Part shown: one piece after another, positions 1-64,000 of the stretch
How positions within the stretch are numbered: the first letter of the stretch is position 1
Layout of the letters: the number at the start of each line of letters is the position of its first letter
IMG/VR virus record: IMGVR_UViG_3300045135_000807
Location: 36-64,035 of that record
Strand: one strand, 5' to 3'
Origin: a virus
Lineage: Duplodnaviria; Caudoviricetes
Length of the DNA: 64,000 nt
Position numbers and translations under genes: made by a program
The notes under the pieces: generated by a model
The model's input: only the letters and a program-made list of their open reading frames with translations
Databases searched by the model: none
Told to the model about the DNA's origin: nothing

Positions 1-310
1 GCATGCCGTTGTATACCTTCCTAGGTTTTATGTTTACGGTAGACAATGTATCTGAGGCGTATGGATCTGCATAATTAAATGTAGTATCTGAAACAGATTT
101 CTTCTTGGGCTTTACTGGCCCACCGTTGTTATATTTTCTGTATTTACTTTTCATCCTTCATGCAATTTGGAGAATCCTTACAATGACATACTTCATCACT
201 CCCGCATTCAAATGGATGTGGTGCAGTCATGTCTATATCGTATAAACGGTTGATCATAGCCACGCCAGCAACGATCCCTATGAGTATAATGATTCCTGTC
301 ATAAAGCAAA
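1..310. repeat. Terminal redundancy / circular overlap, copy 1
   Basis: Matches 63691-64000 except at positions 91 (A vs C) and 183 (A vs G). Confidence 0.95.
144..302 (-). CDS. Small membrane protein with Cys-rich C-terminus (second copy at 63834-63992)
   Basis: MTGIIILIGIVAGVAMIN hydrophobic helix followed by ...ECGSDEVCHCKDSPNC; overlaps the start of the next minus-strand gene. Start chosen at the ATG at 302. Confidence 0.55.
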   Translation of the reverse strand: MTGIIILIGIVAGVAMINRLYDIDMTAPHPFECGSDEVCHCKDSPNCMKDEK

Positions 311-1009
311 GATAATCAATAAAATAGCACGTGCATATGTCTCTTTTGGGACTTGAAAATGTCAAATATTTTATGTAACTTAGCAGAGTGATCAGTGAGG
401 TAATAGTTCAGATGCACTCACGACCGGAGTATTTTGATAGCTGTTCACCCCCCAGTGAAACAGCGATCTCTCAAAAGACGTTACAATGTAACGCAAGCCC
501 AATACTATACCTTTTCCAAACGTATTCCAAACACCTATCCCAGCGTGTTTACAACAGCTATATGCCCCTATCTCCCCTATGCTGTTCCTTCCCCCCTCTA
601 TAACCCAATACACCCCCGCAAATCCATCCTAACACACCTATACCCACAAATCAACACTTATCCACCCTTTTCACAGTTCTATTGGACCCAAAAAAACACC
701 TGAGAAATGTTTATGGTGGGGATTATATATACCTTTTCCTATGTGTGCCGCGCGTCCGAATCCGATTTCCAGACCACCCCACCCCACCGTTTGACGATCT
801 TTTGCACACTTTTTGAGCTTTTTGGGTGTACTGGTGCTGCAGCTTGGGCCGTGTTTGCTGCAGGTATTCAACAATCCCCTCCCAGACATTCACACACTCC
901 CAGAGCTAAACCTGTGGAATTCCGCCGAGCTCATCCTGTCGTACATGGGCACACATTTAATCATCTTTGGACGGTTTCTTTGTTGTGATCTTTTAGCGCT
1001 CACTGGCAC

Positions 1010-1064
1010 GAGCTGACGAGCTCAGGAGCTGACGAGCTGAACCCAGTTGAAGAGCTGACGAGCT
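1010..1064. repeat. Three direct repeats GAGCTGACGAGCT
   Basis: Exact 13-mers at 1010-1022, 1026-1038 and 1052-1064 in non-coding DNA upstream of the early promoter. Confidence 0.9.
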
Positions 1065-1103
1065 GCGGCCCGTTGATCATGTTAAATTCTTTTTTCTTTC
1101 AGT

Positions 1104-1135
1104 GCTTGCGTAATTCACAAATGTTCATATATTTG
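1104..1135 (+). promoter_or_regulatory. Bacteroidota sigma70-type early promoter
   Basis: TATATTTG (TAnnTTTG -7 box) at 1128-1135 with an upstream TTG; precedes the early gene array. Confidence 0.65.
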
Positions 1136-1344
1136 AAAAACAGTGTTACAGCTGTTGGCGTTCTTTGACATTTGGGGAAATAGTTAGAAACAGATCTGAA
1201 GAGCTAGAGTAGTGCCTAGCCAGTGCGCGAGGTTTTACCTTGTGCCGGGGCCCTGAGATGGGCCGAAACCTATTGCATAGCACATATGCAGCTGAGCCCA
1301 GTGAAAGCTGGGCCGGTCATCTGTTAACTAAACACTTTTTTATT

Positions 1345-1608
1345 ATGGATACTTTTGAAAAGGCAATGATCCAATTAGGACTAAACCAGTACAGAACGGA
1401 AGAGCAATTCGTTGAAGTAATGGACGATTGTTTCAACGGTAATTTTGAGCAAGGCGCAAGGAATTTCGTTCAATTTGGGTTTAGTGCACACGAGTACATT
1501 GAAAGACTGGAGGAGTACTGCGAGGGGCTCGTTAACGACAATGTAAAAGTTGAGCTTCTTAAAGATCTTGCAACACTGCTAGAAGTGAAGCAATACTTAG
1601 GTATTTAA
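1345..1608 (+). CDS. Hypothetical early protein
   Basis: ATG at 1345 (MDTFEK) directly follows repeat 1; the ORF-track extension to 1240 runs through the regulatory hairpins. Confidence 0.75.
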   Translation: MDTFEKAMIQLGLNQYRTEEQFVEVMDDCFNGNFEQGARNFVQFGFSAHEYIERLEEYCEGLVNDNVKVELLKDLATLLEVKQYLGI

Positions 1609-1670
1609 AAAAGAGCGGCCCAGTACGAGCTGGGCTGCTTTTGGTTATCTGTTAACTAAAATATTGAACG

Positions 1671-1904
1671 ATGTTTGATGCACACACCACCGTAAAAAGC
1701 TTGGATCATTTGAACGAGCTGAGAAAACACCAGTACACACTGGGCGAATTCCTATTTAATGAGCGCGGCGAAGTTTTTCTAGTAGAGGAAGCCGATGAAC
1801 TGTTAGAGGAAATAAGCTCGGGCCAGATCAACTACGCCATCAACTGGGAGAGCGAGATTTGGAGCGAAAGCGGAATATCTATTCCAGCCGTATATACGGA
1901 ATAA
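1671..1904 (+). CDS. Hypothetical acidic early protein
   Basis: 77-aa ORF between repeats 2 and 3. Confidence 0.75.
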   Translation: MFDAHTTVKSLDHLNELRKHQYTLGEFLFNERGEVFLVEEADELLEEISSGQINYAINWESEIWSESGISIPAVYTE

Positions 1905-1957
1905 AAATAAGAGCGCCAGTAGGCGCTCGGTTATCTGTTAACTAAAATAAAAAGACA

Positions 1958-2416
1958 ATGAAAAAAACAGTTTTTCTAGGCGAGGCCAAAGTTACTTACA
2001 AGGAAAAAAGAAACCCAGTAGAAGTAAAAATTAGGAGCTCACGGGATGTTTACAATCATCTAAGATCACACCTTAAAAAAGAGCTTCTTTTTGAGCGGGA
2101 GCATTTTGTTGTAATGTACCTAAACACGGCCAATACTATTATGTGGATTGAAACCGTTTCAGTAGGAACGAGTAAGAGCTGCACACCTGATAGTAACGCC
2201 ATAGTGAGAAGAGCGCTCACTGGTACAAGTACTTCCGTAATTGTGGCCCATAACCACCCAAGCGGAAATAAAATGCCCAGTGAGAATGACAGAAGATACA
2301 CTAAGGAGCTAAAAGAAAAGCTCAAAGTGTTTGAAATTCCGTTGTTAGATCATTTAATATTGACGAAGAACGAATACTACAGTTTTTCCGACAATGGCGA
2401 AAGGTCAGTAAGTTAA
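1958..2416 (+). CDS. radC: RadC-like JAB/MPN+ domain protein
   Basis: Intact JAMM signature: E (FEREHF) ... HNHPSGNKMPSEND, plus the LLDHLIL C-terminal motif. Confidence 0.9.
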   Translation: MKKTVFLGEAKVTYKEKRNPVEVKIRSSRDVYNHLRSHLKKELLFEREHFVVMYLNTANTIMWIETVSVGTSKSCTPDSNAIVRRALTGTSTSVIVAHNHPSGNKMPSENDRRYTKELKEKLKVFEIPLLDHLILTKNEYYSFSDNGERSVS

Positions 2417-2473
2417 ACTAAGAGCGTCCCTGATACGGGGCGCTTGGTTATCTGTTAACTAAAATAAAATAAG

Positions 2474-2620
2474 ATGGTAAAGGTATTTTTTGAATACAAA
2501 GGATACGCGGAGCATGTTCGTACGTATGCTACAGAACAAGAGTATATGAGCAATTTAATGGCCTTGGAAATACTCTGTGAGTCACTGGGGTTTGAAAGAA
2601 TAACTGAAACGATAGAATAA
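2474..2620 (+). CDS. Hypothetical 48-aa early protein (not in ORF track)
   Basis: MVKVFFEYKGYAEHVRTY...ETIE; ATG follows repeat 4; TAATG coupling to the next gene. Confidence 0.7.
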   Translation: MVKVFFEYKGYAEHVRTYATEQEYMSNLMALEILCESLGFERITETIE

Positions 2621-2781
2621 TGAAAGGATTTAGCGCAATTCAAAAAGCCATTGAGCTTAACTACCAGCTGGAGCAAGTGAAGAAGCTGGTATATAATATG
2701 GGCTGGGATTACGATAGAATGAGCAGCTCAGGTCAGCAATGCTACGAGGAGCTATGCGAATTATTGAATATTGAGCCATAA
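2620..2781 (+). CDS. Hypothetical 53-aa early protein (not in ORF track)
   Basis: MKGFSAIQKAIELNYQL...WDYDRMSSSGQQCYEEL; ends just before repeat 5. Confidence 0.7.
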   Translation: MKGFSAIQKAIELNYQLEQVKKLVYNMGWDYDRMSSSGQQCYEELCELLNIEP

Positions 2782-2832
2782 ACAAGGAGCGCCAGTAGGC
2801 GCTTCGGTTATCTGTTAACTAAATAAAAGAGG

Positions 2833-3546
2833 ATGAAAAGAATAGTTTTTACAATTCCTGACAAGGAATTACTGGTAGTTATCCGCAGTGGAGCTACTAC
2901 AAACAAGAAAATAAGCGGAGGAGGAAAGCTCGTGCAAACATACACTTTCAGTATGAGCCAGTATCACTTAGCCAATTCAGGGGCACAGATTACAATGAAA
3001 CAGTTTTTTGCGCTGGATAAAGCAAATTGTTTAGACTGCCCGTATTCAGGTAATTCAGGTAACGCTGGATGCTACACACACAAGTATATGCAATACTCGG
3101 GGTTTCTGTCTATGCTACGAAGCATAAAGTTAGAGGAGCTCGGGCCATTAACAAGAAGCAAAGGAGCGGACATAGTTGAGATGTGCTACGGAAAATATGT
3201 ACGCTTTGGTACATACGGCGAGCCATCACTGATGCCTATTTCATTAGTTGAAGCTATGGTATATGTTGCTAAAACTTGGACTGGATACACCCACCAATGG
3301 TCTAAAGACTGGGCCAGTAGTTATGGCCGTTATTTTATGGCCAGTACACACAATGATGAGGAAAGCTCAAAAGCTAAGGATTTAGGCTATAGATCATTTA
3401 TATCTGTTATACCTGACAAAAAGGTAAGCGGCATAAATTGTCCCGCAAGCTCCGAACAAGGATATAAAAGTAACTGTGAGAAGTGCGGCCTATGTTCGGG
3501 GATGTTAGGCAAGGGGGAAAAGAACATTTGGATTTTAGAACATTAA
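2833..3546 (+). CDS. Cys-rich phage protein, possible Fe-S/Zn binding (gp88-like)
   Basis: CLDCP...GCY, VRFGTYGEP, TGYTHQW and CPAS...CEKCGLC motifs. Confidence 0.6.
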   Translation: MKRIVFTIPDKELLVVIRSGATTNKKISGGGKLVQTYTFSMSQYHLANSGAQITMKQFFALDKANCLDCPYSGNSGNAGCYTHKYMQYSGFLSMLRSIKLEELGPLTRSKGADIVEMCYGKYVRFGTYGEPSLMPISLVEAMVYVAKTWTGYTHQWSKDWASSYGRYFMASTHNDEESSKAKDLGYRSFISVIPDKKVSGINCPASSEQGYKSNCEKCGLCSGMLGKGEKNIWILEH

Positions 3547-3557
3547 TTTAAACTACT

Positions 3558-3836
3558 ATGACTGGATTTGAAACAGACAAGAACAACACATTTATGTATG
3601 GTGATAGGAACGGCAGCCGACCTATGACCAGAGCTTACTGGAATTTAGCATTAAGCATACGAGATGTAGGCTTATTCTGTAAGGGGATATCGCCGAATAG
3701 ACATTGGCGATTAAAACATGTTAAACAGTATTTTGGTGTGACTGGAACGAAAGAAACCATCTTAAAAAAGCTAGAAGATATGATGCTAGCATATAAAATA
3801 GAGCTCGGGATTTACGAGGAGTCCGAGCTGAACTAA
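3558..3836 (+). CDS. Hypothetical early protein
   Basis: 92-aa ORF ending just before repeat 6. Confidence 0.7.
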   Translation: MTGFETDKNNTFMYGDRNGSRPMTRAYWNLALSIRDVGLFCKGISPNRHWRLKHVKQYFGVTGTKETILKKLEDMMLAYKIELGIYEESELN

Positions 3837-3886
3837 ATAAGAGCGCCAGTAGGCGCTCGGTTATCTGTAAATTAAAACTATACACC

Positions 3887-4138
3887 ATGCGATTAAAGTA
3901 TGAATACACCGAGGAATACAGAGCGAGATTTAGCCTTAATAAAGGGGAACGCTACTGGATGAATGAAGCTTTCAAGCTTTATAAAGATGCAATTCAAAAA
4001 GAGCTTCAGGAAATGATAAATAATGGCGACCGTCCATTTATACACCCAAGCTTCTTTGACCAGTTTTTTATTGATATAGAGAACAAGTTAGATATGTGGA
4101 CCAAAACTGATGAGCACAGATCAGTGGAGGAGGTTTAG
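3887..4138 (+). CDS. Hypothetical early protein
   Basis: 83-aa ORF between repeats 6 and 7. Confidence 0.7.
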   Translation: MRLKYEYTEEYRARFSLNKGERYWMNEAFKLYKDAIQKELQEMINNGDRPFIHPSFFDQFFIDIENKLDMWTKTDEHRSVEEV

Positions 4139-4199
4139 TTAACGGTATGTGCAAAGGAGCTCCAATAGGAGCTTCGGTTATCTGTAAAAAATTATAACT

Positions 4200-4745
4200 A
4201 TGAGAAATTTATTTAGTAACTGGCTAAAGCGCCAGTGTGGTATCATTGACCGGAATGGCGATGATATGATGAACTATCTACTAATGAAAGTGGATTACTT
4301 ATCGGAGAGGGTGGCATACCTGGAGTCCGAGAACAAAAAACTATTGGGCGATATCGCGGACCTGAACAGAGATTTGGAAAATGCTAAATCGGATTTTAAA
4401 TCGGATTTGGAGGAATTGGACCGTGTTGTTGACAATATTAAGAGCGATGTGGAGATGGGCAACTTTAACTACATATGGGAGGTATTGGATGAGCTCCAAA
4501 GAGATTACAAGGACCTTGAGGTTCCTGATGAAAGTGATATCAGGGACATAATACAAAGAGAGCTGGATGCATTGGAGCCATCACAAACGGAACTGGAAAC
4601 AGAGGATGCTGATAGCATACGCAAAATGGTGGTTAACACTATGAGCGATTTGATGGAGCACCGAGTAAGGATCCATAACCATACTATTTGGAAAAAGATT
4701 GGAACTGCAGTTGAAGAAATCATTGAGGAACATACAAATATTTAA
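4200..4745 (+). CDS. Acidic coiled-coil protein
   Basis: 181 aa, heptad-like, D/E-rich; follows repeat 7. Confidence 0.75.
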   Translation: MRNLFSNWLKRQCGIIDRNGDDMMNYLLMKVDYLSERVAYLESENKKLLGDIADLNRDLENAKSDFKSDLEELDRVVDNIKSDVEMGNFNYIWEVLDELQRDYKDLEVPDESDIRDIIQRELDALEPSQTELETEDADSIRKMVVNTMSDLMEHRVRIHNHTIWKKIGTAVEEIIEEHTNI

Positions 4746-4748
4746 ACG

Positions 4749-4934
4749 ATGGGTTATATCGGAGATATCAAAGTAGACTGTACGCTGACCTTTAAAGGGA
4801 GCGTAAGAGCAACACTCTATGAGATGATGACTATAGAGGAGATAATCCACGACATAATGCATGCTGGAGACTACGAGATAGAAGTAGTATCAGGAGGTAT
4901 GGATGTTGAGGAGGTTGAGGAAATTGAAGACTAA
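4749..4934 (+). CDS. Small highly acidic protein
   Basis: 61 aa ending DVEEVEEIED. Confidence 0.65.
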   Translation: MGYIGDIKVDCTLTFKGSVRATLYEMMTIEEIIHDIMHAGDYEIEVVSGGMDVEEVEEIED

Positions 4935-4997
4935 TTAAGAGAGCGCCAGTGGGCGCTCTTGGTTATCTGTTAATTATAATAATCTAATACAATTACA

Positions 4998-5375
4998 ATG
5001 GACATTTACACTATTGCTAAAGAAGAGGCGAACATTAAGCGCCAAAAAAAAGCCCTTGAAAGAAAGGTACTCGTAGATGATATGAGGAGGAGAGAAGCTA
5101 AGATGCTGGAAGCTTTTGATGATTTAGGCATCAAGTATTATAAAAGCCCTTGGTATAGAGAGCGAACAGAACAGGTGAATGGATCAATAGAATTTAAGTA
5201 TGATGTGTTCCTTACTACAGAAATGGGAAAAAAGAATTCCGTAGAGGTAAAGGCTGCTAAAAGCGGATACGAATTAAGAGAGAACTGGGGCGATTGTTAT
5301 GGTAATGACTACGAAACATTAGATGAGCTGATTGAATCTGTTGTGCGTTACATAAGAAGAGCAAACGGTTGTTAA
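4998..5375 (+). CDS. Hypothetical early protein
   Basis: 125-aa ORF between repeats 8 and 9. Confidence 0.75.
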   Translation: MDIYTIAKEEANIKRQKKALERKVLVDDMRRREAKMLEAFDDLGIKYYKSPWYRERTEQVNGSIEFKYDVFLTTEMGKKNSVEVKAAKSGYELRENWGDCYGNDYETLDELIESVVRYIRRANGC

Positions 5376-5428
5376 GCAAAGCGCCCAGTGGGCGCTGGTT
5401 ATCTGTTAATTATAATAATGCAAGAGAA

Positions 5429-5614
5429 ATGAATTGCGAAAACAAATCAAAGAAAGAGTGCATTGGCGATGGTATCGGGGATATCCGCTACGATGCATAC
5501 GGTATACCTACCGGGTATTACTGCGACAAGTGTTACCACGATGGTAACTATCCTTATCGGAAAGATAAGTACGAGTACTGGGAGCATGGCGAACGATTAG
5601 ATTGGGAAGAATGA
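5429..5614 (+). CDS. Small putative Zn-binding protein
   Basis: Start moved to the ATG at 5429 after repeat 9; four Cys including CDKC. Confidence 0.65.
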   Translation: MNCENKSKKECIGDGIGDIRYDAYGIPTGYYCDKCYHDGNYPYRKDKYEYWEHGERLDWEE

Positions 5615-5835
5615 TGGGATATAGAATATGCGATGAAACCAAGGAGCCAATGCAAGAGGGCTGGTTCCTTGCTGATGCTATATACTTAAAGTATCAAAAG
5701 GATGTGGATTCATACCTCATGGAATGGGCTAAAGATGACAACCTCCAATGGGAAGACATTGAAGAGCTCAGGGATCATTACTTTGATAATGGGATGTACT
5801 ACTGGACAACTTGGTATGATGAAGAAGAAGAATGA
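5611..5835 (+). CDS. Hypothetical acidic protein
   Basis: ATGA overlap with the upstream stop; C-terminus YYWTTWYDEEEE. Confidence 0.65.
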   Translation: MMGYRICDETKEPMQEGWFLADAIYLKYQKDVDSYLMEWAKDDNLQWEDIEELRDHYFDNGMYYWTTWYDEEEE

Positions 5836-5838
5836 ATT

Positions 5839-6021
5839 ATGAGCGATTACGATAAGATATACGATAAGATAGACACCATGAAGTTTTACCTCGGTCTTAG
5901 GGAGAATGTACTTTTTGTACGTTATCTTGAAGACATAGAACAATTTATAAACACTATTGAGGCGAAACAGAATGGAGAACAAAGAGAGAGAACGCATACT
6001 GTTGAGGATTTTAAAGAGTAG
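5839..6021 (+). CDS. Hypothetical protein
   Basis: 60-aa ORF in the operon. Confidence 0.55.
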   Translation: MSDYDKIYDKIDTMKFYLGLRENVLFVRYLEDIEQFINTIEAKQNGEQRERTHTVEDFKE

Positions 6022-6124
6022 TTTTATCAACAGTATTATAGTTATATCTTCAGGCCTCTCGTTTGTTTTTCTCTGCAAGTACATACTCGGTTTGTTATAT
6101 AACTTTATTACATTTGGAGGGTAG
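5972..6124 (+). CDS. Small membrane protein, 50 aa (not in ORF track)
   Basis: MENKERERILLRILKSSFINSIIVISSGLSFVFLCKYILGLLYNFITFGG; ends in the terminator stem. Confidence 0.5.
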   Translation: MENKERERILLRILKSSFINSIIVISSGLSFVFLCKYILGLLYNFITFGG

Positions 6125-6149
6125 TCCGTTGGGCTATCCTCTTTTTTTT
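6117..6149 (+). terminator. Rho-independent terminator closing the early region
   Basis: GAGGGTAGTCC-GTT-GGGCTATCCTC stem followed by T8. Confidence 0.85.
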
Positions 6150-6159
6150 GTCCTTTTTT

Positions 6160-6540
6160 AGCTGTGTTTGTGGGGAGCAAAACAGCATCCAGAAGAGTAT
6201 TTACTAAGTAAAAGACACGCTGGTTACGGAGACGATTAATACACACTCCGTGAGCACCAGTGATAATTGGAAACTATTACTGTTTCAATGGCTCGTACAA
6301 AAGTGTAAGCAGATGCTGGATTCCTATACCTTTCCGGTCTGCGGGTGACAATGCGACCGACAACTCGGTATGAGCTGTTCCTCTTAAAGGGTGCTATACC
6401 CTTTAGGGGATCTTGTAGCTCCCTCCAATCTGGTAAAAGCTGTTCTTAGTTACGGCAACGTCAGTTCTATAAACAAGGAGCGTGGGCGCACCACGCCCCC
6501 AGCGACTTGTTAAGTTGGTATATACAGGGAGTTTTTTTGA
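6160..6540. other. Highly structured non-coding region (candidate ncRNA or replication origin)
   Basis: Several nested inverted repeats; no credible ORF; lies between the early terminator and the replication genes. Confidence 0.45.
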
Positions 6541-6612
6541 TAAATTTTATACACGGAGTTGTTTATATCTCAGTTATTTCGTAGATTTAAACATAATTTA
6601 ATTCAATAACAT

Positions 6613-7146
6613 ATGGGGAACCATCAGTTCAAGACCACCAACATCAAGGGGAAACAGTATGTTGAGGTCAATGAGCGCGTCAAGGCGTTCAAAACGTTAT
6701 CGGAGTACAAGGATATGTCCTTGGAAACAGAAATCATTCAACTTACAGACGACAGCTGTGTAATTAAGGCTATCGTAAAAGACAAGGATGGCCGAGTTCT
6801 GGCCACTGGTATGGCGCAGGAGGATAAGACTTCCTCACGCATCAATCAAACAAGCTATGTAGAAAACTGTGAGACATCAGCCATTGGTAGAGCTCTTGGT
6901 TTTATGGGTATTGGTATTGATACTTCTATTGCTACTGCCGATGAGGTTGATATGGCTATTAAGAAGCAAGAGTCTTCACAATCTACACCTCAGCAGTCAA
7001 GCAGTTCTGATGTGTTCAAGCAATCTATTGACTATCTAAAGAACACTCCTGTAGATAAGAAGGAGATGTCTTTTGAGATGATCATGAGCAAGCACGGAAA
7101 GAAATTCTCTGAGAAGCAAGTAGAAGCTCTAAAGAAATTTATGTGA
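6613..7146 (+). CDS. Rad52/Sak-like single-strand annealing protein
   Basis: IKGKQYVEVNER...ENCETSAIGRALGFMGIG motif; adjacent to an exonuclease and an SSB-like gene. Confidence 0.7.
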   Translation: MGNHQFKTTNIKGKQYVEVNERVKAFKTLSEYKDMSLETEIIQLTDDSCVIKAIVKDKDGRVLATGMAQEDKTSSRINQTSYVENCETSAIGRALGFMGIGIDTSIATADEVDMAIKKQESSQSTPQQSSSSDVFKQSIDYLKNTPVDKKEMSFEMIMSKHGKKFSEKQVEALKKFM

Positions 7147-7280
7147 TGACAAGCAATGAAAACAATCTTGTAATCAACCTTGAGTGCCTTAAAGAAGGGA
7201 CTACCGTTTTATATAATGGTAAAGAGTTCACTTGGCACGAAGGATTGCTTTACAACGAAGAAACCAATACCTGTTTATAA
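7146..7280 (+). CDS. Hypothetical 44-aa protein (not in ORF track)
   Basis: MTSNENNLVINLECLKEG...; coupled by TGATG and TAATG overlaps at both ends. Confidence 0.55.
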   Translation: MTSNENNLVINLECLKEGTTVLYNGKEFTWHEGLLYNEETNTCL

Positions 7281-8089
7281 TGGAGTTCGCGAGCAAACTG
7301 GTTGAGTTGACCGGTAAACCATACCTATCGTACTCGGCTATTAAATACGCTGCGAATGGAAGTAAACAGCAAGACATGAAGCTCTTTGAGCTTTATATAA
7401 AAGGTCTGTTAAAAAAGGATTCCCCGGCATTGTCCTTTGGATCTCTTTACGACTGCCTCTTACTTGAGCCGGAGAAGGCCAGTGACCAGTTCATCATTAT
7501 TGATGATGCTGAAATCTGTGCTTCTATCGGAGGTAAGAGCCCCAGAGCGACAAAGAAATACAAAGAATGGAAAGAGGAGTTCATGGCACAGAACGCAAGT
7601 AAAACCATTGTATCCGAAGAAGATTGGGAGATGGCAACGGCAATGATCAATAGACTGGATGCCTCTGAGTTCGTAGAACCGGAGACTGGTGAGATTGTTT
7701 CGGTAAGGTCTTTTTTGACTGGCAAGCCCCAAGTTGAATTCAATACTTGGATTGAAGAGATACCTGTGCGTGGATTCTTTGACTGTGAAGGAGACACCTT
7801 TATAACAGATAGCAAAAGCACTCGTAGTGTGTATGGCTTTAGGTATGACGTAAAAGGGTTTGACTACGACATACAAGCGTATATCTACACTAAGGTAAGT
7901 GGGGGGAAAGATTTCTATTGGGTCGCCCAAGGTAAATCCAAACCCTACTTGTGTGCTGTCTACAAGGCATCGGACAAAATTCTTGAGAGCGGAGAACAGA
8001 AGTTCTGGTCTGCTGTTGAGAACATCTCGCGATGGCTTGATGAACCAAGCAAGGATACTGAAAGCTTTGCTTTATACGGAGTAATATAA
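7280..8089 (+). CDS. PD-(D/E)XK exonuclease (RecE/ExoVIII-like)
   Basis: LSYSAIK, FGSLYDCLLLEP, RGFFD...TDSKST, YDIQAYIY; start set to the ATG at 7280. Confidence 0.8.
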   Translation: MEFASKLVELTGKPYLSYSAIKYAANGSKQQDMKLFELYIKGLLKKDSPALSFGSLYDCLLLEPEKASDQFIIIDDAEICASIGGKSPRATKKYKEWKEEFMAQNASKTIVSEEDWEMATAMINRLDASEFVEPETGEIVSVRSFLTGKPQVEFNTWIEEIPVRGFFDCEGDTFITDSKSTRSVYGFRYDVKGFDYDIQAYIYTKVSGGKDFYWVAQGKSKPYLCAVYKASDKILESGEQKFWSAVENISRWLDEPSKDTESFALYGVI

Positions 8090-8118
8090 TCGGGAGAAGT
8101 CCCACAATTTTTGTAATC

Positions 8119-8373
8119 ATGACAGAGAAGAAAAATGTCTACATGGGCTACGCTGAAGGTCCAAAGATTCAGCAGAATATCTCATTCAAAGTAGATCAGT
8201 TGGATGAGCTCAAGAAGTACGCAACTCAAGCGGGTAATGTGAACCTTACAGTGGTAACACACTACAGCCGTGATGAGAAAGGCACTAAGTCTTTCATCAG
8301 TGTGTACAATCCTCATGAAGGTAAGACCCAAGGCTTCCAGCCCAAAACGCCTGCTGGTGACTTACCATTCTAA
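8119..8373 (+). CDS. Putative single-stranded DNA-binding protein
   Basis: C-terminal GDLPF tail typical of SSBs; recombination-gene context. Confidence 0.55.
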   Translation: MTEKKNVYMGYAEGPKIQQNISFKVDQLDELKKYATQAGNVNLTVVTHYSRDEKGTKSFISVYNPHEGKTQGFQPKTPAGDLPF

Positions 8374-8683
8374 TGTAGAGGGGGGTCGGATCATCCGGCT
8401 CCCCATTTACTACCTTGAGGTGCAAGTATCCTATTTAAAGCGTAAGCACTGGACACCGATGGATACCTGGGTAGTGACAACGATTGAAGAAATGAACTAT
8501 ATCTTGAGGGAGGATATTAAGACCAAAGACCGACTATTTCAAGCGATCTATGGTAAGGGATACAAAAGCCAAAAAGCTGTCCGCATAGACAAGGTACACA
8601 GCAAGAAAGAGGTTGGCTTTGCTACAAGGCCCTACGAGGAGTTGAGCGAATCACAAAAGAAGAAATACAATGAAATTAGATAG
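8270..8683 (+). CDS. Hypothetical protein (true start probably downstream, about 8419)
   Basis: ORF fills the gap before 8670; its 5' part overlaps the SSB-like gene. Confidence 0.55.
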   Translation: MMRKALSLSSVCTILMKVRPKASSPKRLLVTYHSNVEGGRIIRLPIYYLEVQVSYLKRKHWTPMDTWVVTTIEEMNYILREDIKTKDRLFQAIYGKGYKSQKAVRIDKVHSKKEVGFATRPYEELSESQKKKYNEIR

Positions 8684-9227
8684 CACTTTAATATTTAAAG
8701 CCAACGACCAGTACTTCACACTGAGTGAGTTCTGGGACAATGTCGTAAAGGAAAGAAAGGTAACAGACAGTAGAGCAAGAGGTAACGTGATCTACAGACA
8801 CGCATTCTCATCTATCTGTTATGATGTATCTACACTACCTATCGTACAAATAGCTTCTATCATCAAGCGTGACCACGCCACAGTGATACACGCCGTAAGA
8901 GTAAACGAAGAGAACAGAAAGTACGACCCCAGATATGAATCTGTTTATGTGTGGATGCACAACGAAATATCAAAGGCACTGAAAGACCATATTGATGAGC
9001 GTTCTGAGCTCGTGATGGCTCGTGTGCGTAAGACCAATCCAGACATTGATATTGACTCACTTGTAGAGGGCATCAACAGAGAATGGAGCCTAAAGACTTC
9101 TATCACCATAGAGGAGAATAAGAAGCTCAAGAAGGAACACGAGGGCATCATCAAGCAACTCCAGTTCTTGACCGCTAGAAATAAATTACTTGAATCTGAA
9201 TTAAAACGTGTAAAAAACCTACTGTAA
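8670..9227 (+). CDS. DnaA domain IV-like HTH protein with C-terminal coiled coil
   Basis: IASIIKRDHATVIHAV resembles the DnaA C-terminal RDHTTV signature. Confidence 0.7.
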   Translation: MKLDSTLIFKANDQYFTLSEFWDNVVKERKVTDSRARGNVIYRHAFSSICYDVSTLPIVQIASIIKRDHATVIHAVRVNEENRKYDPRYESVYVWMHNEISKALKDHIDERSELVMARVRKTNPDIDIDSLVEGINREWSLKTSITIEENKKLKKEHEGIIKQLQFLTARNKLLESELKRVKNLL

Positions 9228-9370
9228 TGAAAGATATGAAGCAGTTCCTACGCATTGCAAATGCGAGGCTAAGAAAGATCTATCCGAACAAGCAACAACG
9301 TAGAGCCTGGGCGGCAAAGATGTGGGCAAAGTATGTTCAACGCAAAGCCCAGAGAGATGAGAAGCGATGA
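9227..9370 (+). CDS. Basic 47-aa hypothetical protein (not in ORF track)
   Basis: MKDMKQFLRIANARLRKIYPNKQQRRAWAAKMW...; TAATG coupling. Confidence 0.6.
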   Translation: MKDMKQFLRIANARLRKIYPNKQQRRAWAAKMWAKYVQRKAQRDEKR

Positions 9371-9545
9371 ACTCAAGCAAATGGTAGGTCGGGAATGTGA
9401 GTTTCTGTCCTACTACATTGAAGAGTACGAAAGAATGCTAAGCACAGATCCTAAAAACCAAGCGTTGAAGGATAGCATTAAAGAGATGAAAGGCAAGTGG
9501 GAGGCCTACGACAAGGTGTACAGGTTTATAAAAGAAACGCTATGA
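9357..9545 (+). CDS. Hypothetical protein
   Basis: ORF-track frame; start moved to MRSDEL. Confidence 0.55.
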   Translation: MRSDELKQMVGRECEFLSYYIEEYERMLSTDPKNQALKDSIKEMKGKWEAYDKVYRFIKETL

Positions 9546-9736
9546 AAAAATATCTGAGAAAAATAGCTCACAAAAGGTTTGTCAACAGATACTTGAATGA
9601 CATACGATGGGAGATAATAAACACTGTGATCGCAGCAAGCGCAACAGAGTATAACGAATATGTTACAACACACCTGGAGAACCTGGGACGTCTTGTACGC
9701 AAATACGAAAGAAGAAGAAGATGGCTGAGATTCTAA
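9542..9736 (+). CDS. Hypothetical basic protein
   Basis: MKKYLRK start with ATGA overlap. Confidence 0.6.
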   Translation: MKKYLRKIAHKRFVNRYLNDIRWEIINTVIAASATEYNEYVTTHLENLGRLVRKYERRRRWLRF

Positions 9737-9927
9737 ACATAGACTACCACACCAAGAGATTAGTAACAGAGGCATTGATCCGCAGCAAGGATGTTGCTGA
9801 TGCAGCGACTAAGTTAGAGGTCAGCGTGCGTAGCGTGTTCCGCTACATGAAGAAGTTTGAAATAGACTACAAGGAAATAAAGAAGGCTAGGAAAGATAGA
9901 ATAACCTTTAACACCAAAGAGAAATGA
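9721..9927 (+). CDS. Small Fis-like HTH protein
   Basis: VADAATKLEVSVRSVFRYMKKF HTH pattern. Confidence 0.7.
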   Translation: MAEILNIDYHTKRLVTEALIRSKDVADAATKLEVSVRSVFRYMKKFEIDYKEIKKARKDRITFNTKEK

Positions 9928-10098
9928 CACCATTAGAGAATGTTCAAATTATTGAAGTTAAAGCGGGTGTAACTACTATCACTTACAAAGATGGTACTAA
10001 GCTTACCACTAAAGATGATGTTACACTTGGGCTTGGCTACAAAAATGAGAATGATATTCCTCTAAATGACCATTGTCTTTAACACCAAAAAGAAATGA
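9906..10098 (+). repeat. 22-bp direct repeat CTTTAACACCAAA(G/A)AGAAATGA
   Basis: Copies at 9906-9927 and 10077-10098; each ends in the ATG of the next gene. Confidence 0.85.
9924..10082 (+). CDS. Hypothetical 52-aa protein between the direct repeats (not in ORF track)
   Basis: MTPLENVQIIEVKAGVTTITYKDG...DHCL. Confidence 0.6.
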   Translation: MTPLENVQIIEVKAGVTTITYKDGTKLTTKDDVTLGLGYKNENDIPLNDHCL

Positions 10099-10400
10099 GT
10101 GAAAGAGAAGAAACCTGGAAAGCAATCAGAGAAGGCTATAAAGAATGGCGAGAAGAGCGCAGAGAAAGAAACAGAATGAAAATGCAGAAATGGTTAGATA
10201 AAAATAATATCAAATACTATTTGATGCTGGAGTTAGGAAAGTCTTCATTGTGGAAGGATGGCCATCTTATTGGATACATTTCTATGGCGACAAACGTCAA
10301 CGAACCTATTAACGTAAGGTTAGAAAGCGGACGATGGCAAAAAATGAGAAAACCGGATTTTGTAAAGTATTATAAAAATATAAAAACTGAAGAGTTGTGA
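10095..10400 (+). CDS. Hypothetical protein
   Basis: 101-aa ORF starting in the second 22-bp repeat. Confidence 0.65.
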   Translation: MSEREETWKAIREGYKEWREERRERNRMKMQKWLDKNNIKYYLMLELGKSSLWKDGHLIGYISMATNVNEPINVRLESGRWQKMRKPDFVKYYKNIKTEEL

Positions 10401-10522
10401 AGTTTATACCGCACGAAGACGATTGGGAAAAAGAATACCGAGAGAGTTTAAAGAAGCAGCGCAATCGCAAGATTGCAAACAAGCTTAGAGTTTTAGGATC
10501 ACCTAAAAAGAAAAAGAAATGA
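10397..10522 (+). CDS. Basic 41-aa hypothetical protein (not in ORF track)
   Basis: GTG start overlapping the upstream TGA; MKFIPHEDDWEKEY...KKKKK. Confidence 0.45.
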   Translation: MKFIPHEDDWEKEYRESLKKQRNRKIANKLRVLGSPKKKKK

Positions 10523-10580
10523 CTGATATTATATCACTATGCAACCGTGATCTGGATGATAACGGAATAGAAAAAGACTG

Positions 10581-11069
10581 ATGAAACGTTTCTCAAAAGA
10601 ATCTTGGGAAGACTATAAGGCCAAGCTACGCAGATCTAATGATGCTGTGTGGGCTGTGGCTAGATACCTACACTCGCTACAACATACAGTGACCGTACCG
10701 GCACTGCACATCGCTAAAGACCTCAGCGAATACAAAGAGATGGTGGATGAAGGAGATATCATCCTACATCGCGATGGTAAAGAAGATATCGTTGAGGTAA
10801 AACACCAGAGCTGGGACTGGACAGACCATAGCCACATACCTTGGCCAGAGATCATTGTCTGTGCAAAGAAGAGCTACGACCGCCACAAGAAAAAGCCTGT
10901 AGCTTACTTCCTGGTAAATAAACAGCTGTCACACTCACTCGTGATACCCACCTCCACCTACAGCTCCTGGACCGTAAAAGACATCCACGACAAACACAAG
11001 AATTGGATACAAAGGATGTACATGATCGTACCTACAAATTATCAGTTCACACAACTTGATTTATTGTAG
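10581..11069 (+). CDS. Putative PD-(D/E)XK nuclease-fold protein
   Basis: DEGDI...VEVKH motif. Confidence 0.55.
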   Translation: MKRFSKESWEDYKAKLRRSNDAVWAVARYLHSLQHTVTVPALHIAKDLSEYKEMVDEGDIILHRDGKEDIVEVKHQSWDWTDHSHIPWPEIIVCAKKSYDRHKKKPVAYFLVNKQLSHSLVIPTSTYSSWTVKDIHDKHKNWIQRMYMIVPTNYQFTQLDLL

Positions 11070-11102
11070 CATTGTTTATATCTTCATGTCAAATTCAATT
11101 CA

Positions 11103-11363
11103 ATGTCAATTAAAGATCAAATCATAGAGCTGTACGCCGATCACGAAGAAGGCGCACCGCTGTTTGCCGATGGTTTTGACGCTGCCATCATCGGTATCTG
11201 CCCTACATCACTGCGAGTGGTGTACTCACGAAATGTATGTATTGACATCCTCATTGCCGAGGGAGACAGCTGGGAAGATGCTGTTGACTATCTGGAATAT
11301 AACACGTTTAACGCCTATGTTGGGGAACATACTCCTATATGGGTGGAAGACTTTAAATGGTAA
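11103..11363 (+). CDS. Conserved phage hypothetical protein
   Basis: ADGFDAAIIG...EYNTFNAYVGEHTPIW, a pattern I recognise from aquatic phages. Confidence 0.7.
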   Translation: MSIKDQIIELYADHEEGAPLFADGFDAAIIGICPTSLRVVYSRNVCIDILIAEGDSWEDAVDYLEYNTFNAYVGEHTPIWVEDFKW

Positions 11364-11367
11364 GACT

Positions 11368-11574
11368 ATGGCCTATAACAACAACAAAGAGCACAAGAAG
11401 ATTATTGACTGCGTACTGATGCGAAACGCTATTATGTACACTAACCTTGGCACAGACTGCCCACGCAGTGAGTACGACAAAGCAAAACTGGAAGAGAGAC
11501 GCAGGCTGAGAAAGATTCAGCACCTTGATCCAGAGAAAATAGGAAGATTAATCAAAGACTCGCTAGATGACTAA
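11368..11574 (+). CDS. Hypothetical protein
   Basis: Start moved to MAYNNNK; overlaps the next gene's start. Confidence 0.6.
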   Translation: MAYNNNKEHKKIIDCVLMRNAIMYTNLGTDCPRSEYDKAKLEERRRLRKIQHLDPEKIGRLIKDSLDD

Positions 11575-11923
11575 TACACCACCAGAGTACTACATCGGCA
11601 AGTACAAGAAGATTGAGGCAATGGATGTTGTCTTAGACTTCCAAGAAGATAATTACAACCTTGGCGTTGCCATCGCATATCTGTTGCGTGCCGGGAAGAA
11701 AAAGGGCAACCCCATCACTCAAGACATTGAGAAAGCAATAGTACATCTGAAAACTGAACTTGAACACTTAACTACAAATGGAGGATCTAACAGTAACGAT
11801 ATTCAAGAACATCAAGGACATCCAATCCCCTCATCATATTACTATACGAACAGCACTGGCGCGTATAAAGAGTGGCAAGAGCAAATCCTTGATAGAGAGG
11901 GTCCGTGGAGTTCACAGCGTTGA
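11567..11923 (+). CDS. DUF3310-like protein
   Basis: PPEYY...IEAMDV...YNLGVAIAYLLRAGKK...DIEKAI motif. Confidence 0.75.
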   Translation: MTNTPPEYYIGKYKKIEAMDVVLDFQEDNYNLGVAIAYLLRAGKKKGNPITQDIEKAIVHLKTELEHLTTNGGSNSNDIQEHQGHPIPSSYYYTNSTGAYKEWQEQILDREGPWSSQR

Positions 11924-13598
11924 CGAGAACAATAACCCTGTACCCGATAAAGAAGCCAAGAAAGACCTTCCTGTAGTCTGTTTTAGTGGGCAGTTTGATT
12001 CACGTAGAGATGACGCTCTAGTGTCTCACAACGGTCTAATAGTACTTGACTTTGACCACATTGATGTGGATGTATCTAAGTCTATCCTGGCTACAGATGA
12101 CTATGTGTATGCCTGCTGGGTGTCTCCAAGTGGAGACGGATTGAAGGCTCTGGTAAGGATCAGCACGCCGTCCAAACACCGCGAACACTTCAAGGCGATA
12201 CAGCTGTACATGGACCGCACATACGGTCTGGAGGTAGATCCATCGGGAAAGAATGAATCTCGTGCATGTTTTGAGTCTTATGATCCAGACATCATCATCA
12301 ACGACAACTGCAAGACATTCTCTTCCATCGTCTCTGATACCGAGGAAAAACAGGTAGCTCACCACAAGCAGATTACAACAGACTACAACAAGCTTGCTAT
12401 CATCTCTTCTATCATCCGTAGAGCTGAAGATGGTGAGAAGCACACACAGCTGGTAAAAGCTGCACACCTCGCTGGAGGATTTATATCTGCCGGGCGTATT
12501 GAAGAGGATGAAGCTCGTAGAGTGCTCATGCGTGAGATCCTCAAGAAAGACATAGACAGCGAGGAGAATGCTCGTAAAGCTATTGATGATGCGCTGGAAG
12601 CTGGTAAGAAGATGCCTATCCGTGATGTGGTAGATGGCGAGAGCAAGGCCATCCGAGAGATGCAACTCAACGATAATGACTTCAGCTTCGTATCTAATGA
12701 CGACCTGGACTTCAGCTGGATATCTGATTACGCTGCGGGAAACATTGAGATTGGACTAACCACAGGTAACGACATCTTAGACAAATACTTCCGCTACAAG
12801 AAAGACTTTACCATCATCAACGGTATATCTAATGTCGGTAAGACCACACTTGCATTATACCTCATGGTAAATTCAGCTGTTCTTCATGGTTGGAAGTGGA
12901 TTGTATACAGTTCAGAGAACAAAACAGCATCAGTGAAGATGCGCTTGATGGAGTTCATTGTTGATATGCCCATCCGACAAATGGATCGTGAGATGCAGAA
13001 GTATGCATTCAACTGGGTAAACAAACACTTTAAAATCATCAGCAACAACGATGTATACAACTACAGTGAGCTTATTCTTTTTGCTGAGAAGATTATGCAC
13101 CACGAAGGGAAGTATGACGGCTTCTTCGTAGATCCCTACAACAGCTTGCGTATAGACATAGGTAAGAACATCAGCAGCCACGAGTATCACTACGAGGCGG
13201 CATCAGAGTTCCTTACATTCTCCAACAGGATGAACATGGCTGTTTGGCTAAATATGCACGCAGTAACAGAAGCCCAGCGTGTGCGTGGAGAAGATGGCTT
13301 GCCTGTAGCACCAACAGCAGCGATGACTGAAGGAGGCGGTAAGTTCGTGAATAGGGCCGACTGCTTCTTGACATTTCACAGGAAGGTTTCCTCACCAGAG
13401 TACGATATACGTAAGACAATGGAGTTCCACGTACGTAAGATTAGGGAGACAGAAACTGGAGGAGAATGTACCGTCTGGAATGAGCCGTTCCTCTTCCGGA
13501 TGAACGAATCCAACACAGGTTTCAGTACTTACACACCACAAGGAAGCCTGTATACGCCGCTGGTGTTAAAAAGAATCCAAGGAGAGCTAGTTTTATAA
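11778..13598 (+). CDS. Primase-helicase (VirE-N/BT4734-like primase domain + P-loop helicase)
   Basis: N-terminal IVLDFDH and SPSGDGLK motifs; Walker A GISNVGKT; Walker B FFVDPYN. Confidence 0.85.
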   Translation: MEDLTVTIFKNIKDIQSPHHITIRTALARIKSGKSKSLIERVRGVHSVDENNNPVPDKEAKKDLPVVCFSGQFDSRRDDALVSHNGLIVLDFDHIDVDVSKSILATDDYVYACWVSPSGDGLKALVRISTPSKHREHFKAIQLYMDRTYGLEVDPSGKNESRACFESYDPDIIINDNCKTFSSIVSDTEEKQVAHHKQITTDYNKLAIISSIIRRAEDGEKHTQLVKAAHLAGGFISAGRIEEDEARRVLMREILKKDIDSEENARKAIDDALEAGKKMPIRDVVDGESKAIREMQLNDNDFSFVSNDDLDFSWISDYAAGNIEIGLTTGNDILDKYFRYKKDFTIINGISNVGKTTLALYLMVNSAVLHGWKWIVYSSENKTASVKMRLMEFIVDMPIRQMDREMQKYAFNWVNKHFKIISNNDVYNYSELILFAEKIMHHEGKYDGFFVDPYNSLRIDIGKNISSHEYHYEAASEFLTFSNRMNMAVWLNMHAVTEAQRVRGEDGLPVAPTAAMTEGGGKFVNRADCFLTFHRKVSSPEYDIRKTMEFHVRKIRETETGGECTVWNEPFLFRMNESNTGFSTYTPQGSLYTPLVLKRIQGELVL

Positions 13599-13649
13599 CT
13601 AGCTTTTTTTGTTTTATAAACATAAATTAGTTAGATTGTTAGAAACTAT

Positions 13650-14024
13650 ATGGATCAAACCATTGAAATAGCATTGTATTTGCCTAAGCCACCATCGTTG
13701 AACACGTTCTACGCTGGTAAACACTGGACAATACGCAAGAAACATAAAGAAAAGTATAACCAAAGTATAAAGGAAGCCTTTGAAAGCTATGATGATTTTA
13801 CAGCTGATCAGTTCTCCATTAGAGTTGAATACAACGCACGATATGACGTAGATAACGCCATCATGTGTGCAAAGTTTGTAAGCGACTACTTAAAGGATAA
13901 TGGATATGCTGTTGATGATACCCCAAAGTATTTCGTTAAACAAAGCACTGAATACAATAACACCCTAAAGAAAAATGAGTTCCTATGTAAGATTAAGCTC
14001 TATGGATACCGCCTCCGTGAGTAA
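13650..14024 (+). CDS. RusA-like Holliday junction resolvase
   Basis: PPSLN...RYDVDN...KFVSDYL...DDTP pattern. Confidence 0.7.
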   Translation: MDQTIEIALYLPKPPSLNTFYAGKHWTIRKKHKEKYNQSIKEAFESYDDFTADQFSIRVEYNARYDVDNAIMCAKFVSDYLKDNGYAVDDTPKYFVKQSTEYNNTLKKNEFLCKIKLYGYRLRE

Positions 14025-14232
14025 AGATTTCTTCAACGCCTGTGACATGATGCACCAGATGGTTGATGAATTGTATGAAAGCCTACATGATCCCTACGGA
14101 CAGCCCCTGCTAAATGAGGAGGAGATCATGGAACTGACCAAGACATTTAAAAATAAGATGCGTCTTGAGTTGGATATGGTAAAGTCATCTGTTCACCAGC
14201 ACCTGGAAGAGCATGCCAAGGGCGACAGCTAA
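14017..14232 (+). CDS. Hypothetical protein
   Basis: GTG start overlapping the upstream stop; ORF-track frame. Confidence 0.55.
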   Translation: MSKDFFNACDMMHQMVDELYESLHDPYGQPLLNEEEIMELTKTFKNKMRLELDMVKSSVHQHLEEHAKGDS

Positions 14233-14590
14233 ATGCTACAAGTGTAAGAGGATAAAAAAGAAGAGCCTCTTTCATAAAGACAACTCCAGGAAGTCTGGAG
14301 TAGCTTCGTACTGCAAAGCCTGTAAGAAAAAATCAGACTCTAAAAGAGCGGGGAACTACGGTGACAAAGATGAGGAAGGTAATTACATATACACCGTCTA
14401 CTACCTTCCAGAAGAGCATTACGTAGGAATGACAAAGGCCCTAGAGAAGAGGATGAGGGACCACAAAAAGCTCGGAAAAATTACTGAAGGATACGAAATC
14501 ATAGGCCAGTACTCAGATCCAAAGATGGCTCACCTGGTAGAGACAAGGATGCATCTGATGGGCTACAATGGGTTTCATTACAATGGTTAA
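14213..14590 (+). CDS. Zn-finger + GIY-YIG endonuclease
   Basis: CYKC...CKAC followed by TVYYL...YVGMT...RMRDH...E. Confidence 0.7.
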   Translation: MPRATAKCYKCKRIKKKSLFHKDNSRKSGVASYCKACKKKSDSKRAGNYGDKDEEGNYIYTVYYLPEEHYVGMTKALEKRMRDHKKLGKITEGYEIIGQYSDPKMAHLVETRMHLMGYNGFHYNG

Positions 14591-14643
14591 TTCCGTACCT
14601 TTACAAGCTCTTTATTTTTCTAACCCTTTTAAAAATTATAGCT

Positions 14644-14766
14644 ATGTCTGAACTACAGATTAGTGACAGCTTTGCTGACTTTGTGAACGAGCTTGAAACC
14701 AGTGATAAGAACGCCAATGCTCAATGCTCTATTGACAATCCGGAATGTGAGAGCTGTAGCGGTTAG
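14644..14766 (+). CDS. 40-aa peptide resembling the RNR alpha-subunit C-terminal tail (not in ORF track)
   Basis: MSELQISDSFADFVNELETSDKNANAQCSIDNPECESCSG; AT-rich leader upstream and terminator immediately downstream. Confidence 0.7.
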   Translation: MSELQISDSFADFVNELETSDKNANAQCSIDNPECESCSG

Positions 14767-14773
14767 AATGATC

Positions 14774-14804
14774 AGAGGGGTGGAAAAAATTCTGCCCCTC
14801 TTTT
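14774..14804 (+). terminator. Rho-independent terminator
   Basis: AGAGGGG...CCCCTCT stem followed by Ts. Confidence 0.75.
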
Positions 14805-14825
14805 ATTTTATATGTTAAAGTTTTA

Positions 14826-14925
14826 TATATTTGAACTGTTACTCTTACCACATTTCTCCCCAACCTCTTTGGTATAGAGTTATAGTTTTCAGATCGGAAA
14901 AGGAGGCCTATGAGCCTCCTTTTTT
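14826..14925 (+). ncRNA. Candidate small RNA of about 90 nt, with its promoter box
   Basis: TATATTTG box at 14826-14833, a long hairpin with a CU-rich loop, then a terminator; no + strand ATG-initiated ORF in between. Confidence 0.45.
14898..14925. terminator. Bidirectional terminator at the convergence of the + and - transcription blocks
   Basis: AAAAGGAGGC-CTATGA-GCCTCCTTTT. Confidence 0.85.
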
Positions 14926-15024
14926 GTTTGCGTAACAGCAGCTGCCGTCACATTCCTTTGGTTCTACAGCACAGTACTTACTTTTAACGTCAGTAGTTTG
15001 CTGTTTCTTTTTCTTCTTAGGCAT
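14908..15024 (-). CDS. 38-aa Lys/Cys-rich peptide (not in ORF track)
   Basis: MPKKKKKQQTTDVKSKYCAVEPKECDGSCCYANKKGGS; overlaps the stop of the lipoprotein gene. Confidence 0.4.
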   Translation of the reverse strand: MPKKKKKQQTTDVKSKYCAVEPKECDGSCCYANKKGGS

Positions 15025-15442
15025 TTAATAGATACTTAAAGGTTAGTCTTAATACGAAAGCCACTAGAGCAAACAGTAAAACTAATCCCTGTATCTTCTG
15101 CCAGAGAGTTTTTTCTTTAACATATACAATCTTTTCATAGGGTACTTCAATAGTCGTTACGATCGTATCCGAGGCGCATTCTGCGTTTATAGTAATGGTG
15201 TCGTTCACCTTTACTAATTGTACCTTGAGACGATCCTTCTGAATCACTATAGTATCGTGTTGCTTCAAAGTCACAGTATCCGTGATAGCCACAGGTGGGC
15301 TTACAACCGTGGTCGTCACAACCAGCGTGTCTTTTTCCAGAATCAAAGGGTCTTTTTGCACCGCTTTCTTCAAGTGCCATTGAGCGCTGCAACTCATTAA
15401 TGAGCTTAGCAGAATTAACTTTACCAGCCATTTCATCTTCAT
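15017..15442 (-). CDS. Lipoprotein, putative unimolecular spanin
   Basis: Signal peptide with lipobox LMSC, beta-rich middle and C-terminal TM helix; lysis-cassette position. Confidence 0.6.
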   Translation of the reverse strand: MKMKWLVKLILLSSLMSCSAQWHLKKAVQKDPLILEKDTLVVTTTVVSPPVAITDTVTLKQHDTIVIQKDRLKVQLVKVNDTITINAECASDTIVTTIEVPYEKIVYVKEKTLWQKIQGLVLLFALVAFVLRLTFKYLLNA

Positions 15443-15915
15443 CCGTTATAATCAAAGTCTCTATAAGAAATGGTCACAGATCCTCCCCCCTCAAGAACCT
15501 CAGCGATCTGAGGATATATTCTTTTATACGCTTGAGTAGAGCTACCAATGAAACCATCGCTATCGCCAAAATTCGTTTGTTGACTATCACCAACAAGGAG
15601 ACACCCAGCAGTGTGTTCGTCAGTATTACCAGTATGTATAAGAATATACTCAAAGCCAGGCACGTCACGAACCCATAACATTCCTTTGTGCATCTGGCCA
15701 TACTTCTTTAGATATCTTCCATGAAATCCTCCAGTCGTCCTGAGAGTAATCCTGTATGTTCCTGAAGGGACTCTAGTCTCGCTAGAGACTTTCTCCTCCC
15801 GATACTCGTCTTCAAGCGTGTAGCAAAGGAATCTTCTTTTGCCTCCCGTAACATCAAATAATAGTCCATTCGTGCTGTCTTTCTGGCTGCTAAAGCGCAA
15901 TACCTCTAACTCCAT
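15439..15915 (-). CDS. DUF5675-family protein, putative endolysin
   Basis: CYTLED...TRVPSGTY...ILIHTGNT...TAGCLLVG motif; lies between holin-like and spanin-like genes. Confidence 0.7.
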   Translation of the reverse strand: MELEVLRFSSQKDSTNGLLFDVTGGKRRFLCYTLEDEYREEKVSSETRVPSGTYRITLRTTGGFHGRYLKKYGQMHKGMLWVRDVPGFEYILIHTGNTDEHTAGCLLVGDSQQTNFGDSDGFIGSSTQAYKRIYPQIAEVLEGGGSVTISYRDFDYNG

Positions 15916-16166
15916 CAGTCTTTCTTTTTAGCAAATGCTTCTAAGCCCGCGATACCAAAGCTACCAAGAGTCACTATTACAAAAGAATTGTAAGTAAACT
16001 CATTAATAGGTAGGTTCTTACCCCAAAAGCCGCTCATTACATCAGCTACCATTACCAATACCATAACAGCAAACGATAAGAATCCAATGATGGTCTTCTC
16101 ATTATAGCTGTTGTCTTCCTTAAAGATCTCTTTAAAGCTCATAATTTTTGTGATTAGTTGTTTCAT
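15915..16166 (-). CDS. Putative holin
   Basis: 83 aa, two TM helices, basic C-terminus; coupled to the putative endolysin. Confidence 0.6.
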   Translation of the reverse strand: MKQLITKIMSFKEIFKEDNSYNEKTIIGFLSFAVMVLVMVADVMSGFWGKNLPINEFTYNSFVIVTLGSFGIAGLEAFAKKKD

Positions 16167-16198
16167 AGTATTATATGATTAAATTAAATTTTGTTTCA

Positions 16199-19100
16199 TT
16201 ATTTGAAGTATCCTTCTGGGAAGTATCCAGAGAGGTCTGCTCTTGGATCAAAGATGTAAGACTCTTCAATGTCATCAAAGTTTGTCTTTACAATTCTTGT
16301 CACCTCATCAATCTTCTCAAGATTTCCCTTGTACATAGCTACAGTGTATACAGCTTGGTACATTTCTCTAACATCGTCAAGAATTCGTTTTCTGTTTTTC
16401 GGATACTTGGTGGTCAAGTAGTTCTCACCAAAACTCTTCTTGTATCCTTTAACAGCATATCTGAATTGCTGTACCATGTCATACTCGTAGTCACGGATAA
16501 ACTTACGCTCGTCAATAAGCTTAGCAGCTTCCTTAGGTAAGTTCACTTCCTCTAAGTTGAAGTCGTCCGGGTTTAATCCATTAAGCTTTAGAAGACGTCT
16601 TGCTCTTTCAATTTCTTCTTGCTTCTTGGCAGCATCTCTAAACGATGAAGAGATTACTGAAGGCACAAACTTAGACCCTCCGTACTTTGCGTAGTCCATA
16701 ATTCTCTGGAACAAAGGATCAGAAGGATCAGCAATGGGTCGTCCGTACACGTCTTCGTTCTTAGATAAAGACACAAGGTTTTCAGCAGCCATGTTGGCTC
16801 CAAACATATCTCCTGCAACACCACCCCAGTTTGCTACATCAAACACCTCAGCATATGGATCAAATCCAGTGTAGTCGTATACACGAACCTTCAGGTCATT
16901 GTCAATAGATCTTACCCATATCTTATGCCCGTCTAGCCATCCTGGTCTAACAACAACAGCAGCGTCAAGAGCTTTGATTCTAGCTTCGCGCTGCTCTTTT
17001 GTTTCTTCGTCATCGTCAAATCCAAACATTGATAGAATTGAGGCAACAGCAGCTGTTCCATACGATGCTGCTTTAATCAACACGTAAGGAGCTGAAGAAG
17101 ATACGAATCCAATACCAGCCATCTTTCTAGCAATATCTTTTACGTACTCAGCTCTCTGCTCTTTAGACAATGTCTTATCGCTTATCAGCTTACGTACATC
17201 GTCAGTAGCATTAGCAATGATTCTGTATGTACTTCTAAAAGCTTCAAAACGGAAGCCCTGGAAGTCACCAATAGGAGCACGTTGGAAGGCACGACCTACT
17301 TTAGTGATACGCCCCCATGTAGGAGTGTTGTCTTTCACGCGCTCAGCTGCGGCAGCACGAACTTTTTTCTGCTGTGCTTCTGTAAGCTCACCGTATTCCT
17401 TTCCGTACAGCTTAATAGCAAATGATGCACGCTCGTTCTGGTAGATAGACATCTTACCAAAGTCATCAATAGCCGCATAGGTAGTACCTAAATCTGCAAG
17501 TCCTTTCTTAGCCATGTTGCGTAGCCTTGCAACATACTTGTCATAGAAAGACTTATCTCCACTGATACCATAGTAGTATGCGAATCCAGACATACCGATC
17601 TGGTTTACATTGTAAGACTGTCCAATCATTCCGTTCTCAGACATCTCCTCAAGCATTTTCACATACTCTTCATTAAGGTTTAGTGTTCCCTCAGCCATTG
17701 CCTTGATATTTTTAACCTGTTTGATTGGGTTAAACCATCCGTTAGCCAATGAGAAATACAAAGTACCAAGGGCGTTCTTAGTCCAGGTAGGGCTGTTGAG
17801 CAACACCTGAGTCATACGCATGTTCTTCAAGATGAAGAAGTATGTTTGTATGAATCCTCCTACTAACCCTTCTTTGTCTGTATCGTAGATAGGAGTAGCT
17901 TGAATAATCTCAACAATGTCTTTGTGTATCCATCTTGTGTTCAAAGGACTCATAGGATCGTTTACTTGTTTGTAAACTCCTTTATCACGTTCTGTAATGT
18001 CCTTGTTCATCTTGATCATAGGTTCTTTATTAACCCTGTCAAGAATACTCTTTTGCTGTTCCGGTTTTAGATCCTTGAAAGATTTTCTGTACTCTTCTTT
18101 AGCATACAAATCTTTAAGGTTATTGGTAATGCTCTCAGAGATGAGCTCAACCATTTTACCCTTCTCGTAAATCTCAAACAATACCTGACCGGTAGAAGCC
18201 ATAACGGCAATAGGATCTTTAACCTCACCTAGTAGTTCTCTGATATGTACTGGTAAGTCTTTTTTCTCTAAGAATGCACTGTTAGGAATATTAGCTCCCT
18301 TACCTTGAGCACGCATCTTCTTTCTGTTGTCAAGAAGATCGTTATACTCTTTTATGAGCTTGTCAATATTATCCTTCGCTTCTTTTAACAGCAGCTCTCT
18401 CTTAGAGAATCCTTTGTTCTTACCGTTGTCCGCTTTAAGTAGTGTAGACTGGATAGCTTGTTCTCTGGTGTAACCAGCTTCATCCATAAGCTTATTGATC
18501 CAGTTGTTATGCAAGATCATAAACTCAGCTTCTACAGCTTGGTTCCTAGCAGCTTTATCTAGCCCCATCATTCTACCCAAGCGACCAAACTTAAATTTGT
18601 AAGTAGGGTCGTCAAAGAATCTGTACGATCGGTGTAGATAAGTGCCAATGTTGTCAAGGATGTTTTGTCTAGTCTCTTTAGGAAGCTTCTGGAACGTTCC
18701 ATCTGTTGCAAATGCAGCTGAGGTATCGTCAAACGTAGCTCTGATAACGCGTAGATTTTTGAGTATACGCTCTCCATTCTTTAGCTTTAAGATCTCATCA
18801 ACAACAGAAGTTTTATCTACCTCTGACATGTATCTGCTAGCTAGCATCTGAGCTTTTATAGCCTCTGGCTTCTCAATACCTTTGAGCTTTCTTGATATGA
18901 AGTTACCACCTAAGTCACGGTTTAGCTCTCTCAATGCCTTTCCAAGAACCTTCATTCTAAGAGACACCCTTGAAGATCTCTTCTCTTCGTATCTGATAAT
19001 CTCTTTTTGTACTTCCGTCCACTTGAATCCTTTGATAGCCTCCATAAAAGACTTTAGTCTTGATGGATAGTCAAGGTCTTCTTCTGTTAGAGGAGTATAC

Positions 19101-22100
19101 CCCTGTTCTTTAACAAAGTTATCTTCAGCGTCTTCAAGCAATACATAGTCAATATTTGGTTCAAAAACTCCTATGTTTCCATCTGTGCGCAATCTTGGGT
19201 TTCCAATTGAGGTGTCTAGCACAGACATTTTTGAAGACATTTTTGAAGCGGCATTTGAAGCTGATTGAACTTTTGCTGCTTCTGATTGAGGAGCGAATAT
19301 AATTACATTTGTTCCATATCTACCTGTATCAACAACCATTGTTCTAGCCCATTCAGCAGCAGATATACTTGGGTCAACAAAAGTAACATATGTAACGCTG
19401 TTAGAAACATCTAGAACGATGTGTCCTATTTTGTTTGAGCCATTTATCTTGAGCTTGTTTATGAACTGTGCCGCATCAGATCCTCCTCTAAATGGATTTG
19501 GCCTTTCACTTTTAGGGGCATAAATCTCTTTTCTTGAAAAGCTGTACACCGGTACTGTAACAGTATCTTCGTACTTAGCAACATCTGGAGTTGCAACACG
19601 ACCTTTGTCTGTGAAGGTTACAAATTTACCACTGTCTAGATTCACAATTAAACCGTCCATGAACTCAACGCCAGGAACATTGTCAAAATATTTCTTAAAC
19701 GTAGCGTAAACTTTTTCGTCACCTGGGCTTTGTATCAAGCTGCCTGAAGGGTGATTGTGTACAAATGTTACAAACACCTTTTCACTTTTCATATCAAATC
19801 TAGCAGAGTCAACAGCAGCAGCTACTTCTAACTCATCAACTACTTGAGAGCTCTGAGTACCCGTGCCTAGCCATATCGTTCTGTAATCGCCATCCTGATT
19901 GGTTACTACTAAGAATCCATTTTCAGAAGCAGCAGACTCAAGGTGTCTCAAAAGAAACGCTACATCAGCAGGGCTCTGAATCTTTTCTGGGCCTGTCAAC
20001 TTAAACGAATCAATCTCTTCGTAGATTCTTTGCTGTAGCGTGAACTCTTCTTGTTTGTTCTTAGACACCATTGAGCTGGTAAAACGTATAGGCCCAAGCT
20101 CTTTTGAATTTACTACTTGAGTTTTCTGTTTAGTATAAGCACCAGAAGGAGCAATATCCGCATCAACAAGCTCTTCCGTCTTAGGGAATTTAACAGCAAC
20201 TACCTCTGAATCATCTGTAATAGCTTTAAAACCTAGAGCCTTAGCGACAGCATCTTCTGTTTCATTAAACGCTTTAGCAACAGCTGAAATGTATTGTTTC
20301 TCTACGTCAAATCCTTCTGCTTTCAGGTCTTTAATGCCCTGAGGCAATGTGCTTTCGCTAGCGTAATCACTAAAGTTGTCAGCTTCGTATCCATCCATCA
20401 CCAACTTCTTAGCACCCTTACCCTTACTCAATGTATCAAAGGCCCGTGCTTTAGTGATCATATCAAATCCATACATACCATTGTTACCCCACTGAACTTG
20501 ACCAACTGTTTCAGGTTTAAATCTCTTTACCTTTCCATTTGATTCATCTCTTTCAATCCATGGGTTTGGCAAACGAAAGAAGAAGTCTTCCTCTAGTGCT
20601 GATACAGCCTCTATACCTTTTAAACCTTTGTATTCAAATTCCAGTACATCCTTTACACTTTTAGCTCTGTTTTTATCACTTCCGTATATATGGATGTTTT
20701 TAGGAGCGTCTTTAGTGCGCTTTCTTTTTGGATTTTTATCGTACCCGCCTTCGTAGATGTCTAGTCTTACAGATATGCTAGATCCCAGGTTCATTACCTT
20801 CTTAGCTACCTCCCACCATTCTTTATTAGGAACAGTAAAAGGCTCTCCTTTTTTTGTAACGTAGAAGTTCTTTAAGTCCTCAGCAGGAGGTACATATCCA
20901 GCAGCACGCTTAGCCTCTTCGTCTGTCAACTGAACACCAGCAATCACCGTTGGCTTACCCGTATCTTTTTTCTCAGATTTCTCTGTGTAGTTTTTAAGCT
21001 TAACGAACTCGCTGTCATCCATCTGCTTGATAGCATCTGCAAAAGTCAATACCTTACTTACGCCATCAATAGTCACAGTGTCAAACAATATCTTGTTTAC
21101 ACCAATAGGATCCGTTTTTTCTTTTACGTAAGATTTAATAGCATCAATTGCCTTCTTACGGGAGTCAATAAGCATGTCCTTAGGTCTAGCTTCTTCTGGT
21201 ATGCTGTTGATCTGTGAGTTGTATTTCTTTACAAAATCAATGATCTGTTTCTTAACCTCCTGAATATCATTCATTACATATCCAGGTCCAACAAATCCGT
21301 ACTTTGTTTTAGGATTTGCCTCTTTAAAAAACTTCTTCTTTTTTGATCCAGGTTTGTCTGCCTCAATCATTACAGCAATACCAAACTTGACGACATCACG
21401 AATTCTCTTTACATCAGGGTCCGAATTCAAGCTCATAGAAGTACCACGCTCAGCCTCAATAATATCTTGCTTACTAGGTATTGACTTTGTTGGTGGTGTC
21501 AAAGGCTCAGGCTTAGTAGTAGCTTTTTCTTTAGGTTTAGTTGCTGTTACTTCTTCTTTCTTTAAGCCAGCGTCTATTAGGATTTGATCTTTTGTAAACT
21601 TATCAGAGTTTGCAGTGTATTTACTTAAAGACCCTCCAGCTTTAAGGCTGTTGAGAATATCTTGCTGACCACTACCTCTGTTTATAGGTATTGCCTTCCA
21701 TGCTCTCTTAGGGTGTATCTCTCTTCCTCCAAAGTACTCTACTTTGTCATTCTTCATTCTAAACCTTTCAATGCTGTCTAAAGGTTTTGATACAAGCTCG
21801 CTTTTTGGAGTTTCTTTTTCTCCGTTGAGTACTTTTTGGTTTTGTATTTCTGTATTTATAATAGCAGCAACAGCCAACTGAATGAAACTATCTGGTTCCA
21901 TTTGGCCCTTGATGGTTCTAGCGTAGAACTCTTCCTCGTTTCTATAGAACGGAGCTTTGTTACCAGACATTATCTCACCTCTGGCTGCAAGGCGAGAAGC
22001 GATATCTAATTCTAGACCTGGCGATGGAGTTCCTCCTGGTCTTAAACTAGGTATAGTTCTGCCCTCTAAGTCTTTATTTGTTTCACGCTTTTTCTCTAAG

Positions 22101-24442
22101 CTGTCTTCTTCTTCTTTTTGTTCAACAGCTGGCTTGACTTCAGCTTCAGGAGCTGGCTCAGGCGTGGGTTCAGGAGTTGGATCAGGTGTTACTTCTGGTT
22201 CTGGCTGTTGTTCTGGAGCTTGCTCAGTATCTGGAGCTGCTTCTGGAGCGGGAGCGACTTCAGCTTCTGGAGTCGGGGCAAGTTCTGCGTTGATTTCTTC
22301 ATCTTGTTGTGCTAAATTTTCTAGTTCTGTTTCTAACTGTTCATCAGTGTACTGAGACATGATGATATTGTAGGCAATCTCGTCACCAGCTGTGCCTCTG
22401 AAGGTACGTTTAGTGCCGTCTGCTGCATCCAAAGTAACAGACTGAATGTTACCGTCTTCATCACGGTTGATGGCCGCTAGAGGATTACTATAGTTGTTAG
22501 TGTATTTCTCACCACGTACAGTAATCTCATTGCCTTCCATAGAAACAATCTCCTCAGCTTTAGCTAAGCCTAATGTACTTGCTTCTACTCCTTTTAGATC
22601 ATCAATGTTTCCTAGCTCAATGATGTTACCATCATCAGTACGAACAGCCATCTTGCCGTTGCCCTCATCAATGATTCTACCCATTTCTGTTTTACCAGTA
22701 GGGGTTTCAAAAGTTACTCGTTGAGACAACAAGTCTTCAAAGCTAGCCGGTTGAGCTTCTTTAGGTACTTCAAGCTCCATCTCAACTGGAGTAGGCTCTT
22801 CTTCTGGAATAAACTCTTCCTGTGGTGCAGCTGGTTTAACCTTACCTATAACCTCTTGCTTCTTAGCTTTAAGCTCGTTCTCTACATCTACGATTTGTGA
22901 TTGGATAACATCTTTTGCAGACTCAGATTCTACATTCTCTAGCCTTTGTTTCTTGTCAGCAAGTAAAGCTTCAAGCTTTCTGATTTCGTCTAGCTGTTCA
23001 GTTGTAGCATTATTAATCAGTAAGTTCTCTTCCTCCTTACGATACTTGGACTCAATCTTTTCTTTTTCTGCGTACAGCTCTAAAGATTGTGACTGTAATA
23101 AAAATTTAATCTCTTGATCTGAAGTAAGACCTCTTTGCTTTTCAATGCTGTTTAGCTCTCGGTCAATAGCTCTTACTCTATCTTGATCGTCTTTAGAGAA
23201 TGTGCTGAAGAACTCTGCGTCTTGATCAATCAATGTACGCATAGCAGATACATTCTTTTTGATCATGCTGTCAATAGTAGCAGCTTCTTGAGGAGTAGCT
23301 TCAGACTTTTTTTCTTTTAGGTCTTTGATCTGTTGTGCATTTTTTGAACGTGCCTTTTCGTTCTTAATAGAACCTCGGGCATTCATACCATTAGCTGTAA
23401 CAATAGTACCGCCACCAGCAACAAAACCTACCAAGAAATCGTCAATAATTTTATCTACGTCAATGTCTTTACCTTCTTTAATAGAGGTAACCATTTGATC
23501 AAAAGAAGTAACCATAGCTTCTTCAAGACCTTCCTCAACGCCGCCTTTAAGGAACTCCTTATAAATGTCGCTTTGACGAACAGATTGAATAAATGAATTG
23601 CGGTATTGATCAACTGCTGCCTGTTTAGAGAATATCTTTCTAAATGCAGCAAGGTCAGATCCACCCATCTTTTCTGCCATGGCCTCAACAATACCTGAGG
23701 CATTAGCAAACAAAAGCTTTTCTAATGGTGAGTATGCTGGGTTATCCTCAATCTCACGGTACTTAGAACCGGCGGCACTAGCTGCAACAACTCCTACCCC
23801 AGTAGTGGCCGCTAAAGCAATAGAAGGAACAGATTCTGTAGCACCACTAAACAGCAAGAACGCAGACTTTCCGTACTCACCTTCTCTAGCTAATCCTATA
23901 ATACCTTTGTATGAATCTTCTTTACTGATTCCCGCTTGGGCGTTACGGGTGTCACGAATGTACTCTTGGTTATTTGCAAAAAGATCTGCAGCCTTCTCGC
24001 TCCAGTTATCCTCCTCTTGCTGTACATAATTCAACTTATCATTAAAATTACCACCAGGCATCATCGCAGCTCTGGTGTAATCAAGAGTCATGTTAGCATA
24101 ATCAAGTATGCCGCCAACAAGAGAGTTGGACCCAGCAACAAGCTCAGCCAATATTGGTGTCTTTGCTACTGCCTGGCCAAAGGCCTGATCAACTTCTTTA
24201 AGCTTCTCAAAAAACGGGTTAGGTACTGGCTCTGTCTCAACGACTGAAGGTGACTCTCCACCCAAAGATGGTGAAGGAGTAACTTCTTTTTTTTTTGGAG
24301 CGTAATCTACCTGACCTTTATATACAGGGTACTTATCTAATATCGCTTCTGTTAAAACAGTATCATCATATTCCTTATATTCTGGATACTTTGCTTTAAT
24401 CTGAGCAGCGAACTCCTGTACAGATAGCTTTTCGTTAGGCAT
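16199..24442 (-). CDS. Large (2747 aa) internal virion / polyvalent protein with a RadC-JAB domain
   Basis: Last of the internal-protein genes; hydrophobic Gly/Ala N-terminal helices, P/E-rich linker, HNHPSGSLIQSPGD JAMM motif (HNHPSG at 19742-19759). Confidence 0.75.
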   Translation of the reverse strand: MPNEKLSVQEFAAQIKAKYPEYKEYDDTVLTEAILDKYPVYKGQVDYAPKKKEVTPSPSLGGESPSVVETEPVPNPFFEKLKEVDQAFGQAVAKTPILAELVAGSNSLVGGILDYANMTLDYTRAAMMPGGNFNDKLNYVQQEEDNWSEKAADLFANNQEYIRDTRNAQAGISKEDSYKGIIGLAREGEYGKSAFLLFSGATESVPSIALAATTGVGVVAASAAGSKYREIEDNPAYSPLEKLLFANASGIVEAMAEKMGGSDLAAFRKIFSKQAAVDQYRNSFIQSVRQSDIYKEFLKGGVEEGLEEAMVTSFDQMVTSIKEGKDIDVDKIIDDFLVGFVAGGGTIVTANGMNARGSIKNEKARSKNAQQIKDLKEKKSEATPQEAATIDSMIKKNVSAMRTLIDQDAEFFSTFSKDDQDRVRAIDRELNSIEKQRGLTSDQEIKFLLQSQSLELYAEKEKIESKYRKEEENLLINNATTEQLDEIRKLEALLADKKQRLENVESESAKDVIQSQIVDVENELKAKKQEVIGKVKPAAPQEEFIPEEEPTPVEMELEVPKEAQPASFEDLLSQRVTFETPTGKTEMGRIIDEGNGKMAVRTDDGNIIELGNIDDLKGVEASTLGLAKAEEIVSMEGNEITVRGEKYTNNYSNPLAAINRDEDGNIQSVTLDAADGTKRTFRGTAGDEIAYNIIMSQYTDEQLETELENLAQQDEEINAELAPTPEAEVAPAPEAAPDTEQAPEQQPEPEVTPDPTPEPTPEPAPEAEVKPAVEQKEEEDSLEKKRETNKDLEGRTIPSLRPGGTPSPGLELDIASRLAARGEIMSGNKAPFYRNEEEFYARTIKGQMEPDSFIQLAVAAIINTEIQNQKVLNGEKETPKSELVSKPLDSIERFRMKNDKVEYFGGREIHPKRAWKAIPINRGSGQQDILNSLKAGGSLSKYTANSDKFTKDQILIDAGLKKEEVTATKPKEKATTKPEPLTPPTKSIPSKQDIIEAERGTSMSLNSDPDVKRIRDVVKFGIAVMIEADKPGSKKKKFFKEANPKTKYGFVGPGYVMNDIQEVKKQIIDFVKKYNSQINSIPEEARPKDMLIDSRKKAIDAIKSYVKEKTDPIGVNKILFDTVTIDGVSKVLTFADAIKQMDDSEFVKLKNYTEKSEKKDTGKPTVIAGVQLTDEEAKRAAGYVPPAEDLKNFYVTKKGEPFTVPNKEWWEVAKKVMNLGSSISVRLDIYEGGYDKNPKRKRTKDAPKNIHIYGSDKNRAKSVKDVLEFEYKGLKGIEAVSALEEDFFFRLPNPWIERDESNGKVKRFKPETVGQVQWGNNGMYGFDMITKARAFDTLSKGKGAKKLVMDGYEADNFSDYASESTLPQGIKDLKAEGFDVEKQYISAVAKAFNETEDAVAKALGFKAITDDSEVVAVKFPKTEELVDADIAPSGAYTKQKTQVVNSKELGPIRFTSSMVSKNKQEEFTLQQRIYEEIDSFKLTGPEKIQSPADVAFLLRHLESAASENGFLVVTNQDGDYRTIWLGTGTQSSQVVDELEVAAAVDSARFDMKSEKVFVTFVHNHPSGSLIQSPGDEKVYATFKKYFDNVPGVEFMDGLIVNLDSGKFVTFTDKGRVATPDVAKYEDTVTVPVYSFSRKEIYAPKSERPNPFRGGSDAAQFINKLKINGSNKIGHIVLDVSNSVTYVTFVDPSISAAEWARTMVVDTGRYGTNVIIFAPQSEAAKVQSASNAASKMSSKMSVLDTSIGNPRLRTDGNIGVFEPNIDYVLLEDAEDNFVKEQGYTPLTEEDLDYPSRLKSFMEAIKGFKWTEVQKEIIRYEEKRSSRVSLRMKVLGKALRELNRDLGGNFISRKLKGIEKPEAIKAQMLASRYMSEVDKTSVVDEILKLKNGERILKNLRVIRATFDDTSAAFATDGTFQKLPKETRQNILDNIGTYLHRSYRFFDDPTYKFKFGRLGRMMGLDKAARNQAVEAEFMILHNNWINKLMDEAGYTREQAIQSTLLKADNGKNKGFSKRELLLKEAKDNIDKLIKEYNDLLDNRKKMRAQGKGANIPNSAFLEKKDLPVHIRELLGEVKDPIAVMASTGQVLFEIYEKGKMVELISESITNNLKDLYAKEEYRKSFKDLKPEQQKSILDRVNKEPMIKMNKDITERDKGVYKQVNDPMSPLNTRWIHKDIVEIIQATPIYDTDKEGLVGGFIQTYFFILKNMRMTQVLLNSPTWTKNALGTLYFSLANGWFNPIKQVKNIKAMAEGTLNLNEEYVKMLEEMSENGMIGQSYNVNQIGMSGFAYYYGISGDKSFYDKYVARLRNMAKKGLADLGTTYAAIDDFGKMSIYQNERASFAIKLYGKEYGELTEAQQKKVRAAAAERVKDNTPTWGRITKVGRAFQRAPIGDFQGFRFEAFRSTYRIIANATDDVRKLISDKTLSKEQRAEYVKDIARKMAGIGFVSSSAPYVLIKAASYGTAAVASILSMFGFDDDEETKEQREARIKALDAAVVVRPGWLDGHKIWVRSIDNDLKVRVYDYTGFDPYAEVFDVANWGGVAGDMFGANMAAENLVSLSKNEDVYGRPIADPSDPLFQRIMDYAKYGGSKFVPSVISSSFRDAAKKQEEIERARRLLKLNGLNPDDFNLEEVNLPKEAAKLIDERKFIRDYEYDMVQQFRYAVKGYKKSFGENYLTTKYPKNRKRILDDVREMYQAVYTVAMYKGNLEKIDEVTRIVKTNFDDIEESYIFDPRADLSGYFPEGYFK

Positions 24443-24463
24443 ACTTAATGTTTTTTATTAAGG

Positions 24464-25828
24464 TTATGGAAGGTTCAATCCTAAACTTCCCACGCCTTGC
24501 GAAGTTACGGAATTTCCAGTTACCCCTATTGGATCCATTACGTCTGTAGCTAAAGGCAGTGCGCCTTGCTGTGCTTTTTGAGCAACACTTCTAAGACCTG
24601 GATTACTCATGATCTTAGCTTCTTCATCTGGTCTTGCTGGACGTACAGTTGTGTACACATCTCTGTTTGAGTCAACGTCCATACCAGGCATGTTGCCAAT
24701 AACAGCCATTACACCTGGAGGCAATGACATACCTTTTTCATCCTTGAATCTTCCTTGTACCTTAATAAGCATGTTTCCATTCTTATCATACATTACTTCT
24801 AAGATTTCTTCCTTGAGCTCTTTAGCTCTACCGGAAGCGTCTTTAGCTGCATCGTATTTGTTAGATGTTTCAATGATGTCTTTTTCTGGTATAGGGAATG
24901 CTGTAATATCTGTTGCAATACCACTCTTAGTTCCAAATACCATTAATGATGGCACTCTATATCCTCGTACATTTTCGTAAGACTCAATAGCTTTACCCGT
25001 CTCTGAAGTAGGTTTAGTGCTACGTGGAATACGAGACAAAAAGTCTTGAATTGCTGCTTCATTGTATCGCTCTTGCATAGCAATCTTACGGTCATCTGGT
25101 TGTCCAAGTATAAACTGTAGTTGCTGTTCGTTGCGAATTTGTTTTTCTCTACCAATAAGACCCATGTCAATGCCGCCCCATACAACAGCTTTTGTAAGGT
25201 TGTCTGATCCAGGGGCATTAAGACGACTGTCTAGGATCTCACGAGCAGCACGTTCTGCTCCCGCTACATTGACAACGCCTGTATTAGGATTGGTGAACTC
25301 ATTATTGATACGGTCAGACAAATCATTATATATCTGACCACCAGTTGTAGTGGGATCATTGATTTCAAATTCCCTACGCTTTGGCAACACATACTCATTA
25401 AGAGCTAATAAGCTGTTTGCTGTTTGTGGTGTGTATCGGTAGATGTTTGATGTAGCGTCATACTCATCAAAGTTTACACCAAAAGAACCAGGATCAGCTC
25501 TAAATGCAGAGGAGTTTTCGTGGTAACTTTCTGTAAGAAACTTAGCCTTTCCCGCTGTTTGCGAGTACTGAGCATAAGCATTGTCTAATGCCCTACGAGT
25601 ATTAATATTATCGTCTGCTGCAACTTCACGCATTGCAGACTCAACATCATTCCACGTTGACTGAACAGCAGGCACAAAGCCTTCTAAATAGTTCTCTCCC
25701 GTTTGCTTATAGTCCTTGATGTAATTATAAGTAGCGGCCTTTTCTTTCTTCATCTGTGCTTGGCGCTGTTGAGCCATGCCCAGGAAGTCTGGTGTTTGAA
25801 TTATAGTGCTTGGTACAAAGTCTGCCAT
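24464..25828 (-). CDS. Putative internal virion protein
   Basis: 454 aa, helical; lies between the tail genes and the giant protein. Confidence 0.55.
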   Translation of the reverse strand: MADFVPSTIIQTPDFLGMAQQRQAQMKKEKAATYNYIKDYKQTGENYLEGFVPAVQSTWNDVESAMREVAADDNINTRRALDNAYAQYSQTAGKAKFLTESYHENSSAFRADPGSFGVNFDEYDATSNIYRYTPQTANSLLALNEYVLPKRREFEINDPTTTGGQIYNDLSDRINNEFTNPNTGVVNVAGAERAAREILDSRLNAPGSDNLTKAVVWGGIDMGLIGREKQIRNEQQLQFILGQPDDRKIAMQERYNEAAIQDFLSRIPRSTKPTSETGKAIESYENVRGYRVPSLMVFGTKSGIATDITAFPIPEKDIIETSNKYDAAKDASGRAKELKEEILEVMYDKNGNMLIKVQGRFKDEKGMSLPPGVMAVIGNMPGMDVDSNRDVYTTVRPARPDEEAKIMSNPGLRSVAQKAQQGALPLATDVMDPIGVTGNSVTSQGVGSLGLNLP

Positions 25829-26748
25829 TACTTAAATCTTTTTTGCTTTAACAGATTTCTAAAGTATTTAGACTCTTTAGATATAGCCTTCGCTTGTTTT
25901 GGATTCAATACGTATTCTCCTCCCGTCATTTCACCAACAACTTGTCCGCCCTGCATCATGTAGATAGGATTAGTATCGTGGTTAAACGCACCATCAGTTA
26001 CCATACCTCCAGATTGAAAATTATTCATTTTTTGTATTGCTCTCATGGCGGCTTCTTCTTCCTCTGGAGTAAGCGTTCCTAGTCCTGCACTATTTGGCTG
26101 ATACATACTTAAAATTGCTTGAGTATCAACTTCAGGTAACCCGGCATTTACCTCTGGCATTTGAATATCAACTTCTTTTGACGGAAGTTCAAGCATATCT
26201 ACTTCTGGAGTTAGATCTGTTTTATTAGAACCGTCACTGATAGATGCACCGTACCCAATAGCAGAACCAATATCAGCGATACCTCCTACAGTATTTTGAA
26301 CACCTGCATTGATAGCTGCTTGAGCTAATCCTTTTTCTTGCATCTCACGCTGCGTGTCACGAGCAATCTGACGCTCAGAACCCATAGCGCTAGCTCCCAG
26401 AGCACGCATAATATCTTGTTGCTGTTGACCTAGTAGCTGATTGGTTGCTGTTGTTCCTGCTTGAGTAACTTTTCCAATACCTCCAATCACAGCTCTTGAA
26501 CCAGCTTGTTGCAAAGCATCTGTTGAGGAAGCTAAGCTGCGGTTGATAGCATCAATACGAGCTTGTACAGCTTGGCCTTTCTTTGCTTCTCTTAGCATTT
26601 GTGCGTACTCATCAGGCTTCATGCGTGAAGCTTCTTGCACACCTGCTAGCGCTTCTCTACCAGCACGCTGCTGATAAAGGCCATAGCCAGTCTTACCTAA
26701 CCCGGCAAGTCCCTGAGCTACAAGAAGTGAAGTGGTAATTGGATCCAT
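25828..26748 (-). CDS. Putative internal virion / ejection protein
   Basis: MDPITT... start, Gly/Ala/Gln-rich hydrophobic N-terminus; C-terminal EMTGGEYVLNP. Confidence 0.6.
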   Translation of the reverse strand: MDPITTSLLVAQGLAGLGKTGYGLYQQRAGREALAGVQEASRMKPDEYAQMLREAKKGQAVQARIDAINRSLASSTDALQQAGSRAVIGGIGKVTQAGTTATNQLLGQQQQDIMRALGASAMGSERQIARDTQREMQEKGLAQAAINAGVQNTVGGIADIGSAIGYGASISDGSNKTDLTPEVDMLELPSKEVDIQMPEVNAGLPEVDTQAILSMYQPNSAGLGTLTPEEEEAAMRAIQKMNNFQSGGMVTDGAFNHDTNPIYMMQGGQVVGEMTGGEYVLNPKQAKAISKESKYFRNLLKQKRFK

Positions 26749-26752
26749 ATTG

Positions 26753-26760
26753 CAAATTTA
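26753..26760 (-). promoter_or_regulatory. TAnnTTTG -7 promoter box
   Basis: TAAATTTG 4 nt upstream of the ATG at 26748. Confidence 0.6.
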
Positions 26761-26766
26761 CGTATT

Positions 26767-29700
26767 TTAATTATGTGCCTTAGAGTCTGTAACCACTGCA
26801 TTTACAGCAAACAACTCTATAGGGTTAGTATCTGTTTTTGTTAGTTTAATCTTAGCGTAGTAATCTCTGATTTGATCTCCCTCAATAGCTGAGTCAGCAA
26901 CCAAAACAATTACATCATTTTGTGCAACATTGGTAACAGTTGTGTTACAAGTTAAATCTTTTGCACCAGAAATGCTACTAGCTGTAAGTGATAACGCGTC
27001 TAGTTGTGCACCGTTGATCTTATACAAGTAAGATGTGGCACCAAGAGGAAAACTCATGGAAGCTATATCATTCTTGAACGTGATAGTATCATTTGATACA
27101 CTGTCTACTACACCAAGGCCAAAGAATTCGTTTGTGCTGGTAGTACTTACAATGTCAGTGATGCCGTTTCTAGAGGTAGTAGCGCCATGTATATAAGCAT
27201 AGTACATACCTTCTTTCTTCTTGAATGAGGTATCGTCAATGGTCGCTGATTGATTTGTAGTAGATACAACAGCATCCCATGCAGCGTTACCCTCAAGAGA
27301 TATACTCTCAAAAGTTTTAACAGCTGATGGTGACTTGCGAGACACTACCTCAACAATAGATTCTGCTGTAGCTCCGCCATAGAATGTATTTCTACTTGCT
27401 GTTTCTACGTGTTTATAGATCTTACCATTCTTGAATGAGTACATAGTATTGTGTACACTTACGATGTCTTCTGGTACGTAAGAGTATTCTGTTGTCCACA
27501 CACGATTCTTAATAGAGTATGCCGTAGCAAAGCTATTCAATACAACAGATCCTGTAGAAATAGAACCTTCATCATCAGTGTTACAGTATCCATTGTCAAA
27601 AGTAAACCCAGGCAAGAACATGTTTACATTAATAGCAATGAAGAAATCGTACGTCTTGTTTGTAGCGATACCGTACAAGTTGCTTGTCTGGTATGGCTGA
27701 CTTACATAGATAGGTGCTCCGTTAGCTAACTCATCTAGGTATACTACCGCGCCCAAGCTGTCATCAAAGTTGTCACACATATCGTCAAAATCTCTGACAT
27801 CTGTGCTAAAAGAGAAAACAGCTGAAGGGTTGTAAGAAGTCTGTGCAAGTACTTGCGTGCCTGTAGAGTCTAAAGTTGCTTTATATTCATACTCTCCAGA
27901 GTTTACAATAACTCTAGCTTCAGTGATCTCATCACTAGATATGATGTACTCGTCACTTTCTGAGTCTACGCCAGAAGGCATAAGCTTAGGCTGGTTATTG
28001 CTAATTACATTGAACTTGTCCGTAAAGTAAGAGTCCATGTTAACGTCACTGATAACATTAAGGCCATTACTAGATATACGTATAACCTTACCTGCATTTG
28101 CATCCGCAAAGAATACCGATCCATCTTTGTGGGCAACACTTTCTGGATTCTGCGTTCCGTAGTTACCAGCGTAATACTGCTCTGACTGTAAGATGTTAGT
28201 GCTTAACGCTACAAGGTTTTCACCCTGAGCTGTTGTAATTACATTTCTGTTAACAGCAACTACACCACAACGATCTTCCTGTATGAAGTATAGCTTCTGG
28301 TTATAGCCGACAAGAGACTTAATAGAACCGTGCTCATAAGCAAAGTCTTTAAAGTTTGCTAGCGACAGGTTAAATGAAGATAATCCGTTCTTGTACGCAT
28401 CAATAATGTACGTATCTGAGTACGTAATAGAGCCTTTACGCTTTAGTGTTTCAGCGTTAGGTATATAAGATATAGGACGGCCAATAGAACTGCTCTTAGA
28501 ATCAAAGAAATCACTTACAGAATAGTCCTCTATATACTCTACTATACTGGTTAGTGGTCTGTATCTAGCAGATCCAGATGTGTTTTTTAGGTTTCTAGGA
28601 GACGTGTATATTAATCTTCTTCTAAAATAGATATCGCCTAACAAAAGGTCTATTGCTGGATCTGGATTTGTAATAGTAACACCCGTATATGTATCATTAG
28701 TCACAGAAGCGGTAGACGTGAAGTAAGCATAATAATTGCTACCGTCTTTCCAGACGTTACCAACTGTAACAGATATACCAGAAATAAGCAACACATCTCC
28801 CTTAAACATTCTAGTAGTACTAGACAGAAGCTGTGAATTGTAATACGTATTATTAGCTACAGTAATATCAATGGTTGATCCAGAACGATCGCTCTGATGC
28901 TCTCCGTTTTCAATATCATAATTTATACCAAGTTCGTAATAAATATTTTTATCAGTAGTGTCCTGGCTGTATATCTCTACAACACATTTTTTCATCCAGT
29001 TTGTATCCTTGTTAAGGATGGATGTTCTGGTAAATCCAGTGGCTGCTGTATTTTCTTCTATGATTAAGAAAGCACCTGTAGTGTAGTTTAGTGAGATGTC
29101 CGAAGACTTGTCTAGTATAGGATTAGAAGTATCATCCGCTAAATCAGTAAATCCAACGATGTTAAATTCCTCTGTTATTCTTTGATCATCATCATATACA
29201 ATAACGCGTAACACATCTCCTTTAGAATAAGAGTACTGTAAGTCTGCTCCAGTGCTATTATTGTACCCCTTTTTCTCAGAAAACAAAGAGTTTAAAGAAA
29301 GGTATATCAAATTATTGGGAGATACATTTTGTGCTGAGTCTTCTGTTCTAAATGGAATAAACGCACCGTCAATACCGTACATTAATTTCAGTTGATTAGA
29401 TCCACTACCAACATAAACAGGAGCCCACTTTCTGGCCCATGAAGGTGGACTGCTTGACAATCTCATTACTATAGATGATGGCCCATATAAATCATCCTCA
29501 TTTGATCTGTTGTTCAGTGATTCAATATATACATCACCTACTTCTTGTACACCAGAGCTTCTATTTCTGTCATCGTAGTAAACAATCCCTAGTTTATGTG
29601 AAGATCCAGACTTAAAAGATTTTTGAGAAAAATCGTTTTCCCTAGATATGAAACACGAACCTGCAATAAAAGACTGTTGAAATTGATAGCTCAAATTATA

Positions 29701-31365
29701 ATCTGCGTAATCAATCTCTATAATGTCTGCAAACTCAACATTTTTCTTTTTGTTGTTTTTGAAAAACTCAACTACACGAAGCTCTAAAAATTGTATGTCC
29801 AGCTCAATGTTAGTAGCTGATAGCTCAACAGGTTTTATAGTAGCTCTTCCCTGGAATCTTGCTGTTTCTTCTGCCCAGTTGGTACCAGTGTTATTAAGGT
29901 CCACATACTGGCCTTGTGTGGGCGACAGCAAAAGATCATACTTCTTTGAAGTTAGTCTGTCTCTAAAAAGCTTTACAGCATCAGCTTTACTTGTACCTGC
30001 GGGCACTGGTATGATCTCAGAAATATAAAGACCTTCACTTAGAAAAGTTATATATTCCTCTGTTTTTGTTATTGTATAAGTCTCTAATCCTGTGCCATCA
30101 AGATCTGAAAACGCTATACTAAAATTATCAAAATCTAAATTTGATGTAGCTGTATTGCCTCCAACATATACTTCGTCTCCTGATAAAACAAAGTCTACAT
30201 ATATGATGGAATCAGATACAAAGCTGCTCGGCAAATCACTATCGTTTATAGTAAATCCTGTTGGACTACTTGCTCCGGAATATGGCGTTAAAGTTAAATT
30301 GTAGATGTTCTCTATAGCCTTGTAATTGGCTAACAAATCTACATCTACGTCTAAGTTTGGATACCCTTCTGTATATCCTCCGTACATTAAACGCCCTCCG
30401 ACAATCTCTTGAGAGTCTGCAAGCTGAGGTACATTATCATACAGCTTTTGTGTTTCTGTTTCTGAGAGTGCTGCACCGATAACACTATTCGTAAAGTTGA
30501 CGGTGTGAACGTTAGATGTGCCATTGTTGTCAATTTCATCTATCTCGTAGAACACACCGCTATTACCGTTGCGAGCATACACTACAATCTTGTCTACGTC
30601 AGCTACGCTGTGACGCACGTAAACATCTATCTGGTTGTAAAAGTCTTTTGCCGATTCTGTGTTGAATCCATCACGCAACTGAGCAACGGAAACAGCAGCA
30701 GAAGAATATGGGCTCAAGGCACTGTGCTCACCATCAGCATACACATACTTGTACGCGAACTGAAAAACCTTTTCCTTGATCCTGTTATCTTTTACATCAG
30801 GGTTATTTACAATATTATAAGTAGGAGCTTTTAGTGGTGGCTGTTTAGCGACCGTCAAGAACAACAGCTTCTCTTCATCAGTGCCATTGTAAAACTTAGG
30901 AGGATAGTCGTTACGCAACGCCTTAGAAGCATTAATCTTCTTAGGATCAGACAGACTATCGTTGAAGTATAAAAGCTCGTCTCCATCTTCGGTAACGATT
31001 ACGTTACCTTTTACAAATCCGTTTCTAGAAAACTCTAACACAGAATCTTTGTACACCTGTGATGCTGAATCATTACCAGTGCTATATTTATATATGCAGT
31101 GGTCATCGTTGCTGTTCCATACAAAGTAGTATATACTACCGCTCTGCTCTACAGCCACTGATCCAATCACCTTGTTTGTGCCCGCAGGCAACGCAGTGTT
31201 TAACGTAATCTCTGTGTTCCCATAGGCATTCTTTAAGACCATAGCATCACCATCATCTTCTGTAGAAATGCGTACGTTCAACGCATCAGTCATCTCTACA
31301 GGTTTGATCAGACGCTCATCATTGTCTTTGTTGAGATACCTGGGGGTTAGCTTATCTATAGCCAT
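26767..31365 (-). CDS. Tail stabilization / nozzle-like protein
   Basis: 1532 aa, beta-rich; LNKDNDERLI...DALNVRI N-terminus; follows two ring-protein-sized genes as in podovirus/crAss-like layouts. Confidence 0.7.
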   Translation of the reverse strand: MAIDKLTPRYLNKDNDERLIKPVEMTDALNVRISTEDDGDAMVLKNAYGNTEITLNTALPAGTNKVIGSVAVEQSGSIYYFVWNSNDDHCIYKYSTGNDSASQVYKDSVLEFSRNGFVKGNVIVTEDGDELLYFNDSLSDPKKINASKALRNDYPPKFYNGTDEEKLLFLTVAKQPPLKAPTYNIVNNPDVKDNRIKEKVFQFAYKYVYADGEHSALSPYSSAAVSVAQLRDGFNTESAKDFYNQIDVYVRHSVADVDKIVVYARNGNSGVFYEIDEIDNNGTSNVHTVNFTNSVIGAALSETETQKLYDNVPQLADSQEIVGGRLMYGGYTEGYPNLDVDVDLLANYKAIENIYNLTLTPYSGASSPTGFTINDSDLPSSFVSDSIIYVDFVLSGDEVYVGGNTATSNLDFDNFSIAFSDLDGTGLETYTITKTEEYITFLSEGLYISEIIPVPAGTSKADAVKLFRDRLTSKKYDLLLSPTQGQYVDLNNTGTNWAEETARFQGRATIKPVELSATNIELDIQFLELRVVEFFKNNKKKNVEFADIIEIDYADYNLSYQFQQSFIAGSCFISRENDFSQKSFKSGSSHKLGIVYYDDRNRSSGVQEVGDVYIESLNNRSNEDDLYGPSSIVMRLSSSPPSWARKWAPVYVGSGSNQLKLMYGIDGAFIPFRTEDSAQNVSPNNLIYLSLNSLFSEKKGYNNSTGADLQYSYSKGDVLRVIVYDDDQRITEEFNIVGFTDLADDTSNPILDKSSDISLNYTTGAFLIIEENTAATGFTRTSILNKDTNWMKKCVVEIYSQDTTDKNIYYELGINYDIENGEHQSDRSGSTIDITVANNTYYNSQLLSSTTRMFKGDVLLISGISVTVGNVWKDGSNYYAYFTSTASVTNDTYTGVTITNPDPAIDLLLGDIYFRRRLIYTSPRNLKNTSGSARYRPLTSIVEYIEDYSVSDFFDSKSSSIGRPISYIPNAETLKRKGSITYSDTYIIDAYKNGLSSFNLSLANFKDFAYEHGSIKSLVGYNQKLYFIQEDRCGVVAVNRNVITTAQGENLVALSTNILQSEQYYAGNYGTQNPESVAHKDGSVFFADANAGKVIRISSNGLNVISDVNMDSYFTDKFNVISNNQPKLMPSGVDSESDEYIISSDEITEARVIVNSGEYEYKATLDSTGTQVLAQTSYNPSAVFSFSTDVRDFDDMCDNFDDSLGAVVYLDELANGAPIYVSQPYQTSNLYGIATNKTYDFFIAINVNMFLPGFTFDNGYCNTDDEGSISTGSVVLNSFATAYSIKNRVWTTEYSYVPEDIVSVHNTMYSFKNGKIYKHVETASRNTFYGGATAESIVEVVSRKSPSAVKTFESISLEGNAAWDAVVSTTNQSATIDDTSFKKKEGMYYAYIHGATTSRNGITDIVSTTSTNEFFGLGVVDSVSNDTITFKNDIASMSFPLGATSYLYKINGAQLDALSLTASSISGAKDLTCNTTVTNVAQNDVIVLVADSAIEGDQIRDYYAKIKLTKTDTNPIELFAVNAVVTDSKAHN

Positions 31366-31367
31366 AA

Positions 31368-32108
31368 TTAGTACTTAGGCGATTGACGGAAATTTTTTCT
31401 AATCATTGACAACGCATCTTGCTTGCCGAATGACTTCATTCTTGCGTTAGCTTTTCTACGCTCGTTGTAGTATTCCTGGCGAGCTCTTGCTTTCTCAGCT
31501 GCCGGAACGTTACTCTTGCGCTCTACAAGCTTGTAATAAATGTATGATCTAAGACACTCCTCAGCAAATTTGTGTACCGTAGGAGATGTAGATAATGCTT
31601 CATCTGCAATATATTCAATAGCAATAGTCTTTGAGCCTACGCTACTGGACAGTTCAATTCTGTTCTGGTCGTAGTTAATACGGTATTCACCAGCACCCTT
31701 GCCGCCACCCATGCCATACAAACGTCCCTGAGAACCATTGGCAATGTAGTTGCGATACACCTCTGAATCAAATGCAGTGTATCCAGGAATAACATCTTTG
31801 TTACGACCGGCAATAAGATTGATGTTCTTGTTCTCTACAAACTGATACACCAATCCATCAGAGCCAATGATACCAAGCTTGAGCAGGCCTACAAAATCTG
31901 TCGGCAATGTTGCTGTTCCTTTTGTTTGGTCCACAGCAATCTCAACACCCTTGACCCTTAGGCCCATGTCAAAGCCAATCTCTCTTACACCTCTTAACGC
32001 AAAGTTGCGTACAACAACTTCAGAAGCATTGTTAGCGTAGTCGTCATAACCCATCGTAAGCATGAAGTCATTGACGATCTGATCTATTGATACGGTTTCT
32101 AACGACAT
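31368..32108 (-). CDS. Putative tail tubular / ring protein
   Basis: 246 aa; LPTDFV motif; position between capsid and nozzle genes. Confidence 0.6.
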   Translation of the reverse strand: MSLETVSIDQIVNDFMLTMGYDDYANNASEVVVRNFALRGVREIGFDMGLRVKGVEIAVDQTKGTATLPTDFVGLLKLGIIGSDGLVYQFVENKNINLIAGRNKDVIPGYTAFDSEVYRNYIANGSQGRLYGMGGGKGAGEYRINYDQNRIELSSSVGSKTIAIEYIADEALSTSPTVHKFAEECLRSYIYYKLVERKSNVPAAEKARARQEYYNERRKANARMKSFGKQDALSMIRKNFRQSPKY

Positions 32109-32851
32109 TATTTATTATCTTCTTTTTGCTTCTCAACAGCTGCGTATTGTGCAACAGCAGTATCTCGCAGGTTAATACCAATGAGCTGAGCAATCTCTAC
32201 AACAAGGTCACCAAAGAAGTGCTCTGGCAATTCAAAATCTACACTATTAGTAGCATCAAAAATCTCAACACCAGGAACAGAAGAAATGTAACTGAATTTA
32301 GGCTGTGATGCTGTCTTAGCTCCAGTTGTAGGGTTTAGTCCTTGTGGCTGTTTGTAGTATCGTAGCTCAATCTTTTTAATAGTAGTAGGGAATACCTCAA
32401 TAACATCTCCTACTAAAGCAATAGGTGAAGTTTCACTAGGGTTAGATAGGTCACTCATCAACGCACGATCAATATCTTCTTGATTATGCATCAGCTGAAT
32501 GTTCGTACCTACACTAGAACCAAACACATAAGAGCTGTTGGTTGTCATTGAAGATACTCGTGCCAAGTCACTCGGCTTAGTAAACACACCATTAGCCTGT
32601 GTCAATTTAGACTTCTTCTGGAAGACAGATAAGTCCTCATCAATATTTTTAGTCTTGCCTAAACTTTTTCCTGGGTCAATGCCAGCTCTACGGAAACGCA
32701 TTGCATTTCGGTGCTCATCAAACAATCTATTGAAGATGTTCATCTGAGCCAAACCAGCAAAACTGTTGAATACAGCTGGAGAGACAAAGCCCTTTTGGTC
32801 CTTGTTGACCAGGTCTTTTAACGCTGTATATACTCTATTTACACTTGCCAT
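32108..32851 (-). CDS. Putative head-tail adaptor / ring protein
   Basis: 247 aa; NKDQKGFVSPAVFN...YYKQP...DFELPE pattern; position. Confidence 0.6.
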   Translation of the reverse strand: MASVNRVYTALKDLVNKDQKGFVSPAVFNSFAGLAQMNIFNRLFDEHRNAMRFRRAGIDPGKSLGKTKNIDEDLSVFQKKSKLTQANGVFTKPSDLARVSSMTTNSSYVFGSSVGTNIQLMHNQEDIDRALMSDLSNPSETSPIALVGDVIEVFPTTIKKIELRYYKQPQGLNPTTGAKTASQPKFSYISSVPGVEIFDATNSVDFELPEHFFGDLVVEIAQLIGINLRDTAVAQYAAVEKQKEDNK

Positions 32852-32871
32852 TGTTTACTTATTAAGTACTA

Positions 32872-32879
32872 CAAATATA
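32872..32879 (-). promoter_or_regulatory. TAnnTTTG -7 promoter box
   Basis: TATATTTG upstream of 32851, just after a terminator. Confidence 0.6.
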
Positions 32880-32881
32880 CG

Positions 32882-32912
32882 AAAAGAAAAGGGGCCACAA
32901 TTTGCGGCCCCT
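32882..32912 (-). terminator. Rho-independent terminator
   Basis: On the - strand: AGGGGCCGC-AAATT-GTGGCCCCT followed by Ts. Confidence 0.75.
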
Positions 32913-32939
32913 CTGCTTAACAATCTACGTAACAGGTAC

Positions 32940-33761
32940 TTAGATATTATTTAGTTCTTCTAGGATACGGTCGTATGTTGACGCACCTTTCTCTGTCATA
33001 AAGAAACGAACAGCTACATCAATAGGGTCTGCACCTACAGGTGAAGAAACAATTAGTCGGTTGCTGTCATACCAATATACACCATCTTGTTTAACTGCAA
33101 GAATCTGGAAGTCTTTAGCTTGCATAACAGCAGAACGACACTTCACATGTGGGTTGTCAAACAATCCGATGAAACGTGCTGGATTCTTCTTAGCGTCTCT
33201 AAGTAATTCTCGCTTGATCTCAGAGTTCTTTTGATTGATGCTGATACCAAGGCTTAGCGCAACAGGAAGAAGGTCCTCAATAGGCTTATTCTTAATCAAA
33301 GAAATAGCTTCATGCATAGCGAATTCGCGATCCAATTCTTCTTCAGCTGTTTTAGCTTTGTCAACTTCCTTAAATAAGTTACCTCCATTTGCTTGGTTGT
33401 CAGGATGACGATCCAAGAACTCAATCAAAGTAGGCTTAGTAAAATCAACAGCAAGCATCTTATCTCTAAATACGATGTGCTCTCTTTGTGCGTACTGGCT
33501 TTGTTCGTCACGCATAATTGTGCGTTCGTTAGGACAGTAGCGCAATGCTACAGTAGTTCTTTCTGTTTGGTCGTATACAACAACCTCAGAAGGAATTCTA
33601 CAAACGATACCACCACCTTTGATGATCTCGTAAAACTTAGTTGTTTGTGGGTTAATAACCTGTCGTACAGAATAGTCTACAGGTTTTGCTGTTGGAACAG
33701 CTGCGGTTGGCTCCTCTCTCTTAGGGCGGCCAGGGCTTTTTTTAGCTGTAGTATTAGCCAT
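32940..33761 (-). CDS. Conserved phage protein downstream of the major capsid gene
   Basis: 273-aa ORF; N-terminal GRPKR AT-hook-like motif. Confidence 0.6.
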   Translation of the reverse strand: MANTTAKKSPGRPKREEPTAAVPTAKPVDYSVRQVINPQTTKFYEIIKGGGIVCRIPSEVVVYDQTERTTVALRYCPNERTIMRDEQSQYAQREHIVFRDKMLAVDFTKPTLIEFLDRHPDNQANGGNLFKEVDKAKTAEEELDREFAMHEAISLIKNKPIEDLLPVALSLGISINQKNSEIKRELLRDAKKNPARFIGLFDNPHVKCRSAVMQAKDFQILAVKQDGVYWYDSNRLIVSSPVGADPIDVAVRFFMTEKGASTYDRILEELNNI

Positions 33762-33784
33762 TGTATTGAATATTAAATTAAATA

Positions 33785-33820
33785 AAAAATAAAAAGGAAG
33801 AGGCCCTAAAGCCCCTTCCT
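33785..33820 (-). terminator. Terminator after the major capsid gene
   Basis: On the - strand: AGGAAGGGGC...CTCTTCCT imperfect stem followed by a T-run. Confidence 0.65.
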
Positions 33821-33833
33821 ATGTGATGATCAA

Positions 33834-35201
33834 TTATTCACGGATCAAAACGTGCTGGTTAGCTGCACGAGTAACCAAGTTGCACTCAGAGCGGTAGTTG
33901 AACTGCAAGCTATCATCGTTGGTGTTAGTAACACCCAAGATAGAACCAGTCATCCAGTGCTCCATTTCACGGCTGTAACCGTCAAGTGCTTTGTAGTTCA
34001 TCTCTAGAGCGGCAGAACGGCTACCGGTCTTAGGATCAACAACAGAAGTCAAAGGAATCATTGCACCAATGAAGCCTGAGCTACCCAACAATGTTGGATC
34101 GTTCAACAACTTCCAAGACTTGTTGTGGAATGTGTATCCACCACGAGTGAATGATTTGAATCCTAGCTTCACAGCTTGGTCAGCATTCTGGAATGCACCG
34201 AAAGCCATAGGGCCGTTAGTTGGATCAGCGAATCCAGCAGCGCCATTCAAGCCAGCTACCATATCGTCAATTGCCAACATCTGCTTAGTGTTGCTGTAAA
34301 CAGCGTACTCAGGAGCAGCACCTTGCTTATCCAATTCAGCGATAATCAAGTCTAGGTTAGCCAAGCTTGACAATACAGCACCAGAACCAGTAGCTTCTAC
34401 GATACCGCGATCTTCAATAGCTGCAAAGTAACCTTCAGAACCAGAGATAGCTGCGCTACCTGAAGTTGCTGTTGCACTGTAGTTAGCGTTTTTCTCACCT
34501 AGCAACATCATCATCTCACGCTTGTCTAGGAAGCGCTGACGAGTGTCCATCTCACCTTTGATGTACCAGCGGTAGTCGCCGTTACCCAAGTTGATGTAGC
34601 CAATGTTTGTAGCTTGAGAACCAGTAACCTTGAATGTTTCTTTCAAGATCATGTATGGGTTTTCACGCAATACAACGTTGCTTTCCAAGTACTCTGCTGG
34701 CTGTCCTGAACCTTCTGGGTGCAAGTTACCAATGATAGCTGCGTCAACAGCACCAGAAGTTGGGTTAGCACCACCGTCCAAAGCAACAACAGTCAAATCG
34801 TAAGAAGTGGCTGGAGTAGCATCAGGAGTTACTGCTGTTACCAAGTAACGATCAGAACCAATCAACAATACATCTTGTACACGAGCGTAGATAGCTTCGT
34901 CAGCAAGAGTTACTACGATATCTCCGTTTGCATCCCAGTCACCAGTTTGGCGTGCGTGCAAGCGAGCTTCTTCCCACCATTGTACTTTGGTAGCGTTTCC
35001 GGCAGACTTAACTGCTCCTGTCATTTGCAAGAACCCAGTGATACCTTGATCACCGTAAGTTTTTACAAGCGCCTCACGAATATCGGGGCGGTTTACTTCA
35101 TCAATGAAGTCACCTAGAGAGGTGTACTTCGCTGGATCCAAGCGCTTAATCGCCTGGTTTACTCCACCACTGATGGTGGGCTGTCCTGATTTTAAAGCCA
35201 T
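33834..35201 (-). CDS. Major capsid protein
   Basis: 455 aa, follows an acidic scaffold-like gene and precedes a terminator; WWEEARLH and SECNLVTRAAN resemble Bacteroidota phage MCPs. Confidence 0.8.
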   Translation of the reverse strand: MALKSGQPTISGGVNQAIKRLDPAKYTSLGDFIDEVNRPDIREALVKTYGDQGITGFLQMTGAVKSAGNATKVQWWEEARLHARQTGDWDANGDIVVTLADEAIYARVQDVLLIGSDRYLVTAVTPDATPATSYDLTVVALDGGANPTSGAVDAAIIGNLHPEGSGQPAEYLESNVVLRENPYMILKETFKVTGSQATNIGYINLGNGDYRWYIKGEMDTRQRFLDKREMMMLLGEKNANYSATATSGSAAISGSEGYFAAIEDRGIVEATGSGAVLSSLANLDLIIAELDKQGAAPEYAVYSNTKQMLAIDDMVAGLNGAAGFADPTNGPMAFGAFQNADQAVKLGFKSFTRGGYTFHNKSWKLLNDPTLLGSSGFIGAMIPLTSVVDPKTGSRSAALEMNYKALDGYSREMEHWMTGSILGVTNTNDDSLQFNYRSECNLVTRAANQHVLIRE

Positions 35202-35220
35202 GCTCTAAATTTTTTATTTG

Positions 35221-36375
35221 TTAGAAAAATTTCAAAGTTTTGTCTACACCTAACGCATCTAAGATTTGTTGGGAGACATTATCTGTAGGCTGTGCCGTGC
35301 CTACACCCGGTGTTTTGGTCGCTACATTTGCAGCTTGGTCAACGACCTTACGTTGTCCATCACTCAACCCTTGCTGATACAATGATTTAGCAATCGCATC
35401 AATGTTGTCAATCAGCGTCTGATGAATGTTGAACTTGTCGTAGTCCCATTGGCCATCCTGACTAATGTATTGATCAAAAAACGACTCAATGTTTCTGTTC
35501 TTGTCAATCAATTGATTACGGTAGGAATCATTAATGCTAAATTCAAACTCTTTCCCGTCTGCCAGCTCAAAGGTGACAGCATCAAGATTATTGGTTTGCT
35601 CTTGCATGTTCTGAATCCAGCGGTCATCAATCGGTGATTGAACAGCTTCCTCTTGTCGTGGTGCTGGAGCAGCGAACTGTGAGCGTACCTCGTCAATTCC
35701 CTGTCTAGCTTTTTCAGCATCAATCTTTAGCTGTAGCTTGCTAAGCTTGATCTCATCCTCTGAATGATAATCTTCGTCAAGTTTATACTTAGAGCCAACA
35801 AGCATATCAATCTCCTCACCGCTAAGGTTAGGATACTCGTTTGACATAGATACACGGATAGCTGTCATGTCGTCCATTTCGGAAGGATTCAAGCTTTGGT
35901 ATCTAAACCAATCTTCTGGATTGCGGCCTGTTTGCTGTACAAAGTCAGCGATCGCCTTAACACGCTCATCAATTTGTGGTTGCTGAGATTGTTGCTGTAG
36001 TTGTTGCATTACTGCCGACAGCTGATCAATACTCTCTATCTCCACGCCAAGCTTTTCGCTAACGTAACGAGATACAGCTGACTCATCAAGTGTCATCTGT
36101 TCTGCAACAGGTGTTTCCGTATTTAAAGAACTTTCGCCAGCAGGTTCTTCTACTGGCTGAGCAACTGGCTCTTCAGATTCCTGTACAGGTTCTTGTACTT
36201 CTTCTTGTACTTGTTCTTGTACCTCTGGCTCTGCGGGAGGGGTGCTCAAATCTATGTCAAAACTTCCAGGTACTTCTTGTGGAGCGTTCTCCATTCCTTC
36301 CGGCATCGTATCTGAAAAACTAAACCCGGCATCACCGAGTTGACTTTCTAATTGCTGTTCTAATTTATCTTCCAT
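35221..36375 (-). CDS. Putative scaffolding protein
   Basis: Very acidic, E/Q/P-rich helical protein immediately upstream of the MCP. Confidence 0.7.
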   Translation of the reverse strand: MEDKLEQQLESQLGDAGFSFSDTMPEGMENAPQEVPGSFDIDLSTPPAEPEVQEQVQEEVQEPVQESEEPVAQPVEEPAGESSLNTETPVAEQMTLDESAVSRYVSEKLGVEIESIDQLSAVMQQLQQQSQQPQIDERVKAIADFVQQTGRNPEDWFRYQSLNPSEMDDMTAIRVSMSNEYPNLSGEEIDMLVGSKYKLDEDYHSEDEIKLSKLQLKIDAEKARQGIDEVRSQFAAPAPRQEEAVQSPIDDRWIQNMQEQTNNLDAVTFELADGKEFEFSINDSYRNQLIDKNRNIESFFDQYISQDGQWDYDKFNIHQTLIDNIDAIAKSLYQQGLSDGQRKVVDQAANVATKTPGVGTAQPTDNVSQQILDALGVDKTLKFF

Positions 36376-36398
36376 GTTTATTAAATTGAATTGTGTTA

Positions 36399-36406
36399 CA
36401 AAATTA
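36399..36406 (-). promoter_or_regulatory. TAnnTTTG -7 promoter box for scaffold/capsid
   Basis: TAATTTTG upstream of the ATG at 36375. Confidence 0.55.
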
Positions 36407-36428
36407 ACACTTTTATTAATATCTTTTT

Positions 36429-36971
36429 TTATCTGTACTTATTGAAGTACTCCATAATCTCAGACTCTAGTTTAGTGTCCATAACATAGTTGCCGTCATA
36501 CTCAATACTGGCAAAGGTTCCATCGCCTTCCTCAACAATTTCTATTCTGTAGACCACGTTTTCATACTTCACTTCAAACAGCTCACTTCTTCTGAGCATA
36601 CTAATATCGTCATTAGACTGAAATACTTTTTCTACATCCTTATGACTAATATCTAGTAGGTTTACAATCTTTACTACGTATCTAGCATAATTAGCCCCCT
36701 GTGTATCCACTAGGAAGTTTTCTTTTAACGTAGTCATTATATAGAACTGCTGACGCTTATCTAAGCCACCAGAGTCAAATCGTCCTGTAAATTTTACCAG
36801 GGGCAAAGACATAATTACATCTTGTATATCCTTAGATAAGCTGTTGTAATCTATCGTTGTTGTTATTTGAGATGGTTTAGATACATTAGAGTCAAAAGGA
36901 AGTCCTATGAGTCGGTAGTAAGTTTCCAAGCCTACCCTATCTTTTATATGTTTAGTCTTTATCCGTTGCAT
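36429..36971 (-). CDS. Hypothetical protein, last gene of the signalling operon
   Basis: 180 aa; overlaps the upstream gene by 20 nt; FLVDTQGANYARY motif. Confidence 0.7.
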   Translation of the reverse strand: MQRIKTKHIKDRVGLETYYRLIGLPFDSNVSKPSQITTTIDYNSLSKDIQDVIMSLPLVKFTGRFDSGGLDKRQQFYIMTTLKENFLVDTQGANYARYVVKIVNLLDISHKDVEKVFQSNDDISMLRRSELFEVKYENVVYRIEIVEEGDGTFASIEYDGNYVMDTKLESEIMEYFNKYR

Positions 36972-37497
36972 ACTTCACACCCATAATAGTACCTACAATA
37001 CTAAAAGCGTTAGTAAGCAGGATACCAAACATATTAGACCAGGTACTGCCTATAATCTGTGTATCTGTTCCAGACATTATTGCCCATCCATACATTAATG
37101 TCGTAAGCACACCGACTCCTACAATCACCCATAAAGCTACCTTTACAATAGTGCTAATGAGCTCAAACTGCGTGCGCTTCTGCATTACCTCTAGGTCTTC
37201 CAACGCTTCGTCACGCAATTTCTTGGTTTCCTCTAGTGAATTCTGTAACTCTATCACCAACGCCTCCTTGATTACCGCTGCCTCTTCAAGCTCCCTGTTT
37301 TGCTTCTGGACCTGCTTGGTAATCTGTAGGCGTTTCTTCCTAGCTGTTATGTCCTTACGTTTACACTCTTCTATGTAAGCCTTGACAGCAGGATCAGAGG
37401 AATCTTCCAATAGCTTAACAAAGTTTCCTTCTATGTAAACTTTTTTAGCCTTGGCTTTTAATATTGCCTCTTTTACTGTGTCTTTGGAGCTTATCAT
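36952..37497 (-). CDS. Coiled-coil protein with two C-terminal TM helices
   Basis: Heptad region QITKQVQ...EVMQK, then VALWVIVGVGVL and MFGILLTNAFSIVG; 4-nt overlap with the response regulator. Confidence 0.75.
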   Translation of the reverse strand: MISSKDTVKEAILKAKAKKVYIEGNFVKLLEDSSDPAVKAYIEECKRKDITARKKRLQITKQVQKQNRELEEAAVIKEALVIELQNSLEETKKLRDEALEDLEVMQKRTQFELISTIVKVALWVIVGVGVLTTLMYGWAIMSGTDTQIIGSTWSNMFGILLTNAFSIVGTIMGVKYATDKD

Positions 37498-37931
37498 TTA
37501 TATATCTTGAATGGGCCAGTTTTATCTTTGTACCCTTCGTAGTCTTCTTTAAATTCTTCTAGGCGTGGTTCAATGTCGTCAGATTTAATAATCCAAAATT
37601 GTGCGCCTGCCTTCTTAGCTTTTTCAATTTCTTGGTTATCGTCAGATGAAGAAATGATACCAATCACACAACCGTTGCCGTAGTCAAAGTTGATTTTGCG
37701 AATCATCTCAATACCGTCAAAGCTAGACCCTATGATATTTAAATCTACAAACACACATTCTGGGCGTTCATCATTAGGGTCGTCTGGAAACCATCCCTTA
37801 AATTTTCTGTCTGCTTCGTCTGAGGAGTCTAACGCCTCTAGAGACAGTGTTATGTCTAGTATGCTACACGCATCTTCAAATACCAAGTGGAATAGATCCT
37901 CATCGTCTATAAGTAATATAGAGTTTATCAT
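37494..37931 (-). CDS. Single-domain response regulator (receiver only)
   Basis: ILLIDDED acidic pocket, phospho-acceptor VFVDLN, ISSS, conserved Lys in WIIKS. Confidence 0.9.
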   Translation of the reverse strand: MINSILLIDDEDLFHLVFEDACSILDITLSLEALDSSDEADRKFKGWFPDDPNDERPECVFVDLNIIGSSFDGIEMIRKINFDYGNGCVIGIISSSDDNQEIEKAKKAGAQFWIIKSDDIEPRLEEFKEDYEGYKDKTGPFKIYK

Positions 37932-39163
37932 TGTTTTATGTTTATTAGTAGTTTAGTTCCTTGTTCTTTTTTTTCTGCTCGGATACTGAATCCGTGTTCT
38001 TTTAATATAGCAAGACAGATGTTTAGCCCTAAGCCAGTTCCCTGCTCTTCCTGCCCTTTCTTTCTTGTGTAAGGCTTAGAGTATTCATTAAACTCAGATT
38101 GACTCATACCACGGCCATTGTCTTCAATGCACAGGTGGTCATTGTCTTGCATATATATAGATACAAATTTAGTAGAGCTATCGTTATACTTTAACCCATT
38201 GCGAATCAGGTTATCAATAGCCGTACAGAACAAAGGTTCATTTACTAATACAGACGGTAAGTTATCTATCTTGACTTGTTTTATATAAGATGTGCTTTTC
38301 AAATATTCTTTAAGTATCTCTGTAAGATTACACTTTTCTTTATCTAGCTGCGCATCTTCTTTGACGAGGTTGGTAAATTCCTTGACACCTAGATATACTT
38401 TCTGTGTGTGCCGTAGCCCCTCTTCAAGCATTTTAAGTGGAGCCTGTATCTTCAGTTGCTTAATATCATCATCTGTTATCCTGCGCTTTAAGGACGTTAA
38501 TCCTCTAGGCATATATGTATTGATGCCTGAGTGCATATCATGCCTTAGAATCTTTGCTGCGTGTTCTAGGTAGGAGTTTTTCTGATTCACCATATCTTCT
38601 GCTTCGTGCTGAGATGTGATGTCAGTAGCTATCTTTAGCACCTTAGTATACTTTCCGTGTTTGTCTTTTACAGGGGTGTAATGTCCAAACAACCACAGCT
38701 GTTTGCCATCTTTAGAAACTCTTTCAAACTCACCACTTACCGTTTCTCCATTTGCTAGCCTTCTCCAGAAATAAGAATATTCCATACTCTCTCTGTAGTC
38801 TTTTGGTACAAGCTTTTTATGGTTCATCCCCTTCACACCATTTTCAGAGTATCCTGTGGCAATAGAAAAGTTTTTGTTTACGGATCGTATAACACCATCC
38901 ATATCCATAGTAACAACTAAATTGGATTTATCAATAGCTTTAAGCTGTATGTTTATGTTTTCTTCTTTAATCTTTGTGGAACTAACAAAGCTGTATACCA
39001 CATAGAAGAATGGTGGCATAAATGAAATTACGCAAGCGTAACCAAACTCAGCAAGAAAATAAGTGGGTTGACAGATTCTAAATACTATACAGGTCTGTAC
39101 AGCAAAGAACGTGAGCATAATGAGGGCAGATACACCTAGACATATTTTTGCTACACGATTCAT
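37928..39163 (-). CDS. Membrane PAS-domain sensor histidine kinase
   Basis: Two TM helices, PAS/PAC domain (...FERVSKDGKQLW...KIATDIT), H-box LRHDMHS, N-box DNLIRNGLKYN, G1 IEDNGRGM, G2 GTGLGL. Confidence 0.92.
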   Translation of the reverse strand: MNRVAKICLGVSALIMLTFFAVQTCIVFRICQPTYFLAEFGYACVISFMPPFFYVVYSFVSSTKIKEENINIQLKAIDKSNLVVTMDMDGVIRSVNKNFSIATGYSENGVKGMNHKKLVPKDYRESMEYSYFWRRLANGETVSGEFERVSKDGKQLWLFGHYTPVKDKHGKYTKVLKIATDITSQHEAEDMVNQKNSYLEHAAKILRHDMHSGINTYMPRGLTSLKRRITDDDIKQLKIQAPLKMLEEGLRHTQKVYLGVKEFTNLVKEDAQLDKEKCNLTEILKEYLKSTSYIKQVKIDNLPSVLVNEPLFCTAIDNLIRNGLKYNDSSTKFVSIYMQDNDHLCIEDNGRGMSQSEFNEYSKPYTRKKGQEEQGTGLGLNICLAILKEHGFSIRAEKKEQGTKLLINIKQ

Positions 39164-39318
39164 TCATCTTTATTCTTTCTTAAAAAATACCAGCGCTGGG
39201 CGGTGTAACCTATAGAAATTAGAAGCAGTGTGATTTTGAGCGCCATCTCAACTTGTGCAAAGCTTATTGCAAACGTGCTTGCGTTTAACAGCATTAGTTT
39301 AATATCTGTGTCATTCAT
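39160..39318 (-). CDS. 52-aa membrane protein, holin-like (not in ORF track)
   Basis: MNDTDIKLMLLNASTFAISFAQVEMALKITLLLISIGYTAQRWYFLRKNKDE; ATGA overlap with the kinase start. Confidence 0.7.
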   Translation of the reverse strand: MNDTDIKLMLLNASTFAISFAQVEMALKITLLLISIGYTAQRWYFLRKNKDE

Positions 39319-39320
39319 TT

Positions 39321-39611
39321 TTACCACTTCACTTTATTGGCCCAAAACGCAGCAGACAGCTTACCCTTTGCGATATTGCGTCTGTGACGTGCCTTGAATG
39401 ATGCACGTTTCTTTTTCATACGATCTGATTCACCAGCCTTAGGCTTTCCAGCTGTCTTAGCACCCTGTTCTCCAAAGCGGATAGTCTTGATTGTGTCACC
39501 CACCTTAGCCACTACGATGTGTGACTTCTTAGGGTGATTCGGTGTGCGTTTTGGTTTATTGAAACCGCTTACACCTGCTCTTGCTAAACGTGAATCTTTC
39601 TTTGCTTTCAT
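39321..39611 (-). CDS. Highly basic conserved phage protein
   Basis: KTIRFGEQG...RASFKARH...SAAFWANKVKW motif; start moved to the ATG at 39611. Confidence 0.7.
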   Translation of the reverse strand: MKAKKDSRLARAGVSGFNKPKRTPNHPKKSHIVVAKVGDTIKTIRFGEQGAKTAGKPKAGESDRMKKKRASFKARHRRNIAKGKLSAAFWANKVKW

Positions 39612-39616
39612 AAACA

Positions 39617-39624
39617 CAAAGATA
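39617..39624 (-). promoter_or_regulatory. TAnnTTTG -7 promoter box heading the signalling operon
   Basis: TATCTTTG 5 nt upstream of the ATG at 39611, right after a terminator. Confidence 0.6.
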
Positions 39625-39625
39625 T

Positions 39626-39658
39626 AAAAAAAGAGGGCTACATTTCTGTAACCCTCTT
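39626..39658 (-). terminator. Rho-independent terminator
   Basis: On the - strand: AAGAGGGTTACA-GAAA-TGTAGCCCTCTT followed by a T-run. Confidence 0.8.
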
Positions 39659-39682
39659 AGCGTCAAACAATTAGTTATAAGG

Positions 39683-39940
39683 TTATTCTGTAACCTCTTC
39701 TGCTTCTTCTACAACCTCTTCGTATTCACCTGTTGAAAGGTCTACAGAGATTGAACCGTACTTGTCTTCAAGCTCCTTTTGCGCAGCACCCATAGCCTCT
39801 TCCATAGAAACTACTTGAAGCTGTGCTTTGTATGCTTGGTTAGACAAATCGCCAAGAATAGTCTTAGCTTGATTGAGGTTAGATACTGCCGTCTGGATAG
39901 ACTTCAATTCCTCTTCCGTGAGTTTTAGCTTATCAGCCAT
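39683..39940 (-). CDS. Small acidic coiled-coil protein (possible tail-fibre chaperone)
   Basis: 85 aa, LEDKYGSISVDLSTGE; TATATTTG box at 39974-39981. Confidence 0.6.
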   Translation of the reverse strand: MADKLKLTEEELKSIQTAVSNLNQAKTILGDLSNQAYKAQLQVVSMEEAMGAAQKELEDKYGSISVDLSTGEYEEVVEEAEEVTE

Positions 39941-39990
39941 AATCTTTAAATATTTAAGTTAATTAACCAGATACAAATATAATACAAAAC

Positions 39991-40437
39991 CTATAATGAT
40001 GTCAAGATGGCAATCCCTAGCCATAGTATGCTGACACCATAGTTTAGTACAGCTGTCTGTACGTCATCCAAACGTACAAGCACTGGGTAACCCAGCTTCT
40101 TGCCTTTGTATTGGAATAGCCCTTCACCGTTGTGACAGCTTAACCATTCCTTCTTACCGAAGATGAGTCTACGTGGCTTGTCAATTAGGTCTGGCATACA
40201 CCCCATAACGTATCCGAAGGATGCTAACCAGAAGTTACCGAAGAGGTACGCCCCTACTAGGAACATAGCAAAAGCTGTTGCTTCAATGATGGTAGCGTGG
40301 AACTGATCCTTTAGTCCAGACTCACCCACATAGTCCCACACAAAGTGAGATACAAAAGCAACTGAGCCACCAAGGATATAATCCCCAGTGGCTAGTGTAA
40401 TTGCTGCTCCTGTAGTTCCGTGAACGGAAAACCACAT
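39991..40437 (-). CDS. Multi-pass membrane protein with metal-hydrolase-like His/Asp motifs
   Basis: HGTTG, SHFVWD, MPDLID and SCH motifs among several TM helices. Confidence 0.55.
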   Translation of the reverse strand: MWFSVHGTTGAAITLATGDYILGGSVAFVSHFVWDYVGESGLKDQFHATIIEATAFAMFLVGAYLFGNFWLASFGYVMGCMPDLIDKPRRLIFGKKEWLSCHNGEGLFQYKGKKLGYPVLVRLDDVQTAVLNYGVSILWLGIAILTSL

Positions 40438-40802
40438 TATTCAGCAGGTGCTTCTTCAACAACAGGCTCTGCAATAGTAAGAGTCACAGATGATGGTGCA
40501 GCAAGTTCTGCAATCTGTGAGTCTAGAGAAGCCTCTAGTTCTGCTACACGCTCAGTGCCCATAGCTGCCTGTGTCCAAGCAATCATTTGGTCGTGAGTAA
40601 CTGATTCAAAAGCTGTAAAGCCTGATAGGTCTGCAACTTCTAAAGATTGTGTTCCGATAACAGTAGCACTGTTTGTACCGTCTGATCCTGTTACACGCCA
40701 GTGTACGTTGTAGACTACTTGAGATTCGGTTACTCCGTTCTCGTCTGTGTGTGATGGGTACGCATCTACTGTGCGACAGTCCCAAGAATAAGTGTTAGCC
40801 AT
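40437..40802 (-). CDS. Tail-fibre-associated protein
   Basis: YSWDC...VVYNVHWRVTG...MIAWTQAAMG pattern; downstream of the fibre genes; TATTTTTG box at 40829-40836. Confidence 0.6.
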   Translation of the reverse strand: MANTYSWDCRTVDAYPSHTDENGVTESQVVYNVHWRVTGSDGTNSATVIGTQSLEVADLSGFTAFESVTHDQMIAWTQAAMGTERVAELEASLDSQIAELAAPSSVTLTIAEPVVEEAPAE

Positions 40803-40843
40803 TTTAAAATGTTTTTGTTATAACGTTACAAAAATACTAATTT

Positions 40844-41326
40844 TTAACAAGCAGATACAGCTTCAATAACTGTTTCGCCCCCACCGCCTTGCAATATGTA
40901 TATGGAATAACTAAGTCCGCTTGTTGTATCTATGTATTTGTACCAGTACCCGAAGTCACGTATACCGTATGGAGTGGTAAGTGCAGAGTCTGAAAACAAA
41001 TAATCTCCAGCGGAAGGAACAGAGGAGCTACCATTCTTGTATATGGGGTTTGTGGCATCTTGAGCACATCCCTCAGCGCCAGACGTTCCGAAACCAGAGG
41101 AAATTAATCCACTATATGCCGTAGATCCGCTTGCACTATGATCGTATCCGTACCACTCACTCATAGAAGCTGGGTTGGTAGCACTAGGATATGAAGCGGA
41201 ATTAGTATTGATGGTGGCGTATGTGCCGTTCTCAGCAGAATCAAGAGAGATGGTAGCGGTACTAGACCGCCCCAACTCTGTATTGATTTCACTCATCTTA
41301 ATAGTTCCACTACTTTGTAAGGCCAT
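40844..41326 (-). CDS. Tail-fibre tip / adhesin-like protein
   Basis: MALQSSGTIKMSEINTELG N-terminus of the kind that follows S74-chaperone fibres; overlaps the fibre stop. Confidence 0.55.
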   Translation of the reverse strand: MALQSSGTIKMSEINTELGRSSTATISLDSAENGTYATINTNSASYPSATNPASMSEWYGYDHSASGSTAYSGLISSGFGTSGAEGCAQDATNPIYKNGSSSVPSAGDYLFSDSALTTPYGIRDFGYWYKYIDTTSGLSYSIYILQGGGGETVIEAVSAC

Positions 41327-44300
41327 TGATGATTTCTTTTAGTTCGTCAATCTGTTGTTGCTGTTCCTTGACAGCTTCAATAAGTACAGCTGTTAGTCTA
41401 GCGTAGTTTACGGTCTTGTAGTCTTCACCAGTCTTGCTTGTTGCCTTGCCTTCTTCATCGCTACCGATATCAAATGGTGCCAGGTGTACTAGCTGTGGGA
41501 ATACAGCTTCTACATCTTGAGCGATAACCCCGACATCATTCGTCTTTGTAGATGGCTCAAAGCCAAGCTCCTGAGACTTCTCGTTCCAATCAAAGGTTAC
41601 CCCCTTGAGTTGCTTGATCTTGTTTACAGCGTTCTCTATAGGCTTGATGTTTTCCTTGAGTCGCTCATCTGAAGAGTAAGCAACAACATCACCTGTTGCA
41701 CTAAGCTGTCCTGTTACTTTGATACCACCGTTAGAGTCAGCCTCTAGAACCGTAGCACCATTGTAGTGAATCTCAACACCACCAGTACCATCGTATAATG
41801 CAATACCGTTAGACTGTTGCGTGTTGTAGATAGCGTAATCACCTACATTAATGTTCTTGATTTGTATAGCATCAGAGTCACCTACGAATTGAGCAATTAC
41901 TGCTCCGCTACTACTGTTAGGGTTTCTAACGTATAGTGCAGCGTTGTTTGTATTTGACGCATCATTATCTACGTGAAGTTTGTAAGAAGGGCTAGTCGTG
42001 CCTATACCCACATTACCACCCCCTCCGGTCATTATAATGTTTCCAGATCCTGAGTTTTGCAGATACAAAGCAGCTCCATTATCCATATAGATCTGATCAA
42101 CTTTGTCTAACTGCAATGCCTTACTAGTACCAGCGCTGAAGAACATTTTTTGAACGTTGGTAGAATGTGTGCCAACAACGTGAAGAGGAACTGATGGACT
42201 AGTAGTACCTATACCTAAGTTACCGCTACCGTCAAGAGTCATAACCTGACTTAACGTTGCAGCAGAGTCTACAGCTACTGTTTGGTAAGCACCAGTCCAC
42301 CATTGATGTGTAGAGCCGTGCTGTACGTATGCTGATCTTTCTAGGTTTGCTAGAGCAGAAGAACTTAGGAATGCACCTGCCGCTGTTGTAGATGGTTTAA
42401 CACCGTATCCAATAACAGCACCTCCTGCACTGTATCCACCACCAATAGTAATGATGTTTCCATTGTTGTACTTCCCTACAAGTATTAGAGATCCTGAAGT
42501 ACTGTTAGCTGTACCTGCATATATAGCTCCTTCAACGTGTAGTTTTTGATTCGGACCAGTCGTCCCAATACCCACGTTGCCAGCACCGCTAATAATCATT
42601 TTAGTGGTAAGAGTTCCAAACCCGGTTTGAAATTGAAATTGACCATTATATGGGCTGTTTTCTGTTTCAACAACTATAGCAGCTCTGTCAAAACTAGCGC
42701 TATTGCCTCCGGCATCGCTAAACAATATTCGTGTTTTGTTTGCTACTGCTAAACCATTATTGTCAAGTCTTAACTCGCCCCCAATACCGCCTGTATTAGA
42801 TTTATATATATGTAATTGAGACTTAGGACTAGTAGTCCCCATACCTATATTACCGCCACCATCAAAGAACATTTCTGTTCTGTTATCAGTGAAGTTCTGT
42901 ATTTGAAGACCTGTCCCGGCAGATTGCACAAAACCATAGTCATCGTATCCAGACCTAGACATTTTAATAGGAGTGCCGCTAGAGGTGATGTGTAGGTTAG
43001 CTGTAGGGCTAGCTGTGCCTATACTGATGTTTCCGCCAAAGTAACCACCGCCACTAGACATAGTGGTGAATTCATTTCTATTGCTATCGCTAATGTACAA
43101 TACAGAGCTGCCTGTAGTTCCTGAAGGCTCTGTAGCTGTAGCTGACGCAGCGACATTCGTTGATGATTCAACAGTAACGTTTGAACGATATACAAAAGAT
43201 CCGCTTCCAGAAGCAATACCAGCAAGCTTAACCCATACATCCTGTACAGCTCCACTTGAGTTGATTACTTTTATCCCCAACACCTTACTTGTATTGTACT
43301 TGCTTCCTGGGAGTCGGTATATATGCGTCTGCATACCATAGCTAGAATGAGAGATCAAGTACTCATCATACATATTGGTGTTGTCCCCACCGTGGTTTAG
43401 CCATAGGCGAATACGTCTAGGGCCGCCATTGTATGAAATTACTTTAACCCACTCATCACTAGGGCTTGTACCGGCATCTCTAGTCCAAGTTCCTGTACGT
43501 GCTAATGGAGCTATGTATTCAGTACCCGCTATCTGGTTTATCCCACCTATATAGAATCCTGTAGCGTTTATATTTCCATTAACATCAAGATTGTAAGAAG
43601 GACTAGTCGTCCCGATACCAACATTGCCAGAGCCTTTTATGGTCATAACATCAGTTATTGCACTTGAATAACCTTTTATGATCATAGTTGACTCGTACGT
43701 TCCAGATGTTAATCCAGTAGTAAATATTCCAAAATTACCTGCTGCACTATATGATGCGTTTGGCCTAAAGTACAGAGTTGCTCCTGTCGTTCCAGATATT
43801 ACAGCTTCACCAACACCTGATGCATTATCAACGTGAAGCTTTCTACCTGGACTAGTAGTTCCTATACCAACGTTGCCTGATGAATTAATTCTAAATACAT
43901 CGGAACCAGACATTCTGAAGTTAATATAACCTGATGTCTTAAATTGTATGTTATTCCAATCTAAGGTATCACCACCGCCTCCCAAAATTAAAGTTTGAGT
44001 ACCGTCTGCTGCCCTAGGTCTTAAGTAGTTTGTGCCTCTTTCAAATTCAACACCAAAACCCGTTAAGTAAGCACTACCATCGGTATCGTTATAATCAGCT
44101 CTAATGTGTCCTTTAACGTGAAGCTTTTGTGCTGGACTAGTAGTTCCGATACCTACGTTGCCCTTATCGGTAATTCTAAAGTGTTCAGTAAGTGTACCGT
44201 TTCCAGCTTGATCCGTACCCTCAGCAGTATACACAACAAAGTTACCACAGCCCTCACTAATCAACCCACTGTCTCCATCGCTGTCCTTGACAATCATACC

Positions 44301-46916
44301 GATTCTCACCTGTGGGGTGAAAGTAGCATTGTCATCAGTCATCTTAAAGTCAATAAAGTTACCTTGAGAGCCGTTAGGATTGATATCGCTTTGATAGTTG
44401 TTTAGAGTCAGTAATACTGGAGCTGCTGCGCTTTCGTAAATATGCAGCTTAGTATCTGGACTAGTCGTCCCTATACCAACGTTTGTTCCGCTAGTAGCTC
44501 CTGGTGACCCAGCATCTTTTTGATAGATGGTTAAACCGTCTGTCAATTCGCTACCGTCATACTGTATGAGGTTCAAGTGCGCTATAGCTCTATTGCTATC
44601 TGCTCTACCCGCTGAAACTAAAAGACCTCTGTCATTACCTGCGTTAATCAAAACAGAAGCACCGCTATTGTTTTCATCCTGATCTGTACCGAATCTAGCA
44701 ACAAGATCATAAGAACCAGTAGTTCCTGTTTTTAATACTTGTAGTTTTGGTGTTCCATTTGCAGCTCCCTCTTGACCTGAGATAGTAGTCGTCCCGATAC
44801 CTACGTTGCCACTTTGATTAATGTATAAACGAGTACTTCCATTGGTGCGCAGCTGTAGACCATTAAAGCCTTGAATTTCTACATCACTAGACCCTCTTCT
44901 AATATAATGTGCAGTGTTATCAAAGTAGATGTATTCGTTTTGAGGTATCTGTATATCTCCATTTACAGACAGCTTATAAGAAGGACTAGTAGTCCCGATA
45001 CCAACGTTGCCATTAGCGGCAATACGCATACGCTCAGAAGGAGTATAGTCTGCGTCAGCAGTAACACCTGACTGAGCATAAAATCTTATAACACCTTGGT
45101 CAAATCTAATAGATGTCGGTACTGTTAAATCCGATCTCCAGAATCCGGAGTTATAGTACCTACCTGTACCGATACCAGTGTTATACCCATCAATGTTTTG
45201 AATGTATAAACCTTCTTCACTATTGTAGTCCTCAACTTTGATTGCAGGGAAATAAGCATCCGACTTGGTTTTAACCATCAACGGCTCTTGAGGCGCTGTC
45301 GTTCCAATGTTTCCAATAGTTACATTTCCATTAACGTGAAGCTTTGAGGCAGGACTAGTCGTCCCTATACCTACGTTACCAGCATATGTAACAGATATAG
45401 CTGTAGTACTACCATTACCCTGACTGATATAAAAGTTATTGTTGTCAGACCAAATGCTATATGGGTTTCCACCAGCATTATGCAGTCTGATTCCACCATT
45501 GGTAGAATTTGTTCCTTGAATGTGCAACTTGGCTACTGGACTAGTCGTCCCTATACCAACGTTGCCTGCGCTGGTGATGCGCATCTTCTCGCCATTAGAT
45601 ACATAAAAGTTTAGATTATCAGTATTACTTCTTATGTAAGAGCTGATTGTGTTATTTTGTAGTCTGATCTCAGCAGAAGCCGCATTACGATAAATATGCA
45701 AAGCTTCAGAAGGACTAGTCGTACCAATACCAACATTGCCGTCAGACTTTCTAATAGTAAGTACGTCTGAAGAAGTTCCGTAAGAGTATATTGCTAAAGC
45801 GTCTGTTGTTGAACGATATCTGATTTGCATATCGTTAACATCACTCGTATTAAAGTCTAGTCCTGGATCTCCGCCAGATATAGCATTTAATCTAATCACA
45901 CCCTGACCTCTTAATTCAAGCTGTCTGCCGGGACTCGTAGTCCCGATACCAACGTTACCGCTAGAGTCAATGACCATTCTTACGGTATCAGCTGTAGCAA
46001 AGCCCATACCCCCGTTAGAGTTAACCTCTTTGATGCCTAGCTTCTGTGTATCGTCACTACGTCTCTTTTGGATTAACCAATCGTTATAGTTGTTATGCGT
46101 AACACGAATAGGGATTTGACTAGTGTGGTCTGTAGTGATATCTAACTTAGCTCCTGGACTAGTAGTCCCGATACCGACAAGCCCAGTGTTAGTAATGCGC
46201 ATTCTCTCCGTCTGACCTCCTACACCAGCTGTACTAGAGTAGAAGTGAATACCATAGTATCCATAGATGTTTGCTCTTGCTCCTGTAAAATCTAATGCTG
46301 CTGAATTGCTGGATGCTCCATTATAGATCATATTGCTGCCAATGCCAATATTACCTATAACTTCTAGTTTATCGGATGGCGAGGTTGAGCCGATACCTAC
46401 GTTGCCGCCAGATTGAATGGTCATTCTTACAGCTGTAGATCCGTGTTCCTTTATCTGTAAGTTTGAATTTACGCCATAAGCAACTGTATTAAATGCCCAG
46501 CCTCTATTAGGGTAACTTGCATTTTTTACACCCAAAAATAAAGATTCGTCTCCGCTATTCGCAAAAACACTAAGCTCTCCGTGAACACTTTGGTTGCCGT
46601 TTGCACCAACCGTATACTCATTAACTTGTAGCTTTCCAAGAGGACTTATCGTCCCAATACCAAGATTACCACTAGAATTCCATATACCTTTTTGAAAACC
46701 ATTCCCTTCAAAGTAATGTGCTGAGTTTGTGCGTAGATACACATTAACACCATCTGTTCCTAAGTAGTTTGTGGATACAGTTCCTATTCTTAGGTATCCT
46801 CCTTTTATCCTAGCATTACCTTCTATGTCAAGCTTGTAACCTGGACTATCAGTCCCAATACCTACATTGCTACCGCTTACGTATAATTTGTCGTTATGAT
46901 TGAACGTGATTGCCAT
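41310..46916 (-). CDS. Long tail fibre with C-terminal intramolecular chaperone (peptidase S74)
   Basis: About 19 [14 protein letters not shown] repeats; SDERLKENI...GVIAQDV...VNYARL...LIEAVKE C-terminus. Confidence 0.88.
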   Translation of the reverse strand: MAITFNHNDKLYVSGSNVGIGTDSPGYKLDIEGNARIKGGYLRIGTVSTNYLGTDGVNVYLRTNSAHYFEGNGFQKGIWNSSGNLGIGTISPLGKLQVNEYTVGANGNQSVHGELSVFANSGDESLFLGVKNASYPNRGWAFNTVAYGVNSNLQIKEHGSTAVRMTIQSGGNVGIGSTSPSDKLEVIGNIGIGSNMIYNGASSNSAALDFTGARANIYGYYGIHFYSSTAGVGGQTERMRITNTGLVGIGTTSPGAKLDITTDHTSQIPIRVTHNNYNDWLIQKRRSDDTQKLGIKEVNSNGGMGFATADTVRMVIDSSGNVGIGTTSPGRQLELRGQGVIRLNAISGGDPGLDFNTSDVNDMQIRYRSTTDALAIYSYGTSSDVLTIRKSDGNVGIGTTSPSEALHIYRNAASAEIRLQNNTISSYIRSNTDNLNFYVSNGEKMRITSAGNVGIGTTSPVAKLHIQGTNSTNGGIRLHNAGGNPYSIWSDNNNFYISQGNGSTTAISVTYAGNVGIGTTSPASKLHVNGNVTIGNIGTTAPQEPLMVKTKSDAYFPAIKVEDYNSEEGLYIQNIDGYNTGIGTGRYYNSGFWRSDLTVPTSIRFDQGVIRFYAQSGVTADADYTPSERMRIAANGNVGIGTTSPSYKLSVNGDIQIPQNEYIYFDNTAHYIRRGSSDVEIQGFNGLQLRTNGSTRLYINQSGNVGIGTTTISGQEGAANGTPKLQVLKTGTTGSYDLVARFGTDQDENNSGASVLINAGNDRGLLVSAGRADSNRAIAHLNLIQYDGSELTDGLTIYQKDAGSPGATSGTNVGIGTTSPDTKLHIYESAAAPVLLTLNNYQSDINPNGSQGNFIDFKMTDDNATFTPQVRIGMIVKDSDGDSGLISEGCGNFVVYTAEGTDQAGNGTLTEHFRITDKGNVGIGTTSPAQKLHVKGHIRADYNDTDGSAYLTGFGVEFERGTNYLRPRAADGTQTLILGGGGDTLDWNNIQFKTSGYINFRMSGSDVFRINSSGNVGIGTTSPGRKLHVDNASGVGEAVISGTTGATLYFRPNASYSAAGNFGIFTTGLTSGTYESTMIIKGYSSAITDVMTIKGSGNVGIGTTSPSYNLDVNGNINATGFYIGGINQIAGTEYIAPLARTGTWTRDAGTSPSDEWVKVISYNGGPRRIRLWLNHGGDNTNMYDEYLISHSSYGMQTHIYRLPGSKYNTSKVLGIKVINSSGAVQDVWVKLAGIASGSGSFVYRSNVTVESSTNVAASATATEPSGTTGSSVLYISDSNRNEFTTMSSGGGYFGGNISIGTASPTANLHITSSGTPIKMSRSGYDDYGFVQSAGTGLQIQNFTDNRTEMFFDGGGNIGMGTTSPKSQLHIYKSNTGGIGGELRLDNNGLAVANKTRILFSDAGGNSASFDRAAIVVETENSPYNGQFQFQTGFGTLTTKMIISGAGNVGIGTTGPNQKLHVEGAIYAGTANSTSGSLILVGKYNNGNIITIGGGYSAGGAVIGYGVKPSTTAAGAFLSSSALANLERSAYVQHGSTHQWWTGAYQTVAVDSAATLSQVMTLDGSGNLGIGTTSPSVPLHVVGTHSTNVQKMFFSAGTSKALQLDKVDQIYMDNGAALYLQNSGSGNIIMTGGGGNVGIGTTSPSYKLHVDNDASNTNNAALYVRNPNSSSGAVIAQFVGDSDAIQIKNINVGDYAIYNTQQSNGIALYDGTGGVEIHYNGATVLEADSNGGIKVTGQLSATGDVVAYSSDERLKENIKPIENAVNKIKQLKGVTFDWNEKSQELGFEPSTKTNDVGVIAQDVEAVFPQLVHLAPFDIGSDEEGKATSKTGEDYKTVNYARLTAVLIEAVKEQQQQIDELKEIINGLTK

Positions 46917-46924
46917 ATGTTATT

Positions 46925-49900
46925 TTATAAAGCTGTTACTGTTATTGTTGTTGGAGAACCTCCTAAAAAGACGGTTGATACTATATTTGCGTTGATAGTC
47001 GTAGAGTTGTTTGTGATAGCACATACTACAGTAGTATCGTTTGTGGATAGATTAGTAAAGCTAACATCAAAGTCGTGACCACCATAAGCACCTGTGTCTA
47101 CCACCTTGAAGAATACTGGATCCGCACCATAGGCGTGTACCACTTCGTAAATCTTAGCCACTGACATACCGCTAGTACTGCAAGTGAACGCTACTCTAAA
47201 TGCTTGTGCTCCATTGGTACAGCTTATACTAAAGATGTCTTCAGAAGTGCTAGCAGTGACTGTATCGTTGAAGCTGTAGATACCTGCATCATTACCTCCG
47301 ATGAAGTTGTCTGCTTTTACGTTACCGTTTACCTCTAGCTTCTGAGAAGGAGAAGTAGTCCCGATACCTAAACTACCTCCTGTGAACCTAGCGTATTCTC
47401 CGTTATCTCCATTTACTATAGATACATATCCTGACTGACCAGCTTGCAGAGATATTCCATCAATTAAACTAGTGCCAGTTTGCCCGATATATATGATATC
47501 AGAACCACTTTTTCCTATTAGCTTTCTTAAATTATTGTTATCTCGGGTATATATATAGTCGCCTTCATCTATAATAATAGCAGTGTCAGAAGGGATATCA
47601 CCAACACCAAAATCCGCTGCTGTACCACCTCTAAAGTACGCTACACCATTTAAATCAAAAGTTTGTAGCGGACTAGTAGTCCCGATACCAACATTGCCAG
47701 TTGAGGTAATTGAAGCTGCTACAGAAGCATTATTATATAGATGTAATTTTGAAGAAGAATCTAAATATATTCCAGCCCCATTATATGCGCCACCTACAGT
47801 TAAATTTACTGCTGCAGTTGTAGATCCTTGTATTTTTAAGATTTTATCACCATATGGAGAAGTCACTGTACTGGTGCCAATACCTACGTTACCAGCGTTA
47901 TCAATACGCATTCTTTCTACAAGCGTACCTCCCGTACTATCTGTATGGAATGTTAGTCTACCACCACCGCCAGTATCGTAATTAGAACTAATTCTTGAAC
48001 GCTCATTGTCGTTAATGAATTTCAACGAAGCTGTATTGCCCGATCCGTTAGAGTCAATAGCGATATCCCCTACAGTGTGCAGCCTTTCGCTAGGACTGGT
48101 CGTTCCGATACCTACGTTTCCAGAAGCGTTTATGTTAATATTGTTTGCGCTTAGTGAATCATTCATACCATATGATGCGTATGAATTCTCTGCTATAACA
48201 TATGCTGATGTGTCATTATCAGACACAACTAATTTACTTCTGTTAGCTGTAGACTTTACTAAAAGACCGTTTGGCGCTCCTCCACCGTATTCAATATGTA
48301 GTTTAGATAAAGGACTAGTAGTTCCAATACCTAATCCCGTGGCGTTTAAAGCCATACTAACATTACTATTAGTATACCAATATGTGTTTGTTGGATTAGC
48401 TGCGGAAGTAATAGTACCATTAGCAAATAACCTTACATATCCAGACTGGATACCAAGTTCACCATAACCAGATGTAGCACCACCCTCTATTCTAATTTTA
48501 GCTAGATGGTTAGCAGATGCAGCATCTACAACGTGTAAGGCAGTAGCAGGACTAGTAGTTCCGATCCCAACGTTGCCGTTACTATTAATTCTTACAAGCT
48601 CATTAGATACAGTACCAAGTACAATTGGGTCACCGTCAGTAGCTCTGAATTGGAAACCACCTCCTTGATAGTTAATGTAACCTCTATCAGAATTTGCACT
48701 TCTTTCAACTACGATACCTTGATTCTTGTCTGTATCATTAGCTGTTTTAACGTGAAGTCTAGATGCAGGACTAGTAGTTCCAATACCAACGTTGCCGCCT
48801 TGAGTAAGAGTCATAGTGTCTCCAGCAGCAGCACCCTCGGTTCCTACCTGTGTAGTTTTGAATCTTAATTGACCGCTGCCTCCAGATGGCCCCGCCACAG
48901 CATAAATACTTGCTGCAATATTTGCAGAATCATCAGTATCATCATTATTATAGAACTGAATTGCGCCTATAGTGTCTCCTAAACTTAATGATGTAGAAGT
49001 ATTTTCTAATCGTATTATAGATGCATCTGTTCCGCCTGAAATATGAAGCTTAGTACTAGGACTATCTGTACCGACACCAACATTGCCGTCACCACGTACA
49101 GTAAATAGGTTACCGCCAGCAGTGTTCTCAACAAGTAATGCCTTATCAACTGAGTTTGTACCCGCTCTAAAGCGCATACCGTATGACTGACCTGTTGTAG
49201 TGCCAGCATCTATACGAACAGCATAAGCGTTATCATCTCCCTGAACAACAAGCTTACCCGTTGTAGGGCTGGTAGTTCCAATACCTACGTTGCCATTAGC
49301 TGCAATACGCATTCTTGTACTCCAAGTTAATGCGTTATCCTCCGTTCCCGAAGCAGCGTTGTTAAAGTCTATATTACCAGCAGAGAAAACTATTGTTTCA
49401 GCTTCGTCACTAGTTAAATACTTATAAGATGCATCACTTGCGAAATAAAAATTTCGTCCAATATTGAAGCCATATGTGTTTGCAGATGTATTGAAAAATA
49501 GGTTTGCTGTTTTACCTAATCTTAAATTATTCCAATTAGCATATGAACTTGCGCCAAAATCATTTGTACCAATACCTACGTTGCCATTAGCTGCAATACG
49601 CATTCTCTCAGAACCGTTGGTTCCAATAATCATATCGGTATTGTTGTAGCCGTATAGTATTGGTTGCTCAGAACCATTAATACCTACAAAGAAACCAGTA
49701 TCACCATCCTCACCAGTAGTGCTGTTTGTAAACTTAGCTGTAGAAGTACCGCTTGTTGACTCGTGTATCTGAAGCTGTCTATCTGGGGTTGATGTACCTA
49801 TACCAATTCTTCCGTTGGTCTCAGCTATTACAGAATCGGTTAACGTGCTTGAAGTATCCCACTTAGCTACATAATTTGTTGTACCACTACCCCCTGTAGG

Positions 49901-52900
49901 AGAGCCTTGTACAGCTGTTTCAATGACGTTACCGCTACTATCTACAGCTAGGGCATAGGCAGGTGTGCCTGTGAAAGTGTTAGAGCCGTAAGAGCTAAAC
50001 TGAAGACTACCGTTGGAAGCGATACGCATACGCTCAATAGCGTTTGTGCTAGAGCTTGTTCCAGCTGGCATAGTACCAAAGGTCATATAAGTTTCACCAG
50101 AAGCGCCCTCTCCAAAAACTCTTATATCAGCTCTAACTCCGTCTCCTTGTCCGTCATTTCCTTTCCATTGAATACCACCGTATTCTTGACCAGCGTTTAT
50201 TGAATTTCCCGAATCATTTAATGTGATTCTTAACTTAGGCGCTATATTTACTGCTGCTCCTAATTCCAAATTGGCATCTGGATTCGTAGTGCCAATACCG
50301 ACATTACCACCGTCTTTAATGTAGAACACACTAGTACCGTCATCCTGCACATCCATAATGTCTTGTGCACCTTTCTGATTGATGGTTACAGCTGGACCCG
50401 TACCATCGTTAGTTACGTTCCACTGCTCTGTAGTGTTTACGTCTGTATCAATCTGTGTGTATGATCCGTTTACCTCTAAGTTCCCTTCAATGCGTACGTT
50501 ACCCGATACGTGTAGTTTTTCTGTTGGGGAAGTAGTCCCAATACCAATGTTGCCAGATGGTGAAATTGCAAACCTGTCTGCGGAGTTGGTATCATCGTAA
50601 ATTCTTAATGTACCATTTCCATTGATAATAGAATAGTCTGGGTTATCTTCTGTGTCTCTTAGCCAAATTCTCGGGAAGGTTCCGTCAATGTATAAATTAC
50701 CACCGGTAAACTGACCATTACCTACTACGTGTAGTTTTTCTGAAGGGGAAGCTGTTCCAATACCCACATTGCTGCTAAAATACGCTGTCTTTAGGGTACT
50801 TATTAAATTATTAGCAATTGCAAAGGCATTTGTTGTACCACCGTTTGCTCTAAATCTATGCTCTCCTGATTGAGATTTATGGTATATGTTTCCGCTTGAA
50901 TCACCATCTACTTGATAATTACCAGAAGAGACAGCTACGTGTAGTTTATCAGCTGGACTAGTAGTGCCGATACCAACGTTACCAGATGTCGTAATAGCGA
51001 CCCTTGTTCCTGCGTTTGTCTTTAAGTACAAAGGATGATTTGAATCAGTTCCTATAGCGGCTAGTGAGGCTTGTGCCTGTACGTTAAACAAAGCGCCAGA
51101 TGCTCTTTCTACTTCAAATTCACCATTACCTGTAGAGTAAACGTGTAGCTGTGCATTGGGACTTGTAGTACCAATACCAACATTACCAGCTTCTATGGTT
51201 AGCCCGTGTACAGCATTAGTCGGATAAACACCATTTTGCGTTGAATCAGAAGTATAGAAATCAATAGCGTTAGATGCAGAGCTAGAGGAGTTGTGGCGAG
51301 TAGTTATGAAATGAGAATAATCATCAGTACCGTTATAGCTTAGTCTTAACTGAACTCTGTTGTTTGTTCCTGAACCTACGTCACCATTAGCAATCATTAC
51401 AGCGTAACCAGAAGTAGCTCTTACATCAAGCTTAGCTGTAGGGCTAGATGTTCCGATACCTATGTTACCTGTTGATATTACATCTGCTACAGTAATATCA
51501 TTAGTAGTAGTATTCCCTCTAGTCGTTACACTATCTAGCGTATCTTCAATAGTGTCTGAGTCTACAGTAATGTTACCATCAGCATCTGACTTGAGGTATC
51601 CTGCTCCGTATGAGTTGAACTGAAGACTTTGATCATTCTTAACGGTAATAGCGTCTGTTCCCCCTGTGGCTAGTATAATCTCACCGTTAAGAGAAGAAGC
51701 GTTAATCTTATGTCCAGCGTGGTCACTTGTAGTATTGTAAGAAGATAGTCTAAGCTGTCTTGTTGAACCTGATCCAAAGTAAGCGTATTCCCCAACAGTA
51801 GAATTGTTTACATCAAGTTTTGCGTTAGGAGATGTTGTTCCAATACCTACATCACCTGCGCTTGTGATACGCATATGCTCATCTAGAGAATCGGTACCAT
51901 CGTATGTTTTGAAGACTAGGTTGTAACCACTGTTGATGATTTCAACGTCACCAGAACCCCATCTCAACGGCTGTCCCGAGGCGATGTTTACACTACCGTT
52001 AATGTCTAGCTTGTAGCCAGGACTGGTAGTTCCGATACCAATGTTACCCGTAGTCTCTTGGAAGAACATTCTGGTAGTAGACTCCTCTTTTATGTATAGA
52101 CCATTGCCATAGTCTACCAAGAAATCATACACTCTGTTATTCCCGTCTGAGTCTTCAATTCTAAGCACAGCGTTTGTACCGCTGGATTTAAGATGCAGAA
52201 TTGTTGCTGGCGTGTTGCTAGCTGCGCTATCTCCTACCAATAAACTTCCTGCTCTAGCATTACCTACTACGTGTAAGTTGTTTGTTGGAGAGGTTGTGCC
52301 GATACCAACCTTGGTATTTGAGAAATATGCAATTCCATCTACAGCTCCGCCAGTAATAGTAAATCTTTCTAAAGAAGCGCCAACATCTGTTCTAGTATAA
52401 AAACTATGATTGTAATCAGAATTAGAAATCTGATAATACGTGTGATTAGTTGCTGTTCCGTATATACTGTTGTTTATTCTAATGTCTCCGTCTACATCAA
52501 GCTTTCTTGTTGGAGAGGTTGTACCGACACCAACATTACCATCGGCATCAATAATCATTCTTGTGGCACTAGCAGCTCCATTAAAACCAATGAACTTGAT
52601 AGTACCGTTAGAAGTGCCGTTCTGAGAAGTTAGGTTTAGACTACCTTCTATTTCGTCAATAAACGCTAGTTGATTCGTACCGTCCGAATCTTTCATAGCA
52701 ATACGAGCGTAGTTACCCGTAGCGCCTACAATCTGCAAGTCAGCAGATGGATGGATTGAGGATGCGACACCTATTAAAACCTTACCTCCTGTGAAGTACG
52801 AGTCTTGGTATGAGCTTAGGTACAGCTTAGTTGTACCACCAGACTTTGCAGACATCAACCCTCCAGAGCCGTTAGACTCTAGTTCGCTGTAGTTATCCGT

Positions 52901-54679
52901 ATCGTACTGACTACGAACTACATTACCCCCGTTAGTACGGATATAGCTGTCACTAATAATTTCTTCTGTAGACCTAATGTTTCCGTCAACATCAAGTCTG
53001 TACTCTGGAGCAGTAGTATTAATCCCGAGTTTGCCAGTGCTGTCAATGCGCATACGCTCATTTGACTGACCGTCCGCAAGGATAATAGTGTTTGAAAGGT
53101 CGGTAGCCAATCCAGTAATCTTACCAATAACAACGTTGTAGCTACCTGTAGTAACTCCGTTGTTCCCGATACCGATCATAATGTTGCCAGTACCTGTAGT
53201 GATGCCACTACCAGAAGCCTGACCTAATGTGGTGTTGTCTGAACCTGTGGTCAAGAAGTACAACGCACCGTTACCGATACCCGTGTTCTTTGCGGCAGCA
53301 CCGTTCATTTGGATACCCGCCTGAGAACCCAACATTGTGTTGTATCCTCCAGTGAGCTCTGTGTAGTAAGGTCCAGCATATGAACCCACAAAGGTGCTCT
53401 GTGTGCCATTATCTCTCTGTCCTGCGGCTGTACCTACAGCTACTGCGTAAGAAACGTCAGGAGAGTATCTTAAAGTGTCTTCACCGATACCTACGTTAGC
53501 AGCACCCTCTGATGCATTCAATGCGTTCTTACCGATAGCCAAAGAACCGTCTCCAGCATCAGCGCCCATAGCGCCCTCACCAATGGCAATATTGTCTAAG
53601 TCCGTAGACTGACCTCTACCGATAGTGATACTCCCTACTCTAATGTTGTCGGCATCAATATCCAACCAGTACAGAGGAGTAGTTCTGTTAATCCCCGTGT
53701 ATCCTTGTTGGTTCTGATAGATGTATGGTGTGATCGGGAACCCAGTAGGTTGTGGGTCTGTAACCGTAACAGTCTCATCTGAGGCACGTACACGTGTTAA
53801 GATGTTAGTGTCTGTACCGTCATCACTCAAGCTTCCTACGAAGAAGAAGTGGTTGTCAGCAGTACCGCCTGTAGCTCTAGCCTTTAGCGCAATGTACTTA
53901 ACACCGTCAATGTCAATCTCCTCAAGATGGGTGAAGAATAAGCTGTCCCCTACGATCTTAAACTCGCTGAGGTCAAAGTTGTTTGTAGTATCTGAGTCAA
54001 AAGAAGTCTGAGCAACGATGTCTACGTAACCGTTGTTGTTGATTGTAGTGTTACTACCTCGTGAGAAATAGATTCTACCCGTAACACCTGTTACAGCTTG
54101 GTAGTAGTTCTCCTGGCTGTCGCCCTCCTCTAGCTCTTCTTCTGCTGGGATAGATGTAGGCTGCTGTGCAATGACAAGGTATTCGTCATCTACACCACCG
54201 TCTCCCATGCTAAAGCTTGGAAGCTCTCTAATAATATAATCTCCACTCAAGAAGTCTGAGTCTCCGGATACCTTAACATCTCCTGTCACGTCAAGCGCAA
54301 CAGAAGGTGTAGTGTTATTGATACCTACGTTTGTTCCGTCATTAGTAATGACAGAGTTTACAAGCTTCTCGTTTGTGTCATCCCACTTCGTTACCGTGTT
54401 GTCGGTAAGATCTGCCGCTCCTCTAAAAGACACTGAAGCGTCTCCAAAGTCTGGACTTTCATCGTCTCTGGTAATGGTGATACCCTCACCTTCTTCTATA
54501 CCTACAGTACCTACGGTAACCCATATGGTTCCGTTCCAATACTTGATCTCATCGTCTACAGTATCGTAGTATACCTGACCCTCAACAGGTGACTCAGGAG
54601 CAGAATCAAGGTTCTGAATGCGTGCATTCTGTAGCTCGTTCTTTAAAAGGTTTATGTCGGTATAGAACTTTTTAGCCAT
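46925..54679 (-). CDS. Very long tail fibre (2584 aa)
   Basis: About 25 [14 protein letters not shown] repeats, a YadA-like NxAIG repeat stretch and an N-terminal [10 protein letters not shown] attachment-like motif. Confidence 0.85.
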
Positions 54680-54687
54680 CGGAAATA

Positions 54688-55017
54688 TTAGTTGAAGTGG
54701 GCAGTACCTGTGATTGCCTCACTGAATGTTATTGTTACTGCGTTATCTGACAAATGCTGAACATCAGCAACTATCTCATACCCGTCATCATCCAAGATAA
54801 CGACAGCTGGTTTCTTGATCAAGCTGTGAGTTATGTTCCATACAGCTGATGGTTCCGTTTGATTATGTACGTAGCTGAGGTCACCACCACCCTTTAGACC
54901 ACGGATGGCAATAGTGTTTTGTACAGGCTGGTTTACAACAGTTGCCTTGTTGTATCCTGTCTGTTTTACTGAGATGCTTGTAGAAGCACCACTTTGTATT
55001 TGGATAATATTACTCAC
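54688..55017 (-). CDS. Small tail-associated protein
   Basis: [24 protein letters not shown] motif; directly upstream of the fibre gene. Confidence 0.6.
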
Positions 55018-55393
55018 TTACATCTTCGTTTACTTTAAACACCCCGTACATCCAAGTGACAATAGTTGACCCTTGTACAGATTGTAAATCGTAAACGTAG
55101 ATACCGCCATCAATGGTAGCCATAATAGAAGCGGGAGAAGTAATTGTAAGGACACCGTTTGCATCGCCAACAAAACCAAAGTCGTTATCAGTCTCATCGT
55201 CTGAGTCACCACTCAAAGCTGCTGTAACTGAAGTATCTGACTCTCGCACTTGCATTACCCAGTCGTAACCTACGGATAGGTCAATGACGTTGCCGTCTTC
55301 GTCTTTAAATGTAAGTTCCAGTGTGAATGTATCGCCTTTGCGACAGGTGATGTCTACCCTTGATGCTATGTCTAAGTTTACGCTAGTTGCCAT
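55010..55393 (-). CDS. Ig-like virion protein (BppU-N-like)
   Basis: RKGDTFTLELTF...IDL...GIYVYDLQ...GVFKV beta-sandwich pattern; TAAATTTG box at 55398-55405. Confidence 0.6.
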   Translation of the reverse strand: MATSVNLDIASRVDITCRKGDTFTLELTFKDEDGNVIDLSVGYDWVMQVRESDTSVTAALSGDSDDETDNDFGFVGDANGVLTITSPASIMATIDGGIYVYDLQSVQGSTIVTWMYGVFKVNEDVSE

Positions 55394-55410
55394 ATTGCAA
55401 ATTTACTAAA

Positions 55411-57837
55411 TCATTGATTACCAAATAGTTGGTCTATTCTTGCTGTAGGATCATCTAGCTCACCACGCTTGCCTTGTCGTTGCGATAAAAGCTTAGACTG
55501 TTCAATAGCTTGTTTTTTAACACGCTCGTCTTTACGGTCTTCTTTCATAGCCTCATCTCTAGCCTCAGCATTGCTTTCAATTTGCTGTTCAATGACACCG
55601 TATTCGCCTTTCATGCGCTCAAGCTCTAATTTCATCTGGTGCTCTAGCTGTGCGTATTGTGCTTTTAGCTGATACTCAAATTCAGTTTTCTGCATATCCA
55701 ATTGAGTCAAGGCTTGTTGCTTTTGCATTTCTGCCTGCATGGTCATCTGAGCTTGCTGAGCTTGCGCCTGTGACTGAGCTTGGACATTCTGTTGTGCAAT
55801 TTGCTGTTGAAGTGCAATACGCTTCTTACGTCTAATGATCAATAAACGCTCTGCCTGGTCAACATCCTTGAGTTGACGAACAGCAATAGCATCCTCTAGA
55901 TCAATCTCTTTTTGCGCCAATGCAATCTGAATATTCTGCTCTAGGTATTGACGGTCACGATCGTTAAGGTCGGTGAGCACACGTACGCCAAAGTTATACA
56001 TAGGTAAATCACGGAAGCTGTTAAGGACAGCCATATTGGTCTTACCGATAGCTTTTTCATATACCTTGAAGATAACAGACTCTGTAGGCAATATCTGAAC
56101 ACACTTCAAGATGTCCTCACACACTCTGCGGTAAAGGATCATACTTGCATTAGTGATGTCATAGATAGCGTTATTACCAGCACTAACAGCCATTTGGTTT
56201 ACACCTACTAGAGCTTCACCCTTAGGCGTTGTTCCGTCCATTACTTCGTTGATACCCGTGGAGTCACGGATCATGCGCAAGTAGTGGTTGTAGAGTGCGA
56301 TAAGCTCGTTGATGTTACGGATGCTGTTATTAATCTCACGGATAGGAGGGTTCTGAAATCCACCTTCTGGATTCTTAGAACGGTAGTACATGATACCTGT
56401 TTGTTCGTAGATATCTTGAATCTCCAATGGTGATAGCTCTCCGCCACGTCCTAGGTCTACATTCTCAAGACCTTCAATATCAATGATGATACCGTCAGGC
56501 TTACTCTTAGCAATAGCTTGCTGTAGCTTGAGGTGTGTCAATTGCAACTGATCTGCAAATCCAATAACGCCAGATACCAAAGACTTTGGAATCATGTTAC
56601 GCATGTTTACAGATGCTACTGAGTATGATAAGCGAGCCTTAGAAATATCGTGGATATTCTTAGGAATGTTGTTCTTCTTACCGTAGTTGAAGATGTGGTC
56701 TGTACCAATAATGTACATACCTCCATATACGGTAGTGTTGTTCATGTATACTGGCTCACGATCATATACTGAGTTCTTAGGAGCTTCGTATTCTTCTCCT
56801 TTAAAATAGAATCCCATGTTACCGTGACGAGACATCTTATTCTCGTAGATCATAGAATCTACAGACAAGAACTCAAAGTCTAGTACCTCAATGGTATACT
56901 CATCGTAGCCGTATTTATATCTATTAAGCTGTTTGTCGTAGTATTTCTCTGTGAAGCGGTCAGCACTATTAGAATGCTTGTTCATGACATTCTGAGCCAT
57001 CTCAGCGTACTCCTTTTCAGTGAATTGATCACCGGCTAGTCGCTTGAGCTCCATAATGCTTAGGCGCTTGATGTGCCCAGCATATACTAGGTCAGAGAAT
57101 GTTGGATCATCAGTATAATTATGAACGAACATCGCTGGGTCAACATACTCTTCTGTGATACCGTAGTTAGGATCGTTAGAGCGTTTAGCCACAGCCATAC
57201 CACAAGCGATGATGTCTTCCACACATCTACGATAGATACGTTCATCAAAGTCGTTCCAAGATAGTGTAAGCTGTGTCGCTAGCTGTCCAGCAACCTCAGC
57301 GTCTGTCTTTACGTTTGTTTCTAAAAAGATTTCAGCTTCCTCAGGAGTCTCTGGCAACTGATCAGGATCGTAGCTTACCTGTAGGCCAGACTGCTTAGCT
57401 TCCTGTAGCATCTCTTTCTTTTCAATGAACAGGGCAATCTCTTTTTTCTTGAGGTCTTTTTCGTTTTGAGACAGCGGGTCCACAGCTTCAATCTGTGGGT
57501 AGCGATACGATGAGATAATTTTGTTTGCAACAATCTTTACAAACTTAGGTACGATAGGTACTGGTGTCCAGTCAATAGCTAACAAAGAGCCATCGTCATT
57601 ACCAGGATCTAAACTATTTAAGATTTGTTTGTAGATGCGAGTGTCCTGTGTACCATTTGCGTACATGCGTGACTGCTCAAACTCTTTGTACCTTTTTTGG
57701 TACAGGCTACCTTCTGTGTCTAGCCCTCCCCACTGCATCATCATTGCCTTGGCATATTCTAGGCCATAGGCTTTTTGCTCTTTCTCAGCGTGCTTTGCAA
57801 GTGGATTCGGGAAACTACCTTTCTTTGTTATATTCAT
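55411..57837 (-). CDS. Portal protein
   Basis: 808 aa directly after the large terminase; DWTPVPIVPKFV motif; Gln-rich C-terminal barrel-like coiled coil; TATCTTTG box at 57863-57870. Confidence 0.85.
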   Translation of the reverse strand: MNITKKGSFPNPLAKHAEKEQKAYGLEYAKAMMMQWGGLDTEGSLYQKRYKEFEQSRMYANGTQDTRIYKQILNSLDPGNDDGSLLAIDWTPVPIVPKFVKIVANKIISSYRYPQIEAVDPLSQNEKDLKKKEIALFIEKKEMLQEAKQSGLQVSYDPDQLPETPEEAEIFLETNVKTDAEVAGQLATQLTLSWNDFDERIYRRCVEDIIACGMAVAKRSNDPNYGITEEYVDPAMFVHNYTDDPTFSDLVYAGHIKRLSIMELKRLAGDQFTEKEYAEMAQNVMNKHSNSADRFTEKYYDKQLNRYKYGYDEYTIEVLDFEFLSVDSMIYENKMSRHGNMGFYFKGEEYEAPKNSVYDREPVYMNNTTVYGGMYIIGTDHIFNYGKKNNIPKNIHDISKARLSYSVASVNMRNMIPKSLVSGVIGFADQLQLTHLKLQQAIAKSKPDGIIIDIEGLENVDLGRGGELSPLEIQDIYEQTGIMYYRSKNPEGGFQNPPIREINNSIRNINELIALYNHYLRMIRDSTGINEVMDGTTPKGEALVGVNQMAVSAGNNAIYDITNASMILYRRVCEDILKCVQILPTESVIFKVYEKAIGKTNMAVLNSFRDLPMYNFGVRVLTDLNDRDRQYLEQNIQIALAQKEIDLEDAIAVRQLKDVDQAERLLIIRRKKRIALQQQIAQQNVQAQSQAQAQQAQMTMQAEMQKQQALTQLDMQKTEFEYQLKAQYAQLEHQMKLELERMKGEYGVIEQQIESNAEARDEAMKEDRKDERVKKQAIEQSKLLSQRQGKRGELDDPTARIDQLFGNQ

Positions 57838-57879
57838 CGTTTCGCTGAATCTTAATCAACTACAAAGATAGATAATTTA

Positions 57880-60000
57880 TCAACGTTGTATTGGCTTGAC
57901 TTTCCGGAAGTATTTTTTGTTGCTGTTATCCTTTTTCTCGGCTTTCTTAATTGACTTTTGAGCAGCCATAAGAGCAAGTCCTGAACTGATAGAAAGGTCA
58001 AACTTGGTACGGTCGTCTATCTTAAAGTTAATCCAGTCTTCTAGTGTCTCGTCAAAGTACATCTGACCGTAATACCCTTCATCATTCATACCCACGTACT
58101 CGTGGATATATGCCTCAATAGCCTGAGCGTGAGCTTGGATAATATCCTGTGAGTTAGACGGTATACCCTTTGTCTTTGTAGCGGATCTAGAACCTCCCCC
58201 CAGGTGTGCCGGGCGGTCCATCAAGTATCCATCATATCCCCTGTTCTCAAAGTATCTAGCAATGCCGTACTTGTTGTTTTCTATAAGGATCATATATCCA
58301 TAAAAAACAGCAGCCATTAACACATCCTCATAGAAGATGCGTGCCAGTGGGGGACGAGAGGCATACTGCAATACAAAGATGTTAGAAGGGTGTTCCATGT
58401 TTACTTTGTTGTATAGGTGCAGCGCACCCTTAGAACCACGCCCATCAACAGTAGAATCAAGGTCATAACTATCCACGCCGCCTACGCCTAGCCATGCATT
58501 ACCTGGTGTACGCTTGCCATAGTTCATGACTACGTTATTGCGCAACTCTTCTGGTGGCATCCATGATGTTTTAAACCTACCATTAGGGTCCGGCCTAAAT
58601 ATTACCTTGCTGTCCTGCACACCGTTCTCCCAAACAAAGTTTCCTTGTACCACTGGATTAGGATACATCTCCATGTTACCTTCTAGCTGCTCGTATATCT
58701 TAGCGATATTAAATGTAGAGGCTTTGGTAGAATCACGGAATGCCTCATCCATAGTAAACGGGAACTGACGGATTACCTCATTAAGTTCATAGCTATCATT
58801 GGATAGGGCCTTACGCTCGTTCTTTAAGAACGTCTTAGCACCTATCTCTATCATCTCGTCATCTACACCTAATACAGGCTCTTCTGGATCATCAATCACA
58901 GGGTTTCCGTACTTATCAAAGAATCCTTCAAGTGCTTCGTATGCGGGTATAAATATTTTATAAAGACCTGTCTTTGTTCTACCGTTGGCATTTCGGTCTG
59001 TTGGATCAGAGTTGTATACTAGTTTTTTAAAGTTATTACCACCCTTGTCCAATGGGTTCACTGTAGATCCTACCATTGCCTTGCCAATAATCTTACGACC
59101 TACAAGCAAACAGGTTCTATGGATACGCCAGATCTCAGTAATGTCCTCCGGCTTTTCTACTTTACCTGCTTCGTCAAGAAACAGATAATGCAGCTTTTCA
59201 CCATCGTATGCGTTAGCAGTGGTGTTCTTCCAGTTGATAATAGTGTCTAGAGCCTCACCTCTGTTTGCTGTTTTGTTGGTCTTGGTAATACGCTTAGAGG
59301 GCTCACGGAATGCCAGCTCACTACGTGGGTTGGTAGTACCGTCCTGAATAGGCTTGAAGAAGAATGGATAGTTACGGTATATCGGCATAACCTTCTTCAT
59401 AAACACGTTCTCCTGAGCATCCTTACCGGTCTTAGATATGATACCCAACAGCTTGTCTTTTACCTGTGTACCTTCATCGGAGATATTGCCTGAACACATC
59501 TGCGTATATCCCGAACGTCTACACTTGACGTATACCTGTCCCATAGATCTTGGATCAGATTCACAGGCCACAAAGTGTCTAGATAATCTGTTTTGAAACT
59601 CCAGGTAGCTGGGATATCCAATGTCAATCTTTGACCATTGTAAGAACATGTAGTGGTGTCCTGTAATGTAAGTAGGTACACCGTTGTTCATGAACCATAC
59701 ACCATCACGTCTACGCTGAAACTCTCTACGTATAAACTCTGTATGTTTTTCTTTAAATTGTTTAGGCATATCGTTCCACTCATCCATAGACCTAATCTTC
59801 ATAAGGTCTGCTGGTGGGTCTACTCTACGCCAGTACTGTTGCTCTACAGACAAGTCTGAAAACAGTATGTCCTTTGTCTCTGGAACCTCTGGCAGCTGGA
59901 TGTAAAGTCCAGATATCTCAATGATATCGCCAGCGGTCCCTTGTGGACAAATGTTTACCACAGACTCATCGTATCCTTTTATGTTTACTAGTCCCGACAT
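57880..60000 (-). CDS. terL: Terminase large subunit
   Basis: Variant Walker A KCRRSGYT, Walker B LFLDEAGK, nuclease motifs GVDSYD and KFDLSIS. Confidence 0.9.
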   Translation of the reverse strand: MSGLVNIKGYDESVVNICPQGTAGDIIEISGLYIQLPEVPETKDILFSDLSVEQQYWRRVDPPADLMKIRSMDEWNDMPKQFKEKHTEFIRREFQRRRDGVWFMNNGVPTYITGHHYMFLQWSKIDIGYPSYLEFQNRLSRHFVACESDPRSMGQVYVKCRRSGYTQMCSGNISDEGTQVKDKLLGIISKTGKDAQENVFMKKVMPIYRNYPFFFKPIQDGTTNPRSELAFREPSKRITKTNKTANRGEALDTIINWKNTTANAYDGEKLHYLFLDEAGKVEKPEDITEIWRIHRTCLLVGRKIIGKAMVGSTVNPLDKGGNNFKKLVYNSDPTDRNANGRTKTGLYKIFIPAYEALEGFFDKYGNPVIDDPEEPVLGVDDEMIEIGAKTFLKNERKALSNDSYELNEVIRQFPFTMDEAFRDSTKASTFNIAKIYEQLEGNMEMYPNPVVQGNFVWENGVQDSKVIFRPDPNGRFKTSWMPPEELRNNVVMNYGKRTPGNAWLGVGGVDSYDLDSTVDGRGSKGALHLYNKVNMEHPSNIFVLQYASRPPLARIFYEDVLMAAVFYGYMILIENNKYGIARYFENRGYDGYLMDRPAHLGGGSRSATKTKGIPSNSQDIIQAHAQAIEAYIHEYVGMNDEGYYGQMYFDETLEDWINFKIDDRTKFDLSISSGLALMAAQKSIKKAEKKDNSNKKYFRKVKPIQR

Positions 60001-60296
60001 TATTGTTTAGCGAACTTCTCACTGAAGCCTGAGGAGAAATCTACTTCATCTTTTATTTCACCAGTCTTCTTTAGTTCTCTTAGCATCTGCTCTAGCTTTT
60101 GATATTCTGTTATCAACTCTTTTGCATCTATTGCTGATTGCTTAATGCTTTGCAGCTCAGATCTCCTTTGGCTTCCGCTAAGTTCTTTATCTACAGGTTT
60201 CTTTATTTCTTCTGTAATGTTCTCAATAGCGATAGACATCGCATGCAAGAGCTCTTCACCAGCTTTTAATGAGCTAAATGTTTTCCTGCGTCCCAT
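60000..60296 (-). CDS. Putative terminase small subunit
   Basis: 98-aa helical protein coupled (TAATG) to terL; called on position. Confidence 0.5.
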   Translation of the reverse strand: MGRRKTFSSLKAGEELLHAMSIAIENITEEIKKPVDKELSGSQRRSELQSIKQSAIDAKELITEYQKLEQMLRELKKTGEIKDEVDFSSGFSEKFAKQ

Positions 60297-60883
60297 TAGA
60301 ATCCTGTTGCGTAGATGTGATTGATGTGCGTGCGGTATACAGTCTGACCATCTACTTCCATAGAGTAGTCAGCGTTCTTCATGATCATTACCTTGTCCCC
60401 TACCTTCAGGCCAAGATCTCTAACAGCTTCTGAATCGTACAGCACATAGCCAAACTGATTGTAGTCCGGTTTCTTGAGCTCTAGTACAATGCCGCTTTCT
60501 GTTACCTCTTCATCTTCTTGCTCCTCAGGTTTTAAAAATATCCATTCACTCAACAGATGAATCTCTCCTGTGTCCTGGCATTTGTATGCGTAAGCTTGTG
60601 TGGAATGGCTGTTGTTTGGATCAAACTTTACAAAGTAGATATCGCCGTCTACAACCTGACCTTTGCCGTCACCAGCGATTACTACGTGGTGGTGAAAGTA
60701 TAGGGTATCGCCAGGCTTAACGCCTGTGTCGTATTTAGCGGGGACGCTGAAGACCTCAGCTTCCATCTTACGGTTTTGAAATTCATTCCATTTAGGATCA
60801 AGGTAAATGGACTGATCGCCAACCTTGAGCTCATCGTTAAACGCCTTCGGCAGCCTCACGAAGAAATCGTACAGTGATTGCAT
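60296..60883 (-). CDS. GroES-like co-chaperonin (two GroES-like halves)
   Basis: GVKPGDTLYF, TESGIVL mobile-loop-like motif, LKVGDKVM...MEVDGQ; TAACTTTG box at 60915-60922. Confidence 0.7.
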   Translation of the reverse strand: MQSLYDFFVRLPKAFNDELKVGDQSIYLDPKWNEFQNRKMEAEVFSVPAKYDTGVKPGDTLYFHHHVVIAGDGKGQVVDGDIYFVKFDPNNSHSTQAYAYKCQDTGEIHLLSEWIFLKPEEQEDEEVTESGIVLELKKPDYNQFGYVLYDSEAVRDLGLKVGDKVMIMKNADYSMEVDGQTVYRTHINHIYATGF

Positions 60884-60919
60884 ATAAATTAAATTAAGTG
60901 TTAAATATCTAACACAAAG

Positions 60920-61153
60920 TTATGAAAAATCACAGTCGTACTCAATCAACACCGGCATGTCCATCACAGACTTCCAAAGCATCACACCATCTTGTGGGTG
61001 TTTAATGTAGATTAAGTATTGGATTTTGTTGTACTTAATTAAGTACTTATCGTCTAAGATAATGCTGTCAACCACAGAGTCTCCAGCTTTCTGACCTACG
61101 TAGTAAGCCATAGCTTTTAGGGGGTTTTCCCCTATGATTATTTTGCGTATCAT
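60920..61153 (-). CDS. Hypothetical protein
   Basis: MIRKIIIG...AMAYYVGQ...LWKS...MPVLIEY; in the operon. Confidence 0.7.
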   Translation of the reverse strand: MIRKIIIGENPLKAMAYYVGQKAGDSVVDSIILDDKYLIKYNKIQYLIYIKHPQDGVMLWKSVMDMPVLIEYDCDFS

Positions 61154-61158
61154 TTAAA

Positions 61159-61497
61159 TTAATTTTGCAATCCGTCATCGTCACGCATTTTGCGTAGCCA
61201 ATAGTCTATATGTCCCGGATCGTCATTCTCTTCTTTCTTTGCCATGCGGTAAGCCTCAACGCAGTACGACAATACTTCGTCTAGCTCTTCCTCATCTTCA
61301 CATTCAATAGAAGAAAGCAGGTTCATGCTACAGCGCATCTCACCATCTTCATCTACGTATGCTGTTTCTGAATTCAAAAAACCGACAGCTAAACAACTCA
61401 CAAACACATCCTCAAGATTGTATTTCTTGACGGTCGCATTGATCTGCTCCATCAACTGTTGGATTTCATATATGCAATCTTTCTGGTCGTTACTCAT
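61159..61497 (-). CDS. Acidic hypothetical protein
   Basis: 112 aa; coupled to the upstream gene. Confidence 0.65.
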   Translation of the reverse strand: MSNDQKDCIYEIQQLMEQINATVKKYNLEDVFVSCLAVGFLNSETAYVDEDGEMRCSMNLLSSIECEDEEELDEVLSYCVEAYRMAKKEENDDPGHIDYWLRKMRDDDGLQN

Positions 61498-62234
61498 TAG
61501 TCTAGTTTAGTGATTGACAAAGTACTTGTAGTAAGTAAAGAGCCACCGCCGCCTGAGTTCATGTAAATTTCGTAGTAAATATCTGTGTCTGCGTCAGCAT
61601 GGCGAATCAAGCTGAATCCAATAGCCATGTTTCCGGCTGCTGCCTTAGTACGTGTAATGTTTTGGATTGTTGAGGCAGATCCTCCAGATGGTTTTTCTTT
61701 TATGTCAATTTTAACATCAGTGTTGGTTGCTGTAATTTCCAACATAAAAGATACTTCAATTTTAATTAACCCTGCTCTTTCAATAGTCACAGCTCCCGTA
61801 GTTGTAGAAGAAGCTTGTAAATGAGTGTTACTAGCATCATTGACCAAATGAGAAGAAGCATTACTCCCATTATTGATACCAGCTTGAGTGGGTGTAGTCG
61901 CTGTAGTTGTAAGTGTATATGCACCGTTAGGGCGTAACACGAACATTGGATTTGAAAAAGTAATGTCAACAGAAGAAAATGCGTTATTGCTAAGCTCTCT
62001 CTTTACTACATTGCTGTTACTATCAAGTAACAAAGCCGTCAGCTCAGCATTATCTGTTGTAGGGTCTGTATCAAATGAAAGCGCAGAAACCTCAACAGCT
62101 GAGGTAGATAGTTTTAGCGGTGATGTAGACCCGCTACCATCTTCTACAGTCTTTAATGTTCCGGTGAGTCCACCTTCTACATGCAGTAGATTACCGTATT
62201 TATCTTTTACCTTCTGTCCAGCAAGAGTACTCAT
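61497..62234 (-). CDS. Putative virion (spike/decoration-like) protein
   Basis: S/T/G-rich with a beta-rich C-terminal domain; TATCTTTG box at 62257-62264. Confidence 0.55.
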   Translation of the reverse strand: MSTLAGQKVKDKYGNLLHVEGGLTGTLKTVEDGSGSTSPLKLSTSAVEVSALSFDTDPTTDNAELTALLLDSNSNVVKRELSNNAFSSVDITFSNPMFVLRPNGAYTLTTTATTPTQAGINNGSNASSHLVNDASNTHLQASSTTTGAVTIERAGLIKIEVSFMLEITATNTDVKIDIKEKPSGGSASTIQNITRTKAAAGNMAIGFSLIRHADADTDIYYEIYMNSGGGGSLLTTSTLSITKLD

Positions 62235-62284
62235 AGTATATTTACTTAATTTTACACAAAGATACTAATTTAATAGACAGGCAT

Positions 62285-62731
62285 ATGCCCAAGGGACGGG
62301 TCGCAAAGACCAAACTATTCAGAGACTTCTCCTACATCAAGGAAAAGTGGATCAAAGACAACTACCTCAAGAACTGGACTATCGTGATGAACGACATGTT
62401 ATCACGCTATGAACTCTCAGATAAAGAGATGAGGTTCATGATCTTCGTCTACGACCTTGAATTCTTTACGATGGACTGGATTTCCGGTGAGTACCAGTAT
62501 GAGAAACGAAACGTAGGACGTAGGTTGGTATACCCTCTTCTTTCTAAAGGGTATATCTATAAGCATTTTGACAAGCTTACACCATCGGATACTAGGGAGG
62601 ATCATTTATTCAGAGATGAAACTAAATATAATTACAGAGTCCGTTATGCTTTGAGCCAGAATGGTAGGCTCGTAGTATCAAGGTTTTACCGTAAGATGGC
62701 TGGCGAGGAGCCTATTAGTGTGAAGCAATAG
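62285..62731 (+). CDS. Putative winged-helix (MarR-like) regulator
   Basis: LSDKEMRFMIF...LLSKGYI...RYALSQNGR pattern; lone + strand gene in the late block. Confidence 0.55.
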   Translation: MPKGRVAKTKLFRDFSYIKEKWIKDNYLKNWTIVMNDMLSRYELSDKEMRFMIFVYDLEFFTMDWISGEYQYEKRNVGRRLVYPLLSKGYIYKHFDKLTPSDTREDHLFRDETKYNYRVRYALSQNGRLVVSRFYRKMAGEEPISVKQ

Positions 62732-62879
62732 TTTTAAAAGGCATTTCTAGTGCTGCACCCTTGTGTGGCTTAAACTCTCCGCTGTGCTCCATAAGGTAAT
62801 AGCGGCCACCCTTGGACATCCAGTGGTATCCATCGGGGGCGCTAACCATTACTTTGCTGTTCTTTTTCTTAGCCTTCAC
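62715..62879 (-). CDS. 54-aa hypothetical protein (not in ORF track)
   Basis: GTG start; MKAKKKNSKVMVSAPDGYHWMSKGGRYYLM...; overlaps the upstream gene's end. Confidence 0.5.
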   Translation of the reverse strand: MKAKKKNSKVMVSAPDGYHWMSKGGRYYLMEHSGEFKPHKGAALEMPFKTIASH

Positions 62880-63141
62880 CGCGTAGCAATTTAAAGTCCT
62901 CAGAATCTAATACTCCGTTGTCATTCTTATCCAACTTCACCTGTCCACCTTTTAGGTATTTCACTTTTCCACCAGCGTAGTATTTCTTCTTCGCTTTCTT
63001 TTTAATCTTCTTCTCCTGCTCCAACATTTCTTTTGTTGGTTTTTTGCCTGAGCCTCTGTTTGCACGGATGTTATCCCACAGACCTCTTTCGCTGTAGCTT
63101 CCATCCTTACGCTTGATCATTTTCTTTTTTGCCTTTGCCAT
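62869..63141 (-). CDS. Basic protein with a C-terminal EF-hand-like loop
   Basis: Lys-rich; DKNDNGVLDSEDF Dx[DN]x[DN]G loop. Confidence 0.65.
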   Translation of the reverse strand: MAKAKKKMIKRKDGSYSERGLWDNIRANRGSGKKPTKEMLEQEKKIKKKAKKKYYAGGKVKYLKGGQVKLDKNDNGVLDSEDFKLLRGEG

Positions 63142-63142
63142 G

Positions 63143-63844
63143 TTATCTGTTTTTACGCATTCTTTCTATTGCATTACGGTGTATGTTTACGAACTGAGCG
63201 TTCTCTGGACCGATCTTCTTTTTAATTTCTCCCTCAGAAGTATCGTAGATATACTCTCCTGTTTGTTGGTTTAGTCGCATGCCGTAGAATTCTGGTAGCA
63301 CTCTACGTAGTGGAGGTACTTTAGTTAGATCCATATTTGGAAAAGGAAGCTTTGGAGGTAGCTCTACCATCTTCTCTACCGGTCTAATTCGTCTTTTCTC
63401 AACAGATTTTATTGGGTTGTCTGAATCTGTAGATACTTTAAAGTAACTATATGCACTTTCTGCTCTAGGGTCTGATGGATCATAGATACCAGCGCTTACC
63501 ATTGCCCCTAGCGCCTCATCATAAAACGATGTATCTGTAGGCTCTGCCTTTCTAAGCATATCTGCCATCACCCTACGCTGGAAGCTAGCCAGAGCATTAG
63601 GGGTATTGTACAGACTATCTACCTTTGCATTCATATCTTTTGTAAAGGAATTAGCCTCTTCTCTACCTTCTTCAAAGATTGGATCAACGAGCATGCCGTT
63701 GTATACCTTCCTAGGTTTTATGTTTACGGTAGACAATGTATCTGAGGCGTATGGATCTGCATAATTAAATGTAGTATCTGCAACAGATTTCTTCTTGGGC
63801 TTTACTGGCCCACCGTTGTTATATTTTCTGTATTTACTTTTCAT
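63143..63844 (-). CDS. Hypothetical protein (5' part repeated at 1-154)
   Basis: 233-aa ORF; N-terminal KYNNGGPVK. Confidence 0.65.
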   Translation of the reverse strand: MKSKYRKYNNGGPVKPKKKSVADTTFNYADPYASDTLSTVNIKPRKVYNGMLVDPIFEEGREEANSFTKDMNAKVDSLYNTPNALASFQRRVMADMLRKAEPTDTSFYDEALGAMVSAGIYDPSDPRAESAYSYFKVSTDSDNPIKSVEKRRIRPVEKMVELPPKLPFPNMDLTKVPPLRRVLPEFYGMRLNQQTGEYIYDTSEGEIKKKIGPENAQFVNIHRNAIERMRKNR

Positions 63845-64000
63845 CCTTCATGCAATTTGGAGAATCCTTACAGTGACATACTTCATCACTCCCGCATTCA
63901 AATGGATGTGGTGCAGTCATGTCTATATCGTATAAACGGTTGATCATAGCCACGCCAGCAACGATCCCTATGAGTATAATGATTCCTGTCATAAAGCAAA
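63691..64000. repeat. Terminal redundancy / circular overlap, copy 2 (cut by window end)
   Basis: gcatgccgttgtatacc... begins again at 63691 and runs to the window end. Confidence 0.95.

Follow-up and report, generated by a model that had tools for sequence, protein, structure and literature searches.

What is the function of an element that recurs, nearly unchanged, in front of one early gene or gene pair after another in the genome of a phage described as marine? In the window, by which we mean the whole stretch of 64,000 nucleotides analysed here, the ten-mer GGTYATCTGT is present in exactly nine copies, all on the + strand and spanning 1315-5406, with start positions at 1315, 1643, 1929, 2446, 2806, 3859, 4176, 4961 and 5397. 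The longer motif GGTYATCTGTWAA occurs nine times forward and not once in reverse over the whole 64,035-base record, and its backwards control gives no match in either orientation. A GC hairpin lies upstream of all nine copies, with a 3' arm that stops 0-1 nt short of GGT, and an ATG follows 14-27 nt downstream of the ten-mer in each case. The array of nine hairpins and motifs before the early genes, as claimed in the preliminary description, is thus borne out, and the stems quoted there for the copies at 1911, 3841, 4156, 2422 and 1615 read as stated. The elements are, in order:

1296-1328, + strand: element 1, hairpin and GGTC followed by ATCTGTTAAC, closing the leader structure; proposed cut after 1318
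1611-1656, + strand: element 2, 14-pair hairpin and motif
1911-1942, + strand: element 3, hairpin and motif
2422-2459, + strand: element 4, hairpin and motif
2786-2819, + strand: element 5, hairpin and motif
3841-3872, + strand: element 6, hairpin and motif
4156-4189, + strand: element 7, hairpin and motif
4939-4974, + strand: element 8, hairpin and motif
5380-5410, + strand: element 9, hairpin and motif

Together with those of close relatives, these amount to 74 distinct copies from 11 sequence sources (the window and ten loci). A hairpin of at least seven pairs abuts the motif in 72 of the 74, compared to 38 of 2000 random positions. The copies carry 45 distinct stems of 7-14 pairs that covary, with variable loops of 3-6 nt, and their pairs divide into 565 Watson-Crick, 68 G.T and only 2 A.C. 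Likewise, of the two strands the + strand gives the longer stem in 51 copies and the shorter in 3, and the strands tie in 20. The earlier suggestion that the + strand is the one that folds is upheld by this wobble asymmetry. Within the motif, position 4 is the sole variable base, being T in 65 copies, C in 9 and never G although the search left it free, and positions 12-13, also left free, are invariant.

Whether the elements start or end transcription by themselves depends on the signals around and within them. The early block is enclosed by two features:

1106-1135, + strand: candidate host-type (Bacteroidota-style) promoter, TTG-N19-TATATTTG, in a region conserved in relatives
6116-6150, + strand: canonical intrinsic terminator, a 12-pair stem and then a seven-T run, closing the early block

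The promoter is the single match on the + strand of the window to TTG-N19-TAnnTTTG, which we take to be the Bacteroidota-style consensus, and the hairpin sequence at 6116-6150 also follows the early block of the relative L101. With one host-type promoter and one canonical terminator around it, the early block is therefore probably a single operon, read as one transcript of roughly 5 kb. No TAnnTTTG box was found between 1441 and 6108; since the middle genes (6613-14700) likewise carry no such box, its absence from the array says little in favour of a single transcript. The preliminary description had reported no such box, which holds for every element but not just upstream of the array, where one lies at 1128. 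A scan for sigma-70-type promoters gave 27 matches against 35.4 expected, and among the matches listed none falls on the + strand at an element, while one on the - strand (5440-5412) lies 2 nt beyond element 9. In a lax terminator scan (5 T in 8 bases) eight of the nine elements pass, because the motif itself is T-rich; their stems run directly into GG, which sets them apart from the canonical terminators of this genome. True U runs are found in some copies only, UUUU at the 1615 copy and U6 in some copies of relatives, which corrects the earlier statement that there is no U-tract. The terminator and promoter-box scans support the earlier view that the elements are not host promoters and, less clearly, that they are not ordinary terminators.

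So what would act on them? Upstream of copy 1 lies a leader (1189-1270), overlooked in the preliminary description, with a hammerhead-like core and arms complementary to the repeated motif:

1189-1195, + strand: 5' arm AACAGAT, exact complement of motif positions 5-11 (ATCTGTT), proposed stem I strand
1196-1202, + strand: CTGAAGA box, equivalent to hammerhead C3-A9
1203-1248, + strand: inserted hairpins Ha and Hb, Ha of 5 bp with the invariant loop AGTAGTGC, and a three-base linker after each
1249-1264, + strand: hairpin Hc, in the position of hammerhead stem II
1265-1270, + strand: GAAACC, a GAAA box and then CC, in which ACC is the complement of the motif GGT; proposed stem III

The order AACAGAT-CTGAAGA, GAAACC 62 nt on (69 nt start to start) and then copy 1 is kept in ten of ten leaders, and the AACAGAT arm is invariant in all ten. 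It should be noted that six of these leaders were retrieved by a pattern fixing CTGANGA, the Ha loop, CAG and GAAAC, so that constancy at those places is forced. In relatives, A, C and T all occur at the fifth position of the CTGANGA box; the linker after Ha is CAG, and that after Hb is CGG in the window and CAG in relatives. ACAGATCTGA occurs once in the window. Compensatory changes were seen at 5 of 5 pairs in Ha, 2 of 6 in Hb and 3 of 5 in Hc, which gives ten pairs changed on both sides in the inner hairpins, a value matched by none of 500 shuffles. The predicted leader fold has a minimum free energy of -64.1 kcal/mol (z -5.4, 0/200 shuffles), and both RNAalifold and RNAfold pair AACAGAU at 1189-1195 with AUCUGUU at 1319-1325. 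Both proposed stems between arms and motif are invariant save for a single change in L189, from U-A to U-G, and because both arms are invariant, stems I and III are without covariation support. In cofolding, the leader arm pairs with the motif at all eight downstream sites, at modest predicted energies of -6 to -10 kcal/mol that overlap those of shuffled controls. Among the loci screened, long loci with chance-expected counts excepted, there was no other CTGANGA site whose arm complement repeats after a consistent TY.

How closely does this resemble a hammerhead? The CUGANGA box is present directly 3' of the stem I strand (AACAGAT-CTGAAGA, 1189-1202), and agrees with the Rfam consensus line and with 16 hammerheads of relatives. 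By complementarity only, GAAACC at 1265-1270 faces GGT-Y at 1315-1318, the last A of GAAA being opposite the U before a non-G cleavage base; motif position 4 falls at this cleavage position. The variation seen at motif position 4 and at the fifth base of the box, and its absence at positions 12-13, is what a hammerhead would lead one to expect. A contiguous stem II joining both boxes is absent: Ha and Hb (46 nt) separate the CTGAAGA box from Hc, and only Hc abuts GAAA. Because stem II is non-canonical, we class the structure as hammerhead-like or hammerhead-derived rather than as a member. Furthermore, the proposed stem III has only 3 bp, and in the fold favoured by RNAalifold CUG pairs with the CAG that follows the first hairpin, a pairing incompatible with a hammerhead core. 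The Rfam hammerhead models gave no match at gathering score, and a search of 5.6 kb yielded none even at E up to 10; the best, Hammerhead_3, weakly aligns Hc and the following GAAAC (14.4 bits, E 2, in a 206-nt search). Nor do these models detect the canonical hammerheads of relatives (RAGATH-1, 18.9 bits).

Those canonical hammerheads, of type I, are located at the equivalent gene junctions of relatives with a TerL about 70% identical (G003-G005, L040, L041, L044, L053, L103 and L141). They have the full core and three covarying stems: over 16 distinct hammerheads aligned, 99.6% of cells are paired and 11 of 15 pairs changed on both sides (0/500 shuffles). In 14 of the 16, with L103 and L141 excluded from the measurement, an ATG lies 23-41 nt past the predicted cut. 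Of the alternatives offered in the preliminary description, RNA processing sites, as in T7, therefore fit best, given one promoter, one terminator, nine internal sites and true hammerheads at the same junctions.

We tentatively propose, as a possible reading of these sequences, that each repeat combines a protective 3' hairpin with a substrate-only site, cut by a single hammerhead-like strand encoded in the leader. The transcript would start at 1106-1135 and end at 6116-6150, with the nine units as RNA elements within it. The cutter would be a hammerhead-derived strand encoded once, in the operon leader, with the AACAGAU arm forming stem I with AUCUGUU, the ACC after the GAAA box forming stem III with GGU, and the CUGAAGA and GAAA boxes making up the catalytic core. 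The cleavage site would be GGU-Y-AUCUGUU, cut after Y, so that the upstream message would end in the GC hairpin, which would protect it, and the next gene would receive the A-rich leader UUAAC... Copy 1 would be cut in cis within the leader fold, and the other eight copies, as substrate-only duplicates of it, may be reached either from a distance within one transcript or by released leader RNA. No RNA sequencing run was found to contain this stretch; the single transcript, cleavage, its position and action in trans are what we infer from this arrangement. The fuller version, in which a hammerhead-derived ribozyme has been split into one enzyme strand and nine sites, acting in long-range cis or in trans with turnover, and in which the substrate half has become the cassette boundary, appears to us somewhat doubtful.

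That boundary has a counterpart in comparative data. A comparison of eight genomes or contigs shows gene order and content shifting between relatives exactly where the repeats lie. In run X10, one contig has about 990 additional nt precisely at element 9. The preliminary description had suggested that single-gene cassettes are exchanged at the repeats, a suggestion that would have lost ground had gene content between repeats been fixed; it changes at the boundaries instead, and by these comparisons the cassette idea is supported. Since the same boundary of roughly 45 bp stands at every gene or gene pair, the repeats may double as homology points for cassette gain, loss or movement.

Hammerheads in clusters have been described in phages before. 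In prophages they flank single genes, or small blocks of genes that differ from case to case, and were read as processing long phage transcripts; in a halovirus, a hammerhead is placed 13 nt upstream of an early start codon, with a mapped 5' end at most 3 nt from the cleavage site (Perreault et al. 2011, PMC3088659). In the parts of that report drawn on here, the arrays likewise place small RNA motifs between genes or short blocks, exactly as in the relatives of the present phage, with a predicted cut a few tens of nucleotides before the start codon. In those same parts every site is a complete cis hammerhead, unlike the present case, in which a single core-like strand lies in the leader, its stem II region interrupted by two extra hairpins, while the first site belongs to the leader fold as its substrate half and the eight downstream sites carry that half only (hairpin, GGUY and stem I strand). 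A split (discontinuous) hammerhead is known from mammalian 3' UTRs (PMC2920678). Its enzyme and substrate strands, too, are encoded far apart on one transcript, but there one enzyme strand meets one substrate strand in a eukaryotic mRNA, whereas in the present phage operon nine sites would share a single enzyme-like strand.

Could a protein do the cutting instead? The T7 early region has a left-end promoter, a right-end terminator and structured sites between cistrons that leave hairpins as 3' ends, an arrangement that our proposal for this phage shares. If a host or phage RNase cut the units in the same manner, with the hairpins protecting 3' ends, the leader would act on copy 1 only, whether as a regulatory fold or as a ribozyme in cis, and in the other copies the motif would be kept for the protein. 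The operon frame fits this equally, the repeat hairpins are RNA hairpins of the + strand, and relatives, L103 among them, have plain GC hairpins with no shared motif between early genes; we nonetheless hold it to be unlikely, as a near-invariant motif of 13-14 nt is unusually specific for a general RNase, and its complementarity to arms beside the CTGAAGA and GAAA boxes would be left unexplained. RNase III sites of the T7 type, which are long irregular duplexes of about 20 bp cut by the host enzyme, were rejected, the stems of 7-14 pairs being too short and followed by a single-stranded motif whose specific sequence matches the proposed RNA guide. A cis-acting antiterminator, for which the put RNA of HK022 is the model, would have the leader allow read-through of weak terminators or attenuators that grade operon expression. 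A strongly structured, covarying leader right after the promoter and terminator-like hairpins downstream are in keeping with this, but it gives no reason for the complementarity between motif and leader arm or for the T/C-only position, and we regard it as very unlikely.

Promoter readings meet difficulties of another kind. In the PeSL (promoter-early stem-loop) cassettes of T4-type phages, a repeated stem-loop boundary precedes small early genes, with modular shuffling among close relatives, and both properties recur here. By this analogy each hairpin would end the upstream unit and GGTTATCTGTTAAC... would be a promoter for a phage-specific or modified polymerase, making each gene its own transcription unit. 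The lax terminator scan and the real U runs of some copies lend themselves to this, as do the lineage-specific, promoter-like motifs before early genes in other lineages of the phage group, such as the tripartite motif of L132, which ends in GATAATATA and then CTGTAAC-TAAAA, a sequence resembling the 3' half of the present motif. Still, we consider it quite unlikely: unlike in PeSLs, neither a sigma-70-like nor a Bacteroidota-type promoter was found in the repeat, the stem runs straight into GG, early genes need their polymerase present at the moment of injection, and the complementarity to the leader is again left unexplained. Neither an RNA polymerase nor a sigma factor could be recognised; in the giant protein of 2747 aa only a RadC/JAB domain was seen, and a search with PF00940 (RNA polymerase) had no match, a weak negative since its control matched nowhere either. 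The same holds against hairpin promoters of the N4 type, an earlier suggestion that finds no support here. The promoters of the N4 virion RNA polymerase are template-strand hairpins with a fixed small loop just upstream of early genes; the position is shared, but the G.T bias favours a fold of the sense, non-template strand, and the loops vary. Finally, that the repeats act in DNA only, as recombination hot spots or protein operators, would accord with the shifts in gene order and the extra DNA in the X10 contig, yet it is extremely unlikely, for a double-stranded site needs neither the wobble asymmetry nor the covariation over 45 stems, which point to a single-stranded fold of the sense strand.

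Natural hammerheads are regarded as self-cleaving and single-turnover, with one split case in mammalian mRNAs, and to our knowledge guide-like hammerheads that cut several targets exist only as engineered tools. In the literature searched, we found no phage with a natural hammerhead that acts in trans or at several sites, nor a ribozyme strand serving many sites. If true, the proposed leader-encoded strand would set a precedent in nature for ribozymes with multiple targets, and would show how the arrays of complete hammerheads in sister lineages can evolve into an economical form, in which one enzyme serves many substrates. The purpose of phage hammerhead arrays, a long-open question, would become directly testable in a small, well-defined system. 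Moreover, RNA processing signals would then be linked with the modular exchange of genes in a fast-evolving early region that likely holds anti-defence genes.

The motif GGTYATCTGT (Y, T or C) occurs nine times in the window, at 1315-5406 and only on the + strand, with none elsewhere in the genome, and each copy lies directly 3' of a GC hairpin and 14-27 nt before an ATG, which bears out the nine-copy repeat of the preliminary description. The window and ten related loci together gave 74 distinct copies; in 72 of these a hairpin of at least 7 pairs ends 0-1 nt before GGT, against 38 of 2000 random positions, and the stems have 45 different sequences. Their pairs are 565 Watson-Crick, 68 G.T and 2 A.C; the preponderance of G.T over A.C argues that selection acts on the sense-strand fold, as had been proposed for the + strand, and the strand carrying the wobble pairs contradicts the N4-type hairpin promoter that had been offered as one alternative. 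Eight of the ten motif positions were fixed by the regular expression that collected the copies; at the positions free of it, the counts are 65 T and 9 C at position 4, 73 A and 1 G at position 5, and 63 T, 9 A and 2 C at position 11, with AA at positions 12-13 in all 74. A mismatch-tolerant search added four variant copies with a hairpin, and an 18-mer search of IMG/VR returned two relatives and three single chance matches. Motif positions 5-11 match the class II pause/termination heptamer of T7 RNA polymerase; such a pause site was dropped as a coincidence, and a T7-like polymerase was not found in a search whose control was uninformative.

The IMG/VR record of 64,035 bases, of which the window lacks 35, is rated complete. 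Early and replication genes occupy about 1,300 to 15,000 on the + strand, and the remainder, on the - strand, consists of virion genes. Near-identity search of phage GenBank records with the window gave no match. Its large terminase (TerL) matched 107 phage records, none of which reaches 60% identity; 68 are Flavobacterium and 15 Cellulophaga records, the best match is MW202828.1 at 50%, and the TerL relatives are podoviruses of these two genera. Giant ORFs had suggested that this might be a crAss-like phage carrying a virion RNA polymerase, an idea that was dropped: the large ORFs encode tail fibres or structural proteins, RadC/JAB is the only domain seen in the 2747-aa ORF, and neither a DFDxD motif nor a polymerase domain was found. 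The 2747-aa ORF (16199-24442, - strand, at the end of the virion block) matches no PHROG, carries its only domain at about residues 1489-1613, has a 3859-aa ORF as its positional counterpart in the closest named relative, and is possibly an ejected protein. In the available part of a report on phage phi14:2, early transcripts from its virion polymerase lack a common motif (10.1101/2020.03.07.982082).

In an alignment of four genomes, the 280 nt that precede copy 1 proved to contain a conserved, structured leader.

Elements of the leader and of copy 1, in 5' to 3' order
1189-1195, + strand: 5' arm AACAGAT, exact complement of ATCTGTT
1196-1202, + strand: box CTGAAGA, adjoining AACAGAT
3' of CTGAAGA, + strand: hairpin Ha, invariant loop AGTAGTGC, then a CAG linker
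After the CAG linker, + strand: hairpin Hb, then a linker of three bases, CGG in the window and CAG in the nine other leaders
Between the Hb linker and GAAACC, + strand: hairpin Hc
1265-1270, + strand: GAAACC, of which ACC is the complement of GGT
Between GAAACC and GGTC, + strand: hairpin Hd, then the copy 1 hairpin
1315-1318, + strand: GGTC of copy 1
1319-1325, + strand: ATCTGTT of copy 1, then AAC

Compared with the aligned hammerheads of relatives and the Rfam consensus, the CTGAAGA and GAAA boxes are, judged by sequence, the pair of conserved strands that make up a hammerhead core, and in the hammerhead register the cleaved bond would follow the T/C base, the sole variable one of the motif. 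ACAGATCTGA has a single occurrence in the window. The long-range AACAGAU/AUCUGUU stem is predicted by both RNAalifold and RNAfold (z -5.4). A metagenome scan for leaders gave ten stretches with identical arms in all; among ten distinct leaders, six of them retrieved by a pattern with fixed boxes, Ha, Hb and Hc show compensatory changes in 10 pairs (0 of 500 shuffles), and the free base of CTGANGA is A, C or T. In IMG/VR the leader pattern met only the same clade and three chance matches. An Rfam search with 206 nt returned a weak type-III hammerhead alignment over Hc and GAAAC (14.4 bits, E 2), and searches of array and leader up to E 10 had no match to twister, twister-sister, pistol, hatchet, HDV-like or hairpin ribozymes. 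We call the leader hammerhead-like rather than a hammerhead because stem II of its core is interrupted by 46 nt, the fold preferred by RNAalifold pairs CUG with CAG, the proposed stem III has only 3 bp, and both arms are invariant in the ten distinct leaders.

Close relatives (TerL 87-90% identical) share the motif: a 59-kb contig has 5 copies at its cut end, a 12-kb contig has 9, and a 63-kb contig has 10. In relatives with about 70% identical TerL, complete type-I hammerheads occupy the same gene junctions; these were found by a structured scan, a looser pattern having given hundreds of coding matches.

Canonical type-I hammerheads in related phage sequences
L098 (G003): 16593-17571, - strand
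L099: 2019-2074
L100: 2160-2210
Further loci: L040, L041, L044, L053, L103, L141

Across 16 distinct type-I hammerheads, 99.6% of aligned cells are paired and 11 of 15 pairs have changed on both sides (0 of 500 shuffles). The ATG lies 23-41 nt past the predicted cut in 14 of the relatives' hammerheads, and stem I usually includes the TAA stop of the upstream gene (GGTTAA). Rfam leaves them unreported at the gathering score, its type-I model missing them, so a blank from Rfam means little here.

Other lineages have early-gene repeats of their own, for which neither an Rfam family nor a second split arrangement was found. The related sequence L132 carries, at 189-5954, 12 copies of a tripartite motif of about 60 nt before early genes (TTACAAAA, YACGA and GATAATATA, then CTGTAAC-TAAAA), present also in L135, L136 and L139. 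To judge from its sequence it looks like a promoter, and at its 3' end it is similar to the 3' half of the motif in the window. In L010 (MW202828.1; 1477-6907) and in L170, a near-invariant palindromic hairpin, GGTGTCGTTAACGACAC or one A shorter, stands 20-40 nt before the early-gene ATG. L167 has a 19-nt palindromic hairpin eight times (444-10544), four of them followed by a conserved GC-rich stretch of about 35 nt and one by a tRNA-like T-arm (partial tmRNA match, E 0.002).

The suggestion that the repeats delimit gene cassettes holds as a pattern. Eight genomes or contigs of the window's clade have the backbone gene families A-B-C-F-H-I in common, and their other genes are gained, lost or relocated at repeat boundaries. 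In the window, family G is found in the same unit as F; one relative has it in a separate unit placed between B and C, and in others it is part of a unit O-G-M. Most genomes have family L after B, but the window has it in the last unit. Between C and F there is no gene in some cases and E, D+E or an unrelated gene in others. An empty unit is seen in L014 (G002) at 9250-9345, where two complete elements stand 95 nt apart with no ORF between them, and a DNA contig from run X10 is a natural variant with about 990 extra nt exactly at the element 9 hairpin (window 5375-5397). Contig breaks at repeats, expected for any repeats, were given no weight. Most simply, we infer, exchange proceeds by homologous recombination between the boundaries of about 45 bp.

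A scan of the window with the Bacteroidota-type promoter consensus of TTG, 17-21 nt and TAnnTTTG gave eight matches. The sole + strand match, at 1106-1135, precedes copy 1 by about 180 nt and lies in a region kept in relatives; no TAnnTTTG box was found between 1441 and 6108. A canonical terminator (6116-6150) ends the array, and an identical hairpin closes that of the relative L101. By sequence, this layout is that of a single early operon punctuated internally at nine places, presumably on a single transcript; the middle genes (6613-14700) likewise have no host-type promoter box on the + strand, so that its absence from the array is not proof of a single transcript. A search for RNA runs covering 1200-6200 found none. 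Just 5' of the early promoter, at 1011-1070, stand three copies of GAGCTGACGAGCT, partly conserved in L101, which could be protein-binding iterons or a genome-end feature; as hammerhead cores they were ruled out, the GAAA partner and stems not being found. Some 460 non-coding nt (6150-6612), rich in inverted repeats, separate the first replication gene from the early terminator.

In the reading preferred here, copy 1 supplies the substrate half of the hammerhead-like fold. That half (hairpin, GGTY, ATCTGTTAAC) recurs exactly in copies 2-9, and we therefore favour reading the repeats as cleavage sites served by a single leader strand. Cofolding paired the arm to the motif at all 8 downstream sites, at -6 to -10 kcal/mol, overlapping shuffled controls. 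That the leader acts as one hammerhead-like cutter for all repeats is a tentative reading, quite possible and the likeliest of those considered. It is rather unlikely that a protein RNase cuts the repeats, and less probable still that these, in an array free of TAnnTTTG boxes, are terminator-promoter cassettes. We doubt yet more that the hairpins are attenuators served by a put-like leader, and an action purely at the DNA level seems very improbable.

Hammerhead arrays in phages are already known, and the available part of one report reads those around phage genes as transcript processing (PMC3088659). In the literature searched, no single enzyme-like strand facing many substrate-only sites was found, and the only split hammerhead found there is, in the part of the source available, mammalian (PMC2920678). 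Were the repeats cut by the leader strand, the hairpin would remain on the upstream message as a 3' cap and the next message would begin with UUAAC..., just as it would after a cut by one of the relatives' true hammerheads.

Follow-up and report, generated by a model that had tools for sequence, protein, structure and literature searches.

What does a phage gain from a histidine kinase and a receiver-only response regulator encoded among its virion genes, and on what would such a pair act? The question is raised by six overlapping minus-strand open reading frames (ORFs; 39617-36429) in the window, that is, the whole 64,000-nucleotide stretch analysed here, which comes from an uncultured marine phage whose host is probably a flavobacterium. 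A sensed signal probably sets when this phage lyses its host, because close relatives keep the relay and a virus-specific membrane hairpin protein inside their lysis genes.

An earlier note on this DNA had described a bounded unit of six tightly coupled genes inside the virion gene block. Both points were confirmed: the ORFs, the terminator and the two promoter boxes were all recovered, and portal, terminase and giant-protein genes lie upstream, with scaffold-like and major capsid genes downstream. Adjoining genes of the unit overlap by 4, 4, 4 and 20 nt. An intrinsic-terminator-like hairpin on the minus strand (39631..39658; 12-pair stem with 5 G-C pairs, 4-nt loop, T run) would close the transcript of the upstream 85-aa gene. 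It is followed by a putative promoter box, TATCTTTG (39617..39624, minus strand), 5 nt before ATG 39611. Nine upstream sequences were compared; six hold the whole hairpin and then TATCTTTG, two end inside the hairpin, and one (L081) has a different gene order. The box is unchanged in all six sequences covering its position, and two of the six, L007 and L008, carry a compensatory stem change. A second box, TAATTTTG (36399..36406, minus strand), opens the next unit 23 nt before the scaffold-like gene. Both are of the type TAnnTTTG, which we take to be the Bacteroidota-type -7 promoter consensus. This pattern is not in excess across the 64-kb window (68 observed, 59.8 expected). Twelve of the 68 matches are intergenic, where intergenic sequence makes up 6.4% of bases (binomial P ~0.001), and 10 of these face a late gene start at a distance of no more than 60 nt; the boxes flanking the unit may act as promoters. 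A search for integrase PF00589 gave no match in this phage genome, in line with the earlier remark that none was recognised.

Within the unit, the kinase and the receiver matched Pfam domains, and the remaining four proteins had no Pfam match. The kinase (411 aa; 37928..39163, minus strand) has two N-terminal transmembrane helices, a cytoplasmic PAS domain (PAS_3, E 5.4e-12), a putative DHp region with His208 and an ATPase domain (HATPase_c, E 6.8e-14, 52.7 bits against a cut-off of 26.4). The N, G1 and G2 boxes of a GHKL ATPase, by which a histidine kinase is recognised, are all present. The H, N, G1 and G2 motifs, reported earlier as intact, are invariant across 63 distinct relatives. The HisKA families of Pfam gave no match in the DHp region; an alignment of residues 195-396 to kinase 8f71 puts His208 on the HD histidine of that kinase. 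The DHp is the best-conserved region (on average, a share of 0.79 of the relatives have the window's residue) and the PAS domain the least conserved (0.56). The cytoplasmic PAS would be the sensor, because the two N-terminal helices are joined by a very short loop. Its best solved sequence match is 3ewk (MmoS PAS-A; E 1.8e-10, residues 83-198), followed by the aerotaxis receptor Aer (8dik) and LOV entries; these are flavin-binding PAS sensors. His115 aligns with a histidine found in MmoS too. The LOV motif includes an adduct-forming Cys; unlike LOV domains, the kinase PAS has no Cys at the adduct position. Our leading guess for the cue is redox state, energy or light, read in the manner of a flavin-type sensor.

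The response regulator (145 aa; 37494..37931, minus strand) matches Response_reg (PF00072) marginally, with 30.6 bits against a cut-off of 30.2 (0.4 bits above). No second, output domain was found in its 145 aa by the Pfam search, and it is the only receiver domain that a PF00072 search found in this phage genome. Residues D9, D10, D63, S94/S95 and K116 do not vary among 25 relatives (mean column identity 86%), and D63 and K116 fall on their counterparts in VraR 5hev; domain search and alignment thus bear out the earlier description of a receiver-only regulator with an intact DD/D/S/K set. Receiver identity is 79-96% across loci whose kinase identity is only 57-84%.

The third partner is a coiled-coil protein of 181 aa with two transmembrane helices (36952..37497, minus strand). 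Its predicted structure (pLDDT 77.4) comprises a small N-terminal domain, a long helix (36-142) running into the first transmembrane helix, a tight turn and a second transmembrane helix (147-176), which is polar and near-invariant even among distant relatives. It has no Pfam domain, hence no HAMP or MCP signalling domain match. Neither this protein nor the 52-aa membrane protein of the unit matched holin or antiholin families in Pfam or PHROG; their only PHROG matches were two families of unknown function (E ~0.008). The hairpin is virus-specific and occurs in 6,633 database proteins of similar length. It also occurs in 823 longer proteins, in which homology to the 181-aa protein begins at about residue 95, and all 120 of the 120 listed have a PAS or GAF domain replacing the N-terminal domain. 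We propose that the hairpin is the relay output and its N-terminus the input, because these fusions swap the N-terminal domain for PAS or GAF sensors.

The small membrane protein directly before the kinase (39160..39327, minus strand; 52 aa from ATG 39318 or 55 aa from GTG 39327) had been called holin-like, a label that reflects size and hydrophobicity and did not hold in the family searches. Its family is found in 12 loci including the window, and a different membrane protein of 62-66 aa occupies the pre-kinase slot in 36 other loci. The basic protein, encoded by the first gene of the unit (39321..39611, minus strand; 96 aa, or 98 aa from GTG 39617), matches phrog_7595 (E 1.2e-41) and probably starts at ATG 39611, because the PHROG match opens at residue 4 and relatives begin there. 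At the DNA level its gene is 68-75% identical to hypothetical genes in Roseobacter CRP phages and in Synechococcus phage S-EIVl, and it is placed after the 180-aa gene in three loci (L026, L067, L081); it is a separate, conserved and widespread phage gene outside the signalling core. The 180-aa soluble alpha/beta protein (36429..36971, minus strand; predicted structure, pLDDT 85.6), for which structure comparison gave no convincing match, is present in 38 of 80 related loci and is an accessory cassette member.

The kinase was found on at least 595 IMG/VR contigs. In the 80 loci examined from these, kinase and receiver always occur together, and the hairpin protein follows in 77; the remaining three contigs end first. 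The synteny, which the earlier note had proposed to check, is conserved in viral contigs. The conserved core is the small membrane protein, the kinase, the receiver and the hairpin protein. The six genes are a real cluster, but as a functional unit the core is smaller, with the basic and 180-aa proteins outside it.

Gene neighbourhoods link the cassette to lysis, although this evidence is correlative. A typed holin or endolysin lies no more than 4 ORFs away in 46 of the 80 loci. PAS-hairpin fusions, examined at 80 loci, have a lysis gene (Phage_lysozyme, PG_binding_1, Peptidase_M15_3, GH19 or Phage_holin_4_1) within 3 ORFs in 69. The window has a candidate lysis cassette on the minus strand (15017..16166), about 20 kb from the signalling cassette. 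It comprises an 83-aa membrane protein (15915-16166), a DUF5675 protein that is a candidate lysin (15439-15915; Pfam E 8.7e-27) and a 141-aa protein (15017-15442). This last protein shows, when its translation is read by eye, a lipobox-like N-terminus and a transmembrane helix at the C-terminus, both of which are kept in L009; it had no family match as a unimolecular spanin. DUF5675 has been proposed as a C82-like lysin domain from structural comparison in one 2026 preprint, as outlined there. In L006 and L009, whose kinases fall within the window's kinase clade (SH-aLRT 97), the cassette is directly flanked by homologues of these candidate genes, with identities to the window of 74% (83-aa membrane protein), 65% (DUF5675) and 56% (lipoprotein-plus-transmembrane protein). 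Lysis timing, one of the outputs suggested earlier, gains comparative support from these loci.

We consider it about an even chance that the phage has in this unit a phosphorelay of its own, and that the relay acts through a virus-specific membrane hairpin protein of the lysis machinery. The unit would be transcribed late from its own host-type promoter. The kinase would be held in the inner membrane by its two N-terminal helices, with the PAS domain reading an intracellular cue; it would autophosphorylate at His208 and hand the phosphoryl group to Asp63 of the receiver. The receiver would then dock onto the N-terminal domain (~70 residues) of the hairpin protein, and the signal would run along the long helix to the membrane hairpin, which may delay or trigger membrane permeabilisation by a phage holin-like protein and so set the lysis time. 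Accessory roles would fall to the small membrane protein of 52 aa and the soluble one of 180 aa. What the analysis shows is that the parts are intact and conserved, that their gene order is kept and that lysis genes are associated with them; phosphotransfer, docking, the type of signal and the sign of the effect (delay or trigger) are inferred. Against this reading count the loci, that of the window among them, whose cassette lies away from typed lysis genes, the absence of holin-family and HisKA matches, the marginal receiver score and the candidate status of the window's lysis genes.

The relay may instead govern another membrane event, such as a small channel, a modulator of membrane energetics, or superinfection exclusion switched by the state of the infected cell, which we hold to be unlikely. 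That the output is a membrane hairpin is clear, and its second helix is polar and near-invariant. A search of the 4 ORFs on either side met no typed holin or endolysin in 34 of the 80 loci, the window's lineage among them. The cassette lies between head genes, without adjoining lysis genes, in this phage and its 10 nearest head-context relatives; in a contractile-tail group, also among the 34, it lies beside baseplate genes. A rhodopsin gene in four loci (L050, L056, L059, L061) points to membrane energetics or light. It lies inside the cassette, directly before and overlapping the hairpin gene, in the same operon as kinase and receiver. The protein is a compact seven-helix membrane protein (Bac_rhodopsin, E 3.8e-12, 46.6 bits against 24.6) with proteorhodopsins and the viral rhodopsin OLPVRII as best solved matches; D-x-x-x-K is conserved in its last helix, the retinal lysine being assigned by inspection. 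This rhodopsin has no carboxylate proton donor. The pairing is rare (four IMG/VR contigs found), and the window has no rhodopsin. Against a non-lysis event stand the one-component hairpins, which sit beside endolysin or holin genes in most loci, and the nearest relatives, which hold the cassette inside a lysis gene set. Exclusion is usually an early phage function, and the late-operon position suits lysis better.

A distinctly improbable reading is that the kinase or receiver works on two-component partners of the host, by take-over or cross-talk, with the hairpin merely a tether. The receiver has no output domain and is unusually conserved, as would be expected of one that must fit a conserved partner. 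A host-specific target would not explain, however, why receiver identity stays at 63-96% across triad carriers that differ in G+C, virion type and phylum bin: kinase, receiver and hairpin protein are kept together on phage contigs of 31% to 67% G+C with several virion types, and in metagenome-assembled genome (MAG) bins of five phyla; the triad persists in six distant MAG contigs (39% to 67% G+C). What co-occurs in every case is the phage's own pair of partners, the kinase DHp and the hairpin protein, and the fused forms drop kinase and receiver and keep the hairpin. Host cross-talk and superinfection exclusion are possible outputs that lack specific support. A precedent for interference with host two-component systems is PIT4 of Pseudomonas phage LSL4, as summarised in PMC10714779.

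It is scarcely credible that the unit is mere cargo, whether a bacterial operon captured recently, a chimera of the assembly or a moron that is decaying and functionless. In favour of this, the unit is slightly lower in G+C (0.384-0.389) than the adjoining head genes (0.44-0.45) and has its own terminator and promoter box. Against it, gene order is conserved on the viral contigs, no catalytic motif varies, the kinases of window type group in a single clade, which fits vertical descent, no isolate among 185,579 species-representative genomes carries the module, only six MAG contigs do (one with T4-type topoisomerase genes), and a contig of 6,230 nt that another, independent study assembled (covering 33865-40123) crosses both edges of the unit. 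Bacterial capture and misassembly, raised in the earlier note as what would overturn its view, are contradicted by these results, and the module is a genuine phage-owned kinase and receiver-only regulator. That note had also called complete pairs uncommon in small phages; this stands for cultured phages, with no close match to the module in 50,697 GenBank phage records, but not in IMG/VR, as the kinase contigs there attest.

A broader version of the lysis-timing reading is that many uncultured marine phages time lysis by the light or redox state of the host, the flavin-type PAS kinase reporting energy or light and the phosphorylated receiver clamping a hairpin that holds or fires the holin. 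We regard this as speculative and unlikely; the rhodopsin of a few lineages may then add to the signal. If true, surface-ocean phages would encode a clock for lysis that possibly runs on a diel cycle, and hairpins with swapped sensors (PAS, GAF, or kinase cores joined to TPR/GAF) would be modular signal-gated lysis switches.

Burst size and phage fitness are decided by when lysis occurs. To our knowledge, lysis inhibition, as seen in T-even phages and in ICP1, is the only well-studied case of phages sensing conditions to shift lysis. If our reading is right, a phosphorelay or one-chain sensor wired to a membrane protein of the lysis cluster would be a second, far more programmable route. The system is widespread (at least 595 kinase contigs; 6,633 and 823 hairpin proteins), and a literature search found no paper on the module. 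It would bear on how marine viral lysis responds to light, redox state and nutrients, and would offer synthetic biology a switch from signal to lysis that is both compact and portable.

In CheA-CheY (to FliM), KinA-Spo0F and DivJ/PleC-DivK, a single-domain receiver works through contact with another protein. The phage module resembles these in pairing a kinase that has PAS, a putative DHp histidine and an ATPase domain with a receiver of ~120 residues and no output domain, and its receiver keeps the full acidic pair, Asp, Ser/Thr and Lys set of CheY, Spo0F and DivK. Unlike them, it occurs only in lytic-type phages (in no isolate genome or GenBank phage record searched), its kinase has no HisKA Pfam match, and its fixed third partner is a coiled-coil membrane hairpin rather than a motor switch, phosphotransferase or transcription factor. 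In SRII-HtrII-CheA-CheY, a sensory rhodopsin and a coiled-coil transducer with two transmembrane helices feed a kinase and CheY; the four rhodopsin loci likewise pair a rhodopsin with a coiled-coil hairpin, kinase and CheY-like receiver, whereas HAMP and MCP domains are absent from the hairpin protein, whose gene lies downstream of the receiver. Compared by description, the relay also resembles the lysis inhibition systems outlined for T4 (holin T and antiholin RI; PMC11413866) and ICP1 (TeaA/ArrA; PMC7182436), in which lysis time is tuned to a sensed condition through a membrane-associated regulator among the lysis genes. In those accounts the input is superinfection, which the antiholin senses directly and without phosphorylation. 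In the phage relay, the hairpin would presumably act on a holin, and the input would pass through kinase and receiver or, where hairpin and sensor are fused, through the PAS or GAF domain that shares the hairpin's chain.

Six minus-strand ORFs extending from 39617 to 36429 encode a basic protein, a 52-aa membrane protein, a 411-aa histidine kinase, a 145-aa receiver, a 181-aa coiled-coil protein with two membrane spans (the hairpin protein, 36952-37497) and a 180-aa protein. The first two ORFs overlap by 7 nt or are separated by 2 nt, according to which start codon is used; overlaps of 4, 4, 4 and 20 nt follow at the later junctions. A terminator-like hairpin with a 12-pair stem and a T run is located upstream of the unit on the minus strand; it is directly followed by a TATCTTTG box of the same strand, with the ATG (39611) 5 nt downstream. 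Downstream of the unit, a TAATTTTG box, also on the minus strand, is found 23 nt before the scaffold-like gene. The six coupled genes bounded by a terminator and promoter boxes that the earlier note had described were all recovered. The hairpin and the box are conserved in relatives of the same genomic context, and in two of these loci (L007 and L008) both stem arms have changed in a compensatory way, which argues that the hairpin is a real structure.

The motif TAnnTTTG, which we take to be the -7 consensus of Bacteroidota promoters, is intergenic in 12 of its 68 occurrences (intergenic sequence makes up 6.4% of window bases), and 10 are oriented towards a gene start no more than 60 nt away; the boxes are concentrated ahead of late genes. 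At three late genes the box stands 4-5 nt before the ATG (39611-39624, 55393-55405 and 26748-26760), and the other seven start-facing boxes are located 20-33 nt upstream of their genes. Should the box act as a -7 promoter element, the three close-set boxes would give leaderless or nearly leaderless mRNAs. A scan for the sigma-70 consensus yielded 14 sites versus 15.4 in shuffled sequences, showing no excess. Contigs of the RNA run X16 matched 33841-36101 only, covering the capsid and scaffold-like genes, the other RNA runs shared small portions of the sequence words, and no Rfam match was obtained at E <= 0.1 in 35000-41500.

As far as mechanism can be read from sequence, the relay is a conventional two-component pair whose receiver is of the CheY type. 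PAS and HATPase_c domains were identified in the kinase using Pfam, the receiver passed the Response_reg cut-off narrowly (30.6 versus 30.2 bits), and the other four proteins of the unit had no Pfam family match. The intact kinase and receiver motifs reported previously were borne out by comparison: the H motif (His208), N, G1 and G2 are invariant among 63 distinct kinase relatives, and D9, D10, D63, S94/S95 and K116 are invariant in 25 receiver sequences with a mean column identity of 86%. His208 aligns with the HD histidine of the solved kinase 8f71. Conservation of the kinase is highest in the DHp region and lowest in the PAS domain, and the receiver remains 79-96% identical to the window's copy where the kinases are only 57-84% identical. 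The translated kinase N-terminus contains two hydrophobic helices connected by a loop of under ten residues, and the cytoplasmic PAS domain is therefore taken as the sensing part. Its best solved sequence match is the FAD-binding PAS domain of MmoS (3ewk, E 1.8e-10), with entries for aerotaxis receptors and LOV domains next in rank; a flavin cofactor is a lead suggested by these matches.

At least 595 kinase loci were confirmed in IMG/VR, and the locus counts below refer to the best 80 of them, in which presence was scored by tblastn with the window proteins. Synteny held across these viral loci: kinase and receiver occur in 80/80, and the hairpin protein in 77/80, the remaining three contigs ending before it. 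The 180-aa protein was found in 38/80. The small membrane protein preceding the kinase belongs to the window's family (f18) in 12 loci, window included, and to an unrelated family (f5) in 36. In 22 loci a 165-aa membrane-plus-coiled-coil protein (family f8) is inserted between the receiver and hairpin genes. The f8 and 180-aa proteins hardly ever occur together (one locus has both) and may be alternative accessory parts.

Misassembly of the unit was rejected, as a single 6,230-nt contig from another study spans 33865-40123 and crosses both unit edges. The longest aligned piece of this contig (34924-40123) differs from the window at 124 of 5,198 letters, and the sequence words of the stretch recur almost completely in DNA runs of several studies besides the possible source, this one among them. 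Recent capture of a bacterial operon was evaluated by surveying one genome each for 185,579 species with receiver-derived patterns. Seven loci were obtained, of which six carry the triad of kinase, receiver and hairpin protein, all on MAG contigs, and the seventh is an unrelated kinase-receiver pair. The six contigs (L082-L087) were binned as Verrucomicrobia, Bdellovibrionota, Alphaproteobacteria (two), Gemmatimonadota (G+C 67%) and Bacteroidetes. The bins belong to five phyla, and the G+C content of the contigs ranges between 39% and 67%. T4-type topoisomerase II genes are present on one contig, and all six resemble phage contigs that ended up in cellular bins. Capture was rejected on the grounds that, among these species genomes, the triad occurs on six MAG contigs only. 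Two of the findings that the earlier note had named as refuting, near-identical bacterial chromosomal operons lacking viral synteny and breaks in read coverage at the unit's edges, were addressed in this way; the triads in the species survey were confined to MAG contigs, and the edges were bridged.

Among 50,697 GenBank phage records, no relative of the receiver or hairpin protein was found, and the kinase had only three weak partial matches. Based on its distribution across GenBank, the species survey and IMG/VR, we conclude that the module is a phage module and not a bacterial operon. In a quick maximum-likelihood tree of the kinases, one clade (SH-aLRT 97) holds all ten kinases whose cassettes lie between virion head genes, together with those of loci L006 and L009. 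Genomic contexts cluster on this tree (14 changes versus 39.4 in shuffles), as expected for mostly vertical descent in phage lineages. Taken from these comparisons, the signalling cassette is real, intact and vertically inherited. No description of the module was found in the main articles of the openly accessible literature searched. One study reports histidine kinases adjoining curli genes in pelagiphages (PMC9599517).

The six genes had been described as one bounded unit, and the first of them proved not to belong to the signalling core. The basic protein belongs to phrog_7595, which also occurs in Roseobacter and Synechococcus phages without the kinase, and its gene is located behind the cassette in three loci (L026, L067 and L081). 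Membership of the signalling core was rejected on both counts, and the basic protein is regarded as a mere neighbour because kinase-less phages carry phrog_7595 and the position of the gene changes. At the nucleotide level the gene (39321-39611, minus strand) is 68-75% identical, across stretches of 140-290 nt, to hypothetical genes in phages of other host phyla, namely the Roseobacter CRP phages and Synechococcus phage S-EIVl. The 180-aa protein has a predicted alpha/beta fold (pLDDT 85.6). Its model had no PDB match at E <= 0.001 using Foldseek, and a wide VIA-align search gave a best Z of 5.2, below the meaningful level (8b3s_A YjbA, residues 1-120; 6bwo_A, residues 126-178). Two unnamed viral proteins were matched in BFVD (E 6.5e-8 and 1.6e-6), and the protein atlas gave no usable match. 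None of these searches yielded a convincing relative.

Nearly all of the 64,035-bp IMG/VR record is contained in the window; the record is classed as linear, and CheckV estimates it as 100% complete. The plus strand carries early and replication genes as far as about 14.6 kb, and the long late block on the minus strand comprises terminase, portal, several proteins of 1,500-2,700 aa, the scaffold-like gene and the major capsid gene. The presumed host is a marine member of the Bacteroidota, probably one of the Flavobacteriia, because the major capsid protein shows about 30% identity to virion proteins of Maribacter, Flavobacterium (vB_FspP) and Cellulophaga phages, the N-terminal domain of the primase-helicase is BT4734-like, and TAnnTTTG boxes precede late genes. 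In agreement with the earlier note, no tyrosine integrase was found in the window; ARAGORN likewise detected no tRNA there. In a contig of run X4 that is otherwise about 97% identical, two parts of the capsid gene (34331-34490 and 34763-34924) carry unrelated sequence of comparable length instead. These two patches of roughly 150 nt each are, on this comparison, local hypervariable segments.

The cassette was found in at least five genomic contexts among the best 80 loci. One is the window's own head block of podovirus type, another is a contractile-tail group in which baseplate genes (GPW_gp25) adjoin the cassette, and a third group has it next to ribonucleotide reductase, DnaB and flap endonuclease genes. 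In 46/80, a gene typed as Phage_holin_4_1, as PG_binding_1 plus Amidase_2, or as Peptidase_M15_3 is found no more than four ORFs away from the cassette. The other 34 loci, among them all those of head context and the baseplate group, lack such a gene; the cassette is thus often, though not always, next to lysis genes. In the window, the late block closes with a candidate lysis set (15017-16166, minus strand). Its three products are a membrane protein of 83 aa, a DUF5675 protein, and a protein of 141 aa that begins with a lipoprotein-type (lipobox-like) segment and has a membrane helix at its C-terminus. The architecture of the 141-aa protein would be that of a unimolecular spanin. DUF5675 is grouped structurally with C82-type peptidases among candidate lysins in a 2026 preprint. 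In L006, which like L009 falls in the window's kinase clade, the cassette follows homologues of the window's DUF5675 protein (65% identity) and membrane protein (74%), and in L009 it is located between homologues of the membrane protein and the lipoprotein-plus-TM protein (56%). The candidate set and these two arrangements link the window's own version of the cassette to lysis. The cassette has evidently moved into the head block in the window's lineage, or out of it in others, judging from these arrangements.

The model of the hairpin protein (pLDDT 77.4) consists of two short N-terminal helices, a single helix (residues 36-142) ending as the first membrane span, a four-residue turn and a second membrane span (147-176). 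Almost no variation is seen in the second span, the relative with 67% G+C included, and the length of the coiled-coil middle varies. No match of the protein to a holin or antiholin family was obtained using Pfam and PHROG. A search with residues 100-181 returned 6,633 proteins similar in length, together with 823 longer proteins. Each of the 120 longer proteins listed has either two PAS domains or a GAF domain where the window protein has its N-terminal domain, and the hairpin region is 69-78% identical to the window's; homology to the window protein starts near residue 95. The fused PAS domains share 34-36% identity with the kinase PAS domain. Hairpin-only proteins of 101-109 aa start at internal methionines of the coiled coil and are thus likely truncated gene calls. 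One PAS-hairpin fusion occurs at no fewer than 120 IMG/VR loci, and in 69 of the 80 examined a Phage_lysozyme, PG_binding_1, Peptidase_M15_3, GH19 or Phage_holin_4_1 gene lies within three ORFs (within two ORFs in 65/80). Seven of the 11 fusion loci lacking such a gene have two or fewer ORFs downstream. The kinase core is also joined to other sensors in metagenomic proteins (P0155, P0238, P0143, P0132, P0191 and others), namely GAF, TPR, GAF plus PAS, three PAS domains, or N-termini without a family match, with core identities of 45-68% over about residues 55-410 or 190-410. The occurrence of both kinase core and hairpin with other sensors suggests that inputs are swapped on a constant output at both levels.

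In the simplest reading, the hairpin would be the effector in the lysis cluster and its N-terminus the input. This input would be a sensor domain on the same chain in some phages and a docking domain for the phosphorylated receiver in others, including the window. Complex prediction of the receiver with hairpin residues 1-115 gave scores of 0.23 and 0.02 against a mark of 0.32, in runs made without controls. Signal-gated control of a lysis-associated membrane hairpin is the role we propose as the most likely for the cassette, at about even odds.

In four related loci, the cassette additionally includes a compact rhodopsin of 192-193 aa with seven helices (L056:10165-10746, L050:10170-10751, L059:7547-8125 and L061; Bac_rhodopsin, E 3.8e-12), the gene of which lies between the f8 and hairpin genes and overlaps both. 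These loci fall into two separate kinase subclades. The rhodopsin is rare, as searches for it returned only these four IMG/VR contigs and one distant giant-virus match, and it is absent from the window. In an alignment with green proteorhodopsin, the Asp and Thr of helix C are kept and Gln occupies the position of the proton donor Glu; the last helix keeps the D-x-x-x-K motif. This setting, in which a rhodopsin lacking the donor carboxylate is encoded next to a coiled-coil protein with two TM helices, a kinase and a CheY-like receiver, resembles sensory-rhodopsin signalling. The nearest functional parallels of the window relay are T4 lysis inhibition (PMC11413866) and the TeaA/ArrA system of ICP1 (PMC7182436), in which a membrane-associated antiholin is reported to shift lysis time upon superinfection. 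Both systems operate without phosphotransfer or a cytoplasmic sensor domain.
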